Assembly: GCF_902713425.1 (NCBI RefSeq)
Contig: NC_081212.1
Location: 9,972,261 to 10,036,260, forward strand
Direction of reading: 5' to 3'
Source: Acipenser ruthenus
Lineage: Eukaryota
Length of the DNA stretch: 64,000 nt
Shown: piece after piece, positions 1 through 64,000 of the stretch
Layout of the letters: each line of letters starts with the position of its first letter
Position numbering within the stretch: the first letter of the stretch is position 1
Notes under the pieces: generated by a model
What the model saw: the letters and a program-made list of their open reading frames with translations, nothing else
What the model was told of the DNA's origin: nothing
The model's database searches: none
Translations under genes and position numbers: made by a program

Positions 1-118
1 TCTTTCGGGTGAGACGTAATTGTAAGTGACTCTGCAGCTGATGCATAGTTCACCCACCCTAGTCTCTGTAAGTCGCCTTGGATAAAGGCATCTGCTAAAT
101 AAACAAATAAACAAATTA
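1..118 (+). mobile_element. 3' part of tRNA-derived SINE (family A), truncated by window start
   Basis: Near-identical to 48060-48183 (the 3' half of the full SINE copy at 47939-48183). Ends in the conserved tail GTAAGTCGCCTTGGATAAAGGCATCTGCTAAATAAAC. Confidence 0.7.
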
Positions 119-529
119 TAGGTCGGACAAAAAAAGTTTCCCATCATTGTGTGCAGGTTTTCCCTTCTCTGAATCACAGCACTCTTTTTGGATGCAGTTT
201 GAACATTATGACGATAATACATCACTTTGCTCTTGCAGTGAAAACACATTCAGCCTCAGAACTTTGGAGGCCAGGGTGGGGCCAACACGAATGATAAGCA
301 CAACAAAAGTAAACTTTCATACCTATGAATATTCACTTTAAATGCTTAGAATTTACCAACATTCCTGAAGTGTTCAAGTTTAAAATTTTAGTGTAAGCAC
401 CCCTGTGGCCTCACAGAGCTCTCACACATCTCTTCTCTCTAGGAACAGCTGGTTCACCAGAGTGTAACCATCAACCTGTCCCCCTGTAACACTATGCCCC
501 TTCAAACCTATAAGACTACAAGAACATTT

Positions 530-800
530 ACGAACAAGGACATTTACGAACAAGGATGTGGCCATTCGGCCCATCTAAGCTTGTCAAATTCCTAATAGCT
601 AATTGTTGAGTTTAGTCTAAAAGGATCCCAATGATTCAGCATCAACTACATGGCTAGATAGCCCATTCAATACCATCAACACTCTCTGTGTAAAGAAGTG
701 CCTCCTACCCTCTGTCCTAAGTCTATCTCCACTTAATGTCCAACTGTGTCCTCTGGTCCTGTTTCTGTGCTGCATGACTTCTACTGGTTCAGGTTAACTA
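530..800 (-). mobile_element. CR1-like LINE 3' UTR/tail fragment
   Basis: Shares GGCCATTCGGCCCATCT and GTGCCTCCTAC...CTCTGTCC motifs with the CR1 3' ends at 8281, 21039, 27140, 49321 and 50620-50830. Confidence 0.4.
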
Positions 801-1454
801 TGTCAACCCCTTTTAAGATTTTAAAGATTTCAACCAAGTTTCAGTACTGTCAATATATGTCCCACAGTCTTGCCAGGGGTATAGGAATACACTACACCAT
901 TACTTCAATACGTTTTTGGAGAGGCTAGCTGCATATAATAACAGAAGTTAAAAAGAGGCTATATTTGCATTGTGAACTGTACCATAGTGTGAATGATCAA
1001 TTTCAGTTCCATGTTATTCTATGGGTTTATTCAGGTTTAATATCTCACAAGGCTATGCCAAAGAAAATTCTATTAACACTACTTCTGGGAACAATGTGTA
1101 CAGTCTGTTCTTGACTCCATCATACTTAACCAAAATGCTATAAATCCTATGGACTGTGCACCACCAATCCTGTTTCAGCCCACCAGCAGTGGTAAGTAAC
1201 ATCCTGTAAACCAGGGCTCTTCAACTAGTTTTTTAAAGGGGCCAGATTGGAAAAAAGTTAGGAATAGGTGGGCCAGAAGTATATTACTCTGCACATTTTT
1301 AAGCAATATAATAAATATGATATAACGTAATGTTTGTATATTGAACAAGACTTATAAATGTTACCATATGAATAGTACTTTAATAATAGAGCAGTGCGAA
1401 CATTTAACAGAGTACCACTGTAAACATTTTAAAATATGTGTGACATTAATAGTA

Positions 1455-2311
1455 TAACTATCACCAACTACGCCACCCAGCTCCTGGTCCAGGCCCTGGT
1501 ACACTCCCGCATAGACTACTGCAACTCCCTCTTGGCCGGCCTTCCTGCGTCCATCACCCGTCTCCTCCAGTTCATCCAGAACTCCTCTGCTCGCCTGGTG
1601 TTCTCTCTGCCTCGCTTCTCCCACACAACTCCACTGCTCCGCTCACTCCACTGGCTCCCGATCACCACTCGCATCCAGTTCAAGACTCTTGTACTCGCCT
1701 ACAGATGCCTTGACCAGACTGCACCCAGCTACCTCCAGACCTTCATCTCTCCCTACACCCCCACTCGACCTCTCCGCTCCTCCTGCACTAGAAGACTGGC
1801 TCTACCTCCTCTACGCTCCCCTGCCTCCAGGGTCCGCTCCTTCTCCACCCTCGCCTCGCAGTGGTGGAATGACCTTTCTACAGATGTCAGGACTGCCCAG
1901 TCCCTGACCACCTTCCAGCGCCTCCTCAAGACTCACCTCTTCAGACAGCACCTGTAGAACTCCTATTTTCCCTCTGGACACTTATCACTCTTCCCTTAAA
2001 TGCGATTTACTTGCTCTTATCTGCTCCCTATTTTACTGCATTTAATCCTGTACTTTAGAGTACTGTAATCTGTCACAAGTGTTATTTAATCTGTAGTATT
2101 TTGTATTTAATTATATCCTGATTTAACTATCACTGACACTGTTATCTTCTCCGTTATTGAATCGTGTTTTGTCATATACTTGTACTTGCTAGAACCGAAG
2201 TAATTGTATTTTATCTTTCTCTTTAATTGTATTAATACTTGTACTGTGATTCTTGAAATGTATTTTTGTTTACGACTGTAAGTCGCCCTGGATAAGGGCA
2301 TCTGCTAAGAA

Positions 2312-2371
<60 letters not shown>

Positions 2372-2372
2372 C
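1455..2372 (+). mobile_element. L2-clade LINE 3' end: ORF2 C-terminal domain (1455-1957) plus 3' UTR and (AAT)n tail
   Basis: Translation gives ...SRIDYCNSLLAGLP...LHWLPI..RIQFK...APSYL...LKTHLF, the characteristic L2 C-terminal domain. The 3' UTR ends in GTAAGTCGCCCTGGATAAGGGCATCTGCTAAG followed by (AAT)n at 2311-2372. Confidence 0.7.
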
Positions 2373-5212
2373 ATCTAAGTCTGAGAGTGTGAACTGTGTG
2401 ATTGTGTGGTTGTAAGTAATGATGTGACACTAAAAACTTTCAACGTGCCACTTAAAACAAATAAACCTGTGTCTTTGTTTCTATTTCATCTCTGACACAG
2501 CAATGAAAACCTGAATATGTTAAGAACAGACAGATCAGTCCCATGGAAAGGGATGTACCGGTGATCACGTTTCTATGTTTTGGTTCATTTCCCAAATAAT
2601 GACATTTGATGCTTCTGACCAGACTGTTAATCTGCTTTGTATGGTATACTTTTTAATAAATCTCAAACCACAAATCGATGAGTGCACAATCTCACAAGAG
2701 CTGCACAAGCATGTTGGTCGGGAGAGATCAGCGCCTCTACGTTTTAGCTTCTAACAGCTGAGCCCTCTGTATACCCATTTCCAAAAGCTCTGTGTTAAAA
2801 TGGCTTTTCACATTGTATTCCTTAACTACTGACACACATTCATTGCACAGTAAACACATTGGCTTTGCGCTTGGTACAGTTGGTAAAAAATATAAGTATT
2901 TACTGGTCCACTCATTGTTAAATCTACGATTTCCACCGATGTTTTCTCTTCTTACTAGCTAGAGTAGAGAGCCATGTTTATATCACTTAAAACAAACAAA
3001 CAAAAATGTAATAGCAAAACGAGTAAAAAATAAAAAACCACCCACAGAGTACACCAAGCGAAGCTCAGTGGAACTGGCTTGCACGAGTCGTGCAGAGTGG
3101 CTAGGGATGAAAAGGGGCGGTGTGATGAGAGCGCTGCTTTGCCAGACTCAAAAATAAAACACATCTTAAATCACAAATTGATTTATGATGTTACTATTTT
3201 GTTTTCGTTTTTTTTGTTTTTCATATTTATTTTAGTTAATTTTTATCATTTGTGTTGACGGTCGGCAGGCCGCCAGTTGAAGAGCCCTGCTGTACACTCT
3301 CCAATCATTTTTCCATCTTTCTAATTGCTTCCCACCCACCTCGTCTTTGTATTCCCTGAGTGCAATAAGTTGTGTTAGATATGGATAGATTAATTTGCTG
3401 CACGAGGTAACGGTTGCGGGGACCAGCATGTATTTACATTTACTGGATCTGAGGACAACCCAAGCCCCAGTACATTATTTGTCAGGAGGTTTTGTCAAAC
3501 AAAACTCTTAAACCTGTAAAATTAAAATGCCATTTATCTACAAAGCATTCAGAATGTGAAAAAATAAACACTTTTAAACAAAACAAAACAAAACAAAACA
3601 AAACAAAACAATGTGCAAAATGACAAAATTCCTTACTAAGATTCAAGCCCAGGAATCTCATGAAGTTAGGTATGTTATATAAATACTTTACTTTCTATGT
3701 GTACTTATACACACACATGCAAATTAGATTAAAAATGTTGTTGTGAAAAAATAGAGATGGCAAGCGGTCTGTGGCAAAAGTCCAAACACCAAGGTGGTCC
3801 CTGCCTTGAAAAAGGCTGGGACCAGTGTTCTAGGACATTCCTTTAGCCCTGGAATTAGTCTGGTTCATAGGACTCTCTCCAGGGCCACAGTGACCTTTTG
3901 GTGCTGTGGTGACCACAACTGGATCCGGTACTCTATAAGTGTAATCTCACCAGTGCAGTATTAATTGTTCAATGTCCACTTAGAGTTGAGACCACTTGGA
4001 ACCCGGGTTTCAGTCCAGGCCTCATAGCCCCTGTGCCTCTGCAGTTTGCTGCGGTAATGTCCCCCGCTCAGCAGTAACACAAGACAGTGCTTCCAGGAAC
4101 TCCTTGCACCGTCTTCTTGGAAAGTCTCCCCTAACAGTTCCACAATCTATTTCTGTAACATGCTGTACATGACAAGGAATTAAATACATGTCATCAATAC
4201 ACATAGATATCTGTCTCTCAGTACATTCACACATCAAGGATAGGGTTAGCATTGAATATTGCAGCACTTGACATTCTCCAGTCTTGTTTCTGGTACTTGA
4301 TTTTCTTATAGTCTTACCAGTGCATTATACAGTAAAACCTCATCATAACCTCTTTGGATTTGTACTCTGGCTGTCCAAGTCTGCTCAAGCATTTGCCTTT
4401 TTGATTGCTTCCACGCACAGTCGGGTTGCTGCAGCGACGAGTCTAACACAACATTGAGGGCTTTCTCTTGTGGGCCTGTTCTAGTTCTATACCGCCCATT
4501 TATGCGGAGCCTACATTTCTGTGACCAGGGTGTCACCATAATCTAATCTGAATTGTACTCTTTCGACAATGTAATAAAGGTGAGCAGATACTCATGTTCG
4601 TGAGTAATTAAGTTAGTTATTCATTCATTAAATAAAATGAGTCACTCAACACAAAATAAACCATTCCCTCGTTTGCCCTTGGCTACAGAACTATTGACGA
4701 CCGATCAATAACAATCTGAAAGTGAGATTTAATTTAGAACCTGTCATGATCAAACAAACTAAAACTACTCATTCTATAAGTGTCTTCCCTTTCTTTTATA
4801 CTTTTGTTATACAATCATTTTGATTTCACAATGTTAGAAATGCATCCTCTCTGCAGTGAACTGGGGGACTGTTATCCTGGGTGAGATGTAATCTCAGATT
4901 AAACTCCAGGGAAACACATCCCCAGTCTGCACAGCAGTAGAAATGTAATCTCATATTAAACTCAAGGGAAACACATTTTACAGTCCTGTGTGTTAAAAAT
5001 ATGTACAGACATTGTTCATAAGACTATGGGGTCTCCCAGTGTACCCTGAGAGTAAAAATATCAAATAAACATTCTGTAAATCAATGTCCTTAATAAAAGA
5101 CTTACATTATAAATTATATTATTATATCTTTTAACAAACCAAAATTTCAAAACGGTCAAGAAACTCAATACTTTGTATGGTGCTAGAACCCTGACAAGCA
5201 GAAAAAACAGAA

Positions 5213-5445
5213 CAGTTCAATTGGGATAAAGGAGCATTGACTTTTCTACAACACCAGGACACATTAAGTACGGTTCAATTGGGATAAAGGAGCATTGACT
5301 TTTCTACAACACCAGGACACATTAAGTACGGTTCAATTGGGATAAAGGAGCATTGACTTTTCTACAACACCAGGACACATTAAGTACGGTTCAATTGGGA
5401 TAAAGGAGCATCGACTTTTCTACCGCAGGACCAGGACCCATTGAG
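5213..5445. repeat. 58-bp minisatellite, about 4 copies
   Basis: GGTTCAATTGGGATAAAGGAGCATTGACTTTTCTACAACACCAGGACACATTAAGTAC is repeated in tandem. Confidence 0.9.
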
Positions 5446-6777
5446 TCTTTTTTTTTTTGCTGGTATTTTACACTCACAGTAAAGTCAGAATTTCAATCAT
5501 ACCGCACTGTGTGCACCTGAGTTTTGTGTGGATTCTGCTGCGTATCTCAAGATCTTCAAGAAGGGCCAGTCTTTCATGGTGAGCATGAAGAATGGCTACA
5601 TGTCTTGCATCATGGTGTTGCAGTATTTAGACATATTTACATTCACTTCGCACATGTGACTGCAGTGTTTCGTTATATGCATGAACATTATTTTTATATG
5701 TTATACTTCCTGCAATCTAGATATCTAGATATCTTAACATCTGGAGCTGTGATTTGGAACGTGGCTTCATTAACTTTATAGCTGCTGTGAAAAATAAAGA
5801 TTTGCATGAACTTTTAAACACAGGACTACACCTCACACTTCCTAATCTCTGGAAGTAATTCAGTGCACCCTTTTTTAAATGTGCGTATGCACTTATTATT
5901 TTGCTGTCGGTTTTCTTAATCTCTGCATATATGTTTCAAACCTGACACACAAAGAAAAGATGCACTTACAAATATTAAATGATCTGGATTAAATTACTAA
6001 ACACAGGCATGAAATATGGTCTTTATATTACTAAGAAAGCAGTTTTCATTTTAATATTTGAGATCAGCACTAAAGTGTATGAAGCCAGGGAGTAGTGGCA
6101 CTGGAGCTGTCCTCAAAGCATTGTGAACAGCTGACCCTTCACTGCATTGTACATGTCATTAAAACATGCACACACTAACTAGGGCTGGAACAATAAATTG
6201 ATAATATAATTTTTTTGCAGTGATAATTTTATCACGTTGAGAAAATATTACCGGTAATCATAATTGCCGTCTGTGACCCAGTGAAGCAGGAAACGTCACT
6301 GAACTGTCTGTGCAAGGTGTAAAACATGATCTGTGTGAGGACTGCGTACATTGGGAAGTACTGATTTTAAACAATATGCTTTTAACTTTGCGTCATGGTT
6401 TCATTTTGATAAGAAGTTGTACACTGGCAAAGCATGGCTGGTTTTCTAACATGAACACAAATATGTTTGTTTGTAAAATAAATAAACGCTAGCGCACTGT
6501 AAAATTACTGTAGAAAATCTGTTCCCATGGCGTTGCTATTGTAAAAAAAAAAGGTATAAATGAAAGATAGTTGGCTTTTAATGGAAGGAGAGGTGGTTTA
6601 TTTTATTAAACTGTCTGCATTCAAGCAGCCATGTGCAACTCAGTATGTTCCTAATATATATATTTTTTGTTAAACCTAGTTTAATTCTCTTAATGGCAAA
6701 TGCTTCCAGGTAACGTTAGCAATTTTGTTTCGTTATATTTAATACATTTGGTGGCAAATTAACAAATGTTTAAATAA

Positions 6778-6778
<1 letters not shown>

Positions 6779-6868
<90 letters not shown>

Positions 6869-6915
6869 TACATACATACACACACATATATACATACACA
6901 CACATATATACAATA
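6779..6915. repeat. (AT)n microsatellite followed by (CA)/(TACA) repeats
   Basis: Direct reading. The ORF 6759-7070 is a translation artefact of this repeat. Confidence 0.95.
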
Positions 6916-7217
6916 GGTGCATTTTTATACTCACGTTTGTTCTGGGCACCTACCAGAAATTTAAAAATTCTGCGCATACACTGTCTAGTTTTTTTTCTTC
7001 TAAACTCAATGACTATTAGACTGACAGTTATAATGCTGCTCAAGTATAAATTTGATAAGCATACAAGCACTTTATTTATTCAGATGATAATCACGATTAT
7101 TGTGATAATTTATAGATGAAAATGTCATTATCGTCCAACCCTAATACTAACTTACATTTACTAGTACTTGAAGTATTAAAATAATGTAGTCAAGCGGGCA
7201 CAGTTAAACCAGTCACT

Positions 7218-7220
<3 letters not shown>

Positions 7221-7281
<61 letters not shown>
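7221..7281. repeat. (AAT)n microsatellite
   Basis: Direct reading. Confidence 0.95.
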
Positions 7282-7785
7282 ATTTCCCATTGCTTTGTAT
7301 ATAACCTTTTCTTCATAAGAATCCAAAAGTTATAATCCAACGTGTGTCCAAAAGCAAACAGTAGCCTCTTTTCTAAACCTTATTCCCAGTGTAAAATACA
7401 AATTCCCTCACTGTAGCCTAACCAGAAAATACAGCTTTTTTTTGTCAATGTATATTATCAATCAATTTTTATTTTTAAATAGCGCCTTTCACAATAGATC
7501 GCCGCAAAGCGCTTTACAAGGATACAAACAATAAATATTACAAAAACTAACAATAAATATTACAAAAACTAACAATAAGCAGTAAAAACAAAACAATATA
7601 ACAGTAAAACAAGCAAGTAAGGGTAAGAACATTAAGATATATAAACTAGATTATAAAAATGTGTTTTTAATCTAGTTTTCAAAGCAGCGACAGTGGGAGC
7701 TTCCATATGAAATCAAATCACCAAAAACCTCAACCTCCTTTGATTTGTATACAAATGTCCATGCATGTTTGCCTTTGGGACAAGT

Positions 7786-8275
7786 GGTTACAGTGTACAT
7801 TTTAGGCCTGAGTGACACCCCGTTCATGAGATACAGCTCATCAAAGTTGACTCATTTTGGACCACCCACCCAACCTTTCCGTGGTCATAACTTCCTCCAT
7901 AATTGACACAGAAAGGTAGTTTTGGTGTTGTTTTAAAGCTCTCTAATAGCACTATCTTCTCATTTCTCAGGTTCTGTGAAGTGTACAATAAAAAAAGTTG
8001 TGTGACCTTTGATCTCACCCAGGTCAAATCGCATAACCGTGGATTTTTGTCAGTTTTTGATATATTTTAGCCTAGACCCTTATCTACATTTCCTGCAAGT
8101 TTCATTTTGTGCCTGCCATTGGTTGATACACAGCACAGAGTTGAATGCAGAGTGTCTGGTGAATCTTCTAAGTGAAGCGATTACACACCTATACAATTAA
8201 ACAAATATATTTAGTTATAATCGAGTATACTCACCTGTTAAATTGAAGCTGCAGTGAACTGGTGCAGCTGTAACA
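7786..8275 (+). repeat. Left arm of long inverted repeat (about 490 bp) bounding a 7.8-kb composite element
   Basis: Roughly 90% reverse-complement match to 15091-15592. The ORF pair 8009-8200(+) and 15174-15365(-) encodes almost the same peptide, which shows the inverted copy. Confidence 0.8.
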
Positions 8276-8280
8276 GATTC

Positions 8281-10110
8281 ATAAGAAAGTTTATAAACGA
8301 GAGGAGGCCATTCAGCCCATCTTGCTCATTTGGTTGTTAGTAGCTTATTGATCCCAGAATCTCATCAAGCAGCTTCTTGAAGGATGTCAGCTTTGTTTTA
8401 CAACATTATTGGGGGGTTGGTTCCAGACCCCTGGTCCTTGTTTCTTTTTTCAGGTCAAAAAAGTACCTTGGGTCCACATTGTCAATACCTTTTAGAATTT
8501 TGAATGCTTGAATCAGATCACCGCATAGTCTTTGTTCAAGACTAAATAGATTCAATTCTTTTAGCTTGTCTGCATATGACATGCCTTTTAAACCTGGGAT
8601 AATTCTGGTCGCTCTCTATGCACTCTTTCTAGAGCAGCAATATCCTTTTTGTAGCAAGGTAACCAGAACTGAACACAATATTCTAAATTAGGTCTTACTA
8701 ATGCATTGTAAAGTTTTAACATTATTTCCCTTGATTTAAATTCAGCACTTCTCAGTATATATCCAAGCATCTTGTTGGCCTTTTTTTATAGCTTCCCCAC
8801 ATTGTCTAGATGAATACATTTCTGAGTCAACATAAACTCCTAGTCTTTTTCATAGTTTCCTTCTTCAATTTCAGTATCTCCCATATGATATTTATAATGC
8901 ACATTTTTATTGCCTGTGTGCAGTACCTTACACTTTTCTCTATTGAATGTAATTTGCCATGTGTCTGCTTTTTGGAATTGGTTTTAGCCCCCTTGGCAAT
9001 GTTCATTTCTATCTCTCTCTTGGCCTTTCTAACTTGACTTGCGTTTGCAGTTCCAAGTACTCTGTGTACTTTGTTCTTGGTCCCTTTTAAACGCTCTGTA
9101 AAGTGCCTTTTTTCTCTGGATATTTTTTTAAATTGATCTATTAAACCATTTTGGCCATTTTGTTCTAGATTTAGATTTGTCTACTTTTGGGATGTAATTG
9201 TTTTGCGCCTCTAGTACTAAATTTTTTTTAAAAAAGCCATTCTTTCCCTGTGGGTGTTTTTTCTACTTTACTCCAATCTACTTCTGTTAGTCTCTGTTTC
9301 ATACCTTCATAGTTTGCCTTTTTAAAATTGTAAACCTTAACTTTAGTCATTACTTTTGGGGTTTTAAAAAGCACTTCAAATGACACAATGTTGTGGTCTG
9401 AGTTTGCAAATTCTTTCTCTGTTTTAGTTATTCTGTCTTCGTTCTTTGAAAAGACTAAACCAAGGCATGCCTCCCCTCTAGTCGGTGCAATGACAAATTG
9501 CGTCAGGAAGGAGTCATTTATCATTTCTACCCTTTCAATTTTGTCCGTCGTGCCCCCCATCGGGTTTTCCCATTTTATATGGGCGAAGTTGAAATCCCCC
9601 ATTAGTATGGCTTCTCCTTTTCTACACGCATTTCGAATGTCATTGTATAACAGATAATTTTGCTCGGTGCCTGAATTTGGCGGTCTATAGCATGCCCCTA
9701 TTATTATGCCCTTTGAATTGTTGTCCATTATTCTGACCCATATTGATTCGGCGTTGTTTTCTTCGTCCAGATTTAACACCTGTGCTTCAAGACTATTTCT
9801 TATGTATAGCGCTACCCCTCCGCCTCTTCTGTCCTGTCTGTCTTTCCTATACAGTGTGTACCCACTAATATTATATTCGTCTCCATCATAAACCAAGTTT
9901 CTGTAACACCTATCACATCGCAGTTACTTGTTAGTACAACATTTTGTTTCTGGGACTTCTAGCATTTAGATAAATACATTTACTGGCTATCTTACCTGAA
10001 TTGTTGCCCTTGTTTTGATGTGGTCTCCCTTCTGTTTTTTTGTTGATTACTCCCCAAATCCAATTTGGCCTATTAACACATGTGACTAAAGTGTAGCACA
10101 GGTGAATTAA
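8281..10110 (-). mobile_element. CR1-like LINE copy (internally deleted): 3' tail, RT C-terminal fragment and apurinic endonuclease domain
   Basis: 3' tail GAGGAGGCCATTCAGCCCATCTTGCTC...TTATTGATCCCAGAATCTCATCAAGCAGCTTCTTGAAGG starts at 8281. RT C-terminal motif ...[19 protein letters not shown] is at 8588-8770(-). Endonuclease ORF at 9228-9896(-) reads ...YNISGYTLYRKDRQDRRGGGVALYIRNS.... The 5' region is collinear with 29740-30170. Confidence 0.8.
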
Positions 10111-12382
10111 ATACAGATGAATAGTGAAATGTGTCCTTTATATAGTCCTTCCAGGATTCCGCGATCGCAGAAAAAAAATCACAGAATTTGTTCTCTCTCG
10201 CAGAATTTTCCCTGTACATGTCACTAGAGCGCATGCATGCTATTTGTATAGTGAGGAATGTGGCGAGCTTTAGTTCAGCCATGGAGACATTCCTAAGGCC
10301 ATCGGTGAGCTCCAGAAACAAATCTAAATTAGCACCGAATATAATGGCAAAAGATAGGGCACAAATGCAAAATGCAAGTCCAGTATTTCCAATAACTCAC
10401 CATAGCTCCTGTTAAAACAGCAGAAGACCGTGACAACGACCATGGAAAGACAAACAGTGGCTACTAAAGAACGAAATAAGGTAAGATTATTATTATTACT
10501 ATTATTTTACAAAAGGATTTCATAGTTTAGTCGCAAGTTCAAAGTGAAGCAATGTTCTCTTACTCCTATGTGAAAGGTCAGAGAAAAACCATTGCTTGTA
10601 CCTTGCTTGTACTCCCTATGCTGCAGGTCCTGAAAGATGTCATTCTAATTATATATGGAAATACACACGTATTTTGTACATGGTGTAGTAACATAAATGC
10701 TCAAAAAGCAAGGGGGCAGCGCACTATATTAGATATTATCCGATTACTTGGGATGACAACATTCTTGTGAAAATCCTCTTTTTTTAAAATCGTTACTTTC
10801 CTGTTTGTTTTGTGGTATGTGATGTAGCACTTTAACATTGTGGTCAAAGAAACATAAAAGCTAGTTTATCAGCCAATCAGTGTCGCCTGTCACTGTTTCC
10901 AAGCGCTTGTTGCAGTTTCCAAACTATTTCTATATGCTGTCTTGATGTAGATACGTTTTAGAATTATAACATTTTGGTGAACAACACATGTTTCTAAAAA
11001 TACCCTGTTACATCTGTACAAAAAGCCTCATATTTGGCTTTGCCAGCAATATTAAGGTCATTTACTTTAAGGCCCTGTCCATACTACATAACCAATCTCG
11101 AGAACTGTACTCAAAAACGTTTTAATTAAACCTGCTCAAACTTTAGCGTCCACACTGAAGTACCGTTTCATGTTTAGTCGGGCGTAATCCGTCCACACAC
11201 AGTCACCTAATTCAAGTCACCTAATTTAACGTTGTGCTTTTGTTATTTTCCTCACTAGTTTAACATCCTGACAGATTTTGTTAAACATAGAAATGAATAC
11301 CTAGTGCGGAGTGTACACTGATAGCAAGTCAATTGTCAATCTGAAGTTTTTTTGCTAAGCAGTCAGCATCTTCAGGGGATTCTCATGAAGAAGATCACCC
11401 CTCTGCATCTCAGCCATCTACTTCTGACTGTACGAGTACTACAGTGACCGAAGCAGTAGTAATGCACAAAAACGCAAACAAAAAATACCTTCTTTGAATG
11501 GGAGATGAAGTATCCATGGACTGTTTATTGAGACGGCAAGATGTACTGTGTGTGAAAAAGCTGCTGGGCAAAAAAAAAAAAAAAAAAAAAAAGCATATAC
11601 ACACAAATGTACAGATTTTCAAGAATCTTCGCTTAAGACACAGACACGGTGATGCTGTTGCTGTTATTGGAAAGCAGAAAAATATGAAAACACATGTAGA
11701 TGAAGGCAACAAACAGTGCTTAGAATCCCGTCTCGCTGTCATGCAAACGGCCTACTGTTAGTATGTAACAAAGAAAAAAAGAGTGTCTGTGTTCATATGT
11801 AGATCTGTACACAGACAGAGATTGTTTAAACTATGATATAGCACAGAGTTTAAACATTTATAAAAATGTACCAAAATGCACATCCCTGCAGTTTATTCAC
11901 CTTTGTGTTAAAATGTTGTATTTGATGGATGGGATGCAGATTTTTGGGCATGTGCGATTCAGGAACGCATGAACAGAAATGCAAGCGCGACCTCTGTTAA
12001 ATACTGGCAGTTGACTCTAATTTACAATAACGAGCCAACTGCCAAAACAATTAACACATAATCTATCAATTACACATTTTTGTATGGCAGGGTGATTTTA
12101 ACCCCTCCCCTGCCACAGTGTATTTTTTAAAAATAGCATCCAATAGTCAGTGCTGTAAGAGTTTTTGAAAAAGTGAACTCTCTTTGCTTTATTGTATGTG
12201 TGTGTTTTCTTCTTCTTTGATTTACAGAAAATATGGCAAACATGTTTGTTCTGGTTTTTTATATATATTTTAAACATGTATATATTACACTTACAAGTTG
12301 AACATTCTTGACATTAAATTTTGTAGCTAAAATTCTTGCAGTTTTGCAGTCTATTTCACATTGAAGACAATTTGTTGCATAA

Positions 12383-14650
12383 ATGGCAAGTACTTCCAAT
12401 GTCTTTCTTGGCATTAAATACATCAAAGCTTGCTGTGAACCATTTGCAAAGCATTGTGGAGAGCGCCACACTAAAGGTCGCACCTTAACAAAGAAGCAGA
12501 TCAAGGACCACCAGAAGCTGAACGTTGTGTATGGCCAGAAGTTCTGTTACCCTTGTATGAAGTTGCTAGCCCATCATCCTCCTGACCAAGACCAAACATC
12601 ACCTTCAACACAAAGTGACCACAAGGTGTCTAGTTCAGAGAATCCAGCCCTCATGCTGTTCAAGACAAACAACCTGAAAGCAATGACATTTTCAAAGCTG
12701 AAAAGGAACATGAGATTTCACAAATAAACAAGGCCTTGGAGGCAATGCAAGAATCTCCACTGAAGAGAAGGAAACTGTCATAAAAGGTAAATGCAGTTCA
12801 GAAAGTAAAGAAGGTCGGAGAAGCAATGAAGAGAAAGCTAAGAAAGGTTTTCCCACAAACAGAAATGGAAGACCGTGAAACAATCAAGGAGCAGGCTCAG
12901 GCATCGATGATGGCCCAGTTGAAGGAAAAATGTAATTCAAATATCAGACGAAGTCAGTAAGTTCATATTTTGACAGCTGCCTCAATGTCTTGGTCTATAC
13001 GGAGGACTGCTGCTGAGTTTGGTGCTACCTCCCACATGTCCAGGACAGCCGAGGCTTTACAGGAAGAGAAGAGATGCCTATCGGATTCAAATCCAAACAT
13101 TGGGGGGAGAACACTCACAGAGGAGCTTGCTCAAATGGTAAAATTGTTCTACAACAGGGAAGATGTTAGTCGACTCATGGCTGGAGAGAACTATTTTGTT
13201 TCTGTTTACAATAAAGAGTCGGGAAGGAGGAAGCACCAACACAAACGGCTTGTTCTATGCTATCTTTCAGAGGCCTGTCGTTTCTTCAGATTACAGCATC
13301 CTGACATTAAGATCGGCTTCTCCAAATCTGCAGAGCTGAAACCAAAGGAGAGTGTATTGGCAGGCAGTAGCGGTACACATTTTGTGTGTGTCTGCACAGC
13401 ACACCAGAATGTAAAGCTGATGTTCATTTGTTCTTCCACAAGTGAGTGCCAGTACAGAAGTGCCTTTGATTCACTATCAACATTTCTTACCTTATCTCAG
13501 GAGTTCCCCACCTAACGTCGATTGCCACTTAGGAAAGTATGAAAATTGTCCATTATTCACGAGTCATCTACAAATGCTCTTTCAAGATAGCCTGGTGGAC
13601 TCAGTAGAGTATCGGAAGTGGGCTACAACTGACAGATCCACCCTTCAGACAATCAATGAACCTGTTGATCAGTTCATAGAGACTTTCAAAAGCCATCTGC
13701 AACGTCTTCGTCGACATGATCTCATAGTAAAGATGCAGATTGCATATTATCAACAGCTGAGGGATGAACTCCTTCAAGAAAATGAATTCCTCGTTGTTGG
13801 TGATTTTGCAGAAAACTTGACTTTCGTCATGCAAGATGAAGCACAATCACACCATTGGCACAACTCTAAGGCAACCATACATTATTTTGTTTGCTATTGG
13901 CAAGACAAAGATGAGAATTCTCAGCACATCTCATATGTTGCAGTATCAGAATGCAAGACTCATGACACAGCCTTTGTTTATCTTTTTCAAAAGCATATTT
14001 TGAGGTTCTTGGAGAACTAATTTAGGCGCTCAAGAAAAATCTATTAATTCTCTGACGGGTGTGCAGGACAATATAAAAACTGTAAAAATGTCCTCAACAT
14101 TTGGCAGCACTTGGAAGATTTTGGCGTGGAAGCAGAGTGGAACTTCTTTGCAACACCTCATGGCAAAGCACCCAGTGATGGTGTAGGAGGAACCATTAAA
14201 CGAATGGCAACAAAAGCCAGTTTGCAGCGTCCATACCATGACCAGATCCAGACTCCACACCAATTGTATAGGTTTGAAAAAGACAACATTCCTGCTCTTG
14301 AAGTAGAATACTTCACGATAGCACAATGGCAAACGGAGCAAGATTTTCTGAAGCAAAGATTCCTCAAGGTAAGAACCATGCCTGGCACACGGCATCTCTA
14401 CTTGCATGAGAGTTCTCCCAGTCAACAAAGCAAAGAGAAAAATCAATCACAGTCAAAGAGGTTGTCCTACCATTTGACCAAGTGAAAGAATATGTTACTG
14501 TTCAGTATGACAGTCACTGGTGGCTCGGGCTGGTGGTGTCTGCTGATCAGAAGAAACAGGAGGCTGAAATTAACTTCCTGCACCCGAATGGACCAGCACA
14601 ATCTTTCTGTTTCTCACATCGTCCAGATCAATTTATTGTAGACACAGGGA
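12383..14650 (+). pseudogene. Frameshifted transposase-like ORF of an unclassified DNA-transposon family (N-terminal Cys-rich region, CxC motif, DFAEN / SDGCAGQYKN / HGKAPSDGVGG motifs, C-terminal YDSHWWLG...FLHPNGP domain)
   Basis: Four successive + strand ORFs in shifting frames (12383-12727, 12970-13515, 13442-14020, 14111-14485) are collinear and read as one roughly 700-aa protein. Candidate splice signals are a donor at about 14368 (AAG|GTAAGAACC) and an acceptor at about 14877. The ORF lies inside the inverted-repeat-bounded element. Confidence 0.55.
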
Positions 14651-15090
14651 TGTGCTGACATCAGTGGAGCCAACAATTGTAACAGGAAGGACATACACCC
14701 TGAGAGACAAGGAGATGCCAAAGCATCAAAAGCCTTGACAGAGTGGCAACGAAGGAAAAGGGCAACTTAAGCATAGGTGAGTGGTAAACTGTGTTGCTTG
14801 CAGAATTATAAGGACAGAGACCTGAAAATGAAATATCTACATTTCCACCACTTCTAACAATACATTTTCTTTTCCAGGCTCAGTGATTCATTGGATTTGA
14901 ATAGTGGTAATTACAGCTCCTGGAGAAGCATCACTTAAAATACCAAACATGTGCTGACAGATGTACCACTGGTGGGGACAAAATTAAACGTGCACAATTC
15001 AGAATTGATTTATATTTAATTCACCTTTATTTGTTTGTTTCAGCCAATTGTGTAAATAGGGAACCTTGGTTAATTTGTTAATATATTAAT

Positions 15091-15592
15091 AGCTGTTACA
15101 GAAGCACCAGTTCACTGCAGCTTCAATTTAACAGGAGAGGAGAGTATACTCGATTGCAAATAAATATATTTGTTTAATTGTATAGGTGTGTAATCGCTTC
15201 ACTTAGAAGATTCACCTGACACTCTGCATTCAACTCTGTGCTGTGTATCAACCAATGGCAGGCACAAAATGAAACTTGCAGGAAATGTAGATAAGGGTCT
15301 AGGCTACAATCTATCAAAAACTGACAAAAAACCACAGTTACACGATTTGACCTGGGTGAGGTCAAAGGTCACACAACTTTTTTTTTTTTATCTTGTATTT
15401 CACATCAATTGAATGGATAGTCCTATTTGGGAGCTTTAAAACGACACCAACATCAGCTTTCTATGTCAATTCTGGAGGAAGTCATGACCATGTAAAGGTA
15501 GGGTGGGTGGTCCAAATCAGGTCAAGCTTTGATGACCTGTATCTCATGAATGGGAGGTCACTCAGGATTACAATTCACAGTGTAACCATGTG
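15091..15592 (-). repeat. Right arm of long inverted repeat (partner of 7786-8275)
   Basis: Reverse complement aligns to 7786-8275 with a few indels. Confidence 0.8.
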
Positions 15593-15599
15593 CAAAAGT

Positions 15600-15900
15600 T
15601 TACCACAATCAGAGGAGGTCAAGTGAAAAACGGCATATGGAATGACCCTTTCTTTACAGTGCTAGGCAGGTCATTCCATAATTTAGGGGCTTTATTGTTG
15701 TGTTTTTTTCTGAGTTTTGGGAATATGAAGTAACTCTGCATCCTGTGAACGGAGTGAGTGTCTAGGAACATATGGGGTTAAAAGATAATTTAATAAGATG
15801 GGGCAAGGCCATTTAAAGCCTTGTAGGCCTTCAAATCTAAACTGGACAGGAAGCCAGTGCAAAGATGCTAACACAGGGGTAACGTGTTCTTGTCTCTTAG
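15600..15900 (-). mobile_element. L2-clade LINE C-terminal fragment (minus strand)
   Basis: ORF 15692-15874(-) reads LHWLPVQFRFE...LLTPYVPRHSLRSQDAELLHIPKTQ. Its continuation in another frame reads APKLWNDLPSTV. Both are L2 ORF2 C-terminal motifs. The fragment abuts the right inverted-repeat arm. Confidence 0.6.
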
Positions 15901-16540
15901 GTTAAAAGGTCAAAAGAAGCATTTTTGTACAAGCTGCAGACAAGAAATAACATGACTATACCAGAGAAAAGGGCATTACAGTAATCAGTCCTTGAAGATA
16001 CAAAAGCATGCATCAGTTTCTCAGCATCTGGTCAGGAAAGAATACTTTTCAATTTGGCGATATTTCTTAGATGAAAGAAAGAGATTTTGGTAACATTTCT
16101 AATGTGCGGTTCAAAAAATGATCTGGGTCAAAGATCACTCCTAAGTAGGTCTGTCAAACGATTAAAAAAAATGTATCTTAGTTAACCTTGGTTTTAATCG
16201 CATATTTAATTGATACAATTACAGCATCCATCTCAAACATGGCAAACCAGGGTAAACTGGTCCTCCTATTTGTATGATACATAATAAAGATCAAATGGTT
16301 GATCTTTCTGTTAAAAGACAAACCTTAAATGAGACAGGGAGACTACGTAATGATACCGACTATAAAATCCACTTACTCTTCATTCAAGAACCACTTGGTG
16401 AACTCCAGTGAAGTATGTTGTGTGGTCTTGTACCACGACACAAATGATACATACCGCTATTCCGATACGATGTATCATGTACCTAAAGTATTCATCAATA
16501 CACAATGAATCATTACACCCCTATTCAAAACATAACTTAC

Positions 16541-16727
16541 CTTTAAACCCCTCTTCATCCACAATAATGGTATAGTCCTCCGGTGTTTCTGTCAGAGTGA
16601 AGAATTTACACCTACGAGAACGGGAGAGAGTTTTTACAAAAGCTATCGCTAAGTATTTATCAACTTTCAGCAAAAATGTGGCCCACTCAAGCATTTGTAA
16701 ATACTGATTTACACCAAGAAGATGCAT
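16541..16727 (-). CDS. First coding exon of a CASTOR/GATS-like (cytosolic arginine sensor for mTORC1) family gene; donor AAAG|GTAAGT; phase 1
   Basis: Translation is MHLLGVNQYLQMLEWATFLLKVDKYLAIAFVKTLSRSRRCKFFTLTETPEDYTIIVDEEGFK. This matches the remembered N-terminus of CASTOR1/2 (...RCKFFSLTETPEDYT[LM/II]VDEEGF...) at about 20 of 24 residues in the core. A canonical GTAAGT donor follows immediately on the minus strand. Confidence 0.6.
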
Positions 16728-16730
16728 GAC

Positions 16731-16942
16731 ATTATTATTATTATTATTAATTTCTTAGCAGACACCCTTATCCAGGGCGACTTACAATTGTTACAAGATA
16801 TCACATTATTTTTACATACAATTATCCATTTATACAGTTGGGTTTTTACTGGAACAATCTAGGTAAAGTACCTTGCTCAAAGGTACAGCAGCAGTGTCCA
16901 GTCAAGAGACCAGAGCCCTAACCACTACTCCACACTGCTGCC
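16731..16942 (-). mobile_element. tRNA-derived SINE (family B), minus orientation, with internal deletion of the B-box region
   Basis: Matches 29846-30091. tRNA-like head GGCAGCAGTGTGGAGTAGTGGTTAGGGCTCTGG. Tail TTGTAAGTCGCCCTGGATAAGGGTGTCTGCTAAGAAATTAAT(AAT)n. It sits 4-18 bp upstream of the CASTOR-like ATG. Confidence 0.8.
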
Positions 16943-17186
16943 TAATGTGCTGAAACAACCTAATGTGCTGCTAGGGTGCGATTTTAGAGTTAGTCAGGGA
17001 TAATGTAGCTGCCTCTCCCAGTGTATACCCTGATGGCATTTGAAAGGCAGGAGCACGAAAATAAGGAAGTTATAATCCCACCCACCCAGAACCACCAAAG
17101 CCGTCATTTTGACTGCCTTTTACAATACATGTTTTTATTTTGAATATAACCTACAATAGTCTATTTTATTTTTATATACACGCCTG

Positions 17187-17414
17187 TTGCTATCTCTACT
17201 GGACCTGGCAGCCATCAATTCCTTCGTTTTGTACAAGGAATGCCCCAGGGAAAATATCAGTAGGAGAGATTTCTTCTTGAAGCTAGCCACAGCGCTTCAG
17301 CAGAAACATTTTGATCAGAAAACTGCAAAGCAGCAGGCTGCAGCAGCTCAACCTGGACTCTGTGCTGCACCGAGTGACACAAACGCAAGAGAAAACATGT
17401 TACTTTCGTTTTAA
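17187..17414 (+). mobile_element. piggyBac-like transposase C-terminal fragment
   Basis: ORF reads LLDLAAINSFVLYKE...ISRRDFFLKLATAL, which resembles the conserved piggyBac C-terminal region. Identified from memory only. Confidence 0.35.
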
Positions 17415-18639
17415 GTTTTGTACGTACATATACCTGTTTACAAACTAGTTTCTTTTGAAATGTTTATTTTATTATAGTTTTTCATTTTTTGAAGCACTGC
17501 TTTATATGTGTTTATAAGTTAGAAAATAAACTTATGTTTAATTTAAATACGGCGTTTCGGCTGTGCAGATGTTTGATATGACGTGCTTGAATAAAACTTT
17601 GGAGTTGTATCCAATAGTTTGTCTTTCATTTTAATACTAATGTTGTTTAAAATGTACCATGATAATGACTACCGGCGGTGGGTTTAGGTATGAGTATAAC
17701 CGTGGCGGTTCTAGTGTTAAACTAATTTCATCTAAAGCCAGAATAGCAACAATTAAAAAAAACAAAAAAAAACACTGACTACTGTATCTTCATAGGACAC
17801 AAGCTATGACTAATGTTCATAACATATACTGTATGATTTTTCACACCCTGATTACAAAGCGAAATCTGTGCCATTAACAAATACAAAATGAACAGGACTG
17901 TATAATAGTTTGACTCAGAGTAGTGAACCGTTATAGTTGGTCGTGTACAAGTACGGTATCAGTAGTATAAATACATATTTACATTAATAAGGACACTGCA
18001 GATCGTTTCAGATTTTTGCTGGATTAATCATCTCCTGTACGCTTAAAAAGGGTGCGAGTTCTGTGGGGTATTTATACTTCCAAGAACTTTTTACACAGCC
18101 TGCTACATTGATTTTAGTAAAATAATTATAACTCCTCCCGTTTGAACAACCTTGTGTGAACAGTCAGTTAACATCAGAGCATAACTCCAAACCACGTGCA
18201 GTTTAGCAGCGCTCTGACAAAACGCATGATTGTCTTTGAAGCCTCTTTAAATCTAGAGTTCCCTGCTTTTTTGTTTAATGCATTTTCTGCTTTCTTTCGC
18301 CACCTGGTGGAAAGACTGTGCAGTGCAGAAGGGTTAACTATTGGCTCATTCTAGCTCAAGTCTATGGAATTGTTGAAATAAACCATGGGCACTGATTCCA
18401 GGGAGAAATCTAGGTCTTTCAAGTGGCCCCTACCCTAGGTTAAAATTCAGCTGTGTTTCAAAATGTACTATAATGCCCAAACAAACTGGACTTAAAGTAA
18501 GGAAGGGCTTGAAACCTGATACAGTCTCCTTATGAATCAAATATGCTTTAACAAATCATGTACTTCTCTATGCTAATAAACCGTGTTGTTGTATTGCTAT
18601 TGGAGGGCACCCCATTGTGATTGAACCATTCATTTATAT

Positions 18640-19021
18640 AGGAGGTTGGTCAGCGATATTCTGTTTAATTTAGTCAGCCGTAGTGGGAGCACAGTGACAA
18701 AGAGTACAAATCCCTACTCCCTGATAGTGGCCCGCTCTGCACTCTGAGGGTAAGGTTTAGGAAGAAAGGAGTGGTTGCGTTTTGTGTTCGGGCTTCACAA
18801 CTGAGGAACTCTGCCCATCATGTCGGAGGTTAGCCCACAGTGGCTACTTTTAAATCAAGTCTTAAGGCTTACGTCATGGTTATTTTAACTGTTTTATTAT
18901 TATTATTTTCATTTTATGAGTATTTTTGTCCTCTGTTAGTGTTTTTATAATATCTGCCTGTTTTATTTTAACTTGTGTGAAGTGCCTTGAACCTCGCGGC
19001 ATGAAAGGCACTCTATAAACA

Positions 19022-19069
<48 letters not shown>

Positions 19070-19075
19070 GAATAA
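18640..19075 (+). mobile_element. LINE/SINE 3' UTR-type repeat with GCGC-stem tail and (ATT)n
   Basis: Ends GTGAAGTGCCTTGAACCTCGCGGCATGAAAGGCACTCTATAAACACATT(ATT)n. Related tails occur at 7465-7520(-), 35560-35725, 41880-41960 and 63770-63850. Confidence 0.4.
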
Positions 19076-20685
19076 TAAGAATAATAAGAACAATAAGAAT
19101 AATAAACTATAAACCTGACTTGTGGCGTAAATCCTTGTAGCATAGTCAGCATTCCATTAATAAACCCCAACTGTTTTGACACACATAACTAGCGTGTTTA
19201 TCAAAACACAGGCCCCTTTTTAAAACAAGCAAACAAATGACATGCATTCTGTATTTAAATATTCTTCGCGTTTCCAAAAATGAACACTGGGGGCCGGTAT
19301 TTCAAAGCCCCGCCCCCTCATAAAACACATTAAGCAGCATTTTTATTGCATATCAGCAACACAGAGAACGAAGTTATTAATTATTCGCACTGTTGACACT
19401 GTATCCGGTAACTTGTGACAAATTCGACTTTAGTAACTCTATTTGCAAATCACTTGGTTCGCATTTATAATCGCTGCATTTTTCATGTTTTTCACTGTTC
19501 TGCTTACCTTGTTTTGGAGGGCAGGAAGGCGAGTTTGATTAATCCGTGTGTGAAAAACTGGATCCCTTCTTTTGCTATGCTAGCTACTTTTAAACTGTGC
19601 TCTAAAATATGCAGCTCCATCTTTTACGTCTTCTCATTTGCATATATCTAAAATCCTGGATATCAATTTTTTATGTATTTATATTATATTTGTATTTATA
19701 TCGCTAAAATAAAGCTTTGAAAAGCTAGTGACTGTAGTGAAAAAAAGTTCTCGGTTAAGGGAGAAACGGAAACAGCAGTAACACAAGTGGAGAAAAAGAA
19801 AAAGCGGAGTTAGGAAAATAGCAAAGAAAAAAGAGAAAGAGAGAGAGAAAGTCCCCGTGTTTTCTCTGCTGAGAGGAGTTGGAATAGTCCAGCAGCTGGG
19901 TACAGTGTACAAACAACATGTCATTCAAACCAAGGGAGGGCGGTCCAAGTATGGTCTCATACACGGATGCATGATGGGACTTGTAGTTTTTTTAAAAAAA
20001 ATCCCTATATATCCTACATGTAGTTTAACAACAATCTGTTACAATCGTGTTTTAGGTGATGGTGAACAATACAAAAGTACACTTACCTGTAATTTCTTGA
20101 TGTTTGTTACAGCCAAAAACAAATATTATATTCTCTTACATTGTACTTACAGTAAAGGGGTTGTAGCTAACAAAATAATTCCCTAAATCTTACCTGTTGT
20201 CACTTCCATTCGTTACAGGCCTCAATTGTACAGTTTTGAAAGACACCCATGTTATAGTAACCATGTGTTGTTATTTAAAATGTGATAGCTGGTGCTATAC
20301 TAGGTTCAATACATACTTCTGCAAGCTATTCTTTCAAATGGTGTTGTGCTTCCTTGGTAATTTCCCCAATCATTGAATTGCTTCTTTCCTGTCAGTAACC
20401 CACCAGACATAAAGCAATTAAGAACTTTCTTTAACCTAATGTATCAAATATCATGTTTTAAAATGAAAATACATGTTTGTTATACTGATAATCGGGATTG
20501 CTGCTTAAATGGGAATACAGCTCTGGGAGACGGTTCTCTCCAATGCTATTTATGTCGTTTAATTGAGACGTCACTTCGTTTAATTGGGATACAGTATTTT
20601 CAAATGATGAATGGAGATTGCTTTTCAGAGCAGTACAGTGAGTCTGTGATTACGCTGTGACTTGTGTAATTGTGTAACGCCTGTC

Positions 20686-20800
20686 ATCATGGCTGAGAAG
20701 AGAAAACGAGTTGATTTGTCTCTGGCTCAGAAGTTTGAACTGCTGAAAGAACTGGAGTCTCCTGTGGTTTCTCAGGCTGCTGTGGCAAAGAAATTATGAC
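20686..20800 (+). mobile_element. pogo/Tigger-like transposase N-terminal (CENP-B-type HTH) fragment
   Basis: MAEKRKRVDLSLAQKFELLKELESPVVSQAAVAKKL then a stop. This is a typical pogo/Tigger N-terminus. Confidence 0.4.
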
Positions 20801-21038
20801 ATTGAAATTGCTGGCGAACTTACCAGTGCTGAGCTTTTGGAGGCTGCAAATGACAGCAAGCATGTCAAAGTTAAAACGGCAGGGTGAGATTCTGATTCTG
20901 ATGATGACAGTGCACCGTCACCTCTCACCTTAGCCCAGAAGTTGCAAACGGTGGACCATCTTAGACAAATCATGCAGAACATTGAATGCATGCTGTGTTG
21001 CCCCTTCTGAGGATGGGGGAAGACAAAGTTCATAAGAA

Positions 21039-21215
21039 CATAAGAAAGGTTACAAACAAGAGGAGGCAATTTGGCCCATCTTGCTCGTTTGGTTGTTAGT
21101 ACCTTATTGATCCCAGAATCTCATCTCAAGTAGCTTCTTGAAGGATCCCAGGGGGTCAGCTTCAACAACATTACTGGGGAATTGGTTCCAGACTCCCACA
21201 ATTCTCCGAAGCAGC
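21039..21215 (-). mobile_element. CR1-like LINE 3' tail fragment
   Basis: GAGGAGGCAATTTGGCCCATCTTGCTCGTTTGGTTGTTAGTACCTTATTGATCCCAGAATCTCATC... matches the other CR1 tails. Confidence 0.7.
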
Positions 21216-21669
21216 TCAGTCACGGAAACAGCGCACAACTTACTCTTATTTCAAATGATGCATTTAACATTTCCAGGTACTGCAGTACTGTTTATTTTCA
21301 TGAGAAATAACAAAATACTTCTCCTCTCTTGTGCATGTTGTAAATGATGAATATAAGTGTGACTAGGGTCCTTTTAAATTCTCCTCTCAGTTAATTGGGA
21401 CAGCCGGTTATTCAGGATATTTTTCCTTCTGTCGAGGTGTCCCTATTAAGCAGTGCTGACTGTAATACGTTTATTTCATAACTGCACACTGGAAACATAG
21501 GTGCTAATGGAAGACCAACACACGTTACATTCAATTATTTGAATAAATTTACACTTTTAGATATTTAACAGAGTTCCAGAGGGTGCAAATATCTTTAGGG
21601 AATGTAAACAAACTAGATAACTAACAAGGTGAAGATTGTGCAGAAGAACAAAGCACAGGAGGGTGAACA

Positions 21670-22130
21670 ATGTAGGCACCTTCAGCAGCTTCTCGTCGTG
21701 TTCTATTCCCCTCTATATGGTGTTTGCAATCATTCTGAATGGTTCTGGGTTTTGTTGTCCAATGTAGACACCTTCAGCAGCTTCTCGTCGTGTTCTATTC
21801 CCCTCTATATGGTGTTTGCCATCATTCTGAATGGTTCTGGGTTTTGCTGTCCAATGTAGGCACCTTCAGCAGCTTCTCGTCGTGTTCTATTCCCCTCTAT
21901 ATGGTGTTTGCCATCATTCTGAATGGTTCTGGGTTTTGCTGTCCAATGTAGACACCTTCAGCAGCTTCTCGTCGTGTTCTATTCCCCTCTATATGGTGTT
22001 TGCAATCATTCTGAATGGTTCTGGGTTTTGCTGTCCAATGTAGGCAACTTCAGCAGCTTCTCGTCGTGTTCTATTCCCCTCTATATGGTGTTTGCAATCA
22101 TTCTCAATGGTTCTGGGTTTTGCTGTCCAA
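21670..22130. repeat. 92-bp minisatellite, about 5 copies
   Basis: The unit GTAGGCACCTTCAGCAGCTTCTCGTCGTGTTCTATTCCCCTCTATATGGTGTTTGC[C/A]ATCATTCTGAATGGTTCTGGGTTTTGCTGTCCAAT is repeated. The overlapping ORFs 21629-22239 are artefacts of the repeat. Confidence 0.95.
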
Positions 22131-22343
22131 TACTGAGCTCTTATCATTTCATCTTCAAATCCACTTGAACCTGCTTTGCGCTTCTCTGGAGAAGAGCTGG
22201 CACTTAACAGCCTTCCTTCCAAATCACCTGACACTATGAACTTTCAACTTCGGAGCCCCTCTTACTCTGCATGTATAGAGAACAATAAGAACATACTAGC
22301 ATTTCTTTATTTTTACTATTTTTTTCTTTTCTTTCTTTTTTTT

Positions 22344-22822
22344 AAATGTAGTCGTTGCCAATTTTTACCCCAGTTTTCTCCCCAATTTGGAATCGCCAAT
22401 TGGGTTATTATTAATCCCGGTTGACCACTGCAACCCCCGGCGACTTGGGAAATGAAGGCTGAAACACGTGTTCCCCGAAACTTCTTTCTGCCAAGCTGTC
22501 ATTTTTCGCACTGCAGATCCACAGCGAAGCCAGCAGACCCATAGTGCCGGAGGACAACACAGATCTGAATGGCTCCAGTGCAGACCTGCAGGCACCCTAT
22601 CAGCCACAGGGGTCGCTGCTGTGCAGTGAACTGTGGATTGCCCTGCCGATCTAAGGCCTCCCTACCCAGGCGGTGCTCGGCCAATTGTGCGCCGCCCACT
22701 GGGAACCCCCAGTCATGGTCGGCAATGGCATAGCCTGGATTCGAATTTGTGATCTCCAGGCTATAAGGCGCATCCTGCACTCCACACGGAGCTTCTTTAC
22801 TGGATGCACCACTCGGGAGCCT
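22344..22822 (-). mobile_element. tRNA-derived SINE (family C, about 480 bp), minus orientation
   Basis: Reverse complement matches 51284-51762 and 58957-59455 (head GGGGGCTCCCGAGTGGCGCA...GTTCGAGTCCAGGC; tail ...ATTGGCAACGACTAAATT). Confidence 0.8.
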
Positions 22823-22999
22823 TGCATGCCTTTTCATCTTGTCTGTCACTATCTTCTTTTCTTTTGGAATTGGATTACTGTTTGAATGTACCTGAAGTTT
22901 ATAGATAAGCTTCAAGTTCATGTTTGTGGACATTGTTTTTCACTTTGATAGAAGCCGTGATCTGGATTATAGAGCCGGTGTAGTGTTAGAAAGTGTTAC

Positions 23000-25330
23000 A
23001 TTGTCAGAATGTGGTATGTGTACCACAACTTGTAAGCAGAAAGTGGTACGATGTCAGATTGATTGAATGGGTGCTTCCCTGGTTTCAGTCTGGGAAGGCA
23101 GAGGAGTCCGCGGATCCTGGTCGGACCACTGGACGTCCCTGCATATTAACATGCTGGAGCTGCAGGCGGTCTCCCTTGCTCTTTGCCATTTCCTCCCAGT
23201 GCTAAGAGGTACACATGTGTTGGTCCGGACGGACAATATAACAGTGGTGGTGTATGTCAACCACCAGGATGGCCTACGGTCCCCGGGGTTGCATCGCATG
23301 GCCTTCAGGCTTTTGATGTGGGCTCAGAGGAACTTGCTGTCCCTGCGAGCGACGCACATTCCCAGAGCAGTGAACTGGGCAGCGGACCTCCTCTTGAGGG
23401 AGGATCCCCTTTCATCAGAGTGGTGACTCCACCCTCAGGTAGTGGAGCGCATTTGGGAACGATTCGGGAGGTCGCAGGTCGATCTCTTTGCCTTGGTGGA
23501 GACGACACACTGCCCCCTGTGGTACTCCCTCCACCGCTTAGGTGGTCCACTCACGAATGGCCCAAAACGTTTTTGTATGCTTTCCCACCTATACCGCTGC
23601 TCCCGGCCTTTCTCGAAAAGGTCTGGCGTCAATTCTCCTAGTGGCCCCCAGTTGGCCAAGGATAATCTGGTTCTCGACCCTCTGCACATGGATCTCCTGA
23701 GTCAGACGAGAGGCACTGTTTGGCACCTGGAACCGGGCAGGTTCCGGCTATGGGTCTGGCCCATGAAAGGGACCGCTGGTTAGCCCTAGGGCTATTAGAT
23801 GCGGTTGTGGGTACTTTGCAGAATGCTAGGGCACACTCCACTACGTTTTTTTACACCTACAAGTGGAAGTATTTTCAAGCTTGGTGTCTGGCTAGAAGCC
23901 ATGACCCAATCTCTTGCCCTATGCCGGTTATCTTACAGTTTCTGCATGAACTGCTTGATGCTGGTAGGTCACTGTGGCAATGTGCCCCGCCCCTGTGTGC
24001 ATATTATGTGTTGTATGTTGCGTGCGTGTGTTAATGTTGGTGTATAGATTGGTACACGGGATATAAACGGGTCTGTGTTTCACGTGTGATTTAAAAAGTG
24101 TAGATTTGTATTTAGGCACGAGGAGGGCACAAATCACTTCACGTGCTGGTTAAATGTAATATGTAAGCACGGGGTTGCACAGAATTAATTCACGTGCTGG
24201 GATTCAAGTGAATAATTAATTAGTAATTGAATCCCAGCACAACAGTATATATAGATGCACATTTCATTCAGTCAGGGTTGGGTGTTCAGTGAGTGGAGAA
24301 CGGGTGTGGAGCGGAGGTAAATGTTAATGAAAAGAATAAGAAGTAGTAGTTGTTTTCACTCACCGTGTTTGTTTAAGTGTCTAGTACGTTTTGTTTGTCT
24401 ATTTATTTTGGCGCAAGTGCCGTGTCCTGTGTTTTTGTGTTCCAACCTTTTATTTTCTGTTCTGTTTATTAAATGCTGAGCGAAAGCATTCGCTCAGCTT
24501 CACCAAACCACACATCTTTGTCTGTTTATTTCCTGGCTCTGGTCTGACGCCACCCACTCCGGCCGTCTTTGTGACAGTCACCTTCCACTTTGAAGGTGTA
24601 TTTAGCAGCTATTTCTGCATGCCATGCACCCATAGATTCGGTGTCTCCAGGTGCGCATTTCTTGGCTACCTGATTTCTTAAAGACACTCTGCGATTATGC
24701 CCTCCCAGGAGACTGTTCTCCCCGAATTGAGCCTTGATATTGTACTGGAGGTTTTCACGAAGGCCCCGTTTGAGCCCATATACTCCATAGAGTTGAAGCA
24801 TCTGTCTATGAAGACAGCCTTCCTCGTGGCTATCACCTCTGCTAAGCGGGTCAGTGAGCTGCAGGCGCTGTCTGTGCACAGCTCCTGCATGCACATTTGG
24901 GAGGATGGCAGCAGGGTGTCTCTGCGCACCAACCCTGCTTTTCTCCCCAAGGTGATCACAGCCTTCCACATGAATCAGTCTGTGGAACTGGAGTCCTTCC
25001 ATCCACCCCTGTTAGCTTCTACGGAGGATGAGAGATTGAGATTGGTCCCTCATATGCTGCTGTTCCTTCTCCCTTGCAATGGCTCTGGTATACATTATCC
25101 CATACATAATGTCTTTGGTGGTCGTCTTTGAATTGAAAGGGAATGTTAGGTTACTTACCGTAACCCTGGTTTTAATCCCTCTGTGGACGGGACCGAGAGC
25201 GTCATCGCAGGAAGGGGCCTATCGGCAACTCTGGTATAGAGAGCTCAGCAATTACCTACCCAATGGGCAGGCATATCCTATACATAATGTCGTTGGTGGT
25301 CGTCTCTTTTAGGGAACTAGGGTTACGGTA
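23000..25330 (+). mobile_element. DIRS-like tyrosine-recombinase retroelement fragment (RNase H, DIRS-specific domain, YR N-terminus; frameshifted) with palindromic terminal structure
   Basis: RNase H reads LELQAVSLALCHFLPVLRGTHVLVRTDNITVVVYVNHQDG at 23067-23426. The VDLFA...YAFPPIPLL domain is split across frames at 23442-23640. The recombinase N-terminus spans 23720-24034 and 24697-25131 (...AFLVAITSAKRVSELQAL...). Positions 25134-25320 hold a perfect 19-bp inverted repeat, GGTTACTTACCGTAACCCT / AGGGTTACGGTAAGTAACC, flanked by direct repeats CATACATAATGTC[T/G]TTGGTGGTCGTCT. Confidence 0.6.
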
Positions 25331-26399
25331 AGTAACCTAACGTTTTATTAATGTATTTCTACAGTGCTTACAAATCTTACAACACAGTTTAAAGCAGTAA
25401 AGACAAATAAGTATTTACTTGTTTACCATGCTGACATAATTTACTTCTTATAGAACTTAATGCAAAAGATGAAAAACAAACTTGGTCTGCAATAGCTGCA
25501 GATGGGTTTGTGGGTGTTTACCAGTTGGATTTGTGTGGGGGGGTGTTTATGCTGCAACCTAACTCGCTTCCAATTTCTTATTCTTATTTTTACTATGATT
25601 GGCTGCAAAGACAACAGGGCTAACCAGTGATTGGATAATGTTTTGTTGGGTGGGTTTTTATTGTTAGTAACTGTAATATGATTTGCACAATAGAAAATAA
25701 AAAAGGACTTGTCGTTAATATCTCAGTCACAGAGCCCAAACGTTCGACTCCGAGTCACACAAGGTTGGGTCCGAGTCAAGTCCGAGTCCCGGACTCGAGT
25801 CCTACAAGTCTGCGTCATAGAAATTGTTTTACCCAAAAAGCAAGACAAATAGTTTACTGGGTGAATTATCACTGCTAACACAGTGCAGGTGTATTTAATT
25901 ACCAAGTCAGTTGTAAATATGTATTTATAGAAATTACATTACAAGACAGGTACTTCACAGGATATTAAAAACCTGTCCCACTAAACACAATACATAAAAT
26001 AGGCTAAAATCAGGGACGTTTCTCTACAATGAGGAATGAAAACTAAAATAAACAAACAAAGCCCTACTCTACAGAATGCCAGGCTGTCGGGGATTACACC
26101 GTATACCAAGCCTGTGTGTCACTTTTTACCAAATACTATATCCAAATCGGTTTACTCACACCCTCTCATAATTCTGAGAATACTTTGACAACTACTCGTA
26201 GATCTCACAAAGGCAGGTTTACAATCGTACACTTGCAAAATTATAACAGCCGTCAGATTCTTTTTTGAAGAAAGTTACACAACATTAGTGCCGGTGTTCT
26301 GAAAATCGGAGCCTCCCCCTCCAAATGGGCCTCCCGGAGCACAGGTTTTCAGACTAGTCTGATAAGTAGTGCCACCCCTCTAAATTAGCTACCTAGATC

Positions 26400-27120
26400 G
26401 AACAATGCAAGGAAGTTAATTTGGAGAAGCAGAAATGACAGCACCAAATGGGCTACCCTGTGTTTTGACTGAAATGTACACTGTTGCAGCAGCAAAGGTA
26501 ATTCAAAATGATCTGATGACATTTAATATAGAAAAGTGTAAGGTACTGCACGCAGGCAATAGAAATGTGCATTATAAATACCATATGGGAGACACTAAAA
26601 TTCAAGAAGGAATCTATGAAAAATCTAGGAATCTAGGAGTTTATGTTGACTCAGAAATGTCTTCATCTAGACAATATGGGGAAGCTATAAAAAAAGGCTA
26701 ACAAAATGCTCTGACATATTGGGAAAACTGTTGAATTTAAATCAAGGGAAGTAATGTTAAAACTTTACAATGCATTAGTAAGACCTCATCTAGAATATTG
26801 TGTTCAGTTGTGGTCACCTCGTTACAAAAAGGATATTGCTGCCCGAGAAAGAGTGCAAAGAAGAATGACCAGAATTATCCCTGGTTTAAAATGCATGTCA
26901 TATGCAGACAGGTTAAAACAATTGAATATTTTCAGTCTTGGACAAAGAAGACTACGCGGCGATCTGATTCAAGCATTCAGAATTCTAAAAGGTATTGACA
27001 ATGTCGACCCAGGGGATTTTTTCAACCTGAAAAAAGAAACAAGAACTCCCCATAATCTCCACCTCCCAACCCCACGTGTAATAATGTTAAGAATTCTTAC
27101 CTTACATATAATTAACCAAA
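26400..27120 (+). mobile_element. CR1-like LINE RT C-terminal fragment (plus orientation)
   Basis: ORFs 26435-26701 and 26754-27164 read ...KCKVLHAGNRN...[45 protein letters not shown]...[16 protein letters not shown]. This is the CR1 RT thumb/C-terminal region, found also in chicken CR1. Confidence 0.8.
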
Positions 27121-27139
27121 CAAATTCTACAATAACAAA

Positions 27140-30100
27140 ATATCTTTGCTTGTTTGGTTGTTAGGAGCTTATTGATCCCAGAATCTCATCAAGCAGCTTC
27201 TTGAAGGTTCCCAGGGTGTCAGCTTCAACAACATTACTGGGGAGTTGGTTCCAGACTCCCACAATTCTCTGTGTAAAAAAGTGCCTCCTATTTTCTGTTC
27301 TGAATACCCCTTTGTCTAATCTCCATTTGTGACCCCTGTTCCTTGTTTCTTTTTTCAGGTTGAAAAAGTCCCCTGGGTCAACATTGTCTATACTTTTTAG
27401 AATTTTGAATGTTTGAATCAGATCGCCGCGTAGTCTTCTTTGTTCAATACTGAATAGATTAAATTCTTTTAGCCTGTTATGACATGCCTTTTAAACCAGG
27501 AATAATTCTGGTCACTCTTCTTTGCAGTCTTTCTAAACAGCAATATACTTTTTGTAGTGAGGTGACCAGAACTGAACACAATATTCTAGATGAGGTCTTA
27601 CTAATGCATTGTAAAGTTTTAACATTACTTCCCTTGATTTAAATTCACTTTTCACTATATATCCCAGCATTTTGTTGGTCTTTTTTATAGCTTACCCACA
27701 TTGTCTAGATGAAGACATTTCTGAGTCAACATAAACTCCTAGGTCTTTTTAATAGATTCCTTCTTCAATTTCAGTATCTCCCATATTGTATTTATAATGC
27801 ACATTTTTATTGCCTGCATGCAGTACCTTAAACTTTTCTCTATTAAATGTAATTTGCCGTGTGTCTTCCCAGTTCTGAATGCTGTCTAGATCATTTTGGA
27901 TGAACTTTGCTGCTTTTTTGTGTCATCTGCAAATTTTACAAGTTTGCTTACTATACCAGAATCCAAGTCATAAATGTAGATTAGGAATAGCAGAGGGCCT
28001 AATACTGATCCCTGTGGTACACCACTGGTTACCTCGCTCCATTTTGAGGTTTCTCCGCTAATCAGTACCTTCTGTTTTCTGCATGTTAACCACTCCATAA
28101 TCCATGTGCATACATTTCCTTGAATCCCTATTGCGTTCAGTTTGATAATTAATCTTTTATGCAGGACTTTGTCAAAAGTTTTCTGGAAATCTAAATAAAC
28201 CATGTCATATGCTTTGCAATTATCCATTGTTGATGTTGCATCCTCAAAAAAATCAAGCAGTTTAGTTAGACACGATCTCCCTTTCCTAAAACCATGCTGA
28301 CTGTCTCCCAGGATACTGTTACCATATAGGTAATTTTCCATTTTGGATCTTATTATAGTTTCCATAGGTTTACATATAATAGATGTCAGGCTTATTGGTC
28401 TGTAGTTACCTGGTTCGGTTTTGTCTCCCTTTTTGTGGATCGGTATTACGTTTGCAATTCTCCAGTCTGTCGGTACAACCCCTGTCTCAAGAGACTGATG
28501 CATGATCTTGGTTAGTGGTTTGGAAATAACTTCTTTCATTTCTTTGAGCAATATTGGGAGGATCTCATCTGACCCAGGGGATTTGTTTATTTTAAGAGCT
28601 CCTAGTCCCTTTAACATTTCTGCCTTGGTTATGCTAAAGTTATTTAAAACAGGATAGGAACAGTTAGACATGTGGGGCATGTTGTCCGTATCCTCCTTTG
28701 TAAAAACTTGTGAAAAGTACTCATTTAATATATTTGCTATTTTTTTCTCTTGGTCTATGATTTTGCAATGTATATCTCTTAGCCATTTAACCTCCACTTT
28801 GAATGTTCTCTTGCTATTATAATATTGGAAAAACTTTGTGGAATTGGTTTTATGCCCCCTAGCAATGTTCATTTCTATCGCTCTCTTGGCCTTTATAACT
28901 TCCTTTTTGATTTGCATTTGCAGTTCCAAGTACTCTTTCTGTGTACTTTTTTCTTGGTCCCTTTTAAACGCACTGTAAAGCGCCTTTTTTCGCTGAATAT
29001 TGTTTTAATTGATCTATTAAACCATTTTGGCCATTTTGTTTTAGATTTAGATTGGTCTACTTTTGGGATGTAATTGTTAAAAAACAGCCATCCTTTTTCT
29101 GTGGATGTTTTCTCTATTTACTCCAACTTCTATTAGTCTGTTTCATACCTTTATAGTTTGCCTTGTTATTTTTGGGGTTTTAAAAATCACTTAAAATGAG
29201 ACCATGTTGTGGTCTGAGTTTGCCAATGGTTCTCTGACCTCTGTTTTAGTTATTCTGTCTTTGTTATTAGAAAAGACTAAATCAAGGCATGCCTCCCCTC
29301 TAGTCGGTACCTTGACAAATTGCGTTAGGAAGCAGTCATTTGTCATTTCCACCATTTCAATTTCATCTGTCATGCTCCCCACCGGGTTTTCCTATTTTAT
29401 ATGGGGGAAGTTGAAATCCCCCATTAGTATGGCTTCTCCTTTGCTACACGTATTTCTAATGTCATTGTATAACAGATTATTTTGCTTGGTGTCTGAATTT
29501 GGTGGTCTGTATGTAGCATGCTCCTATTATTATGCCCTTTGAATTTTTGTCCATTATTCTGACCCATATTGATTCAGCGTTGTTTTCTTCGTCCAGATTT
29601 AACACTTGGGCTTCAAGACTATATCTTATGTATAGCACTACCCCTCCGCCTCTTCTGTCCTGCCTGTCTTTCCTATATAGTGTATACCCACTAATATTAT
29701 ATTCGTCTTCATTACTCTCAGATAACCAAGTTTCTGTAACACCTATCACATCGTAGTTACTTGTTAGTACAGTAGCTTCAAGTTCTAACATTTTGTTTCT
29801 AATACTTCTAGCATTTAGATAAATACATGTAATGGCTGTCTTACTATTATTATTATTATTATTATTATTTATTTCTTAGCAGACGCCCTTATCCAGGGCG
29901 ACTTACAATTGTTACAAGATATCACATTATTTTTACATACAATTACCCATTTATACAGTTGGGTTTTTACTGGAGCAATCTAGGTAAAGTACCTTGCTCA
30001 AGGGTACAGCAGCAGTGTCCCCACTGGGGATTGAACCCACAACCCTCCGGTCAAGAGTCCAGAGCCCTAACCACTACTCCACACTGCTGCCCCTGAGTTG

Positions 30101-30170
30101 TTGCCCTTGTTTTGATGTGGTCTCCCTTCTGTTTTTTTGTTAATTTCACCCCCCTTCATTTATAGTTTAA
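27140..30170 (-). mobile_element. CR1-like LINE, near-complete ORF2 (endonuclease plus reverse transcriptase) and 3' tail; contains a nested SINE
   Basis: 3' tail at 27140-27300. RT ORF 27886-28929(-) carries FADDTK/YLDFQKTFDKV motifs. Endonuclease fragments lie at 29191-29382 and 29477-29791(-). The 5' region is collinear with 9900-10110 except for a SINE inserted at 29846-30091. Confidence 0.85.
29846..30091 (-). mobile_element. tRNA-derived SINE (family B) nested in the CR1 5' region
   Basis: Full tRNA-like head with A box TGGAGTAGTGGTTAGGGC and B box GGTTCAATCCCCAGTGGGG. Tail GTAAGTCGCCCTGGATAAGGGCGTCTGCTAAGAAATAAAT(AAT)n. The empty-site homolog is at 9985-10000. Confidence 0.85.
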
Positions 30171-30419
30171 ATGTCACGTTGCTACTAGTAACACCTTCTC
30201 CAAACCTTTGGGAAACTTCCAGCAACATTACCTATTGAATAATGAATTATTCAATTTTTTCGATGTATATCATGAAGCGTAATTACGTTTCATTATTTAA
30301 TTTATTTAATTTATCACAATGTATCACACATGGGGATAGCATTCATTTGCAGTCCATTATAACATCACTTTAATTTTTAAACTTCTTATAGTTAGCTTCT
30401 GGATTATCAGACTATACAG

Positions 30420-31250
30420 AGTCAGTTTGATGTAATTGTTGAACATTAACTTTTGAGATGTTTCAGAGGTGGTAGAAGGAGGATTTGACTACAGAGGAGA
30501 TGTGGGCATCAAAGGAGAAATTACCAAGGCTTCGTACTGTGGGGGAAGGCAGCAGCAGACAGTTTCCGAGGTTCAAGGCAGCAATATTGAGATTCTTGCG
30601 TTGAGTTTTCGATCCTACTAGAAGTTCAGATTTGTGTTCAGCTGAAGAAAATTGCCAGACATCCAGGTCTCAATGTCTTGGATGCTAGCTGAGAGCCGGA
30701 CCATGGCAGAGGGACATCCAGGGTCTAGTTTCAGGTAGAGCTGGGTGTCATCAGCATAGGAGTGAAACATGAGGCTGTGTTGGCGGATGAGGTGACCCAA
30801 GGGAAGCATGTAGACGTTGAAGAAAAGAGGCCCAAGAACAGACCCTTAAGGGACACCACAGGTGACCGGGTTTTCATAGAAGACAGACTGCATGCATCCA
30901 GATAGATAAGAGGACAGCCAGGAGAGACAGGTTCCAGAGATCCCAGCATACTTCTGAAGGCGGTCAAGAAGAATGTCATGATCTATGGTGTCAAAAGCAG
31001 CTGTTAGGTCAAGGAGGACAAGCACAGAGGGAGCTGCAGCATCAGCATTAAGCAAGAGATCATTTACAATCCAGAGCAGAGCAGTTTCAGAACTGTGATG
31101 CGGCCAGAAGCCAGACTGCAGAGATTCAAGCAGATTGTTATCTGTGAGATGTTTCGTCAGCTGGCTGGCAACAGCCCTTTCAAGAGTTTTGGCGAGAAAA
31201 GGAAGATATATCGATTAATTAATTTATTTATTTATGTGAGTGTGGTGGGT
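30420..31250 (-). mobile_element. L2-clade LINE reverse-transcriptase fragment (frameshifted)
   Basis: Minus-strand ORFs give LDLTAAFDTIDHDILLDRL...GISGTCLSWLSSYL and ...YADDTQLY.... These are RT motifs of L2-type LINEs. Confidence 0.7.
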
Positions 31251-32169
31251 TATGGGAGGAAGTGATGTGATACAGAAGTGATGGAGACAGGAAGCACGTA
31301 GTTGGGGTTGTTTTTTTTTATTTATAACTCCCACAAGAAACTGCCTCTGTTACCAGCTATGGTAAGCAGAGGCTTGAAATGAAAAACAAATAGTCCAAAC
31401 AAAAGAGAAACACTGCCACAGGGTTTTCCAATGATCCACAACAAGCAGGTGGCTCGGGCTCCCTCTTCAACACAACAGGACAAGTAGATCTCAGGGAAAA
31501 TCCAGACTCGAAGGCAGCCGGTCTGGGAATCCTCAGTCTGAATATACGTAAAACAAACAAAAGAACAAAACTCACAGAGCTCACGCAGCACAACTGCCTC
31601 AGTCCAGGATAGAGAGACCAAATGGCAGAACCCCACAGCCTAAATAGTGCCGAGCCCTGCCCCTACAATCAGTGCACTGCCCCACCTCAGCCAATCGTCG
31701 AGCGCAGCACAGCTGATTGCAATAATGGGGCTCAACCATGAGGTCCTGCCCCAAGTTAAGATGGCCGCCCCCACTGTGGCTTCTGCCCCAACCATGACTC
31801 AGCCATTCTCCTGTGTCTCGGTCCTTCCTGCACAGCGCTGCCAGTAGTCGGGAGGGCAAATTACAAGAGGGACTCCTTTCACTCCTGTCACAGTGAGTAA
31901 CACTTTTAAATGTAATTCCGTGTCTGCAATTCATCACGAATTACATATGAACAAACTCTTATTCTAAAGTGTTACCAATTATTTAATACAGCGTTGGCGA
32001 GGCTGTTCACCCTCCTTTGCATAAAGATAACATGTCGCTCCCCTCCACTAACATGGGGGCAGCAGTATTGGCAGGTCAGTCGTGATCTCTGTATCGTCTC
32101 TGGTTCACAGCCGCAGCCAGCACCCTACATACTTTTCAAAGCTGCGCTGGGCAGGATCTGCACAGATTT

Positions 32170-32800
32170 TTGAGGGTGGAGCTTCGTGACGTCACGCAGT
32201 ATACCTCGCAGAACTGGATTCTGTGGAGAATTATGGAAATCTGTGCTACAAGAACGCACCTATACTGCCGCGGATCCTAGGAATATATACAGAAGGATAG
32301 GACAGTCAATCTCGGGATGCAGTTTGGTACTCAATTACAGGCGCCATTTGTGGAGCCCACTCAGTACTGAATACATTGCGGCGATGCTGTGTGGCAGCGC
32401 CAGGATATACCGGTATTTTTTTTAATAACAATACAAAATATCGTTAATATAAAGTGACTGACTGTTATTTATGCGAATTAACGCTTGCTTATGTCAAGAA
32501 ACATTTTGCCAGGGCGTGCGCGAATAAGTTAAAAACATTGCGAGTGCGCTGTGTTAAAGTGCTATACGGGCTCCAGAAAAGAAATGCTGCACTGTTTACT
32601 AACTCCGCCCACTTGTGACATCATTTTCCTATCCTTCTTTATATAGTCCTAGCTCGGATCCAGGAAGTACTGTAGAACTGTTGCAGAAGCTCGAGTTCCT
32701 CCAATGCGCACTGTATGTTGTATATTGTTGTGGTTTGTTCCTTTCTTTACGAAGACCAATAGTGCCAGGTTGTAAGCATTTGCAATTCCGGTAAGGACCT
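32170..32800 (+). promoter_or_regulatory. PARP4: Putative PARP4 promoter and non-coding first exon: CRE palindrome, GC box, TATA, 5' UTR exon with GTAAGG donor
   Basis: CpG-rich block from about 31600 to 32800. Perfect CRE/ATF palindrome CGTGACGTCACG at 32177-32189. GC box CTCCGCCC at about 32603. TTTATATAG at 32638-32646. Candidate donor CCG|GTAAGG at 32790/32791. The ATG exon is preceded by an acceptor-like TTGTTTCTGCTTCAG at 33445-33459. All of this is inferred from sequence. Confidence 0.3.
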
Positions 32801-33467
32801 AACTTGTCTTTAAATCGTACTTTATTGTCATCAGATCCTATCGTTGAGATTGTACAATAAACACGAATTCCTGTCCAGTTATATTTGCACTGATATTTGA
32901 TAAAAAGCAAAGATTAGCGAAATAATGTTATTTTGCCTTTGTTATATATGTTTATTCACAGTATTTGTCTATGTGTTGGGCTTGGTACGTTTCTAACGTA
33001 GGCGCGGTTGCTTGAGAAAATCGGGGAAATCATGTGATCTCCTTCAAAGAGGTGAAGCTAGGCCATGGTCAGCTTCACATTAAAGTTGGCTTGAAAAGTC
33101 TAGGTGATATGGTTGTGAATATCAAATGAATATCGAACTTCAAACCAACTTTACCTCTAAAATATTTTGAATATGCCTGTGAATAGCAAGATTACAGTTG
33201 TAATTACTTTTTATATGTGTATCAGTAATGCATCATAAATTATTTAACTTCAGAAGCTTTGACAATTATCTCCCCCACCCCCGAAAAAACATCACAGCTT
33301 TAAAATATAATCCAGTGCAGTCAATGACCTTATTAACAAGAAACAAAATACTTGACAGTAATAGCTTCTAATTACTACTGTATGCTTTAATGACTTTATT
33401 CTGTGGTGTGCTTGTGTGTATTTTTTAATGTCATTAATTGAACTTGTTTCTGCTTCAGTAACTCATC

Positions 33468-33593
33468 ATGGGTGTCTTTGAGAAGTGTGTGATGGTTCTA
33501 GAACTGAAGACCTTACCGATAAAGCAAAAGAACAAACTGAAGACTGAAATAAAAGAAAATGGGGGGATCATTTCTTATGTGTTAGATAAAAAG
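33468..33593 (+). CDS. PARP4: PARP4 coding exon 1 (start codon; MGVFEKCVMVLELKTLPIKQKNKLKTEIKENGGIISYVLDKK)
   Basis: Matches the human PARP4 N-terminus MVMGIFANCIFCLKVKYLPQQQKKKLQTDIKENGG. Donor AAG|GTACCG. Confidence 0.8.
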
Positions 33594-34242
33594 GTACCGT
33601 GTTTGAATGCCACTAATTTCAGTTTTTATTTCTTTGAGTGGATGTTTAATGCAGACAAGCCTGGCTGTTTTGCATGGAGATTAAGACGCTTGCTCGAGGC
33701 GTGCAGGGTCGTCAGTTCACACCCAGCCTCCGCCCTTACACTTTCAACATTGTAGGTCATACTTAAGATTTTTACATTCCCAGTTTACATTAGCCACATT
33801 TAGCCCAGCTCTGAGGCGACTTCGTTCTTTTTTTATGTAGTGTAACGGAGCCGTCGTAGGTCCAGCCCAGGTCTGTCCTGCTCCAGAGGAGCTAGTGTGC
33901 AACGCCCCCACTGTCCGCATCAAACAGGCACAGACAAGAGCAACAGGAAGGATTGTTGCTCGGACAACGGAAACAAAAAATATCTTTGACATAACGCTGA
34001 GACAGAGGCAGAGGATTCCAAGATACAAACCAACTTTTGTACATGTGCTACAATGTGAAAAGACATGATATAATGTATGCAGGATAAATGTGAAACAAGC
34101 GCAATTGCCACTAAACTTTATTGTCAGAAATATTGTTTTTCACACATATAATTTTTAAATCAGATGTTAAAGCCAGAGTTTTGTGCCATCTTTACAAATG
34201 GCTTATTCTTAGCACCAATACATTGTTGTTTTCATTTCACAG

Positions 34243-34438
34243 TGTACCCATGTTATTGTGAGTCATATGAAGGATGTGAGCTCTCATCGTCTAAAGAGCA
34301 TTCAGCAGTTCCAGATCCCTGTTGTCAGTGTGGAATATGTTTCAAAATGCATTGAAGAGGGAAGACTTGTGGATGAGGATGCTTATGCCCCTGCTGAGCA
34401 TCCAGATGTAATTCAGAATACAAACTGCAAGAATCCAG
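34243..34438 (+). CDS. PARP4: PARP4 coding exon 2 (BRCT domain)
   Basis: CTHVIVSHMKDVSSHRLKSIQQFQIPVVSVEYVSKCIEEGRLVDEDAYAP... aligns with human CTHIILDNADVLSQYQLNSIQKNHVHIANPDFIWKSIREKRLLDVKNYDPY. Acceptor TTTCACAG, donor CAG|GTATTT. Confidence 0.8.
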
Positions 34439-35038
34439 GTATTTTGTACAGGACAGTGGGTATAAGAATTCCATGATGCATTTCTTACAGATGTTAAGGT
34501 CCGCTAGGGAAGGTAATGCTTACACGTTGGTGTACCTGCTGGCCTTTTGAAGAGAAGTCAGGGTATTAGCCTTGATGTCATCCCTATATAGATCAATAGA
34601 ATTCTGGTTTGCCTATTTTCCTGGCTAATTGTGGAAAAAGGCTTCAGCTCCCCAATCCCTATTAACATATACAGATAATTTACTAAATATACACAACACC
34701 TATCTGAACAGCATTTACAATTACTTACCTCTGAAACACAATAGTAAAGGCTGCAGTGGTCCTGTGATATGGAGGAAGTGCTTGCTCACTATGTCAGATT
34801 GCTTGACGTCAGCTTAAAGGGGTATTAACCAAATCATTGAAAATAAGTTCAACAGCACCTGAGTGAAAATGAAGTCTGACCAACTTAGAGCCATTCGAGT
34901 GTAGCTCCCAAAGTCCAGTTTTTATCATTCTTGTTCTCTTTCTGGGCTTCAGAATTCTGTCTTTACTCTGTACTCTGGTTGTTACTTGAAACTTGGTTCA
35001 TGAGGCATTGGGAGTAAGCTGGTTATTGATTTCATTAG

Positions 35039-35129
35039 AAGGAGAGGAGATCAGCCCACTTTCTGAAGCTTTTCCAGGTGATGATCAGGAAGAAACAGTG
35101 AAGAACAAAGACTCTCTGGACAAATTCAG
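35039..35129 (+). CDS. PARP4: PARP4 coding exon 3 (poorly conserved linker)
   Basis: Frame-consistent (phase 1 in, phase 2 out) between exons 2 and 4. Acceptor CATTAG, donor CAG|GTATTT. Weak similarity to human. Confidence 0.5.
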
Positions 35130-35299
35130 GTATTTCCAAGGACTAAATCTGTTTAGAAAGGGTGGGGGTGAATATCATATTGTCTCACATTCACATTTTA
35201 AAGAGCAGAGTTCTGTAGTTGAACAAGTTTTTGTTTCCAGGGATTAACTAGTTGGTTTTAGACATTCATCTCAACACTGGTATGTCCAGGAATGCTACT

Positions 35300-35685
35300 A
35301 TATAACCCTCAAACAGAGTGTCCTGAGGGTGAGTACAATTAAAACGAGTGGAAGGACTTTCTCACACAGAGCACCACAGCTATGAAACACCCTTCCTACC
35401 TTTGTTAGGGAGGCTTGGACTGTTACAGCTTTTAAATGTAGGCTGAAGTCTACATTAGCCTTTCTATCGTAGTGTGCCTCTACTGTCTTTTTAAACATTG
35501 TTTTCCTGTATATTGTTTGTGTTTTTTGGATTGTATTTGATTATGAATTGTTGTTGCTGTACAGCACCTTGAGATGCCTTTGTGTAAGTGGTGCTTTATA
35601 ATTACATTTTGATTTGATGATGAGCAAGATTGTAAAAAATACTGAAGCTACTGCAAAGTAAAAAACAAAGTGCAGCCCTTTGAAA

Positions 35686-35725
<40 letters not shown>
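35300..35725 (+). mobile_element. LINE/SINE 3' UTR-type repeat with (AAAT)n tail, in PARP4 intron 3
   Basis: Tail GTACAGCACCTTGAGATGCCTTTGTGTAAGTGGTGCTTTATAA...(AAATAAAT)n. Same tail architecture as 18945-19020 and 63770-63850. Confidence 0.4.
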
Positions 35726-36144
35726 GAAGCCCTTTGCAAGCACAGAAATATATTTTTTCATCCTTTACACTTTTGTTCTCTTGGTGTTTGGTCATGAGGT
35801 AGCAGATTCCTTAAGCCTGGACTTTTCTGTACCTTAGCAATAAGATGAAATTCAGCGTACAGCCTGAAGTAGCATCTATCGTGCTTACCTACCGAAGAAA
35901 AAAAAGTGTGTAACTCCAAACAGAAACATTTGAATGTACCCTCCTGTACTTTAATATTAATAGGGTCATTTCCATTTGGAAGGACAATTTCTCAGGCTAA
36001 AATAAAACTTTACTTAAAAGATACAACCAAAATAGCGTGAGAAAAAGACTTTGTTTTCCATGGAAACACATGTAATACAAATCAGATCTGTTTTCAAATA
36101 ATTGATGTTTTAAATGTATTTATATTGTTTTTTTGTCATTTTAG

Positions 36145-36223
36145 AATTTATAGTGGTCGTGAAGGAAGTCTGCCTCACTTTCCTTCAGTTTTTGAAGTTG
36201 CCAAATATTCTCTTTTTAACAAG
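36145..36223 (+). CDS. PARP4: PARP4 coding exon 4
   Basis: RIYSGREGSLPHFPSVFEVAKYSLFNK aligns with human ...VEIPHLPQDFEVAKYNTLEK. Acceptor TTTTAG, donor AAG|GTAAAA. Confidence 0.8.
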
Positions 36224-37629
36224 GTAAAAATGCATGTTTATAAGTATATTTGTATTGTGAGATCAGCTTTATTAAAAAACAATAATAATAAATGTGGGTG
36301 TGATGCATATCTGATTATTTCATTTTGGCCTTCTCAAACCCTTGTCTGTTTTTCAGGGCACACAAACAAAAATACATTGCTGAAAGGACAGTTTTAAAAT
36401 AAGTAGACTACCGTTTAAATGTGTTGTAGTTGGTTTTGTGGCACAGCACTATATTTTAACAGAAATATTTGAATTCAAACTGATGTGGTTCTGAAAAATG
36501 TCACTTACCAAAACCGACAACTGTGGACACAGCCCAAATTTCACACCCTCAATTTGAGAAAAAAAATAAAACATCAAATAAATACAATTTTTTGCAAATA
36601 AATGCTACAAACGTGTCTATTAGGCATATTGGTGAAGCATGTTATATATTGGTAAATTAGCATGCCTGTATCCATGACTCCCACTGCTTTGAAATGGCTG
36701 CCTGTGTGTCATGGATGATTCGAGATCGGGCAGTAACGTTTTTGTTCCTCTTTTCTCGGCCGGTCAGTCACGTTCCTGTTTGTGTACTTGGACAGTCACG
36801 TCTTTTTTTAGCAATTTAAATACACCCATCACTATACTCGAAATTAAGACACAGGCCATTTTTTAAAAGAAAAAATTGGTTTAAAAAGTGTGTCTTAAAT
36901 TTGAAAGAATATGGCATGTAATGGGAATTTGATTTCATTCATTATACAAGGACGGTAAAACGTGGCTGATGTGTATCTGGGTAACGGATATCCGAGTGCT
37001 GACTGTATATTAAGTGTATCAGTGGACCACAACTCAATGAATTTAGAGTTAAAAAGCATCCATTTCCAACCAAGTGCTGTAAAGCTTTGCAACCATTGCA
37101 GAGCAGTCCATAGTGTTGTGGAGGGATTAATGGGCTTCACCTTAGTCAAAGTGAAAATCAAGTCTGAAAAGTAACAACAAGACTTTGGGTCCCCAGGTTG
37201 TCACCTGGTAAAGGCACAACCTCATGTCATGCAAGGCTAGTCTAGGCAGCTCAGCTGTGCACCTTGGCTATGATCTTTTCAGGGGATTCCACAGGGAGAG
37301 TTCATTTCTCTCTGGCACTCCAAAGACAGAATCATTAGCCACTGTTTTACTTCACTCTGCTAGAGCAAACCCTACTGGCCAGGACCTCAAAGCGGTAACC
37401 TGCAGTACTGGCCTTTGACCTCAAGGGGCAAATAGCTCTCAGACATCCTCTGTAGAGCTCATTGATGTAGGGGGACAATTGGCTTGGTGGCTGGATCGGT
37501 GGCCGTACACTGACCTTTAAATTCTAAGGTGCTGGGGGTGTTGCCATGATGAGGGAACATTCTAAGTCTGGGGTGATACAAACATGCATGCTTTCCTCAC
37601 TCTCTTTTCCTTGTGTACATCCATCCTAG

Positions 37630-37740
37630 GTCACTGCTGACAGTGAAGCCGGGGTTGTTGTAGAGCTACAATGCTCCATAGGAAACCCTGCGCTTCCTTT
37701 CTGTGTGTCTCGATACTGGGGGGAGTGGAATAACAGTAAG
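37630..37740 (+). CDS. PARP4: PARP4 coding exon 5
   Basis: VTADSEAGVVVELQCS... aligns with human VGMEGGQEAVVVELQCS.... Acceptor TCCTAG, donor AAG|GTCAGT. Confidence 0.7.
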
Positions 37741-39651
37741 GTCAGTGTCTTAATCTCATGTTAGTTAGTTAGTTGTTAGTTCAATGATGTGAATAGGGCC
37801 TGTTTTGTATTTGTGATCAAACAGTTTGTTGTAAATGGTTATTCTTTTTCAAATTTTGTCTTAATGACATATATCATCAAAGTTCATAATGGAGTAAATG
37901 GCGGCATTTACTGCTTTTGAGTTTGAATTATAAAGTTATGTTTTAAAAGTGCCCCTTAGTGATGAGCGATTATCACTTTTACAAGTCGATTCGATTATCG
38001 ATTCGATGTTTGAGAATAATCCTGATGACGATTGTGATTATCGATTATTCTAATAACATCATTCTTACAGGGGGAAAAGTCACAAAAAGGTTCCTGATTA
38101 AATGTTTTTTTTATTTCTAATTAAAAACTACAATAAAACATCAGTAACTTGTTTCAACAGCACTTTCAAACCTACAAAACATACACAATACATTATACTG
38201 AAGTCACTACTAAAGCAGCATAAGCAATATATAAACCATACCACTTCTCAGAAACCATTTTTAAACAAAGAAGAAAAGCACACACAGTCTGACAAAGCAC
38301 TCTCTTGCTCTCAACTGCCTGAAACCTTCTCTCAAGCTCTTTTGAATCTCTAACTCTGTAGGGTTGATAATGCTGCATAACAGAAAATAATAAAAATAAA
38401 TGGCTGGCAGTTGATTAACTTATTCAATATAACATAATACAAGAAAGAATGGCAACCTGAAACAAAATATTATAAAAATAATTGTTCGTTATTAATAATT
38501 ATTTTTTTATAATCTTTTGTTTCAGGTTACCATTCTTGTATGACGTTTCTTTTAATAATTACTAATTACTAAATCAAATGTAATACAAGAAATAGTAATT
38601 TGAAAGATTTTGTTTATTATTTAAAAAAAAAAAAAAAGTAATTTCTTAACCTGCCTCGCTGACTAAACTAAAATGAGAAACCGAGTCAACAATAACAGAT
38701 ACCTACAACTGAAAGTCCCAGTAAAACAGTACAATAACTTTGGGTAGGTGTGGCAAAGTGGTTTGTTGTGCACAGGTGTAGAGGTGATGCAGTGCTCAGG
38801 AATGATTTGAAACAACACAGTTCACGGTTAAACAGCTCTTTATTTGCTGGTAAATAATAATAACTGGCTCTACACACCAAGCTGTATCGCTCAGTTAAAC
38901 CACGGGATTCAATCCTGAAATATGCAGTAATAATAACACACAACACAGACATGATCACTTATCCAAACAGTGAGTGCTCCTTGTGCAGGTGGTGCTATAC
39001 AGCAGTTGTGAAACACAGTGGTGCAGTGTAGTCCGGGTTCGGTGCTGGCCTTTAGCGACAGCTCCCGGCTGACACGAAACACTCACGGTTATATCTGTAA
39101 TCATTTTACTGGTCTGTCCTTGGCCATAACAAAGGAACAGATCGCTCGGCCACATCCCCTGATCTACCTTCAGTCACGCCCCCTTTGGTAGCGAGTGCAA
39201 TTACGTCTCCTCCAATCCATGACTGATACATCGCCTACCGCAGTAAGGCGCTGACTTCTAGTATTGTGGCTTCTCCCCCTTTCTGGATGGCCGACTTCCG
39301 ACTGACCCTGGAATTAACTTTCAAACCATCCAGTCCGGGGCACACTGTTCCTGTTATACTGTGCCCTCACAGGTCGGGAGGGAGATTGTTGACTCGGATT
39401 CATTCGCGCTCTGTCACAGTAGGTCACTTATAAATACATATTTATATCAACATCCTTGAACCTTCGGTTTCAAGGGTGATTGATCTGACATGGACATATC
39501 ATTTAATGTCTGCCGCTTTTGTCTTGCTGAATGAAACGACATTAATTAGGTTATTGATAAGTGTAAAGAAAATAAAAATAGTTTGTATTCATGAACTTGC
39601 AGTATTTCAACACTCGCTCACCTTCAGTCTCTGACAAGTATTTATAACGAA

Positions 39652-40053
39652 GATCTGATACTGCGCTACGCTGCCTGTGTGAAGAGTTCTGATACTGCAC
39701 TACCCTGCCTGTGTGAAGAGTTCTGATACTGCACTACCCTGCCTGTGTGAAGAGTTCTGATACTGCACTACCCTGCCTGTGTGAAGAGTTCTGATACTGC
39801 GCTACCCTGCCTGTGTGAAGAGTTCTGATACTGCGCTACGCTGCCTGTGTAAAGAGTTCTGATACTGCGCTATGTTGCCTGTGTGAAGAGTTCTGATACT
39901 GCGCTACGCTGCCTGTGTGAAGAGTTCTGATACTGCACTACGCTGCCTGTATGAAGAGTTCTGATACTGCGCTACCCTGCCTGTGTGAAGAGTTCTGATA
40001 CTGCGCTATGCTGCCTGTGTAAAGAGTTCTGATACTGCGCTACGCTGCCTGTA
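39652..40053. repeat. 34-bp minisatellite, about 12 copies, in PARP4 intron 5
   Basis: TTCTGATACTGC[G/A]CTAC[G/C]CTGCCTGTGTGAAGAG units with alternating variants. The copies are contiguous with no unique spacers. Confidence 0.95.
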
Positions 40054-40843
40054 TGGTTTTGTTCATGACACGGACACCGTTTTGTACGCATTATGGGAGC
40101 TTTAACAGGAGGACAGGGCTCGAGGTTAATCCAAAGTGCTGGAATGCGGAAATAACTTTTATGATGAGTGACCATAAGGAAAACATGAAGTTTTATAATA
40201 TAATAATCAATCGAAAGTGTGCAGTTTATTAATCGTGAAGTTTTATAGTTTTAATAATCAATTGGAATTATGCAGTTTATTAATCATTAGAAGTCATTTT
40301 CGGTATTTAATTTAATAAACGGTAATTAACCATATTTTTGATTAATCGCTCATCACTAGTGCCCGTAAAATTTGGAGTACAAACATGCAGAATTACAAAT
40401 GCCGATTCCATTTACACTCTACATATCGTAACGCTTTTTATATTTTTGCCAACATACAATTGCCATTGTTATTGCAAATTTATGGATTTTAGTACTGATT
40501 AATTCTGTATTAGAAATATTAATTAATATTTGGAGATATGAATTTGGTTTGCAATACAATCCACAGAGAGTTTGTTTGTTTTGATGCAGTGTTTACAGGT
40601 AGGGTACTCTACTTTGATGCAGTGTTTACAGGGAGGGTACCCTATTAGTGGTTGGTTGTGTGGGAAAGGAGGAAACACTGCCTAATTTAGGAAAGCCACA
40701 ACAAGAACCTGTGCTTTAGGCCAATGATTACCAGCTGTATATTTTCATGTATAAAGAAAGGAATAATCTCATTTAAAAGGAAGAAATGGTGAACATATTT
40801 GAAAATAAATGCTAGTCAGTTAACCCCACAATTTCTTTTGCAG

Positions 40844-41002
40844 GTGATGCAGATGTGGAAAGACTTGATATTCGCCCCCACTTCAGAGGAAGCTGTAAAG
40901 GCCTATGAGCTTTTTATAAAGGATCTTCAAGATAAGGATTTCCAGCAGCAGACAAAATTGTCAACAGAACTGAATCTTCTAGCTTCTGAGAAAGTTAAGA
41001 AG
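40844..41002 (+). CDS. PARP4: PARP4 coding exon 6
   Basis: VMQMWKDLIFAPTSEEAVKAYELFIKDLQDKDF...LLASEKVKK aligns with human METRRQFAIKKTSEDASEYFENYIEELKKQGF...LASEQLQA. Confidence 0.75.
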
Positions 41003-42089
41003 GTCTGCATTAGAATACAAGTTAGACATGCTTGACATTCTAAGCAAATCATACCTAATTATAATGTAAGACGTTTGGGGAGGGGGGGAACGTAGTTGGA
41101 CTGGCCATGGGGGGGAGGAGGGGTGGAGTGGAGTTATACTGTACAATGTTATATTGATAATGACAAACAAGGCCATCTTTTGGCTGAGATCTTTAGGCCA
41201 CCCAGTTGTCAAGAAATTGGCTTTTTCAGTCCTTTCAAAAGGCGGTAGGATTAGCACTGAAACTTGGTATGCAGTAGAAGGGCTTTAAAATAGAGGCTGG
41301 CATGTATGCAGTTGTAGTAAAAAGCTTTGAAAGCCAACCTCACTGGAAAATTATTATTAGTCTGGATGAAGCCATCTTGCCCCTCTCTTACAAACTGAAC
41401 ATTCTGTCTAATGTGAGGCAAATGTATTTATTGTGTTTTATGAGGTTTTCAGTGGTCCACCACAAATACAGGTATTGAAAGTAGAAATACAGACCTTGTT
41501 ATTTTAGTGGGATCGACATTTCTTACCCAGTTGTGAACATATATTTGTACTTCCAACATGTGAGACATTGTACTTCTAGAACCACTCAATTTAACAGTAT
41601 CTTCATGCCTGGTGTTCCACTCAGTGCTTGAGCGTGCTTGTTTAATAGATAAAGAAAAATAATCGACTACTTGATATTAGCAATACTTTCAGAAACATCT
41701 TAAACATCAACTATCACCTGCCCATGTTTAGACAACAAATATCTTTAAAAGAATTTAAACTGCTTAATGGCTGCTTTTGTATTATGTATATACTGTTTAA
41801 ATATTTAAATGGTCTGATTGTGGCAGTTGTATGTGTGACATGCTATACAAATCCATTGTGGTTTGTTCTTTTTTTCTGCTATGTACTGCACAGTGTTTTG
41901 CGATGCTTTGTATAAAAAGCGCTATATAACTGCAATAAATAAAATAAATAAAATAGTACAGAACTAAGGACAAAGTGTTCCTTTGTCTAACAAGACCAGA
42001 CAGACCTGTATAATAATATAATAGGTGAAAATCAACTCTTAACTCTTTTGCCAAGTTACCAGTAATTCCTAATGTCTTTAATGTGGCAG

Positions 42090-42227
42090 CTACTTCTTGA
42101 AGAAGCTCTGAGCAGCAGCAGCATCTCCCAGGAAGTCACTGTTTTTGTGGAGTTGATCTGGACCGAAGCCCTTGGTTGCTTTGATGATGTGCTTGCCAGT
42201 CCTGTCAATAGCATCAGTCCCAATGAT
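42090..42227 (+). CDS. PARP4: PARP4 coding exon 7
   Basis: LLLEEALSSSSISQEVTVFVELIWTEALGCFDDVLASPVNSISPND aligns with human LLLEEVMNSSTLSQEVSDLVEMIWAEALGHLEHMLLKPVNRISLND. Donor GAT|GTAAGT. Confidence 0.85.
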
Positions 42228-42534
42228 GTAAGTTTACTTTATATACTAAACTTACATAGTTCTGTGAGTAATGACAATTCTAAACCTAACTTGGTTTTAA
42301 TAGTAAGATCTATCTGTAAAAAGCCTGAATGGCAAAGTGTAAAATTCATTCAGAATTTATTTTGAAATAATGTGAAACAAATACGTTAGCATATCTCTAC
42401 AGTTAAACTATCTGTTATGGTATCCATCTACATATCGGCACATGCTTTTGTTTTGTGACTCTCCCTAATGTTCAGTTCATGTGCTATGCTCTCTGTTTAT
42501 GTGCCTATTAATTTTGTCCACTGATTGTTTTCCA

Positions 42535-42765
42535 TTTGGTATGGCAATAGAAGATGTATGGGAATGTTTGAGTTTGATGCTTTGAGGTGGGTAGTGTTTG
42601 AAAGCATGGCTTTCTACACACAGTGTGTCATACCCCTCCTCAGGTGAGCAGGGCGGATGTATGGGAATGTTTATGAGTTTGACGCTTTGAGGTGGGTAGT
42701 GTTTGAAAGCATGGCTTTCTACACACAGTGTGTCATACCCCTCCTCAGGTGAGCAGGGCCGAAGG
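42535..42765. repeat. Tandem duplication (2 x about 112 bp) that duplicates the exon 8 splice acceptor
   Basis: GATGTATGGGAATGTTT..GAGTTTGA.GCTTTGAGGTGGGTAGTGTTTGAAAGCATGGCTTTCTACACACAGTGTGTCATACCCCTCCTCAGGTGAGCAGGGC occurs twice. The second copy supplies the functional acceptor. Confidence 0.9.
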
Positions 42766-42922
42766 CATTCTCCTGCAGGCACGGAAAGCCATGGATGAAG
42801 GAGTTGATCAGAACGGGTTAAGAGGCATCATGTCCGAGTTCTACACAATCCTGCAACATAAACACAGGATGGACTTCAACATTACCAAGAAGATGATCTC
42901 TACAAAACTTGACCTCTGCCAG
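42749..42922 (+). CDS. PARP4: PARP4 coding exon 8
   Basis: VSRAEGILLQARKAMDEG...FYTILQHK...LDLCQ aligns with human VSKAEGILLLVKAALKNG...FYRLIPHK...ADLCQ. Confidence 0.85.
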
Positions 42923-43032
42923 GTACATTCTTTTCCTGATTTGCCAGACAAAAAGCTGTTATAAAGACTGAATCCAATTACCAGACCTCTTTTTAAGAGT
43001 AGATACAATGAAACAATCTTGAAAATGTAAAA

Positions 43033-43270
43033 TTGATCAGACTCCTTCTCTTGTTGTGTGTGCTGAGCAGTATTGATCAGACTCCTTCTCTTCTTGTGTG
43101 TGCTGAGCAGTATTGATCAGACTCCTTCTCTTGTTGTGTGTGCTGAGCAGTATTGATCAGACTCCTTCTCTTCTTGTGTGTGCTGAGCAGTATTGATCAG
43201 ACTCCTTCTCTTCTTGTGTGTGCTGAGCAGTATTGATCAGACTCCTTCTCTTCTTGTATGTGCTGAGCAG
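43033..43270. repeat. 40-bp minisatellite, about 6 copies, just downstream of exon 8
   Basis: TATTGATCAGACTCCTTCTCTT[G/C]TTGTGTGTGCTGAGCAG units. Confidence 0.95.
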
Positions 43271-43331
43271 TTATTTTACTGTGCATTGCATTCTGTGGTC
43301 TTGTCTATCTTTGCCCTGTGCTTTCCTGTAG

Positions 43332-43492
43332 TTAATTCGAGACATTGTCAATGCAAGTGAAGCCACTCTATGGAGCCCCACACCGTCTTCGCTTGCTAAA
43401 TACCAGGCTCTGAGGTGCAGTGTGGAGCATGTAGCCCCAAACACCGAAGAGTTTTCTACCATTAAGGAGCTTCTAATGCATAGGAATGAAAG
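43332..43492 (+). CDS. PARP4: PARP4 coding exon 9
   Basis: LIRDIVNASEATLWSPTPSSLAKYQALRCSVEHVAPNTEEF aligns with human LIRDMVNVCETNLSKPNPPSLAKYRALRCKIEHVEQNTEEF. Donor AAG|GTAAAG. Confidence 0.85.
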
Positions 43493-44405
43493 GTAAAGTT
43501 AATATATTTTCCAAACATATATTATATCTACAGTGTGTGTGTGTGTATATATATTCCATGTTGCCATGGAATATATGTAGTTCTGCTGAGGGCAGCGACC
43601 ACATTTACGCGGGAGGTGGTACTCCCACACCATCTCCCCAGCAATAAAGGGCCTTCCCCTCACCTGAATATCATAATGCCAGATATTATTGTGTGATAAT
43701 AGCCTAAGAAATCCACTACCCTAGATTTGGTTTAGATTAGCTATCTCTAACTTGCAGTTGTTGCTACTATGAGGTGTGACACACTGAGAATGTGATAATC
43801 AATCCCAGCAGATATATCAGTCATGTGTGTGTGTGAATTTTTTCAGCTCATAAACAGAACAAAACCACAACAGTGAAATAGCTTGCTTTTAGTTTGCATT
43901 TAAAACCGTTATAAACAGAAATGGATGATCGTGAGCAAGCAAAAAGTCGTCAATCAGCAATCTTCATTTTGTTTTGTAAACTGCTTGGTCTTTCCCATGA
44001 TCCCAGCATTTTTTTGCTTGCTCATCATTGAAGATGAGGATTATAATAACTGGTCCAGGGATGAAGATGCTGCTGCATTCAAAGGAATCCCTTTTATAAT
44101 TAGACATCTTTCCCACTTCTTCAGTTGTTCAAAACTCATAAACCATTTCAGATATAGACTTCATATTTTTAATGTTAATGGAAATTCTTCTTGCAAAATC
44201 GAATAGTTCTCTTCACTTAAACTTGAGGTCATGTGACTTTTTATGCCACACACTTTACATTGGGTACACTGCTGTCTTCTGTTTCCCTCATACTCTTTCG
44301 TGTTGAAATGCTTCTACACATTATATAGACTAACTTTTATGTTTGATTCAAAATGATGGTGTAAAAGATGCATTTTTAAAAGTGATCGATATTATTTCCG
44401 GTCAG

Positions 44406-44543
44406 TCTGACTTCAGTGAGGATCCATCAGATATTCCGCATTGGCAGAGTGAATGAGATGTTAGACTTCCAGAGCCAGCTTGGCAATGTCCAGCCACTGT
44501 TCCACGCCTCCTCTGCTAGCAGCTTCGTTGGTATTCTGTCCAG
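44406..44543 (+). CDS. PARP4: PARP4 coding exon 10 (start of PARP catalytic domain; H of the H-Y-E triad)
   Basis: IHQIFRIGRVNEMLDFQSQLGNVQPLFHASSASSFVGILSR aligns with human VLQIFRVGRVNETTEFLSKLGNVRPLLHGSPVQNIVGILCR. Donor CAG|GTGAGT. Confidence 0.85.
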
Positions 44544-44780
44544 GTGAGTGCAGTCTTCTCATAACCTCCTGCCAGGAATCCCCCATGTACAGTATATGGC
44601 TGTTTTTGGAATTCAAACAAAATACCAACCACACATAGAAAATTGCTAAAATGAAAAAGGTAATTTTTGGTATTCTGGCTCACTTTATTGAAACATTTAT
44701 CTATTTATTAACTTCAGTTGCTTTGTGTGTCCAGCCCCTGAAAACATGTTGATTTATTAAGCAGTATAATAATAATAAGA

Positions 44781-44827
<47 letters not shown>

Positions 44828-45358
44828 GAAAGACTTCACCTTCTCGGGTTCGTTGCCCCTTTAAAAATTGACCCAGCACACAGAAATGGATTTTCAGAGC
44901 GTGGTTGCGCTAATTTTAATAAACACAAAATCAAAACACACAAAACCAAATAAACACCTAGCTCTTATCGAGCACTAACTACACACGCAGGAACCTAACT
45001 AACGCAGGACGGCTAAGCCGTTTCCCTGCCCCAAAACTTAATTAAACCACACAGGTTTGCACCGTACCTTTTCATCCGACTGCTCGGAAGCAGAGCATCT
45101 TCTCTGCCTCCCTCTCCTCAGCAGCCCTGAGCAGACTGACTGCTCTCCTTTTAAACTGCCCGCACCTGGGTCTAATTTCCAATAACGCCCAGGTGCGGAT
45201 GATCATTAATAATAAAACAATTACACAAAACAATAAAGCAATTAGCCAACTAAATTAAACCAATGTGCATTCGCACATCTTTTCTCTCTCGCAGGGAGGT
45301 TTTAACCCCCTCCCTGCTGTCTCACTCCACCTGCTTCCTCACAATATCTATAAATATA

Positions 45359-46949
45359 TACAGTGCCTTGCAAAAGTATTCAGACCCCTGACCAATTCTC
45401 TCATATTACTGGATTACAAATGGTACACTGAAATTTCTTTCTGTTTGATACTTAATTTTAAAACACTGAAACTCAAAATCAATTATTGTAAGGTGACATT
45501 GGTTTTATGTTGGGAAATATTTTTAAGAAAAATAAAAAACTGAAATATCTTGCTTGCCTAAGTATTCAACCCCTGTGCTGTGGAAGCTCCCAGTTTACAA
45601 CGATGAAAGAAATTGCCCTAACGAGGACACAATTACCTTACCATTGGCCTCCACCTGTGAACCATTAAAGTTGCTGTCACATTTTCTGGATAAAAACCCC
45701 ACTGTTGAAGGATCATTGGTCAGGCTGTGAATCTGAAGGAAAATGAAGACCAAAGAGCATTCTACAGAAGTTAGAGATAAAGTAATACAAATGCATAGAT
45801 TAGGGAAAGGGTATGAAATAATATCCAAGTGTTTGGATATCCCAGTGAGCACAGTTGGATCAATAATCAGGAAGTGGAAGCTGCATCACAATACCCAGGC
45901 ACTGCCAAGAAAAGGCCGTCCCTCAAAACTCAGCGCTTAAACAAGCGCTGAGAGAAGCCACAGAGAGGCCAACAATCACTTTGAAGGAGCTACAGAGTTC
46001 AGTGGCTGGGAGTGGAGTAATGGTGCACCAGTCAACCATATCAAGAGCTCTGCATAACACTGGCCTGTATGGGAGGGTGGCAAGAAAGAAGCCGTTACTC
46101 AAAAAGTACCATCTGAAAGCACGTCTGGAGTTTGCCAGAAAACATGAGAGTGACCCAGCTGTGGGAAAAGGTTTTGTGGTCAGATGAGACCAAGATAGAG
46201 CTTTTTGGCCAAAACTCAAAGCGTTATGTGTGGTGCAAACCTAACACTGCCCATGCCTCAAGACACACCATCCCTACAGTGAAGTATGGTGGTGGCAGCA
46301 TCATGCTGTGGGGATGCTTCTCATCAGCAGGGACTGGGCATCTTGTTAAAATTGAAGGAAGAATGGATGGAGCAAAATACAGGGAAATACTGCAAGAGAA
46401 CCTGCTTCAGTCCGCTAAAAAACTGATGAAAAACAATGATCCCAAGCACAAGGCCAAAGCAACATTGGAGTGGCTCAAGAACAAAAAGGTGAATGTCCTA
46501 CAGTGGCCCAGTCAAAGTCCTGATCTCAATCCCATTGAGAATCTGTGGCACTATTTGAAAATTGCGGTCCACAAGCATCGTCCAACCAACCTGAACAACC
46601 TGGAGCAAATCTGCCAAGAAGAATGGGCCAAAATCACTCCGACACTGTGTGCAAAGCTGGTACATACTTAACCCAAAAGACTTAAAGCTGTTATTGCAGC
46701 GAAAGGTGGCTGTACCAAATATTAATGTGTGGGGGTTGAATACTTATGCAAGCAAGATATTTCAGTTTTTTATTTTTCTTAAAAATATTTCCCAACATAA
46801 AACCAATGTCACCTTTACAATAATTGATTTTGAGTTTCAGTGTTTTAAAATAAAATATCAAACAGAACAAAATTTCAATGTACCATTTGTAATTCAGTAA
46901 TATGAGAGAATTGGTCAGGGGTCTGAATACTTTTGCAAGGCACTGTGTG
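45359..46949 (+). mobile_element. Tc1-like DNA transposon with roughly 200-bp terminal inverted repeats and a frameshifted transposase (pseudogene)
   Basis: IRs TACAGTGCCTTGCAAAAGTATTCAGACCCCTGACCAATTCTCTCATATTACTG... at 45359 and its reverse complement ending at 46947. The transposase is split over three frames (45743-45940, 45981-46187, 46132-46671) with the DDE catalytic residues present. Confidence 0.9.
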
Positions 46950-46998
46950 TATATATATATATATATATAAAATTGCACGTATTCCTTTATTTTTACAG

Positions 46999-47097
46999 GG
47001 GACTTCTTTTGCCAAAAGTTGCGGTTGAACAACATGGCATTGATAGGACGGATATTGGTAACCTTGGATGTGGCATTTACTTCAGCAATGCATTGAG
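46999..47097 (+). CDS. PARP4: PARP4 coding exon 11 (catalytic domain; Y of H-Y-E)
   Basis: GLLLPKVAVEQHGIDRTDIGNLGCGIYFSNAL aligns with human GLLLPKVVEDRGVQRTDVGNLGSGIYFSDSL. Confidence 0.85.
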
Positions 47098-47188
47098 GTC
47101 TGGAATTATTATCATTTTTTTAATTGGTATATTTTCTTGGTCATATTTCTGTTAGTTTTTTGTTATTTTTTTGAATGATTTCTTACAG

Positions 47189-47372
47189 CACAATTCTCAA
47201 GTATTCAAAGCCTAGTGAAAGTGATGGCACGCGGCTCCTGGTGGTTTGTGACATCGCTCTCGGTGAGTGCAAGCACCTGCACAAGAAAGATTTCACCTTG
47301 GCATCTGCGCCAGCCGGGTACAGCAGTGTGCTCGGAGTGCGGCAGACTGCAGACGTTGCTTCGGAATTCCAG
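47189..47372 (+). CDS. PARP4: PARP4 coding exon 12 (catalytic domain)
   Basis: STILKYSKPSESDGTRLLVVCDIALGECKHLHKKDFTLASAPAGYSSVLGV... aligns with human STSIKYSHPGETDGTRLLLICDVALGKCMDLHEKDFSLTEAPPGYDSVHGV.... Donor CAG|GTACTG. Confidence 0.85.
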
Positions 47373-47814
47373 GTACTGTAATCAGCGTACCTTAGAAGAA
47401 TTCGTTTTTTATGGTCATTTATTTAAAGCTGTTCATGAAGGAAATGTGTTGAATGCTCAATGCAATGTTACGCTTCCTGTAAACTCAGAGATGCCGCTTG
47501 AAGGAGCCATGTCCCCATTTAAAATAAGCCAGTCATAGGAAAAGCAGTGATTGGTACTCAAATGCGAGCCAATGTGTCTGGCTTCTGGGAGGGAGTTCTT
47601 TAAAAGAAAATACATGGCAAACATTTGGAATGTTTTGTTTTTAAAGTTTTTTTTTTTTTTTTTTTTCTGGAGAAATGTATATTTAAAAAAAGTGCTTGGG
47701 AAGAGTCCTTGTCTAAAAAAATTAAGCATTTAGAAACTCTCAAACTCCCAGAAGCAACTCCTCTGTATCGGATGCATTGCTTCAGTGGGATGTGCAGCAT
47801 AGGAAAGAGTGCAA

Positions 47815-47900
47815 AAGACTGCAGTCTGCCGCACTCTGAGCACACTGCTGTACCCGGCTGGCACGTGGCTCCTGGTGGTTTGTGACATCGCTCTCGGTGT
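47815..47900. other. Intronic exon-derived rearranged duplicate: inverted copy of exon 12 bases 47309-47352 plus direct copy of exon 12 bases 47228-47265
   Basis: 47817-47862 is the reverse complement of 47309-47352 with 1 mismatch. 47862-47899 repeats 47228-47265 with 1 mismatch. Confidence 0.85.
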
Positions 47901-47938
47901 AAAAGTGTACTGGTAAATTAAAGCCTATACATAACATT

Positions 47939-48183
47939 TAGGAGGCTGTGTGGTCCAGTGGTTAAAGAAAAGGGCTTGTAACCAGGAGGTCCCCGGTTCA
48001 AATCCCACCTCAGCCACTGACTCCTTGTGTGACCCTGAGCAAGTCACTTCACCTCCTTGTGCTCCGTCTTTCGGGTGAGACGTAATTGTAAGTGACTCTG
48101 CAGTTGATGCATAGTTCACACACCCTAGTCTCTGTAAGTCGCCTTGAATAAAGGCGTCTGCTAAATAAACAAATAATAATAAT
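47939..48183 (+). mobile_element. tRNA-derived SINE (family A), complete copy
   Basis: tRNA-like head GGCTGTGTGGTCCAGTGGTTAAAG...GGTTCAAATCCCACC. Body ...GAGCAAGTCACTTCACC.... Tail GTAAGTCGCCTTGAATAAAGGCGTCTGCTAAATAAAC(AAT)n. Other copies are at 1-118 and 60560-60783(-). Confidence 0.85.
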
Positions 48184-48535
48184 ACCACTGTCAGATCACA
48201 ACACAGATTAATAACAGTTTAGAATAGTGTAAAATAAATAAGTACATATAAATACAGGTTCCAGTGTAGACATACATATATCCACTTTTACATAATAGTA
48301 CTACTAATTAAAAATGAAAATAGTAAGATAAAATGCAATGATGCAATAATAGCACATTAAAAGCAGCAATTAAAACCCATTCAAACCCATTAAGATAAAA
48401 AGGCCAGTTAAACATTGATAACAGCATTCAGAGGCAGTTCTCTCTCGTGTTCTGCTGGTTAGAAGTGTTTGTTGCAGCCGATCTCTGAAAATGTTTCTTT
48501 TGTATTGAGTTGAGTTGTTCGATCCTTTTCTTTAG

Positions 48536-48683
48536 GATGATGAGTATGTCGTATACAACCCTAGCCAGGTTCAAATAAAGTATGTTGTCCAGTTCTGTGT
48601 GGGAGAAGACCAGGTGAAGAGTTTTCAGCCCACTGTTAATGTTACCAATGAAGAAACCCCAGCAGGTCTGTCAGACCCCCCAG
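48536..48683 (+). CDS. PARP4: PARP4 coding exon 13 (catalytic E of H-Y-E: DDEYVVY)
   Basis: DDEYVVYNPSQVQIKYVVQF aligns with human DDEFVVYKTNQVKMKYIIKF. Donor CAG|GTGAGT. Confidence 0.85.
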
Positions 48684-49320
48684 GTGAGTGGCACTCCTGC
48701 TAGCCAACTAGAGCTCTGTGCTTCATGCACAGGGACAGCATCGCTTTTTGTATACATGGTGCCAGCATTTGTTTCTGCCAGTGGGTGCTTTGTATGTGCT
48801 GAGGGGATGGGAAGTGGGGGCTGGTTTGTGAAGTTGGAGGTTACAGCCTCTGATTAAATAACTTTTGAATTACTACAATAACTCATGTACTCATGTACAC
48901 ACGCAGTCTTCACTAATGTCTTAATTTAAAGACATCATGTCTCCCTGTAGCCCTCTGGATGAAATTGCTAAAAACTGCAACAAAGTTATCAGCTTCAGCA
49001 ATTAAATCCTTGCATGCATGTTCCTTGCTTGCTGACAGAAGAGCACATACATGGTCTTATTTCTCAGATGCAGATACACAGCAGTGTGATGCAAAGGGGA
49101 TGACAGCCTTTCTAAAGCTTTGTTCCATGAGCACAAAACGTTACTCACAAAACCCATTAGCCGTTCTTTGTCCCTAATTGTTGTTTGCAGGGGATGTCCA
49201 GCAGTAGCTGTTTTGCAACACAGAGCAAAAAACAAAATCTTTCACTTTATCATAATTCAATACAATTATACGAAGCCCCGCCTCGTTTTTCTTTTGCGTT
49301 TTTTTGTGCTGTCTTTAAGA

Positions 49321-50215
49321 ACATAAGAAAGTTTCCAAACGAGAGGCCATTCAGCCCATCTTGCTCGTTTGGTTGTTAATCGCTTATTGATCCCAGAATC
49401 TCATCAAGCAGCTTCTTGAAGGATCAGGTTGAAAAAGTCCCCTGGGTTGACATTGTCAAAACCTTTTAGGATTTTGAATGTTTGAATCAGATCACCGCGT
49501 AGTCTTCTTTGCTCAAGACTGAACAGATTCAATTCTTTTAGCCTGTCTGCATATGACATGCCTTTTAAACCAGGGATAATTCTGGTCACTCTTCTTTGCA
49601 CTCTTTCTAGAGCAGCAATATCCTTTTTGTAGTGAGATGACTAGAACGGAACACAATATTCTACATGTGGTCTTACTAATGCATTGTAAAGTTTTAACAT
49701 TACTTCCCTTGATTTAAATTCAACACTTTTCACTATATTTACTAGCATTTTGTTGGCCTTTTTTATAGCTCTAGATGAAGACATTTCTGAGTCAACATAA
49801 ACTCCTAGATCTTTTTCATAGATTCCTTCTTCAATTTCAGTTTCTCCCATATGGTATTTATAATGCACATTTTATTGCCTGCATGCAGTACCTTACACTT
49901 TTCTCTATTAAATGTAATTTGCCATGTGTCTGCCCAGTTCTGAATGCTGTCTAGATCATTTTGAATGACCTTTGCTGCTGCAATGGTGTTTGCCACTCCT
50001 CCTATTTTTGTGTCGTTTGCAAACTTAACAAGTTTGCTTACTATACCAAAATCTAAATCATTAATGTAGATTAAGAAGAGCAGAGGACCTAATACTGATC
50101 CCTATTGTACTCCACTGGTTACCTCGCTCCATTTTGATGTTTCTCCTCGAATCAGTACTTTCTGTTTTCTACATATTAACCACTCCTTAATCCATGTGCA
50201 TGCATTTCCTTGAAT
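49321..50215 (-). mobile_element. CR1-like LINE 3' portion (RT C-terminus plus tail), minus orientation
   Basis: Tail at 49321-49400. Minus ORFs read ...[28 protein letters not shown] and ...[18 protein letters not shown]. Confidence 0.8.
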
Positions 50216-50464
50216 CCTTGCATTTCCTTGAATTAGTAGGCTTATCAAACCTAGTAGATTCAGCTATAGGTCCGTCAGCTCTGGCAGATTGTACTGTATT
50301 TGCTGAAGCACTTCTGGGTTCCCACGGCTAATTTAAAATCCAGTTTAATCCCTCTTGTTTAATTTAATTAGTCCCGTACTGTATGTCGCCTCACCAAGAG
50401 GTGCAGTCTGCTGGTCTTGTTCTGCCTGGACACTGCCATCACCCGTATGGACTGACAAATGTTT

Positions 50465-50830
50465 TAAACCGTCGTAATTGAATCTGCTCAGTCTTGAACA
50501 AAGAAGACTATGCGGCAATCTTATTCAAGCTTTCAAAATTCTAAAAGGCATTGACAATGTCGACCCAAGGTACTTTTTTGACCTGAAAGAAACGAGGACC
50601 AGGGTCACAAATGGACATTAGGTAGGGGCATTCAGAACAGAAAAATGGGAGGCACTTTTTTACACAGAGAATTGTTGGAGTCTGGAACCAACTCCCCAGT
50701 AATGTTGTTGTAGCTGACACCCTGGGGTCCTTCAAGAAGCTGCTTGATGAGATTCTGGGATCAATAAGCTACTAACAACCAAACGAGAAAGATGGTCCGA
50801 ATGGCCTCCTCTTGTTGTAACCTTTATGTT
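50465..50830 (+). mobile_element. CR1-like LINE 3' end (plus orientation), inverted relative to the 49321-50215 copy
   Basis: ...EQRRLCGNLIQAFKILKGIDNVDP..., then a 3' UTR ending ...AACCAAACGAGAAAGATGGTCCGAATGGCCTCCTCTTGTTGTAACCTTTATGTTCTTATGTTC. Confidence 0.8.
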
Positions 50831-51094
50831 CTTATGTTCTAATTGTTGCTGGCGTTTCCCTGTCCTCTTTTTCTCGTGCGTTGTTGCCAGTTGTCGCTTC
50901 TTCTCATGCGTTGCCAGTTGTGCTCAATGCATATTTTGAGATGAACACCCAAATACCTATTTTTCCCTAAAAAAAAGCAGAGTGTACTTACAAGCCTTGA
51001 AAAACAATTTCTATGACATTTCTGGTGCAATAGACTGCACACATGTGCCACTAACCCCTCCAGCTCATTGTGAGCATCTGTATAGGAATAGGAA

Positions 51095-51178
51095 CCCCCC
51101 CCCCCCCAACACCTGGGGGGGTTGGGGGGGTTTCCACCCTGGGAGGGGGGTGGGATGGGGAGGGTGGCATGGGGGGAG
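51095..51178. repeat. C14 tract followed by a G-rich, G-quadruplex-prone low-complexity block
   Basis: CCCCCCCCCCCCCC...GGGGGGGTTGGGGGGGTTTCCACCCTGGGAGGGGGGTGGGATGGGGAGGGTGGCATGGGGGG. Confidence 0.8.
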
Positions 51179-51283
51179 AATGGGAATGTTCTTTTGTTAC
51201 ATTTTGTATTATGTATATCTCATTTCTCAACTAAAAATCCAAAAAAAAAACAAAAAAAAAAAACGCTAAAATAATTCAGTCTC

Positions 51284-51762
51284 GGGGGCTCCCGAGTGGC
51301 GCATACAGTGAAGGCGCTCCACGTGGAGTGCAGGATACGCTCTATCGTCTGGACGTCGCGAGTTCGAGTCCAGGCTATTCCACAGCCGACCGTGGATGGG
51401 AGCTCCCAGGGGGTGGCGCACAATTGGCCGAGCGCCGCTCGGAGGGAGGGAGGGTTAGGTCGGCCAGGATGTCCTCGGCTTACCGCGCACCAGCGACCCC
51501 TGTAGTCTGGCCTGGCACCTGCGGGCTTGCCTGTAAGCTGCCTGAGAGCTGCGACGCTGTAGCTCTTGGGTAGCTGCATGGTGAGTCCGCAGTGTGAAAA
51601 AAAGCGGTCGGCTGACGGCACACGCTTCGGAGGACAGTGTGTGTTTGTCTTCGCCCTCCCAAGTCAGCGCAGGGGTGGTAGCGGTGAGCTGAGCTTAAAA
51701 AAAGAATTGACCATTCTAAATTGGGAGAAAGTAATAAAAATAATTGGCAACGACTAAATTTA
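51284..51762 (+). mobile_element. tRNA-derived SINE (family C), plus orientation, in PARP4 intron 13
   Basis: About 90% identical to 58957-59455 and to the reverse complement of 22344-22822. Confidence 0.85.
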
Positions 51763-52126
51763 TAAAAAAAATAATAGTAATAATAATTTAGTCTCCATTT
51801 AAAAAATAATCTTTTTTTCATATTGTACACCAGCTGATTGATGGGGCCAGAAGTTAAAACAAAACTAACAATGGAGAGTAAGAAAAAGAAAGAGGACAGC
51901 TGGTTTGGCTGTGGGTTTGCAAACTTACACAACTCCCCTAATGGGGCTACTTAGTAACAGCAGTTGCTATCACAGTTTAAATGATGACCCTGGAGAAAAA
52001 TGAATACAATATAGAACTGATAGAGTGCCGTGGTGTGTACTTGACGAGATCCCCACAGTTCTAGAATTCCAGGCTGTCCTCTTCCATGTGATTTGAAGCG
52101 GTTGCTGTTTTTTTGTTTCTGTGCAG

Positions 52127-52266
52127 CAGTGACTGACGCCGATTCCGATGAGGAATACACAAACCCTTTGGACTCTGTAACAGAGGGCCTCCAGGACAGC
52201 TCTGGGAATAAGATCCCCCTGAAAAGTGTTCATGTGAAGGGCCGAATGGTAGATCTTTTAGCACAG
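52127..52266 (+). CDS. PARP4: PARP4 coding exon 14 (start of VIT domain region); NAGNAG acceptor CAGCAG
   Basis: ...GLQDSSGNKIPLKSVHVKGRMVDLLAQ aligns with human AGLQDASGNLVPLEDVHIKGRIIDTVAQ. Confidence 0.8.
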
Positions 52267-52809
52267 GTGAGGATGGGAAAGTGAGACTGCAATTGAATTC
52301 ATTTCTGGTTAGCACATTGTGTAGAGCAATCAGGGCTTAAAGGAAAGAGCTATAACATTAGGTGAACTGAAATGATTATTGGGGACTTCACTGAAGTGTT
52401 TAAAATTAAGAGGAGTTGACAAAGTTATCCCTAATCAATGCTGTAAGCACAGCACAGGGGTCAGGACCACAGGACCAGACCCAACTTGACAATATTTTGT
52501 GATTTAACCAGCTACTATGAACTGATCAAGCATCGGTGGGCTGACTGGCCTTATCTGGTTCATAGTTCTTGTGTAAATTGAGAAATTACAAAGGGAATGC
52601 ATACTACAGGATAACTAATATAGACTTAAGACATTTTCAGCTGGTTTCACAGACCTTACCTAAAACAGTGGGTCTGTGAAACCAGCCGATTGTTTAATAT
52701 GAACAGTACTTCTGGTAAAATAAGTGATGTCACAAAATTCAAATATGGTTGATTTGAGTAGATCCACTGTGTTGTATAATCCATCTGCTTTTCTTTCTCT
52801 TTATTATAG

Positions 52810-52941
52810 ATTATTGTCTTTCAAACATACACAAATCACAGTGTGGTTCCAATAGAGGCCAAGTATGTCTTTCCTTTGGATGAAACAGCAGCTGTATGTG
52901 GGTTTGAAGCTTTTATTAATGGAAAACATGTAGTGGGTGAG
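52810..52941 (+). CDS. PARP4: PARP4 coding exon 15 (VIT)
   Basis: IIVFQTYTNHSVVPIEAKYVFPLDETAAVCGFEAFINGKHVVGE aligns with human VIVFQTYTNKSHVPIEAKYIFPLDDKAAVCGFEAFINGKHIVGE. Donor GAG|GTAAGT. Confidence 0.9.
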
Positions 52942-53259
52942 GTAAGTAAATATTAGAAATAATAATAAAAAGCATATGACTTTTTGTTTGTTTTGTAAAA
53001 TCTGCAATACTGTTTCTTATTAAAGGGTTCGTTTTTTATGTGCATGAGCTGGTAGCTCATGCATTTCGTTGTGTGGATGTTTGTTTTTTAGTAATATATC
53101 TGCCAACACATTACATCAAAAGGGTCCCAAGAAAAACACACATTTGTTTTATTATATACATATATTGTCAGCTGCTTATCAAAGTCAGTCTGATCCGAAT
53201 TAAGGAATTGAACCATCAGTATCTGTCTGTCTGTAAAGCTTTTAACATTCGTCTTTCAG

Positions 53260-53346
53260 GTGAAGGAAAAAGAGAAAGCAAGACAAGAGTACAGGCAGGC
53301 GATTCAGGAGGGACACGGGGCCTACCTCATGGATCAAGAAGCACCA
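53260..53346 (+). CDS. PARP4: PARP4 coding exon 16 (VIT)
   Basis: VKEKEKARQEYRQAIQEGHGAYLMDQEAP aligns with human IKEKEEAQQEYLEAVTQGHGAYLMSQDAP. Donor CCA|GTAAGT. Confidence 0.9.
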
Positions 53347-53573
53347 GTAAGTTTCATAACACTTCCGCTTCTATATTCACCACACACATTGATGAACACT
53401 TTTTTTTTTTGTAAACCTATTGCAATGCACCTTAAACTACATCAAAAAATAAGTATGTAAATGTTTGCATAATGAATATCTTCCATAAAACTGTCACAAG
53501 ATTTGAATGTATGGTCATCTAAAATTCATTTGTTTGTTAACACCTATTTATTTTTTTGTTTTTAAACTTCTAG

Positions 53574-53738
53574 GATGTTTTTACCATTAGTGTTGGAAAC
53601 CTTCCTCCAAGTGCCACTGTCCTGATTAAAATCACCTACGTGACTGAGCTTGCTATTGAATTTGGATCTATAGTCTTCCGGCTGCCTGGCAGTGTGGCAC
53701 CATGGCAACAGAGCAAAGCATTGAATGAGAGGACACAG
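53574..53738 (+). CDS. PARP4: PARP4 coding exon 17 (VIT)
   Basis: DVFTISVGNLPPSATVLIKITYVTELAIE...VAPWQQSKALNERTQ aligns with human DVFTVSVGNLPPKAKVLIKITYITELSIL...VAPWQQDKALNENLQ. Confidence 0.9.
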
Positions 53739-54518
53739 GTCTGACTGCATTTATTTTACATCTTAACAAGAGGTTACTTTCAATTAATAAATGAAGGCAC
53801 CACAATTTTGGAGGACCGATAATACAGTTTTGCTTTAAAACTCAGTAAAACGCTTTCAATAATGAATGCAGGTATTTTTTTATCTTAAAGACTTTTTGCA
53901 TTTTGATTTTATCAAGGTCTTTACACCAAAATATTTTTTTTTTGCATTTTTAGTTAATTAACAATGGAACTGTTACTATAAAAATAGTAAAAAATACCTT
54001 TTTATTATCTAAAATTAAACTTCAAGGTAGTTTTCACTAGTTTAATATTCAGATGGAAAAGATGGTGCAAATTGCATTTTAATTGCACCTTTAAATTTGG
54101 CCCATGAAGCTTTGTAAAAGGAGTTTCGTCTGTGATTGTGGTTTGCCCATTTCATTGACCACCACGCAAAAAAAAAAAAACCTTTTGCTGCTCTGGAGCC
54201 TTATCTTTCATCCCAGTGAAATAGCTGTAATATATGAGCATTGTAATTGTACTTCAGTTCAATCTAGTGCATATAAAGAGGCCTGTATGAAGCTGGTGAA
54301 GATGCTGTTTTATTGAATTTTTTAAATAGAAACGCCAGTATAATGATCGTTCGGTACTATAGTTTTATAAAGATATAAGTATTCAGTTCATTTACATCAG
54401 CTTTTCAAAACAGCAAAGCCCTTCAGATTTCCAGTGTACTCTGAAGAAGACTGAGAGATGATTCAAGAAGCATACGCAACTTATTTATATCACACTTATT
54501 TCTTTAAATGTATTTCAG

Positions 54519-54562
54519 GACACAGTAGAGAAGATCTGTGTGAATGACATGGAGGAAACTGG
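54519..54562 (+). CDS. PARP4: PARP4 coding exon 18
   Basis: DTVEKICVNDMEET aligns with human DTVEKICIKEIGTK. Acceptor TATTTCAG, donor GG|GTGCGT (phase 2). Confidence 0.7.
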
Positions 54563-54873
54563 GTGCGTACTTATTCAAGAATACTTTTAACGCAGTGTAG
54601 TTTAAGTGCAATGTAAGAGCAAACTAGGTTCTGTTTTGTAGATATAGGTCCTCTGTGCTAGTCTGAGAACGATTGGGATGCTCAGAGAACACAGGCTTTA
54701 TTTTATATAAATGAGAATCTCTCTACCTTCATTTCTTTCCATCACAGCAAATGTTTGCATTTAAGTAAAAAGAGAAATGTTTGTTTTCAATGCTTTAGAG
54801 CTAGTAACATTGGGGATACTGTAAGATTTTGTTCAGCTGTAATTATAAAAACTGAATTTGTGTTTTTTTGAAG

Positions 54874-54958
54874 TAGTGGATTTGCCTTGGATATGTCGGT
54901 TGAAATGCCACATGAGATCACAAGCATTTGGTCTGGAACCCACAAAATCAAAGTCAAG
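54874..54958 (+). CDS. PARP4: PARP4 coding exon 19 (AAGTAG tandem acceptor; the start could be 54877)
   Basis: GSGFALDMSVEMPHEITSIWSGTHKIKVK aligns with human QSFSLTMSIEMPYVIEFIFSDTHELKQK. Donor AAG|GTATTC. Confidence 0.75.
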
Positions 54959-55825
54959 GTATTCCCCATTTGATGTTTGTATAATGATTCATATGTTGTG
55001 TTTTTATTTTATTTTTTAAAAAATGTTGTCCACCCACTGGAATCCCCTTGATGTTTGTCATGCCCACAAACAGGACATTGGAATTAGAAGCTCCCAGCAG
55101 ATCACGTGATTCATTCATTTGAAAAACCGGTAGCTCTAAACCCTACTACACAGTTGGGGAGCCCAACTTTCAAAACAGAACCTTACATTTAATTGTGGGA
55201 ATTCAACTTTATATAACATCTGTTGATTGGTTTGACCCTCCAGAATAGATTGATCATGTATACTTTTACTTTATGTACAGGTACAAAGTACTATATATTA
55301 TTTGTGTTAAATTATTGATAAAAAAATAAGAAAACAGACCTACATATCTGTTAAATGGTGACTATGCTTCCTGGGCAACCAAAATAATTTACCCACCTAA
55401 GTCCTATGAGATTGGTATACTTAGTAAAATGTTCATAATCTGCTATGTTTAACAGCACTTTCAGCTTCTTGTGGTGTTTCTCAGGGGTCTCCTACCCAAG
55501 TGCTGGCCAGTCCAATCATGTTTATCTACCAAGCTCTGATTAGAATTTACAAGTTCTTTGCACTTGGAAGACAAACTAATGAAATCAAACAAATACATAC
55601 TGTATACACATTCCCAGACAGCGAAAACAAGCTGATTTTGGTTCCTCTTGTTTTTTAATAATTAATTAAGTTTCTCCCTAGACTCCCCAGGATGTATTTC
55701 TAGCATACCAGTTGTGGCTGATACTCCTAGCAGTTAAGGAGCACACTTTAATTTAATCCTGCAGCCACTCCTGGTTTGTGGCTGTTGGAAAATAGAAAGT
55801 GATAATAATCACATTTTTATTTCAG

Positions 55826-55963
55826 AAAACTCAATGTAAAGCAGTTGTAATCACGGAAGAGAACAGCTCTTTAGGACCGGGTGGATTCAGCCTTACTATT
55901 GACTTGTCTGAAGTGTACCTGCCCAGGATGTGGGTTGAGAAGCACCCGGACAAAGACAGCCAG
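55826..55963 (+). CDS. PARP4: PARP4 coding exon 20
   Basis: KTQCKAVVITEENSSLGPGGFSLTIDLSEVYLPRMWVEKHPDKDSQ aligns with human RTDCKAVISTMEGSSLDSSGFSLHIGLSAAYLPRMWVEKHPEKESE. Donor CAG|GTGAGC. Confidence 0.9.
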
Positions 55964-56517
55964 GTGAGCTCTGAGGACAAGGACATGCTGTTGAGATGAT
56001 TGTCTTATTTTGTAAAGCTTGCCATTTATATTTAGCAGAATATGTACATGTTTTTTCTAACACATTTACTGGGCTGATCTTTACTGTAAATACAGGTAAG
56101 TCCTTGTTTTTTGACCACAGTAAAGACTGCTGAAATGTAGCTTGTCATCACCGGTGCCCTAGAGCAGTGGTACTGCACAGTGTGGGGCGCGGAGAGTCAG
56201 TAAGGATTGACTATGACAAAAGAGGCAGCTCTGTGAAAATCTGTATTGTGTATATTGTAATAAAGTGATTTCAAGGGCACTATATAATCTTGAGGATGGA
56301 AAGAGCTTTATTCTCTGTGATTTCACTGTACAACCACTAGAGGTCTTGGCCTGACTACAAGGGAGTCAGGAAGAGACTACATTGCCCAGAAGGCCACAGG
56401 GTTTGGCTTGTTGGCCCAGTTAATTGATTTATTGTTGGCAGGTGGACTTAAATCAAGTAATTACAAGCCCTTTAAAAAGGGACGGGTTCAACCCGTCTAA
56501 GGGAGGTATATGGAAGG

Positions 56518-56629
<112 letters not shown>

Positions 56630-56845
56630 AGCTGGAGAGAAAAACTAAGGAGAAAAAACGTGTTATTGAAGAAATTAAGTTTAATATTTGTTTTGTTACG
56701 GGTAAACGGCTTGTCGTCCCGTGGTTAGATCGAGCTTCCTTAAAGTTAAGTTAGTGCTCCTTGCCAGAGTTAGGCTTTTGTTTTGTTATAGCGAATGAAA
56801 AATAAATAAACAAAGAACACCTCGGGGTGACATCATCACAATATA

Positions 56846-58485
56846 TACTACCAGTCAAAAGTTTTAGAACACCCCCATTTTCCCAGTTTTTATTGAAATT
56901 TAAGCAGTTCAAGTCCAGTGAATAACCTGAAATGGTACAAAGGTAAGCGGTAAACTGCCAGAGGTTAAAAAAAAAAAAAAGTTTAGGTTACCAAAAACTG
57001 AAAAATAATGTACATTTCAGAGTTATACAAAAAGGCCTTTTTCAGGGAACAAGTACTGGGATAACAACTTACAGCTGTTCTGCAACAATGGAAGTAAATT
57101 AAGCCTTGAAAGTTGATGCTAACAATTCCTACAGGTGTCCCAACTTTTGTTGATTACTTACAAACCCTCTGTCTGTATAAAAGCAGTGTTGGAACAGACT
57201 GTGTTACTACACCCTCTTAAGCATTATTTGGACAGTATTGTACTGCAGGAAGTAATATATTGCTCTCATAATGGCGAGAAAAAGGCAATTAACAAAGGAA
57301 GACAGACAGACCATTATAACCCTTAAAAGTGTAGGTCTTTCCTTTAGAGAAATTGCAAAGAAAGCCAAGGTGTCAGTGAGTACAGTTTCCTACACCATCA
57401 AAAGGCACTTGGAAACTGGAGGAAACTCTGACAGGAAGAGGTCTGGCAGACCCAAAGCCACAACAGAATCAGAAGACAAGTTTCTGAGAGTCAACAGCTT
57501 GCGTGATAGGCGGCTCACCAGACAACAGCTTCAAGCACAGCTTAACACTGGTCGAAGTAAGCAAGTCTCAGTTTCAACTGTGAAGAGAAGACTTCGAGCT
57601 GCAGGTTTGACAGGTCAAGTGGCAGTAAGAAAGCCATTGCTAAGATGGCAAAATAAGAAAAAGAGGCTTGCCTGGGCCATGAAGCACCGCCAGTGGACTA
57701 CTGAAGACTGGAAGAAGGTCTTATGGACCAATGAATCAAAATTTGAAATCTTCGGTTCATCACGCAGGGTTTTTGTACGCCATCGAGTAGGCGAAAGGAT
57801 GGTTCCTCGGTGTGTGACACCAACTGTCAAACATGGAGGAGGAAGCGTGATGGTCTGGGGCTCTTTTGCTGGATCCAGAGTCGGCGACTTGCACAGAGTG
57901 AGTGGCACCCTGAACCAAAACTGCTACCACAGCATTTTGCAGCGCCATGCAATACCCTCTGGTATACGCCTAGTTGGTCAGGGGTTCATCCTACAGCAAG
58001 ATAATGACCCAAAACATACCTCCAGGCTATGTCAGAACTACCTTAGAAGAAAAGAACAAGACGGTAGGCTTCAAATCATGGAATGGCCAGCACAGTCTCC
58101 AGACTTAAACTCCATCGAGCTGGTTTGGGATGAACTGGACAGAAGGGTGAAAGCAAAGCAACCTACAAGTGCAACACATTTGTGGGAACTTCTGCAACAG
58201 TGTTGGGAAGAACTTTCTGAACAATATTTGATTTCATGCCACGAGTGTGAAGAATGCCACGAGTGTGTTCGGCTGTTATATCTGCAAAAGGTGGCTACTT
58301 TGATGAGTCAAAAATTTAGATTAAATTTTGTTAAACAAAACGATTCCACGAGTTCTTTTTTTTATCTCCAATTGTTTATTTGTTCTATGCTTTAATTTCA
58401 GAGTACATTGAGACATTAAACTGCGTTAATTTCAATAAAAACTAGAAAAATGGAGGTGTTCTAAAACTTTTGACCGGTAGTGTAT
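56846..58485 (+). mobile_element. Tc1-like DNA transposon with short terminal inverted repeats (CAGTCAAAAGTTTTAGAACACC), in intron 20
   Basis: Left IR TACTACCAGTCAAAAGTTTTAGAACACC at 56846. Right IR GGTGTTCTAAAACTTTTGACCGGTAGTG ends at about 58484. Flanked by TA-rich sequence. Confidence 0.85.
57271..58395 (+). pseudogene. Tc1-family transposase ORF (374 codons), likely inactive: D-to-N at the first catalytic position and a 17-bp tandem duplication that shifts the C-terminal frame
   Basis: Paired HTH, GRPK-like RPKATT, ...WTNESKFEIFG (the other copy has [11 protein letters not shown]), QQDNDPKH and SIELVWDE. Duplicated TGCCACGAGTGTGAAGAA/TGCCACGAGTGTG near 58243-58275. With one copy removed the reading ends ...MPRVCSAVISAKGGYFDESKI*. 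Confidence 0.8.
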
Positions 58486-58956
58486 ATATTGTGACTTTGG
58501 AAATAACAGAACAGAAGTAGGTCAGTTTAGGGGATGTTGATCCCAACACAGTATAGAGATGGTTACGTAGAGCAGCGTGGTTCTGGAGCAGGACGTTCCT
58601 GTTAGTGGGACTAGCGCTCCCCATTTTGTGTGGCAAACATTTATTTTTAGCTTTGTTTTTGTTTAGTTTCTTTATTAAATCTGCGCGCCTGCGTGGTTTG
58701 TCAACACCAGTGCTCTGTGTCTGTCTCAGGGTTTTCCAGTGACTACCCATACATGTAACACACTCCCTGTTACAAGCTCTCATTATGGTTTATTTTATAT
58801 GTGTTTAATTTGATTGAACTACTTTAATTTTACCTGACTGTTTCTAAACAATCAAAACAGTGTTTTAAAATGACTCAGTAGCCCAGTGGAGCTCTCAGTA
58901 TGGTTTATTTTGAATGTTGTCATCATCTCAGATAAAAACCTTTAAGAAGGGTTTCT

Positions 58957-59455
58957 TGGGGCTCCTGAGTGGCGAATCCGGTAAAGGCGCTCCGCGTGGT
59001 GCAGGATGCGCTCTATAGCCTCGACGTCGCTGGTTGAAGTCCAGGCTATTCCATAGCCGACCGTGGATGGGAGCTCCCAGGGGGCGGCGCACAATTGGCC
59101 GAGCGCCGCCCGGGGGGAGGGAGGGTTAGGTCGGCCAGGGTGTCCTCGGCTCACCGCGCACCAGCGACCCCTGTAGTCTGGCCGGGCGCCTGCTGGCTTG
59201 CCTGTAAGCTGCCCGAGAGCTGCGTTGTCCTCCTATGCTGTAGCTCTTGGGTGGCTGCACGGTGAGTCCGCAGTGTGAAAAAAAGCAGTTGGCTGACGGC
59301 ACACGCTTCGGAGGACTGTGTGTGTTCGTCTTCACCCTCCCGAGTCAGCGCAGGGGTGGTAGCGGTGAGCTGAGCTTAAAAAATAATTGGCCATTCTAAA
59401 TTGGGAGAAAATAATAAAAATAATTGGCAACGACTAAATTAAAAAAAAAAAAAAA
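58957..59455 (+). mobile_element. tRNA-derived SINE (family C), plus orientation, in PARP4 intron 20
   Basis: Matches 51284-51762. Confidence 0.85.
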
Positions 59456-59989
59456 GGGCGTTTCTTGCTGTCACAAAGCAGTCAGTCTTTATTCTGCAGT
59501 CTGGTGCTGATCGGGTCTGCAAAACCTGTTTTCTAAAAAATGTTAGTTCACCTCTTCCTATGATTTATGAGAATATTAAATGTCTAGAAGCAGACTTTCT
59601 TACACTTAAAAAAAAAAAAAAAAAAAAAAAAAACAGTGATTAGACAAACGTGGTTGCAGCATAAAACATATTACAATACAAACATACAAAAATAAAATAC
59701 TTTTAAAACACAGACAAGTCAATACAATAAACAATCAGTTAGTGACAATCAATTAGTGACAGGTGTAATCAACTACTTAAAACAAGCACAACTCTCAATT
59801 AGATAATCATGCAGCTTACTCTTAAATTGTACTAAAGTTATTTGGGACTGCAAGTTAAGTTTAGACTGTAAGTCATTCCAGGACCATGGAGCAAAATAAG
59901 CAAATGATCTTTTAGCAGCCTCAGTACGCACTTTAGGAACCGTACAATACAAAAATGAGTGCGATCTAAGACTGTAGTTACTAGAAGCG

Positions 59990-60050
59990 ACTGTAAAGTA
60001 AGTCGCCCTGGATGAGGGTGTCTGCTAAGAAATAAATAATAATAATAAAG
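59990..60050 (+). mobile_element. SINE family B tail fragment
   Basis: ACTGTAAAGTAAGTCGCCCTGGATGAGGGTGTCTGCTAAGAAATAAAT(AAT)n. Confidence 0.6.
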
Positions 60051-60064
60051 TATTAGTAGTAGTG

Positions 60065-60170
<106 letters not shown>

Positions 60171-60559
60171 GGTAGCTTACATAGAATAGCCTAGTATGAA
60201 AAAATTAACCAGTGCTTCAACCTTCGCAATGCCAAAGAGGTCCAGCCAACCAAACCATATAACACACAATGACTTGTAACTTGAATTTGTATTTCAAGGC
60301 TGCATGATATATGGGATCCAATTTGCTTAATGTTAGCAAACTTATAGATTGTCACCATAATCAATTTGTGGTAGAAATATACAAGCAATTAGCCTTTTTT
60401 TGTAACTACAGAAAACCTATCATAAATTTCAATTTATTTGCTAGATGGTCAATATGGGCCTTGAAATAAAGATTACTGTCCAGCCAAATACCCAGGTACT
60501 TATACTTGTCAGCTAACTCAATGGCTTTGCAATCTAAAGTAACTAGTTGAATTAACAGT

Positions 60560-60783
60560 AGTAGTTTAACCTTTATCCAAGGCGACTTACAGAGACTAGG
60601 TTGTGTGAACTATGCATCAGCTGCAGAGTCACTTACAATTACGTCTCACCCGAAAGACGGAGCACAAGGAGGTTCAGTGACTTGCTCAGGGTCACACAAT
60701 GAGTCAGTGACTGAGGTGGGATTTGAACCGGGGACCTCCTGGTTACAAGCCCTTTTCTTTAACCACTGGACTACACAGCCTCC
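60560..60783 (-). mobile_element. tRNA-derived SINE (family A), minus orientation
   Basis: Reverse complement matches 47939-48183. Confidence 0.85.
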
Positions 60784-62213
60784 TTTTGAATATTTAAAAG
60801 AACCAACTATACAGATTTAAATTAACAATGCAGATGCCATTTTAGAAACTATTGACTATCAATTTATAACAAACAGCTTTATAAATCAAATACATTCTCA
60901 ACTATTATTGTTAAATAAGAGAAAAACAGAGATCCAATACACATGACTGAAAGTGGAACAACTGCTTAATGGCAAATATGAAACAGGAAAATGTATCAAA
61001 CTCAAAAGATTTATTTACACAACATTTGTAAATGCTCAGAATGAAAAGAACGAGAAATTTAACAAAAACATGTATATGCTTTGAAACACAAAACCAGTAA
61101 AACGGTAATAACAAATTACTAGCAGATGAGTCATGGGGGGGGGGGGGGGTTAGGGGATAAAAAAAAATCGAAATGCTGTATATATCAGTCTTTGTTTAAA
61201 CATCCCAAAATATCCAGTCCCCCAAAAATATATTTTTTATCCAAAAAAGTAACTGGGGGAAAAAAAACCAAACAATTCAAAACAAATAAGCTCGGTCTCC
61301 CTGGTAATCCAAATGGAGAAGCCTGATTCTTCAGAGATAATATTTTTGCTGATCATGGCTTAGGAATGAAGATCTGCAGCAGGGCATGGCGTACACAGTA
61401 ATAACGCAGCCGCATTGGAGTTTTGTGGTTGTTATTTATAACATTTTTTGTATCTTTCCATAAACTATACTGACTGAACTACAATGGATTACAAACTTTA
61501 CAAGCAACTCCATTTCAAAAAGTCTGCGCACTACCCAGGGCGTCTTTTTTAAAGGGATACACTCCAAATAGAAAAACCAAACAATGAGCTCATTTTTTTT
61601 CTTTCTGCGTACCTTTTTATTAAAAAAATATCATTGCCAGGCCAGGCTTACCGCTGCTAAAAATAAGAGACAGCAGGTGGAACGCTTATATCCCACGTTG
61701 TAAGGTATTTGCTGCAGATTGGCATAGTTACATACATTGCCTGAGACTCACTGGGAATTGTTGACAATGGCCGGTTAATGTCCAAAGTACTCTACATTTC
61801 CATTAAGAAAATAACATCGGCCAAAGTGACCGGCACTGCCGTCAGAGCCCAAGAGCAACGGTCATTGACAGCATTGGCCGATTTTCAGTCTTTGGCCGTA
61901 ACATAGACATTTCTGTTTCGGTCATCACATCCTGTGGAGTTTTTGTTTTAAAGGGTCTTGAACATGTCCTCTGTCTACAGTAGGTAGTCCAGCTAACACA
62001 ACAGAGTGTAAGCATTAACCTGCTCCCTTCCACCCTAGTGGATGCAAGAAATGCAACAGTAACATTCCAGTATGTTTTTGTGGTCCATACAGGTCTTAAT
62101 TCCACTTCTTTATAAAGCAATGTGCTGGTGAATGTACTGCATCAGTATGTGTTTACTGACAAATAATGCATTTTCAATATGGTCAAGTGTGTTTTCTTTT
62201 CTTATGTTTTCAG

Positions 62214-62397
62214 GCTTGCATGTTGGTGTTTTGCCCAGAGTTTGCTTCTAGTAGTTTTATAGAGGACTGTGAGGTTGTGATTTTCTTGGACAGTTCCAAT
62301 TCCATGAGGGGGGCAGTGCTGCAGGAAGCCAGAAAGATTGCTCTACGGCTGCTGAATTCACTGCATTGCAAGCTCAATGTTGTCATATTTGGTACAG
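62214..62397 (+). CDS. PARP4: PARP4 coding exon 21 (vWA domain, MIDAS DxSxS)
   Basis: ACMLVFCPEF...VVIFLDSSNSMRGAVLQEARKIALRLLNSL...VVIFGT aligns with human ACMLVFQPDL...VIICLDCSSSMEGVTFLQAKQIALHALSLV...IIQFGT. Donor CAG|GTAGGT. Confidence 0.85.
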
Positions 62398-62836
62398 GTA
62401 GGTCATGGTTAAAAAATATGAATCTCTTTTTTCCTGCATAATCATTTTCATTACATTTGGAAGGAAATATTATTACATTTTATTGAGGTTTTGTGTAAAT
62501 CTCTGAGTAATGTCAATAAAAGTTGGTAGCCATTAGTTTGCAGAACTTAGTTTAAGACACTAATTGCATAGCAGTTGAATCCATTCCAGGTTTTTATGTG
62601 AACGTACAGGAGATGAATGGTGTGTCTAGTTAAGCTCAGCTATGCCTAATAACCTGACATGGCTCCATTGCAAAGGGAGTCTTGTATTTGAGGTGAAGTA
62701 TGTGTCTTTTTCTGCAATTCATTTAACACAAGGCTACCAGAAGTTACATACAAGAGTACAAAGGTATTTTTCAGAATTTCGCTACCTAACTTCTAATACC
62801 AAACTATTTATTTTTTCAATGCTGTGTAATGTGCAG

Positions 62837-62901
62837 ATTATAAGGAATTGTTCCCCTGTCCACAAGATGATGTCTTGGAAGCTGCAAAGCAGTTTATAAT
62901 G
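62837..62901 (+). CDS. PARP4: PARP4 coding exon 22 (vWA)
   Basis: (D)YKELFPCPQDDVLEAAKQFIM aligns with human (G)YKELFSYPKHITSNTMAAEFIM. Acceptor GTGCAG, donor ATG|GTAAGT. Confidence 0.7.
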
Positions 62902-63002
62902 GTAAGTGTTTGCTTGTATTGGGTACGATACAAGCATCTCTAAGTGTTGAACCGTTATTAGCTCTGAATTGTTTCTTCTTACTTCTCTATCTTTTTTTAA
63001 AG

Positions 63003-63190
63003 TTTTCACCACCATTAATGGGCAACACTGATCTTTGGAGACCTTTACGCAATTTAAGCTTGCTGGCTCCTTCTAAAGGCGTCCGTAACATCGTCTTAAT
63101 TTCGGACGGACACATTCAGAGTGAGGGTTTGACCCTGCGGCTAGTGAAAGAGAACGCTCATCATACCAGGATTTTCACTTGTGGAGTTGG
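63003..63190 (+). CDS. PARP4: PARP4 coding exon 23 (vWA)
   Basis: FSPPLMGNTDLWRPLRNLSLLAPSKGVRNIVLISDGHIQSEGLTLRLVKENAHHTRIFTCGVG aligns with human SATPTMGNTDFWKTLRYLSLLYPARGSRNILLVSDGHLQDESLTLQLVKRSRPHTRLFACGIG. Donor GG|GTGAGT. Confidence 0.9.
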
Positions 63191-63344
63191 GTGAGTTTTT
63201 TTTATTTTGTTTGCTTACCATGGAAATGCATCATTGCTTGTTAATATTTTGATCTATTGTTCTACTGTATCTGCTGAAGAATGTCTATAAACTGATGCCT
63301 AGGATGATGCTGCTTCTTATAATAATGGGATCTTCCCAATTTAG

Positions 63345-63444
63345 CCATACAGCAAATCGACACATGTTGAGGTCCTTGGCACAGTCTGGAGGTGGAGCTT
63401 ATGAGTTTTTTGACATGAAAACAAAACACAACTGGAGAGAAAAG
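63345..63444 (+). CDS. PARP4: PARP4 coding exon 24 (vWA); the gene continues beyond the window
   Basis: HTANRHMLRSLAQSGGGAYEFFDMKTKHNWREK aligns with human STANRHVLRILSQCGAGVFEYFNAKSKHSWRKQ. Donor AAG|GTAAGG. Confidence 0.85.
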
Positions 63445-63699
63445 GTAAGGTTATTTGAAGACGGCTCATACAGGTCAATAATAAGCCTTCTGATACTCAT
63501 TATCATGATAACCCAAAGCGCAGTGAAGCTAAAAGGCAAAAAAATTATATTGTACCATTGCTATTGGACATCTCAATAGTCACCAAGTGTCACTGCTTTT
63601 AAAACAAGATTAAAAACACACTTTTATAATGTAGTGTTTGTATGCTAAAATGATGTTCCTTTTATTCTCTGCCCTGTTTTACTGTTCTATGTGTTTCTT

Positions 63700-63850
63700 T
63701 AGTTTTTATTGCTTTTCTTGTATTCTTTTATTAATATTTGTCTTTTATTAATTATTAATGTTTTATTCATGTGAAGCGCTTTGCGGCAATTTTTATTGTG
63801 AAAGGCGCTTTATTAAAAATAAAGATTATTATTATTATTATTATTATTAT
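63700..63850 (+). mobile_element. LINE/SINE 3' tail-type repeat (GTGAAGCGCTTTGCGGCAATTTTTATTGTGAAAGGCGCTTTATTAAAAATAAA) plus (ATT)n
   Basis: Reverse complement matches 7465-7520. Shares a stem-forming GCGCTTT...AAAGGCGC motif with the tails at 18960 and 41885. Confidence 0.4.
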
Positions 63851-64000
63851 TATACAGCAGATTGGAATGTTTGAACAGTGATTGTTGGGAGTTCTGTGTG
63901 ACAAAGAAAATTAAAACCTTATCTGATCCACAGTGGCTGGTGAAATGAGTTTCATGCCTATGTGACAAAATGACAGGGACATTGTCCAGTAATATAAAAC

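Follow-up and report, generated by a model that had tools for sequence, protein, structure and literature searches.

A decayed, LINE-interrupted DNA transposon most probably of the Sola2 group in a 64-kb window of the Acipenser ruthenus genome

Comparing a long inverted-repeat structure and the gene it encloses with intact elements from other animals, we identified at positions 7695-15648 of the window (the whole 64-kb stretch of DNA analysed here) a single DNA transposon of the Sola2 type (group 2 of the Sola superfamily), autonomous in design but present as an old and inactivated copy, a reading to which we attribute a probability of about 93%. The original prediction of a large, decayed DNA transposon carrying a transposase was borne out, since the enclosed gene is a Sola2 pseudogene and nine relatives display the same layout and termini. 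This is a new copy of a known superfamily and its novelty is low: the 7.8-kb inverted-repeat structure is real but ordinary, because Sola2 is already described and the terminal inverted repeats (TIRs) of its animal members typically measure several hundred bases. The superfamily was reportedly named in 2009, by Bao, Jurka, Kapitonov and Jurka; the reference element of its Sola2 group is Sola2-1_HM from Hydra. Sola elements have also been catalogued in teleosts, namely zebrafish, medaka and stickleback (PMC4746887), so that the description of the element as poorly characterised holds for the missing Pfam model and solved-structure relative, but not for the superfamily itself. The features of the copy are given in Table 1; no tRNA or Rfam match was obtained in 7000-16500.

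Table 1. Features of the Sola2 element and its immediate surroundings (window coordinates)
Feature	Position	Strand	Basis or remark
Left TIR, outer part	7695-8276	+	Arm alignment; terminal motif checked against 18 termini from relatives
LINE fragment, secondary insertion inside left TIR	8277-10056	-	3' end at 8277; inverted repeat resumes after it
AP-endonuclease ORF of the LINE	9228-9896	-	Pfam Exo_endo_phos, E = 3.7e-10
Left TIR, inner continuation	10057-10148	+	blastn, E = 2.6e-6; MAFFT alignment
5' spacer	10149-12382	+	2.2 kb, against 370-880 bp in relatives
Sola2 transposase pseudogene	12383-14640	+	~750 codons; translations, tblastn, core match to Sola2-1_HM
N-terminal Cys/His cluster	12431-12568	+	In pseudogene translation
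CxCxxH	13378-13410	+	In pseudogene translation
Candidate catalytic aspartate D1, in GDFAEN	13802-13804	+	Conserved alignment columns
Candidate catalytic aspartate D2, in FSDGCAGQYKN	14054-14056	+	Conserved alignment columns
Candidate catalytic aspartate D3, in HGKAPSDGVGG	14177-14179	+	Conserved alignment columns
C-terminal beta-rich domain, YVTVQYDSHWWLG / FLHPNGP	14491-14595	+	In pseudogene translation
3' spacer, ORF to right TIR	14641-14975	+	No repeat or protein match
Right TIR	14976-15648	-	Weak inner part 14976-15092, main part 15093-15648
Extra terminal-like 12-mer AGGTCATTCCAT	15668-15679	+	19 bp outside right end, facing right end

At the sequence level, membership in Sola2 is supported by homology and by relatives in other phyla. 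The assignment was based on the reference core of Sola2-1_HM, obtained from supplement file 5 of Majorek et al. 2014 (PMC3985635): over an alignment of 129 positions, the core of the window ORF was identical to this Repbase RNase-H-like core at 59 (46%, E = 7e-41), and the closest intact relative, P0001, reached 52% identity with it (E = 1e-45). The long frameshifted ORF predicted between the arms was recovered as a pseudogene whose translations contain three frameshifts and four in-frame stops. A tblastn search with P0001 covered it in three segments (12703-13428, 13433-14401 and 14413-14640), and the protein stitched from them was 45% identical to P0001 over 708 aligned positions. The three candidate catalytic aspartates form a DDD triad in an RNase-H-like fold, with a confident structure model, and the nearest solved folds are those of retroviral integrases. 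Neither the ORF fragments nor four intact homologues matched any Pfam family, and a profile search against PDB sequences detected no relative with a solved structure. Neither the name 'Cc8L18.2', the only one given by a source, nor the peptide and terminal motifs led to useful literature.

[quoted passage not shown] We regard this as very improbable, given the direct match to the Sola2-1_HM core. Moreover, neither piggyBac nor THAP domains were detected in the ORF fragments or the four intact homologues, and the rve domain (PF00665) was missing even at E<=5, which leaves the resemblance to integrases, and hence to Ginger1, at the level of the fold; none of the TSDs of the relatives was TTAA, as piggyBac or Kolobok would imply.

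Nine related intact elements were compared with the window copy, the named hosts being Bacillus rossius, Rotaria magnacalcarata and Apostichopus japonicus (a stick insect, a rotifer and a sea cucumber, respectively). All nine consist of a single ORF of about 650-850 aa between TIRs of 430-1,320 bp, for a native size of 3.7-5.5 kb. Inverted repeats of such length, initially judged unusual, are normal in this Sola2 lineage. Their 18 termini yield the consensus GGGTCATTCCATgTCAatTCAAC (short form of the motif: GGGTCATTCC), within a terminal sequence of ~22 nt reading GGGTCATTCCATGTCAA.TCAAC that is kept from rotifer to fish. In the window, the right terminus (minus strand, end at 15648) reads exactly GGGTCATTCCATATG and matches the motif over the complete 15-mer. 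The left terminus at 7695 has GGGAGCTTCCATATGAAATCAAATCACC, in which the consensus is mutated: 12 of the 15 positions are retained and three of the first six bases differ (GGGTCA to GGGAGC). Because the motif common to the related elements lies at these positions, we placed the ends of the element there, outside the limits of 7786 and 15592 proposed at first for the arms, which also extend further inwards than was thought.

The repeat search of the window resolved the arms into three gap-free pairs, 7984-8236/15138-15390 (253 nt, 94%), 7847-7965/15407-15525 (119 nt, 82%) and 7785-7846/15527-15588 (62 nt, 84%), which blastn joined into one alignment of 7773-8276 with 15598-15093 (86.0% identity over 515 columns, E = 1e-172). 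The predicted inverted arms are thus present, at an identity somewhat under the ~90% quoted for them. With the LINE taken out, the TIR length is ~675 bp. Identity between the arms is uneven, at ~65% in the outermost ~120 alignment columns and ~96% in a central 290-bp core, a point against our reading and a pattern not accounted for by even decay of originally perfect TIRs; the similar core may go back to TIRs that were imperfect from the start or to gene conversion between the arms. No transposase ORF was found within the arms, blastn revealed no third copy of the arm in the 64-kb window, and none of the JGI metagenome contigs scanned contained a 22-mer that the two arms share without a difference.

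The apparent inner edge of the left arm results from the LINE insertion, past which the repeat carries on: the inner continuation (10057-10148) pairs with 15069-14976 at ~66% identity. Further copies of the same LINE family occur in the window (21039-21196, 26516-30152 and 49322-50825), and homologues are present in reedfish and turtle. The 5' spacer is longer than those of the relatives and may therefore hold further decayed inserts; its ORFs had no Pfam match and no second copy of it was found in the window.

These observations bear on a different origin of the arms, already raised with the original prediction, in which a dispersed repeat of ~500 bp (MITE or SINE) would have inserted twice, independently and in opposite orientation, on either side of an unrelated transposase pseudogene. 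A short GTTACAG / CTGTAAC match does stand at both ends of the arms, another repeat starts exactly at the apparent inner edge of the left arm (8277-8280), and the outer ends of the window copy have no TSD. The inner edge is nonetheless accounted for by the LINE, and the nine relatives of the gene all lie between TIRs in this size class, which start with the ~22-nt motif seen at the outer ends of the window's arms. Above all, the terminal motif marks only the outer ends of the two arms and is absent from their inner ends, which implies that the arms are not self-contained elements; on this ground two chance insertions were rejected as a highly unlikely explanation. Still less credible, to the point of being almost negligible, is a true composite transposon of the IS type, in which two copies of a mobile element would mobilise the DNA between them. 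The geometry is superficially alike, a several-kilobase cargo lying between long inverted arms, but the arms possess neither a transposase nor terminal repeats of their own, and the sole transposase lies between them and belongs to a family always found with such arms, so that the label 'composite' does not apply in this sense.

As regards the target site of the Sola2 element, perfect 4-bp TSDs were found in six of the nine relatives (AATA, TCAT, AGAT, TGAA, CTAC and ATCT), the chance of a perfect match being 1/256 per locus, and one further relative agrees at 3/4 positions. The TSD check suggested for the window copy succeeded in these relatives, but not in the copy itself, which is old and mutated at its left tip: none was seen at the limits first proposed, and the flanks of the corrected ends read CAGT and TTTC (0/4 match). 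This absence, like the altered left terminus, counts against our reading; it would be compatible with loss of the TSD or with a small terminal rearrangement. Speculatively, and outside what we claim, positing that 10 bp, TTTCGGGTCA, were deleted where the left end meets its flank would bring back a TTTC/TTTC TSD. No empty-site paralogue from which to recover the TSD was found in the window. A dispersed repeat makes up the left flank (7452-7694). Another copy of it, at 63585-63838, stops at the same point; it was considered as an empty site and discarded, since what lies downstream of it shows no relation to the right flank (local score 13, shuffle mean 12.2). Beyond the right end, the extra 12-mer of Table 1 is the sole other match with at most one mismatch in the 64 kb, for 0.25 expected, and may be no part of the element. 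A second element starting from it was also dismissed, as the next 3.3 kb contained no partner in inverted orientation and nothing resembling an arm came after it.

When active, the element would have moved by cut-and-paste. Its single protein of ~750-800 aa would have been a DDD transposase, with the three aspartates of an RNase-H-like core carrying out catalysis; Cys/His clusters lie ahead of this core and a small beta-barrel domain behind it. The transposase would bind the conserved ~22-nt sequence that caps each long TIR on its outer side, and excision would be followed by reinsertion through a 4-bp staggered cut, producing the 4-bp TSD. Decay set in after insertion, as a LINE fragment landed in the left TIR, frameshifts and stops accumulated in the ORF, the left tip diverged and the TSD ceased to be recognisable. 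The copy is now dead, as its three frameshifts, four in-frame stops, mutated left terminus and undetectable TSD attest.

Across the animal lineage sampled, 75 full-length metazoan homologues showed 31-45% identity and none carried a Pfam domain; the transposase ends in a C-terminal barrel resembling chromo, Tudor and PWWP domains, and the TIR interiors of the relatives (0.4-1.3 kb) could not be aligned between hosts. The combination of conserved termini, long unalignable TIRs and C-terminal barrel might define a distinct, not yet described Sola2 clade, which we consider unlikely. If it did, near-constant termini despite such divergent transposases would suggest that the ends are recognised with unusual strictness, or that the elements have passed horizontally between phyla more than once.

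For annotation, the ~8 kb, nested LINE included, can be masked together as a single decayed Sola2 copy and need not be read as a potential gene or as a mobile element of a new class. Sola2 transposases are abundant, our profile search recovering 29,010 cluster representatives (5,066 at E<=1e-30), yet they lack a Pfam model and a solved structure; the confident structure model, together with the conserved D-D-D residues, could be the starting point for a Pfam entry. The shared terminal motif also offers a simple handle on non-autonomous Sola2 derivatives in animal genomes.

Among known systems, the retroviral integrases and Tc1/mariner transposases with solved structures share only 8-14% sequence identity with the transposase of the Sola2 element and are unlike it in flanking domains, TSD length and termini. 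Sola1 and Sola3 belong to the same superfamily as Sola2 by published definition. The ORF core has in common with Sola1 the SDxCxGQ motif around the second aspartate, a weak local match (E = 8e-4), the rest of the core showing no significant similarity to either group and no match being obtained with the Sola3 core. The amoebozoan Sola2-Fanzor chimeras (DFa-1/2/3 and PPa-1/4/5) encode a Sola2-type transposase and share the 4-bp, AT-rich TSDs that characterise Sola2, but they are 10-15 kb long, with TIRs of 12-22 bp and a Fanzor1 (TnpB-like) gene (Bao & Jurka 2013, PMC3627910), whereas the animal lineage combines 0.43-1.3-kb TIRs, a length of 3.7-5.5 kb and a single ORF. From the Sola2 group itself nothing fundamental separates the window copy, apart from its being dead, LINE-interrupted and without a recognisable TSD: it shares with Sola2-1_HM the core motifs GDFAENY..QDE.QS.HW, SDGCAGQYKN and EWNFFATSHG, the three conserved aspartates and the RNase-H-like fold, and its relatives have the 4-bp TSDs of the group.

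The window carries an ordinary decayed transposon of the Sola2 group (group 2 of the Sola superfamily of DNA transposons), extending from 7695 to 15648. Its family assignment rests on the RNase-H-like cores of the Repbase references Sola1-1_AP, Sola2-1_HM and Sola3-1_HM, printed in the supplement of Majorek et al. 2014 (PMC3985635, file 5). Across 129 aligned positions, the window core shared 46% identity with Sola2-1_HM (E=7e-41), and P0001, the closest intact relative of the window ORF, reached 52% identity with the same reference (E=1e-45); the Sola1 core matched only weakly and locally, near the second aspartate (E=8e-4), and the Sola3 core not at all. Together with nine intact relatives bearing long terminal inverted repeats (TIRs), the match to Sola2-1_HM bears out the main interpretation of the original prediction, namely a decayed DNA transposon with long TIRs and a transposase gene.

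The frameshifted ORF predicted between the arms (the left and right inverted repeats) was recovered as a long, interrupted frame spanning 12383-14640. Its N-terminal frame begins at 12383 and, with the three HSPs returned by tblastn with P0001 (12703-13428, 13433-14401 and 14413-14640), delimits a gene with three frameshifts and four in-frame stops. Stitching three reading frames together produced a conceptual protein of 753 aa with 75 homologues at 31-45% identity. Most of these measure 650-860 aa and align over the greater part of the query, and the named hosts are hagfish, rotifers, insects and sea cucumber. No Pfam domain was detected in the window protein or its homologues, and the family profile search revealed no relatives among PDB sequences. 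The transposase family has very many members: among 1.84 billion cluster representatives, its profile retrieved 29,010 with E<=1e-3, including 5,066 with E<=1e-30. Three acidic residues were nearly invariant in a 42-sequence alignment (D409 in DFAEN, D494 in SDG and D535 in HGKG.CDG), and all three aspartates are still encoded in the window (13802, 14054 and 14177).

Comparing the genomic surroundings of the nine intact relatives (loci L001-L009) revealed a single ORF between long inverted repeats in every case, with native element lengths of 3.7-5.5 kb and a consensus of GGGTCATTCCATgTCAatTCAAC for their 18 termini. The 4-bp flanks are identical on both sides at six of the nine loci and agree at three of four positions at a seventh, a perfect match having a chance probability of 1/256 per locus. 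Mismatches at L002 and L008 could reflect recombination between copies. Target-site duplications (TSDs) of 4 bp, AT-rich, are a feature of Sola2 (Bao & Jurka 2013, PMC3627910).

TIRs and flanks of the nine intact relatives, and the LINE fragment of the window element
Feature	Host or setting	Window position	TIR length	Identity between TIRs	Flanks (left / right)
L001			about 540 bp	81-91% by segment	AATA / AATA
L002			435 bp	94%	ATTA / TAAT
L003			about 560 bp	95% over 444-nt core	TCAT / TCAT
L004			543 bp	98.9%	AGAT / AGAT
L005			about 1.3 kb	92.5%	ATGT / ATTT
L006	Bacillus rossius		about 600 bp	92.6-98.8% by segment	TGAA / TGAA
L007	Rotaria magnacalcarata		about 615 bp	93.4%	CTAC / CTAC
L008	Rotaria magnacalcarata		about 615 bp	93.5%	CCCT / TATA
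L009	Apostichopus japonicus		about 730 bp	93.0%	ATCT / ATCT
LINE fragment	inside left TIR	8277-10056

Some of these loci display further structures. L002 holds an extra solo terminus, GGGTCATTCCATGCCAAATCAAC, near 1609 (minus strand), ~7.6 kb from the main element. The L005 TIRs (4209-5520 and 8379-9711) include on the right the last ~150 bp of the transposase ORF (gene 6001-8529), so that part of the coding sequence is duplicated, inverted, at the opposite end. At L007, two arms of ~600 bp (621-1224 and 1666-2259; 89% identical) lie ~440 bp from each other in a foldback-like arrangement. Their similarity to the Sola2 TIR next to them is 71%, and the pair probably represents a non-autonomous derivative consisting almost wholly of TIR sequence.

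In the window, the Sola2 terminal motif sits outside the predicted arms: on the right, GGGTCATTCCATATG is an exact match that ends at 15648, and on the left GGGAGCTTCCATATGAAATCAAATCACC starts at 7695. The predicted bounds of 7786-15592 are thus displaced outwards to these termini. The motif is absent from the inner ends of the arms, which are thus not self-contained elements; this speaks strongly against two opportunistic insertions of one repeat, offered as the alternative, and against the label 'composite' in its IS-style sense. No recognisable TSD accompanies the window copy (flanks CAGT and TTTC). Its left flank (7452-7694) is a dispersed, A-rich repeat, starting ...AGCGCCTTTCACAAT..GCCGCAAAGCGCTTTACA and ending within a few bases of the left terminus, with a copy at 63585-63838 (minus strand; ~74% identity) that provided no empty site for TSD recovery. 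Just upstream of the region lies a compound (AT)n / (AC/AT)n microsatellite of ~150 bp (6766-6913). On the other side, 19 bp beyond the right terminus and pointing towards it, AGGTCATTCCAT at 15668-15679 (plus strand) repeats the terminal 12-mer with one mismatch (ATGGAATGACC-N21-GGTCATTCCAT). This is the sole additional match to the 12-mer in 64 kb (0.25 expected). It has no inverted partner within 3.3 kb, and no arm-like sequence comes after it; a sibling copy may have left it as a footprint or solo end, or the flanking repeat may resemble the 12-mer by chance.

A repeat search of the window resolved the arms into three gap-free pairs, 7984-8236/15138-15390 (253 nt, 94%), 7847-7965/15407-15525 (119 nt, 82%) and 7785-7846/15527-15588 (62 nt, 84%), which blastn joined as 7773-8276 against 15598-15093 (515 columns, E=1e-172). 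This confirmed the predicted position and lowered the identity from about 90% to 86.0%; window-wide self-BLAST found no third arm copy. Identity rises from about 65% in the 120 outermost alignment columns through about 84% (columns 121-300) to about 96% in a ~290-bp central core (7995-8280 and 15095-15385), then falls to about 63% in the innermost part, so that arm divergence cannot simply be read as element age. Since the L001 arms are similarly uneven, natively imperfect TIRs with a conserved core are a plausible cause; the pattern suggests either these or gene conversion between arms. Within the best-conserved core, each arm contains a hairpin-capable palindrome, TGACCT-N12-AGGTCA (8003-8026, mirrored near 15350-15373), that resembles nuclear-receptor half-sites in inverted orientation.

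Between the arms, a LINE-type piece carries a minus-strand ORF (9228-9896) with an AP-endonuclease domain (Pfam Exo_endo_phos, E=3.7e-10). Beyond it the inverted repeat continues: 10057-10148 pairs with 15069-14976 (about 66% identity, E=2.6e-6). The inner edge of the left arm at 8276 is therefore an artefact, and the LINE was inserted into a left TIR originally of about 675 bp. Other members of this LINE family lie at 21039-21196, 26516-30152 and 49322-50825, some of them paired in inverted orientation (27046-26516 against 27331-27866). A 94%-identical endonuclease fragment (P0222) is encoded on an ENA contig, and the nearest named homologues are from reedfish and softshell turtle. The spacer at 10149-12382 measures 2.2 kb versus 370-880 bp in the relatives, and Pfam, tRNA, Rfam and repeat searches returned nothing from it.

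By homology, an active Sola2 element of this kind would move by cut-and-paste: its DDD transposase would bind the conserved TIR tips, excise the element and integrate it with a 4-bp stagger. What the analysis shows is sequence, fold and TIR/TSD pattern; end binding and catalysis are inferred. The window copy is unable to move on its own and, given its mutated left tip, is probably not mobilisable in trans either.

Sola2 was reportedly named in 2009, its original definition combining a DDD transposase with 4-bp TSDs. The window element is a member of this already named group, and the room for novelty is small, limited to whether long TIRs and the GGGTCATTCC terminus already figure in Repbase entries. 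Repbase lists Sola1, Sola2 and Sola3 (PMC4455052), and surveys of the RepeatMasker type count 15,251 Sola copies in zebrafish, making up 0.24% of its genome, and record Sola elements in medaka and stickleback as well (PMC4746887). Fanzor genes and short (12-22 bp) TIRs characterise the Sola2 elements described from amoebozoans (PMC3627910), whereas the animal lineage sampled here combines long TIRs with one ORF.

Follow-up and report, generated by a model that had tools for sequence, protein, structure and literature searches.

The window (the whole 64,000-nt stretch of Acipenser ruthenus DNA that was analysed) carries the relic of a transposase gene at 12383..14738 of the plus strand, made of five collinear pieces in alternating frames and closed by a natural TGA stop at 14736-14738. 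A tblastn search of intact homologues against the window recovered the pieces at 12425-12682 (frame 2), 12703-13428 (frame 1), 13433-14401 (frame 2), 14413-14640 (frame 1) and 14649-14714 (frame 3), collinear with intact homologues of 735-860 aa; for the homologue P0001 the joint E-value was 1e-159, far beyond chance. The original ATG is likely located at 12383, where MASTSNVFLGIKYIKACCEPF is the counterpart of MTTAKEKFILKQKSCCNPF in P0004, a protein from hagfish. This agrees with the start given by a first-pass annotation of the DNA, which had placed the gene at 12383-14650, but its end falls short, as the final 30 codons (DVLTSVEPTIVTGRTYTL...) lie in the third frame and bring the ORF to 14738.

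A three-frame translation of 11800-15400, searched together with the ORF list, allowed us to find each of the motifs named in that annotation at or near its reported place. The Cys/His-rich part contains CCEPF (12431-12445), CYPC (12545-12556) and HFVCVCTAH (13378-13404), the core GDFAEN (13799-13816), SDGCAGQYKN (14051-14080) and HGKAPSDGVGG (14159-14191), and the C-terminal part YDSHWW (14506-14523) and FLHPNGP (14575-14595). Conservation was read from A1, a profile and alignment of 46 intact homologues, and an AlphaFold2 model (mean pLDDT 84.9) was obtained from A1 with P0004 as first sequence. The Cys-rich N-terminal segment and the CxC motif noticed earlier are both real features of the family. 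The former is a zinc-finger-like Cys/His motif (CC..H...CxxC; 12431..12556, plus strand) in which C15, C53 and C56 are nearly invariant, residues 10-60 being modelled with a pLDDT of about 90, and the latter belongs to an HxxCxCxxH motif (13378..13404, plus strand) whose H326, C329, C331 and H334 are invariant.

A phmmer search of a database of 5.8 billion proteins returned 164 matches among 8000 candidates scored, the best with an E-value of 4e-179. Intact relatives of 735-860 aa were found in hagfish (Myxine), Hydra, rotifers (Rotaria) and insects, all of them labelled 'uncharacterized', as had been stated for diverse animals in the first-pass annotation. Most of the phmmer relatives come from contigs, metagenomic or transcript-like, that measure about 3 kb and carry one ORF, and the homologous proteins are mostly single-exon. 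A search with the A1 profile reached 29,032 clusters (50% identity) at E<=1e-3 and 5,104 at E<=1e-30, a very large family size that fits a mobile element. Neither the reconstructed window protein nor any of 8 intact homologues matched a meaningful Pfam family, and the precomputed Pfam annotation of the full-length homologues was empty with the sole exception of P0056, an apparent fusion model which carries only laminin-type domains. Searches of the PDB gave only weak matches, to coiled-coil proteins with the single protein and to SH3 domains with the full profile. The database name 'Cc8L18.2' returned nothing in a literature search.

Element ends, nested LINE and host repeat

The relic lies between TIRs of about 590 bp that delimit an element of 7,954 bp (7695-15648). 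The left TIR (7695..8283, plus strand) begins with GGGAGCTTCCATATGAAATCAA... and the right TIR (15084..15648, minus strand), read inward from 15648, with GGGTCATTCCATATGCCG... Their inner 500 bp or so are about 90% identical: when 15084-15598 is reverse-complemented and aligned locally to 7773-8283, there are 452 matches and 49 mismatches, and the score of 693 compares with a shuffle maximum of 33. By blastn the two arms are 86% identical over 515 nt, and a self-match within the window pairs 15300-15598 with 7773-8074. The outer 78 nt of the TIRs have diverged and contain indels; they still start with the terminal motif common to the homologue loci, both window termini matching the GGGTCATTCCAT motif of six such loci. 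The 15-nt CATATGGAATGACCC at 15634-15648, once reverse-complemented, is identical to the left terminus of one of them (L008); a 22-nt terminus pattern, allowed up to 3 mismatches, had no match in the window. That the terminus match at 15637-15648 arose by chance from 'WND' codons of the flanking repeat is ruled out by the 500-nt TIR alignment.

A LINE fragment (8280..10055, minus strand) is nested at the inner edge of the left TIR. It comprises an endonuclease ORF (9228-9896) and the C-terminal tail of ORF2 (8406-8770), the RT region being largely missing, and is 82-92% identical by blastn to LINE copies at 26516-30152 and 49322-50825 of the window. Because of this insertion the left TIR has been pushed out to 7695-8283, and the nested LINE also accounts in part for the extra length of the window element over the homologue elements of 4.2-6.3 kb. 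The left TIR may continue beyond the LINE, tentatively, at 10100..10133 (plus strand), a 34-nt segment 82% complementary to 14993-15026 (score 38 vs a shuffle maximum of 30). Between the LINE and the ATG lies a stretch of about 2.2 kb (10134-12382), which we count against the reading of the locus as a Sola2 element set out below.

The whole element was inserted inside a host repeat. The left flank (7600..7694, minus strand) is the distal half of a LINE/SINE-tail-like repeat reading TVAALKTRLKTHFYNL, and the right flank (15649..15960, minus strand) is the proximal half of the same repeat, reading ...LHWLPV...KAPKLWNDLPSTVKK. When 7600-7694 is joined to 15661-15960, with 8 nt beside the right terminus omitted, a single in-frame reading is restored (...KAPKLWNDLPSTVAALKTRLKTHFYNL). 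The flanks themselves, CAGT|GGG... and ...CCC|TTTC, offer no clean 4-bp target-site duplication (TSD); CAGT occurs again 8 nt outside the right end.

Among the homologue loci, the terminus form GGGTCATTCCATGTCAAATCAAC is common to six intact ones (L001, L004, L005, L007, L008 and L009), and perfect 4-bp TSDs flank four of these: AATA / AATA at L001 (TIRs of about 550 bp), ATAT / ATAT at L004 (about 685 bp), TTTG / TTTG at L008 (about 590 bp in the aligned part) and ATCT / ATCT at L009 (about 900 bp). The flanks of the other two are imperfect, namely ATTA / ATAG at L005 (TIRs of about 650 bp) and ATTA / TAAT at L007 (about 435 bp), and these two loci, like the window flanks, weigh against the Sola2 reading. 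At L002 the TIRs measure about 510-550 bp, the shared terminus is present at the left end only and there is no TSD; the Hydra locus L003 has long TIRs that end within (TA)n, where no TSD is readable, and L006 has long TIRs that do not carry the shared terminus. The TSD of Sola2 elements is 4 bp long and often AT-rich (PMC3627910), and the perfect 4-bp TSDs of the relatives agree with this published feature. TIRs of about 435-900 bp with the GGGTCATTCCAT terminus distinguish the animal elements described here from the amoebozoan Sola2-Fanzor elements, in which the TIRs measure 12-22 bp (PMC3627910). The shared GGGTCATTCCAT terminus combined with long TIRs across animal Sola2 loci is a mildly new description.

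Decay of the copy and splice-like signals

The gene relic has suffered four frameshifts, near 12691-12703, 13428-13433, 14401-14413 and 14646-14649, and contains four internal stops, all TAA (12781, 12958, 14018 and 14045). A transposase cannot be encoded by the copy at 12383-14738. Given the 10-14% divergence of the TIR arms and the damaged outer ends, the copy is most likely immobile as well. Alternatively, the element could be intact or active, the frameshifts and stops being assembly or sequencing errors; indel errors are possible in long-read assemblies, and none of the three catalytic Asp codons has been lost from the decayed copy, which also retains most motifs. We consider this very improbable: four substitutions creating TAA codons are atypical of indel errors, a LINE fragment is nested in the left arm, the arms have diverged by 10-14%, and there are indels in the outermost 78 bp of the TIRs.

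The first-pass annotation had further suggested that the source gene contained introns, with a donor at about 14368 and an acceptor at about 14877. Splice-like strings do exist in this region (AAGGTAAGAACC at 14366 and CTTTTCCAG at 14869), but their use as splice sites is contradicted by the coding sequence. The proposed donor, AAG|GTAAGAACC (14366), lies inside the codons for K-V-R-T-M-P-G-T, through which coding runs straight on and which align with a conserved ...TRTIPGT... (in A1, G665 is at least 90% conserved and T666 is invariant). The C-terminus of the ORF (TGRTYTL...) and its stop at 14736-14738 precede the proposed acceptor at 14869 by 131 nt. By tblastn against single-ORF homologues, all frame changes are small indels of 1-2 nt with no intervening sequence. 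The suggestion of introns was therefore abandoned for this locus, the donor lying within conserved codons, the stop preceding the acceptor and the ORF being collinear with single-ORF homologues.

These observations also bear on whether the ORF pieces could be the exons of an intron-containing host gene or of a domesticated transposase. Besides the splice-like strings at 14366 and 14869, such a reading could draw on one Hydra relative with a canonical 183-nt intron. Against it, the pieces abut or overlap when compared with the single-ORF homologues and are separated by shifts of 1-2 nt, four in-frame TAA stops interrupt them, the donor falls inside conserved codons with the natural stop before the acceptor, and the gene is located between its own TIRs. 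We thus attach very little weight to the exon reading and retain that of a decayed single transposase gene. The intron of the Hydra Sola2 gene (P0098, at L003), of the GT..AG type and located in the N-terminal zinc-finger region, indicates that introns occur within the Sola2 family.

Affiliation with the Sola2 group

According to the first-pass annotation, the protein was transposase-like and had an acidic core resembling that of DDE transposases, and could not be assigned to a named superfamily. The first part of this description is borne out by homology to named Sola2 transposases; the second was overturned by the same matches. Majorek et al. 2014 (PMC3985635) list Sola2-1_HM of Repbase as family E.12 and print its RNase H-like core in their supplement file 5, where it reads ...IIIIGDFAENYTFVVQDEIQSYHW...HISYCFISDDITHD...LHLFTDGCAGQYKNCKSFYNLC...EWNFFATSHG. 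In a BLASTP comparison this 130-aa core was 45% identical to the window translation over 129 aa, in a gapless alignment (E=2e-43), and 58% identical to the Hydra homologue P0098 (E=4e-48). Bao & Jurka 2013 (PMC3627910) supply full amoebozoan Sola2 transposases as supplementary data, and hhalign of A1 against the core of Sola2_DFa-2 from Dictyostelium fasciculatum yielded a probability of 97% (E=1e-10) with all three Asp motifs aligned (DFAEN with DFKEN, FSDG with WSDG and HGKGPCDG with HGKSDVD). The profile comparison, which had been set beforehand as the check on the claim of an unassignable family, placed the protein confidently in a well-described superfamily (Sola, group Sola2) with canonical architecture.

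The catalytic core can be followed codon by codon on the plus strand. The first catalytic Asp codon (13802..13804, in VVGDFAEN) corresponds to D468, which is invariant in A1 and whose aligned partner in Sola2_DFa-2 is the D of DFKEN. The second (14054..14056, in FSDGCAGQYKN) corresponds to D555, conserved in at least 90% of A1, and its motif aligns with WSDG of Sola2_DFa-2 and with FTDGCAGQYKN of Sola2-1_HM. The third (14177..14179, in HGKAPSDGVGG) corresponds to D596, again invariant and aligned with HGKSDVD of Sola2_DFa-2. The modelled core has an RNase H topology in which beta-strand 1 (462-467) ends at D468, beta-strand 4 (549-554) at D555, and the helix (594-612) that follows beta-strand 5 starts at D596; the model thus predicts a D, D, D triad on an RNase H-like fold. 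Sola transposases are described as DDD enzymes, a feature that, like the termini of the family, was compared by way of later papers and supplements, and here too the third conserved acidic residue is an Asp (HGKxxxDG), so that the acidic catalytic core proposed earlier stands but not the E expected at its third position. Retroviral integrases and Tc1/mariner transposases have cores of the same RNase H-like DDE/D fold, with a sequence identity of only 8-18%, and differ in their accessory domains from the present proteins, which carry an N-terminal CC..H..CxxC finger, HxxCxCxxH and C4 motifs and a C-terminal Tudor-like barrel.

Likeness to the Sola2 group (Sola2-1_HM of Hydra; Sola2_DFa-2 and Sola2_PPa-1 of dictyostelids) extends over a DFAEN / QDExQSxHW / SDGCAGQYKN / EWNFFATSHG core 45-58% identical to Sola2-1_HM. 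The three Asp positions, the TIRs and the single transposase ORF are held in common, as are the 4-bp TSDs of the relatives; nothing categorical separates the window element from the group, its peculiarities being that the copy is decayed, bears a nested LINE and has no clean TSD.

Other groups were compared in the same way. Sola1 and Sola3 have distantly related cores within the same superfamily, of which Sola1 was compared directly, and clusters E.10, E.12 and E.13 were grouped together by Majorek et al. (PMC3985635). With hhalign, the Sola1-1_AP core gave a probability of 3.3% against the profile, and the match was confined to the surroundings of the second Asp motif, where FYSDNCGGQNRN of Sola1-1_AP aligns with YFSDGCAAQYKN; membership in Sola1 is ruled out by this 3% probability. 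Dada elements are likewise DDE/D transposons of fish and invertebrates with zinc-finger motifs and no Pfam model. They encode multi-exon proteins of about 1400 aa with a DDE and a DxxH motif, generate TSDs of 6-7 bp and insert in small-RNA genes (snRNA or tRNA) (PMC3706591). The mostly single-exon homologues of 735-860 aa, the 4-bp TSDs and the insertion in a LINE/SINE-like repeat exclude this superfamily.

A KDZ/Zisupton-like affiliation had been offered as a guess in the first-pass annotation. The resemblance is superficial: a CxC-containing Cys/His motif lies upstream of the acidic core, and the family occurs in fish and lacks a classic transposase Pfam match. However, neither the window protein nor 8 intact homologues matched a KDZ or CxC family of Pfam at E<=1, the named Sola2 references match strongly (Sola2-1_HM without a gap), and the TSDs of the relatives measure 4 bp as against the 8 bp reported for Zisupton. 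Membership in the KDZ/Zisupton group is hardly conceivable, and the guess was dropped.

The assignment to Sola2 was made because the matches to Sola2-1_HM and Sola2_DFa-2 are strong and that to Sola1-1_AP reaches only 3%. Taken with the TIRs, it leaves us in very little doubt that 7695-15648 is a dead copy, about 8 kb long, of a DNA transposon of the Sola2 group (Sola superfamily), with 12383-14738 as its single transposase gene. The element is already known in kind and is ordinary genomic debris rather than a new protein family.

Predicted C-terminal barrel and proposed mobility of the intact element

The small barrel-like module that had been noticed at the C-terminus was recovered in the structural model. 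It occupies 14482..14696 on the plus strand (KEYVTVQYDSHWWLG...INFLHPNGP...TGRTY), with one frameshift inside at about 14646, and is confidently predicted to form a five-stranded SH3-like barrel of Tudor/SH3 type. Comparison figures for the barrel were 6.1 for the chromo-barrel of MRG15, 5.9 for that of KAT5 and 5.6-5.8 for the PWWP domain of NSD2. The conserved residues of the module (Y16, D17, W20, F39 and H41) are compatible with a putative aromatic cage for methyl-lysine or methyl-arginine. No prior mention of such a barrel for Sola2 was found in the searchable literature, which did not cover the defining paper of the family, and the Tudor/SH3-like prediction for this module is, like the description of the termini, mildly new. 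By functional analogy with the chromodomain of chromovirus integrases, and with the Royal-family readers (Tudor, chromo-barrel, PWWP, BAH) in mind, the barrel of animal Sola2 transposases might read chromatin marks, thereby tethering the transposase and giving a bias to its integration, a role that we regard as rather unlikely on present grounds.

From these features a mode of mobility can be proposed for the intact element. A transposase of about 800 aa would recognise long TIRs beginning with 5'-GGGTCATTCCAT, probably through the N-terminal CC..H..CxxC zinc finger and the helical region. At the ends of the TIRs, the DNA would then be cut and rejoined by the RNase H-like core with its three aspartates (DFAEN, SDG and HGKxxxDG) through metal-dependent hydrolysis and transesterification, as in DDE/D transposases in general. 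Cut-and-paste insertion with a 4-bp staggered cut of the target would leave a 4-bp TSD after repair. Finally, the Tudor/SH3-like barrel at the C-terminus may serve as the enzyme's tether to chromatin. The catalytic chemistry, the N-terminal DNA binding and the C-terminal reading of chromatin are thus put forward here as the presumed activities of a Sola2 transposase.

The finding has little weight for discovery, and its value lies in annotation. In the annotation of many animal genomes these ORFs go by the label 'uncharacterized protein' and, lacking a Pfam domain, can pass for an orphan family; they are actually Sola2 transposases. For curators of transposable elements, the conserved GGGTCATTCCAT terminus, the TIRs, which measure about 435-900 bp across seven loci, together with the 4-bp TSDs, and the predicted Tudor/SH3-like barrel may be useful features.

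Junctions and stop codons of the Sola2 copy

The junctions of the decayed Sola2 copy (window 7695-15648) are irregular: CAGT directly adjoins the left terminus (7691-7694), and on the right (15649-15660) CAGT follows the terminus only after 8 nt (TTTCTTTA). Possible causes are filler DNA, a small rearrangement and chance. A perfect 12-nt inverted repeat, TATGGAATGACC ... GGTCATTCCATA (15636-15647 and 15669-15680, with a spacer of 21 nt), has the Sola2 right terminus as one arm, while its other arm consists of codons for 'LWND' in the host repeat alongside; it looks like a coincidental hairpin produced by the insertion. Within the broken transposase gene, the four internal stop codons (12781, 12958, 14018 and 14045) are all TAA, and in the alignment they stand at positions where the homologues have Lys or Tyr codons (AAA or TAY to TAA).

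LINE copies and other mobile elements in the window

The left TIR carries a nested, internally deleted LINE fragment on the minus strand (8280-10055), whose family is characterised by an APE-type endonuclease ORF (9228-9896) and an ORF2 tail. Several copies of this one LINE family occur in the window, the related ones lying at 26516-30152 and 49322-50825. The unassigned stretch of about 2.2 kb separating the nested LINE from the transposase ATG (10134-12382) contains an (A)24 run at 11569-11593. It exceeds the spacer between TIR and ATG, which measures about 230-1460 bp in those relatives whose terminus is defined. A further retroposon insertion may be hidden in this stretch.

Two Tc1/mariner-type transposase ORFs were detected on the plus strand, at 46132-46671 and at 57271-58395; the latter is uninterrupted over 374 aa and may represent a young copy. 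A GC-richer patch at 22000-25200 (GC 0.50 at 22001-24000) harbors ORFs on both strands, including a plus-strand ORF reading '...LKHLSMKTAFLVAITSAKRVSELQALSV' (24697-25131), which resembles the N-terminal domain found in DIRS/Crypton-like elements, a tyrosine-recombinase type.

Gene structure and neighbours of Sola2 relatives

The Hydra vulgaris Sola2 gene P0098 contains a canonical GT..AG intron of 183 nt with a polypyrimidine tract (locus L003, about 6268-6450, CP147923.1), located inside the N-terminal zinc-finger region, and its excision brings back the conserved ...KKG|SLREINL... sequence. Two loci with intact Sola2 copies, L004 and L008, are metagenome-derived eukaryotic contigs on which these copies are surrounded by other transposable elements, namely P-element/THAP9-like transposase genes and DIRS-like genes (RVT_1 plus Phage_integrase) (L004 1-2494; L008 1-1275 and 6651-7463).

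Among the hits of the profile search, many family members end near profile position 675-685 and therefore lack the C-terminal barrel (e.g. P0130, P0132 and P0137). The barrel module seems to be optional in Sola2; some of the barrel-less members may be due to contig truncation.

Follow-up and report, generated by a model that had tools for sequence, protein, structure and literature searches.

A CASTOR-like reading frame beside a SINE in Acipenser ruthenus joins the end of an intron to exon 2 of a CASTOR2-like gene

Within a 64,000 nt stretch of the Acipenser ruthenus genome (contig NC_081212.1, positions 9,972,261 to 10,036,260 of the forward strand; hereafter the window, to which all coordinates refer), an ATG-started open reading frame (ORF) of 68 aa on the minus strand (16521..16727) carries the CASTOR core RCKFFTLTETPEDYTIIVDEEGFK near its end. 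This ORF is a composite, in which the final 120 nt of intron 1 of a CASTOR2-like gene run into exon 2. Exon 2 (16541-16611), the CASTOR-coding part, is an unremarkable internal exon, and both the adjoining SINE and the ATG at 16727 are located in intron 1. That the ORF unites the end of intron 1 with a CASTOR2-like exon 2, and that the gene continues past the window, is very probable given the exon boundaries, reading phases, family membership, conservation and selection described below; the same reading predicts an active promoter upstream of exon 1 and further exons outside the window.

Exon structure and conservation of the CASTOR2-like gene

The CASTOR match of the ORF is far above chance, with tblastn E-values of ~1e-10 to 1e-13 and a Pfam Castor1_N score above the curated cut-off, which upholds the initial annotation in its recognition of a genuine CASTOR/GATS-family coding exon. 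The GTAAGT donor reported for this exon is also real, as GGGTTTAAAG ends at base 16541 and GTAAGT comes next, forming the consensus AAG/GTAAGT (slashes mark splice junctions); the ORF itself ends in ...SRSRRCKFFTLTETPEDYTIIVDEEGFKGKLCFE and a stop codon. The exon had been described as a lone one, but a tblastn search of the whole window with CASTOR sequences gave a second strong match at 19620..19507 (MELHILEHSLKVASIAKEGIQFFTHGLIKLAFLPSKTR, E=4e-13), and this second CASTOR exon (19508-19620) encodes the true N-terminus. The probes in these searches were human CASTOR1/2 sequences, of which the exon 1-2 part agrees with the PDB chains and the exon 3-4 part gave strong matches in the comparison loci. 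The features of this part of the gene are:

19508..19620, minus strand: coding part of CASTOR2-like exon 1, 113 nt, encoding MELHILEHSLKVASIAKEGIQFFTHGLIKLAFLPSKT plus AG, with donor AG/GTAAGC (tblastn E=4e-13)
16612..19507, minus strand: intron 1, 2,896 nt, GT...AG, with splice sites taken from the sequence; holds the SINE and the spurious ATG
16612..16730, minus strand: intronic spacer from the SINE tail to exon 2, with the ATG at 16725-16727, 39 in-frame non-CASTOR codons, a polypyrimidine tract and AG
16541..16611, minus strand: CASTOR2-like exon 2, 71 nt, encoding (R)CKFFTLTETPEDYTIIVDEEGFK plus G, with donor AAG/GTAAGT

Exon 1 starts with an ATG in a AAAAGATGG context, has an in-frame stop two codons upstream of this ATG, and ends with ACA AG/GTAAGC. 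At the other end of intron 1, a polypyrimidine-AG acceptor (16613-16612, CTCTCTCCCGTTCTCGTAG/G) is located directly before the conserved peptide and reads on as GTGTAAATTC. Joining position 19508 to 16611 creates an Arg codon (AG+G) and keeps the frame, and the 113 and 71 nt together encode MELHILEHSLKVASIAKEGIQFFTHGLIKLAFLPSKTRCKFFTLTETPEDYTIIVDEEGFK and leave a single base over (phase 1). It is by chance that the ORF continues across the acceptor: 'ag' from the intron and the first G of the exon read AGG (Arg), which is the same amino acid as that formed at the AG/G junction, so that the unspliced ORF seems to enter the CASTOR core smoothly.

The gene structure was compared with loci from Sparus aurata (L001), six fish contigs from NCBI assemblies (L002-L007) and the thrush Turdus rufiventris (L008). 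Exons 1, 2 and 3 were found in this order in 7/7 fish loci, and the exon 1 donor and the exon 2 acceptor and donor have equal codon positions and phases in the window and in all of L001-L007, with exon 1 ending 2 nt beyond codon 37, and with exon 2 spanning 71 nt and ending in phase 1. The exon 2 boundaries of the thrush locus are equal to those of the window as well, and the acceptor is at the same position of exon 2 in 8/8 comparison loci. A blastn comparison of the whole window with the loci identified only three conserved blocks, one covering exon 2 and its splice sites (16535-16613), one covering exon 1 and a 33-nt leader (19500-19653), and a third further upstream (19853-19943). Conservation therefore ends at the acceptor, without reaching the ATG at 16727 or the SINE, and no cross-species DNA conservation was detected by blastn inside intron 1 (16612-19507). 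The window differs from each of the fish loci by 21-26 synonymous and 4-6 non-synonymous changes, and the resulting dN/dS of ~0.025 (Nei-Gojobori) indicates that exons 1 and 2 are both under strong purifying selection.

These results bear directly on the gene model of the initial annotation, in which the ORF was a first coding exon starting at ATG 16727, with a SINE-derived 5′ UTR or promoter, or else preceded by a non-coding exon spliced to an AG in the SINE tail. The position of the SINE (16731-16942) next to the ORF was given correctly, with its tail ending 3 nt upstream of the ATG, and the frame from ATG 16727 into exon 2 is indeed free of stop codons and in frame with the CASTOR core, but this model is almost certainly incorrect. 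Residues 1-31 of the ORF are without any Castor1_N match, and residues 32-62 cover only profile positions 23-53 (54.5 bits), compared with positions 1-53 and 101.5 bits for the spliced 61-aa peptide (PF18700, cut-off 26.5); the ATG at 16727 is thus not followed by the N-terminus of the family, and conservation ends at 16613. The canonical exon 1, with the MELHILEH N-terminus, is located 2.9 kb upstream and splices in phase to the acceptor at 16613-16612, which makes the flagged exon an internal one and places the real start codon at 19620. This upstream exon is coding, unlike the non-coding exon offered as an alternative. The SINE copy also lacks the B-box-like segment. Finally, the AG in the SINE tail (CTGCTAAG/AAATTAA) is not needed as an acceptor, and when joined to exon 1 gives AG/A AAT TAA, an immediate stop within three codons.

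The SINE in intron 1 and the region upstream of the start codon

The SINE and the conserved upstream elements are located as follows:

16731..16942, minus strand: SINE copy in gene sense in intron 1 (repeat family D11), with a tRNA-like head and an (AAT)n tail
16747..16798, minus strand: SINE 3′ tail resembling the UnaL2 LINE 3′ element (Rfam RF00436, model positions 1-54, E=1.9e-6; its 44 bits fall short of the gathering score, 55)
29848..30091, minus strand: second, undeleted SINE copy between the two genes of the window, 97% identical over 169 nt
19621..19653, minus strand: conserved 5′ leader, CAAATGAGAAGACGTAAAAG followed by ATGG; the blastn block reaches 33 nt upstream of the ATG
19853..19990, minus strand: conserved upstream block, a putative core promoter/TSS region, with an M4/SBS-type motif, a GC box and CCAGCTGCTGG

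The SINE contains GGCAGCAGTGTGGAGTAGTGG and GGCAGCAGTGTGGAGTAGTGGTTAGGG in its head, and only 3 nt separate the end of its (AAT)n tail from the ATG at 16727. Two dispersed copies sharing this head and the (AAT)n tail are present in the window. The intron 1 copy has a 28-nt deletion relative to the copy at 29.8 kb, which removes GGAGGGTTGTGGGTTCAATCCCCAGTGG including the B-box-like GGTTCAATCCC; inspection by eye recognised an A-box-like TGGAGTAGTGG in both copies, and the B-box-like motif in the 29.8-kb copy only. ARAGORN called no tRNA in the window, and the description of the SINE head as tRNA-like rests on these box motifs recognised by eye. No target-site duplications flanking the intron 1 copy were found by inspection.

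Nothing suggests that this SINE has a role in the gene. The gene model given above could be accompanied by a minor SINE-linked isoform, produced by a cryptic acceptor and exonisation or by an alternative start, which would be likely to be targeted by NMD or to be altered at the N-terminus. The SINE is in gene sense at only ~120 nt upstream of the acceptor, its tail carries CTGCTAAG/A, and there is the stop-free frame from ATG 16727 into exon 2, but the region is not conserved, use of the tail AG leads to a premature stop, and a purine-rich stretch (GGATAAGGGTGTCTGCTAAG) takes the place of a polypyrimidine tract before this AG, which together make such an isoform very improbable.

The exon 1 start codon is preceded by conserved sequence, rather than by the SINE-derived 5′ UTR or promoter that had been proposed. 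The last ~25 nt of the leader before the ATG are near-invariant in the alignment, Sparus included, and further upstream the block 19853-19943 is conserved by blastn against L002-L007. Alignment showed that ACTACA..TCCCA.CATGCA, CCGCCC and CCAGCTGCTGG are conserved, 230-370 nt upstream of the ATG. The upstream block contains ACTACAAGTCCCATCATGCAT, which at 19975-19987, as the motif copy ACTACAAGTCCCA, fits ACTAYRNNNCCCR, the M4 / THAP11-ZNF143 consensus (PMC5006282; also PMC3627581). The M4 pattern is found 5 times in the window versus 0.54 expected, a count which alone means little, with some of the matches in repeats; the copy at 19975-19987 is the only one within a cross-species conserved block, and is kept in L002-L005. 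From its conservation and motif content, we infer that the block at ~19853-19990 is the likely promoter of the CASTOR2-like gene. It is clear that nothing SINE-derived is located before the true start codon (19620).

Intron 2 and the PARP4-like neighbour

Downstream of exon 2 and on the far side of the CASTOR2-like promoter region, the window contains:

1..16540, minus strand: 5′ part of intron 2, leaving the window; transposon-rich, with no exon 3 match
7984..15390, no strand assigned: ~7.4-kb element in intron 2 with inverted repeats of at least 253 nt (94% complementary, 93% in the alignment of the arms)
9228-9896, minus strand: nested LINE endonuclease fragment (Exo_endo_phos match) within the 7984-15390 element
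33465..63447, plus strand: PARP4-like gene, from MGVFEKC... to the vWA region (18 collinear tblastn matches, E down to 3e-29)

The earlier observation that later CASTOR exons are missing downstream stands, as none was detected in 1-16540 by either approach. In tblastn searches of the whole window with CASTOR1/2, run at word size 2 and E-values up to 1000 both with composition adjustment and without it, no match downstream of exon 2 exceeded ~20 bits, and blastn against the loci containing exons 3 and 4 gave no window match to the DNA of these exons; exon 3 is missing from the entire window by protein and DNA comparison alike. The inverted-repeat element, which had been placed in intron 1, sits in intron 2, and other transposon-like ORFs are present in the 16.5 kb downstream of exon 2. 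Elsewhere, exon 3 is ~200 nt long and highly conserved (ELPxSExxSVADATWLALNVVSGGG...STYQTDFILV), scoring 122-124 bits in L002-L006, and it is located 0.6-1.9 kb after exon 2 in 7/7 fish loci. In the thrush locus, no exon 3 is present in the gap-free sequence of at least 28 kb downstream of exon 2, by which comparison a long intron 2 is normal outside teleosts. Most likely, intron 2 of the window gene (>16.5 kb) runs off the window, and the remaining exons would be located beyond base 1.

The lack of exon 3 in these 16.5 kb, set against its close spacing in the fish loci, would also be seen in a truncated relic, in which the promoter and CASTOR2 exons 1-2 were kept and exons 3 onward were lost, either in a decaying duplicate or by rearrangement or transposon-mediated deletion. 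Intron 2 is packed with transposons, and two of the assemblies each contain two gene copies (L002/L006 and L003/L007), pointing to duplicates or separate haplotypes in related fish; furthermore, a recent truncation would not show in dN/dS. We nevertheless consider a relic unlikely, as neither exon is disrupted, the splice sites are of consensus type and the phases correct, dN/dS is ~0.025, the promoter block and the 5′ leader are still conserved, and the same intron measures at least 28 kb in the thrush. In addition, the introns of the PARP4-like gene in the window are likewise several kb long and transposon-rich, as would be expected if introns are long throughout this genome.

The initial annotation was right in describing the gene as divergent from PARP4, with PARP4-type exons on the plus strand in a head-to-head arrangement. 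The tblastn query was a human PARP4 sequence. Pfam matches on the window peptides were, in order, BRCT_2 (22.8 bits, below cut-off), PARP (28.2 and 36.1 bits) and VIT (49.4 bits), and the vWA exon, without a Pfam match, was detected with E=5e-20 to the PARP4 sequence; the domain order is thus that of PARP4 (BRCT, PARP catalytic, VIT, vWA). The first coding exons of the CASTOR2-like and PARP4-like genes are ~13.8 kb apart, and in the gap, remnants of DIRS-like elements and LINEs are found together with a 92-nt tandem array and the second copy of the SINE. This interval is not a compact bidirectional promoter. The PARP4 neighbourhood gave no matches in L001-L007, which extend only 10 kb upstream, with PARP4 being at least 13.8 kb away in the window.

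In the gene model that we favour, transcription would proceed on the minus strand from the conserved non-SINE promoter block at ~19853-19990, and translation would start at ATG 19620. Exon 1 (19508-19620) would be spliced across the 2.9-kb intron to exon 2 (16541-16611), the two exons together encoding residues 1-61 and with them the greater part of the first ACT domain, and the GTAAGT donor of exon 2 would open the >16.5-kb intron 2, with the other exons beyond base 1. The SINE would be an old retroposon, shortened by an internal deletion and ending in a tail of L2/UnaL2 type, inserted in intron 1 at ~120 nt upstream of the acceptor, and the ATG beside its tail would open a chance stop-free intronic frame into exon 2. 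Two less ordinary outcomes, in which the locus is a constrained two-exon CASTOR2 remnant giving a short ACT1-only peptide or a regulatory transcript, or in which the SINE supplies a lineage-specific first exon or start and so an N-terminally altered CASTOR2, are between them decidedly unlikely. The gene is an ordinary, already known one.

For annotators, the corrected model places the likely promoter at ~19.9 kb and the two exons at 19508-19620 (exon 1) and 16541-16611 (exon 2), with the SINE inside intron 1 and an intron 2 that is long and filled with transposons. The correction illustrates that an ORF running from an ATG to a donor and containing a conserved core need not be a first exon; it does not change what is known of CASTOR proteins, of arginine sensing by mTORC1 or of SINE biology.

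Family assignment and comparison with known systems

The spliced peptide gives ungapped alignments with human CASTOR2 (PDB 9kpb_A, 101 bits) over residues 1-60 of both, and with CASTOR1 (5i2c_A and others, 89 bits) over residues 1-61 of both. In a large protein collection, the best named matches were annotated as 'cytosolic arginine sensor for mTORC1 subunit 2', with ~90% identity over matches that are short fragments of at most 106 aa; this is the full name of CASTOR2, formerly GATSL2, with CASTOR1 being GATSL3. The window gene is probably an orthologue of CASTOR2 rather than CASTOR1, an assignment based on 61 residues.

As a homodimer or as a heterodimer with CASTOR2, CASTOR1 binds GATOR2 and inhibits mTORC1 (PMC5187391). 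Arginine releases CASTOR1, and CASTOR2, which does not bind arginine, remains on GATOR2 (PMC5187391). The proteins of this family are ~330 aa long and contain four ACT domains (ACT1-4), of which ACT1 comprises residues 1-75 (PMC5187391). The residues described as distinguishing CASTOR1 from CASTOR2 are at positions 108-110 and 302, and the CASTOR2-type residues are Q/N/I at positions 110-112 and K at position 303 (PMC5187391); all are encoded beyond the window. The same applies to the GATOR2/Mios-binding patch (Y118/Q119/D121) and to S111 and D304 of the arginine pocket (PMC5187391).

In common with CASTOR1 (GATSL3; 5i2c, 5gs9 and 5gt7), the window gene has membership of the Castor1_N family and the layout MELHILEH...RCKFF.LTETPEDYT..VDEEGFK. 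It differs from CASTOR1 in its lower score (89 versus 101 bits for CASTOR2) and identity (~69% with mammalian CASTOR1 fragments versus ~90% with CASTOR2), and in reading DYTIIVDEEGF where CASTOR1 has DYTLMVDEEGF. The likeness to human CASTOR2 (GATSL2; 9kpb) extends over the ungapped residues 1-60, including this DYTIIVDEEGF type, and the ~90% identity includes the annotated CASTOR2 proteins of Sparus and Mauremys; the exon boundaries and phases match those of the CASTOR2 loci in seven fish contigs and a thrush. At position 61, human CASTOR2 has Leu, whereas the window gene has Lys, like teleost CASTOR2 and human CASTOR1. Compared with full-length CASTOR2, the window holds residues 1-61 only, which is most of ACT1, and its intron 2 is longer than in the teleost CASTOR2 loci (>16.5 kb versus 0.6-1.9 kb).

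The SINE can be compared with eel UnaSINE1 and the UnaL2 class. The 3′ hairpin of UnaL2 is recognised by the reverse transcriptase of the partner LINE, and a tail shared between LINE and SINE has been described (PMC1636434). Both SINE tails in the window resemble the UnaL2 3′ element and are followed by a short simple repeat, with the tail of the 29.8-kb copy, too, aligning over the full RF00436 model (48.4 bits, E=1.6e-8), and the A-box-like TGGAGTAGTGG in the head and the B-box-like GGTTCAATCCC in the intact copy may be further points of likeness. The differences are that neither tail, at 44 and 48.4 bits, reaches the Rfam gathering score, and that the flagged copy is without the B-box-like segment. 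The sequence fits a placement with the SINEs whose 3′ tail is taken over from an L2-clade LINE.

The flagged ORF itself also has counterparts among the spurious read-through ORFs of ORF-based gene calls. Four database entries (P0033, P0036, P0044 and P0059) contain an unrelated N-terminal peptide followed by RCKFFSLTETPEDYTIIVDEEGF, which shows that they are intron read-through miscalls like the 68-aa ORF; simple ORF calling frequently runs from the intron into this exon, which has been miscalled in several species in public protein collections. The likeness lies in the fusion of an unrelated N-terminal peptide to the RCKFF core, as in the 68-aa ORF, and there is no difference of weight, the frame in the window merely happening to open right after a SINE tail.

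Inverted-repeat element and tandem arrays

The second intron of the CASTOR2-like gene contains an element of about 7.4 kb bounded by inverted repeats, and three tandem arrays were detected in the window, one between the CASTOR2-like and PARP4-like genes and two within PARP4 introns:

7984–15390, element of about 7.4 kb with inverted-repeat arms of at least 253 nt (93–94% identical), CASTOR2 intron 2
21668–22223, tandem array, period 92 nt, 5 copies, between the two genes
39583–40120, tandem array, period 34 nt, about 16 copies, PARP4 intron
42992–43311, tandem array, period 40 nt, about 8 copies, PARP4 intron

Within the 7.4-kb element, several plus-strand ORFs of 110–190 aa are located at 12383–14485, none of which had a match in Pfam, and a LINE endonuclease fragment is nested on the minus strand (9228–9896). 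The element may be a DNA transposon that is either non-autonomous or unclassified.

LINE, DIRS-like and SINE sequences

Retroelement-related sequences were found at the following positions:

27889–29875 and 30849–31214, minus strand, LINE remnants with endonuclease and reverse-transcriptase ORFs
23067–25128, plus strand, stretches without stop codons that, on visual inspection, show DIRS-like hallmarks

Fragments of the LINE recur at three sites in the window (8450–9886, 27355–29712 and 49424–50217) with 90–94% identity, which indicates activity of this family in the fairly recent past. At about 29.85 kb, the 5′ end of the LINE adjoins the second copy of the SINE. The DIRS-like stretches, in which an RNase H-like motif (LHINMLELQAVSLA...VRTDNITVVVYVNHQ) and a tyrosine-recombinase-like motif (...AITSAKRVSELQALS) were recognised by eye, lie where the GC content of the window peaks, with a value of 0.50 at 22–24 kb.

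Directly 5′ of the head of the SINE in CASTOR2 intron 1 (16943–16985, minus strand) there is a direct duplication, CAGCACATTAGG...CAGCACATTAGG, with the spacer TTGTTT, which may represent either part of the 5′ end of the SINE or a feature of the insertion site.

CASTOR2 in public proteins and other fish assemblies

In the public 'proteins' P0033, P0036, P0044 and P0059 of the protein collection, the core of CASTOR2 exon 2 is fused to unrelated intron-encoded peptides. Read-through mis-annotation at this exon is an error that recurs in different species.

Two fish assemblies each carry two distinct contigs with CASTOR2 exons 1–3 (L002 and L006 in GCA_977065575.1, L003 and L007 in GCA_977066275.1), with slightly different lengths of intron 1 between the contigs, and exon 3 varies at one residue across the set (ELPESE versus ELPVSE). 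These paired contigs could represent gene duplicates or separately assembled haplotypes.

Follow-up and report, generated by a model that had tools for sequence, protein, structure and literature searches.

Copies of two PARP4 catalytic-exon segments, one inverted and one direct, adjoin a SINE in a sturgeon intron and probably arose as templated repair filler

The PARP4 locus and its exon-derived block

The 64-kb stretch of sturgeon DNA analyzed here (hereafter, the window) carries on its + strand, from about position 33465 to past the window end, a gene that sequence comparison confirmed as PARP4. Its exons were located by means of a human PARP4 probe, and the result was then checked independently by a PDB search of window translations. 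The joined exons matched the full-length, 1724-residue chain of human PARP4 (E 1e-211, versus about 1e-14 for PARP1/PARP2), and the match spans the BRCT, catalytic and VIT regions. The exon of interest (Table 1), whose translation includes ...DGTRLLVVCDIALGECK...GYSSVLGVRQT..., had human PARP4 (residues 452-544) as its sole match in the PDB. The nearest database proteins are annotated as PARP4 in Acipenser ruthenus and in Polyodon spathula, the latter at 93% across the N-terminal portion, which places the window in an Acipenseriform genome. This exon is the 11th coding exon that could be mapped, and the label of exon 12 that it received in the preliminary description is plausible.

The same description held that part of this exon is duplicated, in inverted and in direct orientation, within the following intron. 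BLAST searches within the window confirmed both repeats at the E values listed in Table 1, with small changes to their limits. The inverted copy ends at 47862 and contains one mismatch, as had been described, and its start is at 47819 rather than at 47817. Likewise, the direct copy, originally given as 47862-47899 and equated with 47228-47265, does contain a single mismatch and extends 3 nt further left (to 47859 in the copy and 47225 in the exon). A repeat search stretches the inverted copy to 49 nt at 94%.

The sources of the two patches are located 467-594 nt from the patches, within the same gene. The patches overlap by the four nucleotides TGGC (47859-47862), the inverted source starting with GCCA and the direct source with TGGC, and this overlap therefore fits exactly a junction made at a 4-nt microhomology. 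Between the two sources, 43 nt of the exon (47266-47308) were skipped. Read on the minus strand, the block consists of the antisense of 47225-47265 followed by the sense of 47309-47352, with TGGC at the junction.

Self-BLAST of the 64 kb returned microsatellites, three tandem arrays and SINE copies. Microsatellites and SINEs aside, the exon and intron patches were the sole dispersed near-identical pair of unique sequence, and the duplication was one of just two that touch an exon in the window. No second copy of the block or of the spacer on its right was found in the window, in the sterlet scaffold L002 or in the paddlefish locus L003 (both presented below), and no terminal inverted repeats, hairpin terminus or target-site duplication (TSD) were detected around the block. 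Furthermore, local alignment with both neighboring exons revealed no additional exon snippets above chance in 47740-47818 or 47900-47939. At 47772-47786, 15 nt match the previous exon in inverted orientation, a likeness that was set aside as the product of that exon's own palindrome (p 0.05).

Each patch departs from its source at one position, and both departures are CpG-to-TpG changes. In the inverted patch, position 47836 is a T where a C is expected, opposite exon G47334; in the direct patch, T47866 stands against C47232. Hence, two of the seven CpGs decayed in the copies, and none of the 67 non-CpG bases changed. The exon states at the two changed sites encode the conserved Arg of DGTRLL and a conserved Gly when compared with human PARP4, and sterlet is identical at both, indicating that the intronic copy is the derived side. 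A set of changes made up of CpG-to-TpG transitions alone is a pattern of biological decay and therefore argues against an assembly artefact.

The intron flank immediately left of the block resembles exon 47334-47349 at 12 of 16 positions, the last six being exact (AGAGTGC...AGACTG), and has GAGTGCAA in common with exon 47265-47272 (8-nt match; P about 0.002-0.016 for the likeness of flank and exon). The extension of the palindrome over 47806-47818 reaches 10 of 13 positions, which is equalled by 2 of 841 complex palindromes. This likeness predates the event that produced the block, since the sterlet empty site carries the flank up to ...AAAAGACTG. It may have favored the choice of template, and the flank (47806-47821) is likely the primer end. 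Two further candidates were examined at this edge. A third, fold-back-derived patch at 47806-47818 was rejected because the sterlet empty site has the same left flank through ...GAGTGCAAAAGACTG, and a 9-nt TSD (GTGCAAAAG/GTGTAAAAG, P 0.03) was discarded because its flank is already found in that empty site.

Table 1. Features of the exon, the exon-derived block and the adjacent SINE in window coordinates. Slashes mark actual or donor-like splice boundaries.
Feature	Coordinates	Strand	Remarks
PARP4 catalytic-domain exon	47189..47372	+	peptide (S)TILKYSKPSESDGTRLLVVCDIALGECKHLHKKDFTLASAPAGYSSVLGVRQTADVASEFQ; acceptor ...TTCTTACAG/C, donor CAG/GTACTG
Direct patch source	47225..47265	+	ends 3 nt into internal donor-like TCG/GTGAGT
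Inverted patch source and predicted duplex exon arm	47309..47352	+	3' end is the palindrome CTGCAG (47347-47352)
Intron with block, spacer and SINE	47373..48535	+	1163 nt; next exon (DDEYVVY..., catalytic Glu) from 48536
Older intron flank, AGAGTGCAAAAGACTG	47806..47821	+	last homology to sterlet empty site; CTG 47819-47821 is the junction microhomology
Inverted exon patch	47819..47862	-	reverse complement of 47309-47352; 44 nt, 1 mismatch; BLAST E 2e-17 (within window)
Direct exon patch	47859..47899	+	equals 47225-47265; 41 nt, 1 mismatch; BLAST E 1e-15 (within window)
Spacer	47900..47940	+	41 nt, between block and SINE
Full-length tRNA-derived SINE	47941..48184	+	UnaL2-type 3' tail, (AAT)n end; aligned with copies 60570-60784(-) and 1-110

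Empty and SINE-bearing versions of the intron in sterlet

Comparison with the orthologous locus, which the preliminary description had envisaged, revealed in sterlet one version that is empty (version A) and one that shares the SINE junction of the window (version B). Both are found in L002, a gapped short-read sterlet draft scaffold that served as the single comparator, with no outgroup. Version A aligns to the window from 46857 to exactly 47821 (...GGAAAGAGTGCAAAAGACTG). Past this point the window reads CAGTCTGCC... and sterlet reads GCACCAGTTT..., with no gap at the divergence. Version A then has 1014 nt that were found neither in the window nor in L003, and meets the window again at 48183 (TACCACTGTC...), where the focal SINE has its 3' end. 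The window has 361 nt (47822-48182: block, 41-nt spacer and SINE) in place of these 1014 nt, and the sequence missing from the empty site starts at 47822. Because version A diverges at 47821 and rejoins at the 3' end of the SINE, the block is the left part of one 361-nt replacement. The focal exon and the exon of version A are identical (184/184), and this sterlet exon was the only match of the block in L002.

Version B runs from position 14827 of the scaffold, after an N gap, and starts in the tail of the same SINE with the same 3' junction as in the window. Its N gap takes in exactly the block region, and block and SINE are seen together in the window only. Across the 327 nt that follow the SINE site on its right, the window differs from version B at 6 positions and from version A at 20, and the two versions differ from each other at 14; past 48510 they are identical. 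On the left side, we counted 13 substitutions between the window and version A in about 930 nt. Judging by these alignments, L002 appears to be a bubble in the assembly formed by two haplotypes or homeologues of sterlet, A being empty and B bearing the SINE, and version B is the relative of the window. The SINE event would thus be older than the separation of the window's species from sterlet.

Near-identity of the copies had been taken as a sign of recent origin. The near-identity holds, but the SINE junction is common to the window and a sterlet sequence about 2-3% diverged. If block and SINE are the product of one event, this event predates that split, and its recency is only relative. Polarity was judged on one comparator without an outgroup, and the 1014 nt of version A could have arisen by a change within that version's own lineage. 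In paddlefish, locus L003 is a PARP4-like paralogue that is truncated, with another gene after it, and ends before the focal intron. A search for related loci with a 94-aa protein gave one irrelevant match, two metagenome scans gave none, and an exact-ORF look-up returned no record.

The SINE is uninverted, and its 5' start matches that of the copy at 60784. Its tail scored 46 bits against the Rfam UnaL2 model (E 3e-7), which is below the gathering score of 55. Four more UnaL2-like tails are located within the window, and tRNA and Rfam scans of the window detected UnaL2-like SINE tails only. A SINE does occur downstream of the block as first described; it starts at 47941, 41 nt past the block, and not directly after it at 47939. 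Given this intervening spacer, the block was rejected as the immediate 5' junction of the SINE. Homology with the empty site resumes at 48183, and the TA that both sequences have in common is a microhomology at the 3' junction. The focal SINE has no TSD, whereas version A contains a lineage-specific member of this SINE family that was cleanly inserted, with a TSD of 9 nt (TTTCTTTTG), indicating that the focal insertion is abnormal.

The first 14 nt of the spacer (TAAAAGTGTACTGG) resemble the ancestral junction CAAAAG-ACTGG (p about 0.08-0.2), a likeness that is no more than suggestive of a third flank-derived patch. The other 27 nt (TAAATTAAAGCCTATACATAACATTTA) match nothing in the window, L002 or L003. 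We rejected the spacer as an orthologue of the empty-site bases at the rejoining point, as a gapped alignment of the two gave about 60% identity (p 0.11), against an expectation of about 94-98%. The remainder of the 1014 nt likewise contains no orthologue of the spacer (p 0.2).

Predicted pairing of the intronic copy with its exon

The preliminary description proposed that the inverted copy pairs with the exon in the pre-mRNA as a perfect 45-nt stem. In our folds of 47180-47910, this stem was present and dominant in both the minimum free energy (MFE) and the centroid structures (z = -8.4). The single mismatch of the inverted arm places a U opposite exon G47334 and pairs as a G.U wobble, so that the predicted stem has 44 uninterrupted base pairs, G.U included, instead of 45 perfect ones. 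The duplex has a predicted energy of about -109 kcal/mol and a mean pair probability of 0.999, likewise in a 1.5-kb context.

It had also been proposed that this stem could sequester the donor of the exon. The model does not support this proposal, since the unpaired probability of the authentic donor CAG/GTACTG was 0.20 with the block present, 0.20 with the block deleted and 0.19 with the block scrambled. For the internal GTGAGT site, the corresponding values were 0.21, 0.27 and 0.22. In the model, the block alters only the 44-nt arm of the exon, whose unpaired probability falls from about 0.30 to 0.00. The context of the internal site was correctly described: the exon has a donor-like TCG/GTGAGT at 47260-47268, which reads TCG/GTGTAA in the altered copy. 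Splicing at this internal site would produce a 110-nt frameshift.

Eight exonic adenosines (47312, 47320, 47322, 47325, 47336, 47344, 47346 and 47351) are located within the predicted duplex, and candidate sites in its intronic arm are 47823, 47833, 47839, 47842, 47844 and 47852. Five of the exonic adenosines would recode the protein if edited, namely 47320 (Y>C, in UAC, the most favorable context), 47322 and 47325 (both S>G), 47344 (Q>R) and 47346 (T>A). Since most coding ADAR sites are specified by exon-intron duplexes (PMC1920255), editing is plausible here, and the modelled 44-bp duplex is a plausible ADAR substrate. Our literature search found no paper that ties PARP4 to RNA editing or to inverted repeats. 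The pairing is not conserved, as sterlet version A has the identical exon without the complementary block, and we expect the duplex to be selectively neutral or slightly harmful.

Origin of the block and comparison with known systems

Template switching during repair or retrotransposition had been put forward as the source of the duplicate. This proposal fits the 4-nt microhomology at the junction and the sterlet empty site, which ties the block to the SINE. We regard the block as very probably a non-selected templated repair patch of some kind. More specifically, it is probably a by-product of DNA breakage and repair, in which the filler came from integration of the SINE or from repair of that break. 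From the anatomy of the locus, its microhomologies, the empty site and the shared SINE junction, we infer a single event for block and SINE, together with the order of its steps and the enzymes involved.

An ancestral intron of the version A kind would have been broken with a loss of about 1 kb, and the gap would have been filled by 361 nt comprising the two exon-templated patches (81 nt), the 41-nt spacer and a full-length SINE of L2/UnaL2 type. The likeliest cause would be target-primed reverse transcription of the SINE, accompanied by a long target-site truncation and by a 5' junction that bears 'extra nucleotides'. First-strand nicking and reverse transcription of the SINE would have taken place at 48183/48184, and the upstream strand would have been broken about 1 kb leftward. 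The upstream + strand end (...AAAAGACTG-3') would then have annealed via CTG/CAG to the exon's sense strand, located about 470 nt upstream, and its extension would have copied 47349 back to 47309 to produce the inverted patch. The opposite end (- strand, SINE cDNA), past the spacer, would have used this sense strand as well, copying it from 47265 back to 47225 to produce the direct patch. Finally, the two new ends would have annealed at TGGC/GCCA and been sealed. The sense-strand template could have been DNA (the upstream strand after resection) or RNA (nascent PARP4 pre-mRNA), and the sequence is compatible with either one because both patches lie inside one exon.

Several of these features have precedents. 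In the L2 clade, about 40-50% of 5' junctions have extra nucleotides, mostly flank-derived or due to template jumps, short TSDs are usual, microhomology is found at about 80% of 3' junctions, and target-site truncations range from 343 bp to 50 kb (PMC2666801, PMC4245944), long truncations being rare in wild-type cells (PMC2666801). In break repair, snap-back in cis produces reverse-complement inserts and the other end produces direct inserts, usually from one flank (PMC5068794). The event would be of a kind already known, seen here in an unusually large and tidy form.

Several observations weigh against the SINE-coupled account. Between the flank and the head of the SINE there are 122 non-element nucleotides (47819-47940), 81 of which are exon-templated, and this filler far exceeds the 'several' extra nucleotides that are usual at L2 5' junctions. 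Furthermore, no source was identified for 27-41 nt of the spacer. Finally, patches of 41 and 44 nt came from about 470-590 nt away, and inserts made by polymerase theta typically measure less than 25 bp, with priming inside about 10 bp (PMC5068794).

A local template switch unrelated to the SINE, by serial replication slippage, FoSTeS/MMBIR or end joining of a double-strand break of the polymerase-theta type, is a possible but rather unlikely alternative. In this case intron sequence would have been deleted and the gap closed with the two exon-templated pieces, the SINE having landed alongside by chance, earlier or later. It would account for patches of opposite orientation drawn from one nearby flank and for the 3-4-nt microhomologies at their junctions, and it could have exploited the prior homeology of flank and exon, namely GAGTGCAA (P 0.016) and AGACTG; all these features match described events (PMC5453318, PMC5068794, PMC2943611). 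However, it requires that the right edge of the deletion fell by chance within 41 nt of the SINE 5' end, these 41 nt being non-homologous to the empty site. It also leaves aside that the SINE insertion is itself abnormal, lacking the TSD that its sister copy has, and the sizes and distances of the patches are above those of typical polymerase-theta inserts (PMC5068794).

We also considered a bolder form of the SINE-coupled account, in which the LINE reverse transcriptase left the SINE RNA and, with the opposite break end, used nascent PARP4 pre-mRNA, that is, twin priming on a host transcript, thereby creating in a single step a perfect 44-bp editing-complementary sequence by which the PARP4 catalytic exon would now be an ADAR target in this sturgeon lineage. 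We hold this form to be quite doubtful. If true, it would provide a natural example of the birth of an exon-intron editing duplex.

The preliminary description further saw in the block a candidate regulatory structure. A selected editing-complementary sequence (ECS) or splicing element, kept for A-to-I recoding of the catalytic exon or for exon or donor use, would be in keeping with the thermodynamic dominance of the predicted 44-bp duplex, with an inverted arm whose sole change still pairs as G.U, with the five of eight exonic adenosines that would recode, and with an exon-intron architecture like that of known ECS sites (PMC1920255). We nevertheless consider it very unlikely, and the regulatory role was not upheld. 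The direct patch is preserved just as well, with one CpG change in each patch, although it is unable to pair with the exon, suggesting that the patches owe their preservation to age and a slow clock and not to selection for pairing. A total of two changes over 81 nt is the neutral expectation from the 1.4-2.9% divergence of the flanks. Moreover, an identical exon exists beside a block-free intron, the modelled accessibility of the donor is unaltered, and the literature offers no paper linking PARP4 to such editing.

An assembly or sequencing artefact (chimeric or fold-back read) is highly improbable. The related assembly is gapped where the block would be, and nothing positive speaks for an artefact. 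In contrast, the two CpG-to-TpG transitions make the copies inexact, the microhomologies at the junctions are ordered, the left edge of the block falls at a point where the window and the sterlet empty site truly differ in structure, and the SINE junction is found independently in version B. Fold-back artefacts also work at the scale of reads, not of 41-44-nt pieces. Capture of gene fragments by Pack-type elements or Helitrons is known, but we give next to no credence to exon fragments having landed in the intron with such a DNA transposon, as the block has neither terminal inverted repeats, hairpin terminus or TSD around it nor a second copy of itself or of the spacer (window, L002 and L003), and its source is in the same gene at a distance of just about 470-590 nt, which argues for local templating.

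A templated repair filler of this kind would provide a clean and datable vertebrate germ-line example of such filler at a retroelement or break junction. Here the filler is coding sequence, placed so as to pair perfectly with its own exon in the pre-mRNA. One repair event can therefore make a long exon-intron duplex, the raw material for an ADAR site or a splicing stem, without stepwise evolution. Since sterlet appears to have empty and filled versions beside identical exons, allele- or copy-specific RNA data could measure the effect of the duplex. If the duplex is inert, the block would still be a useful complex-indel marker for haplotype or homeologue relationships in sturgeons. It also calls for caution in annotation, as exon-like intronic fragments are not necessarily exons.

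The closest counterparts are zebrafish ZfL2-2/ZfL2-1 insertions (PMC2666801, PMC4245944), which share with the focal SINE a UnaL2-type tail, microhomology at the 3' junction (TA in the focal SINE), no TSD, upstream loss of target sequence, and flank-templated non-element nucleotides at the 5' junction joined by short microhomology. Unlike in zebrafish, where only a few nucleotides are added, the filler here amounts to 122 nt, was templated by a coding exon about 470-590 nt upstream and includes an inverted piece; its coupling with the SINE was deduced from a single empty-site comparison.

L1 twin priming, which Ostertag and Kazazian are said to have described in 2001 for 5'-inverted LINE-1 insertions, is similar in that the 3' ends of a staggered break copy one sense strand, yielding an inverted and a direct segment with an internal gap and microhomology. 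It differs in its template, which here is a host exon (DNA or pre-mRNA) instead of a retroelement RNA, and the SINE is full-length and uninverted.

Polymerase-theta insertions and synthesis-dependent MMEJ (PMC5068794, PMC2943611, PMC4912351) also combine snap-back and trans patches from one flank, by reiterated priming on 1-4-nt homology and with an accompanying deletion. Their inserts are typically under 25 bp and from within about 10 bp, whereas 41 and 44 nt were primed here hundreds of nucleotides away, with a SINE in the fill. In template-switch hairpin mutations (PMC5453318, PMC8794818), as here, one event creates a long perfect inverted repeat and an RNA stem without stepwise compensation. 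Those mutations are short-range single switch-and-return events that copy the reverse-complement fragment alone, whereas the block includes a direct piece, spans a range of about 0.5 kb and has three or more junctions. The four-point model explicitly leaves out long-range or serial switches (PMC5453318). Finally, in known intronic ECSs (GluR-B Q/R and R/G, Gabra-3; PMC1920255, PMC3479170), the intron likewise pairs with the upstream coding exon in the pre-mRNA. These duplexes are conserved and imperfect and direct site-selective editing, whereas the duplex described here is perfect, lineage-specific and predicted only.

Tandem versions of a PARP4 segment in the sterlet scaffold

The sterlet PARP4 scaffold L002 (Acipenser ruthenus GCA_004119895.1, SCEB01004359.1) carries one PARP4 segment in two tandem versions. 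The two are identical past window position 48510 and differ by 4.3% over 320 nt bounded by two different SINE insertion sites. From their sequence, they look like a haplotype or homeologue bubble placed in series, and such a layout probably distorted the annotated gene model P0017, which fails to translate back from this locus.

We compared the window with version A, the copy without the focal SINE and the adjoining exon-copied block. Left of the block, substitutions amounted to only 1.4% over 930 nt, leaving aside a 24-nt insertion or deletion at window 47437-47460, in the same intron as the block, and a T20 run at 47647-47652 that differs in length.

At L002 10425-10650, equivalent to about 48503 in the window, version A also bears a copy of the focal SINE's family of its own. 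This copy lies in the opposite orientation to the focal SINE, is 5'-truncated by about 5 nt and is flanked by a clean 9-nt target site duplication (TTTCTTTTG), with the next PARP4 exon's acceptor only about 30 nt downstream. The family was active once the A and B lineages had split.

Additional candidate splice signals in PARP4

Within the focal PARP4 coding exon, TCG|GTGAGT at window 47263-47268 forms a consensus-like donor, and the sterlet sequence is identical to the window at this site. The authentic donor of the exon, CAG|GTACTG, lacks the consensus bases +4A and +5G. Splicing at the internal site would drop 110 nt and shift the frame.

A tandem duplication at window 42553-42759 (unit of 103-105 nt, 2.0 copies, 97% identity) contains twice a PARP4 3' splice site together with the first 11 nt of its exon (cctcctcag|GTGAGCAGGGC). 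The duplication thus creates a second acceptor 103 nt upstream of the real one at 42749/42750, the use of which would also shift the frame.

Paddlefish locus and repeats of the window

The paddlefish locus L003 (Polyodon spathula GCA_017654505.1, CM030290.1, 'PARP4-like, partial'; regions 10001-22816 and 25049-31391) aligned with the window only over the BRCT/WGR-like exons, at about 32.7-42.6 kb, and its PARP4-like part gives way to an opposite-strand gene with a FYVE_2 domain. These observations suggest that L003 is a truncated PARP4 paralogue in which the catalytic, VIT and vWA portions are missing. L003 and the window have in common, at 86-91% identity, a family of interspersed repeats measuring about 0.5-1.1 kb, with several window copies in both orientations. 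The three tandem arrays of the window are intronic and intergenic.

Coordinates of segment versions and repeats
Feature	Sequence	Position	Details
PARP4 segment, first version	L002	8148-13342	N gap before second version
PARP4 segment, second version	L002	14827 onward	
Tandem array	window	43032-43271	40-nt unit, 6 copies, 98% matches; within PARP4 intron
Tandem array	window	21668-22131	period about 92 nt
Tandem array	window	56520-56628	short period
Interspersed repeat	window	8426-8968, 26516-28287, 49424-50214	vs L003 2080-4846
UnaL2 matches	window	55-108, 2265-2316, 16747-16798(-), 29868-29919(-), 48121-48174	Rfam

The Rfam UnaL2 LINE 3' element matched the window at five places with 44-48 bits, in each case short of the gathering score, which is 55. 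Several SINE/LINE copies of this sturgeon-type genome share a UnaL2-type stem-loop tail.
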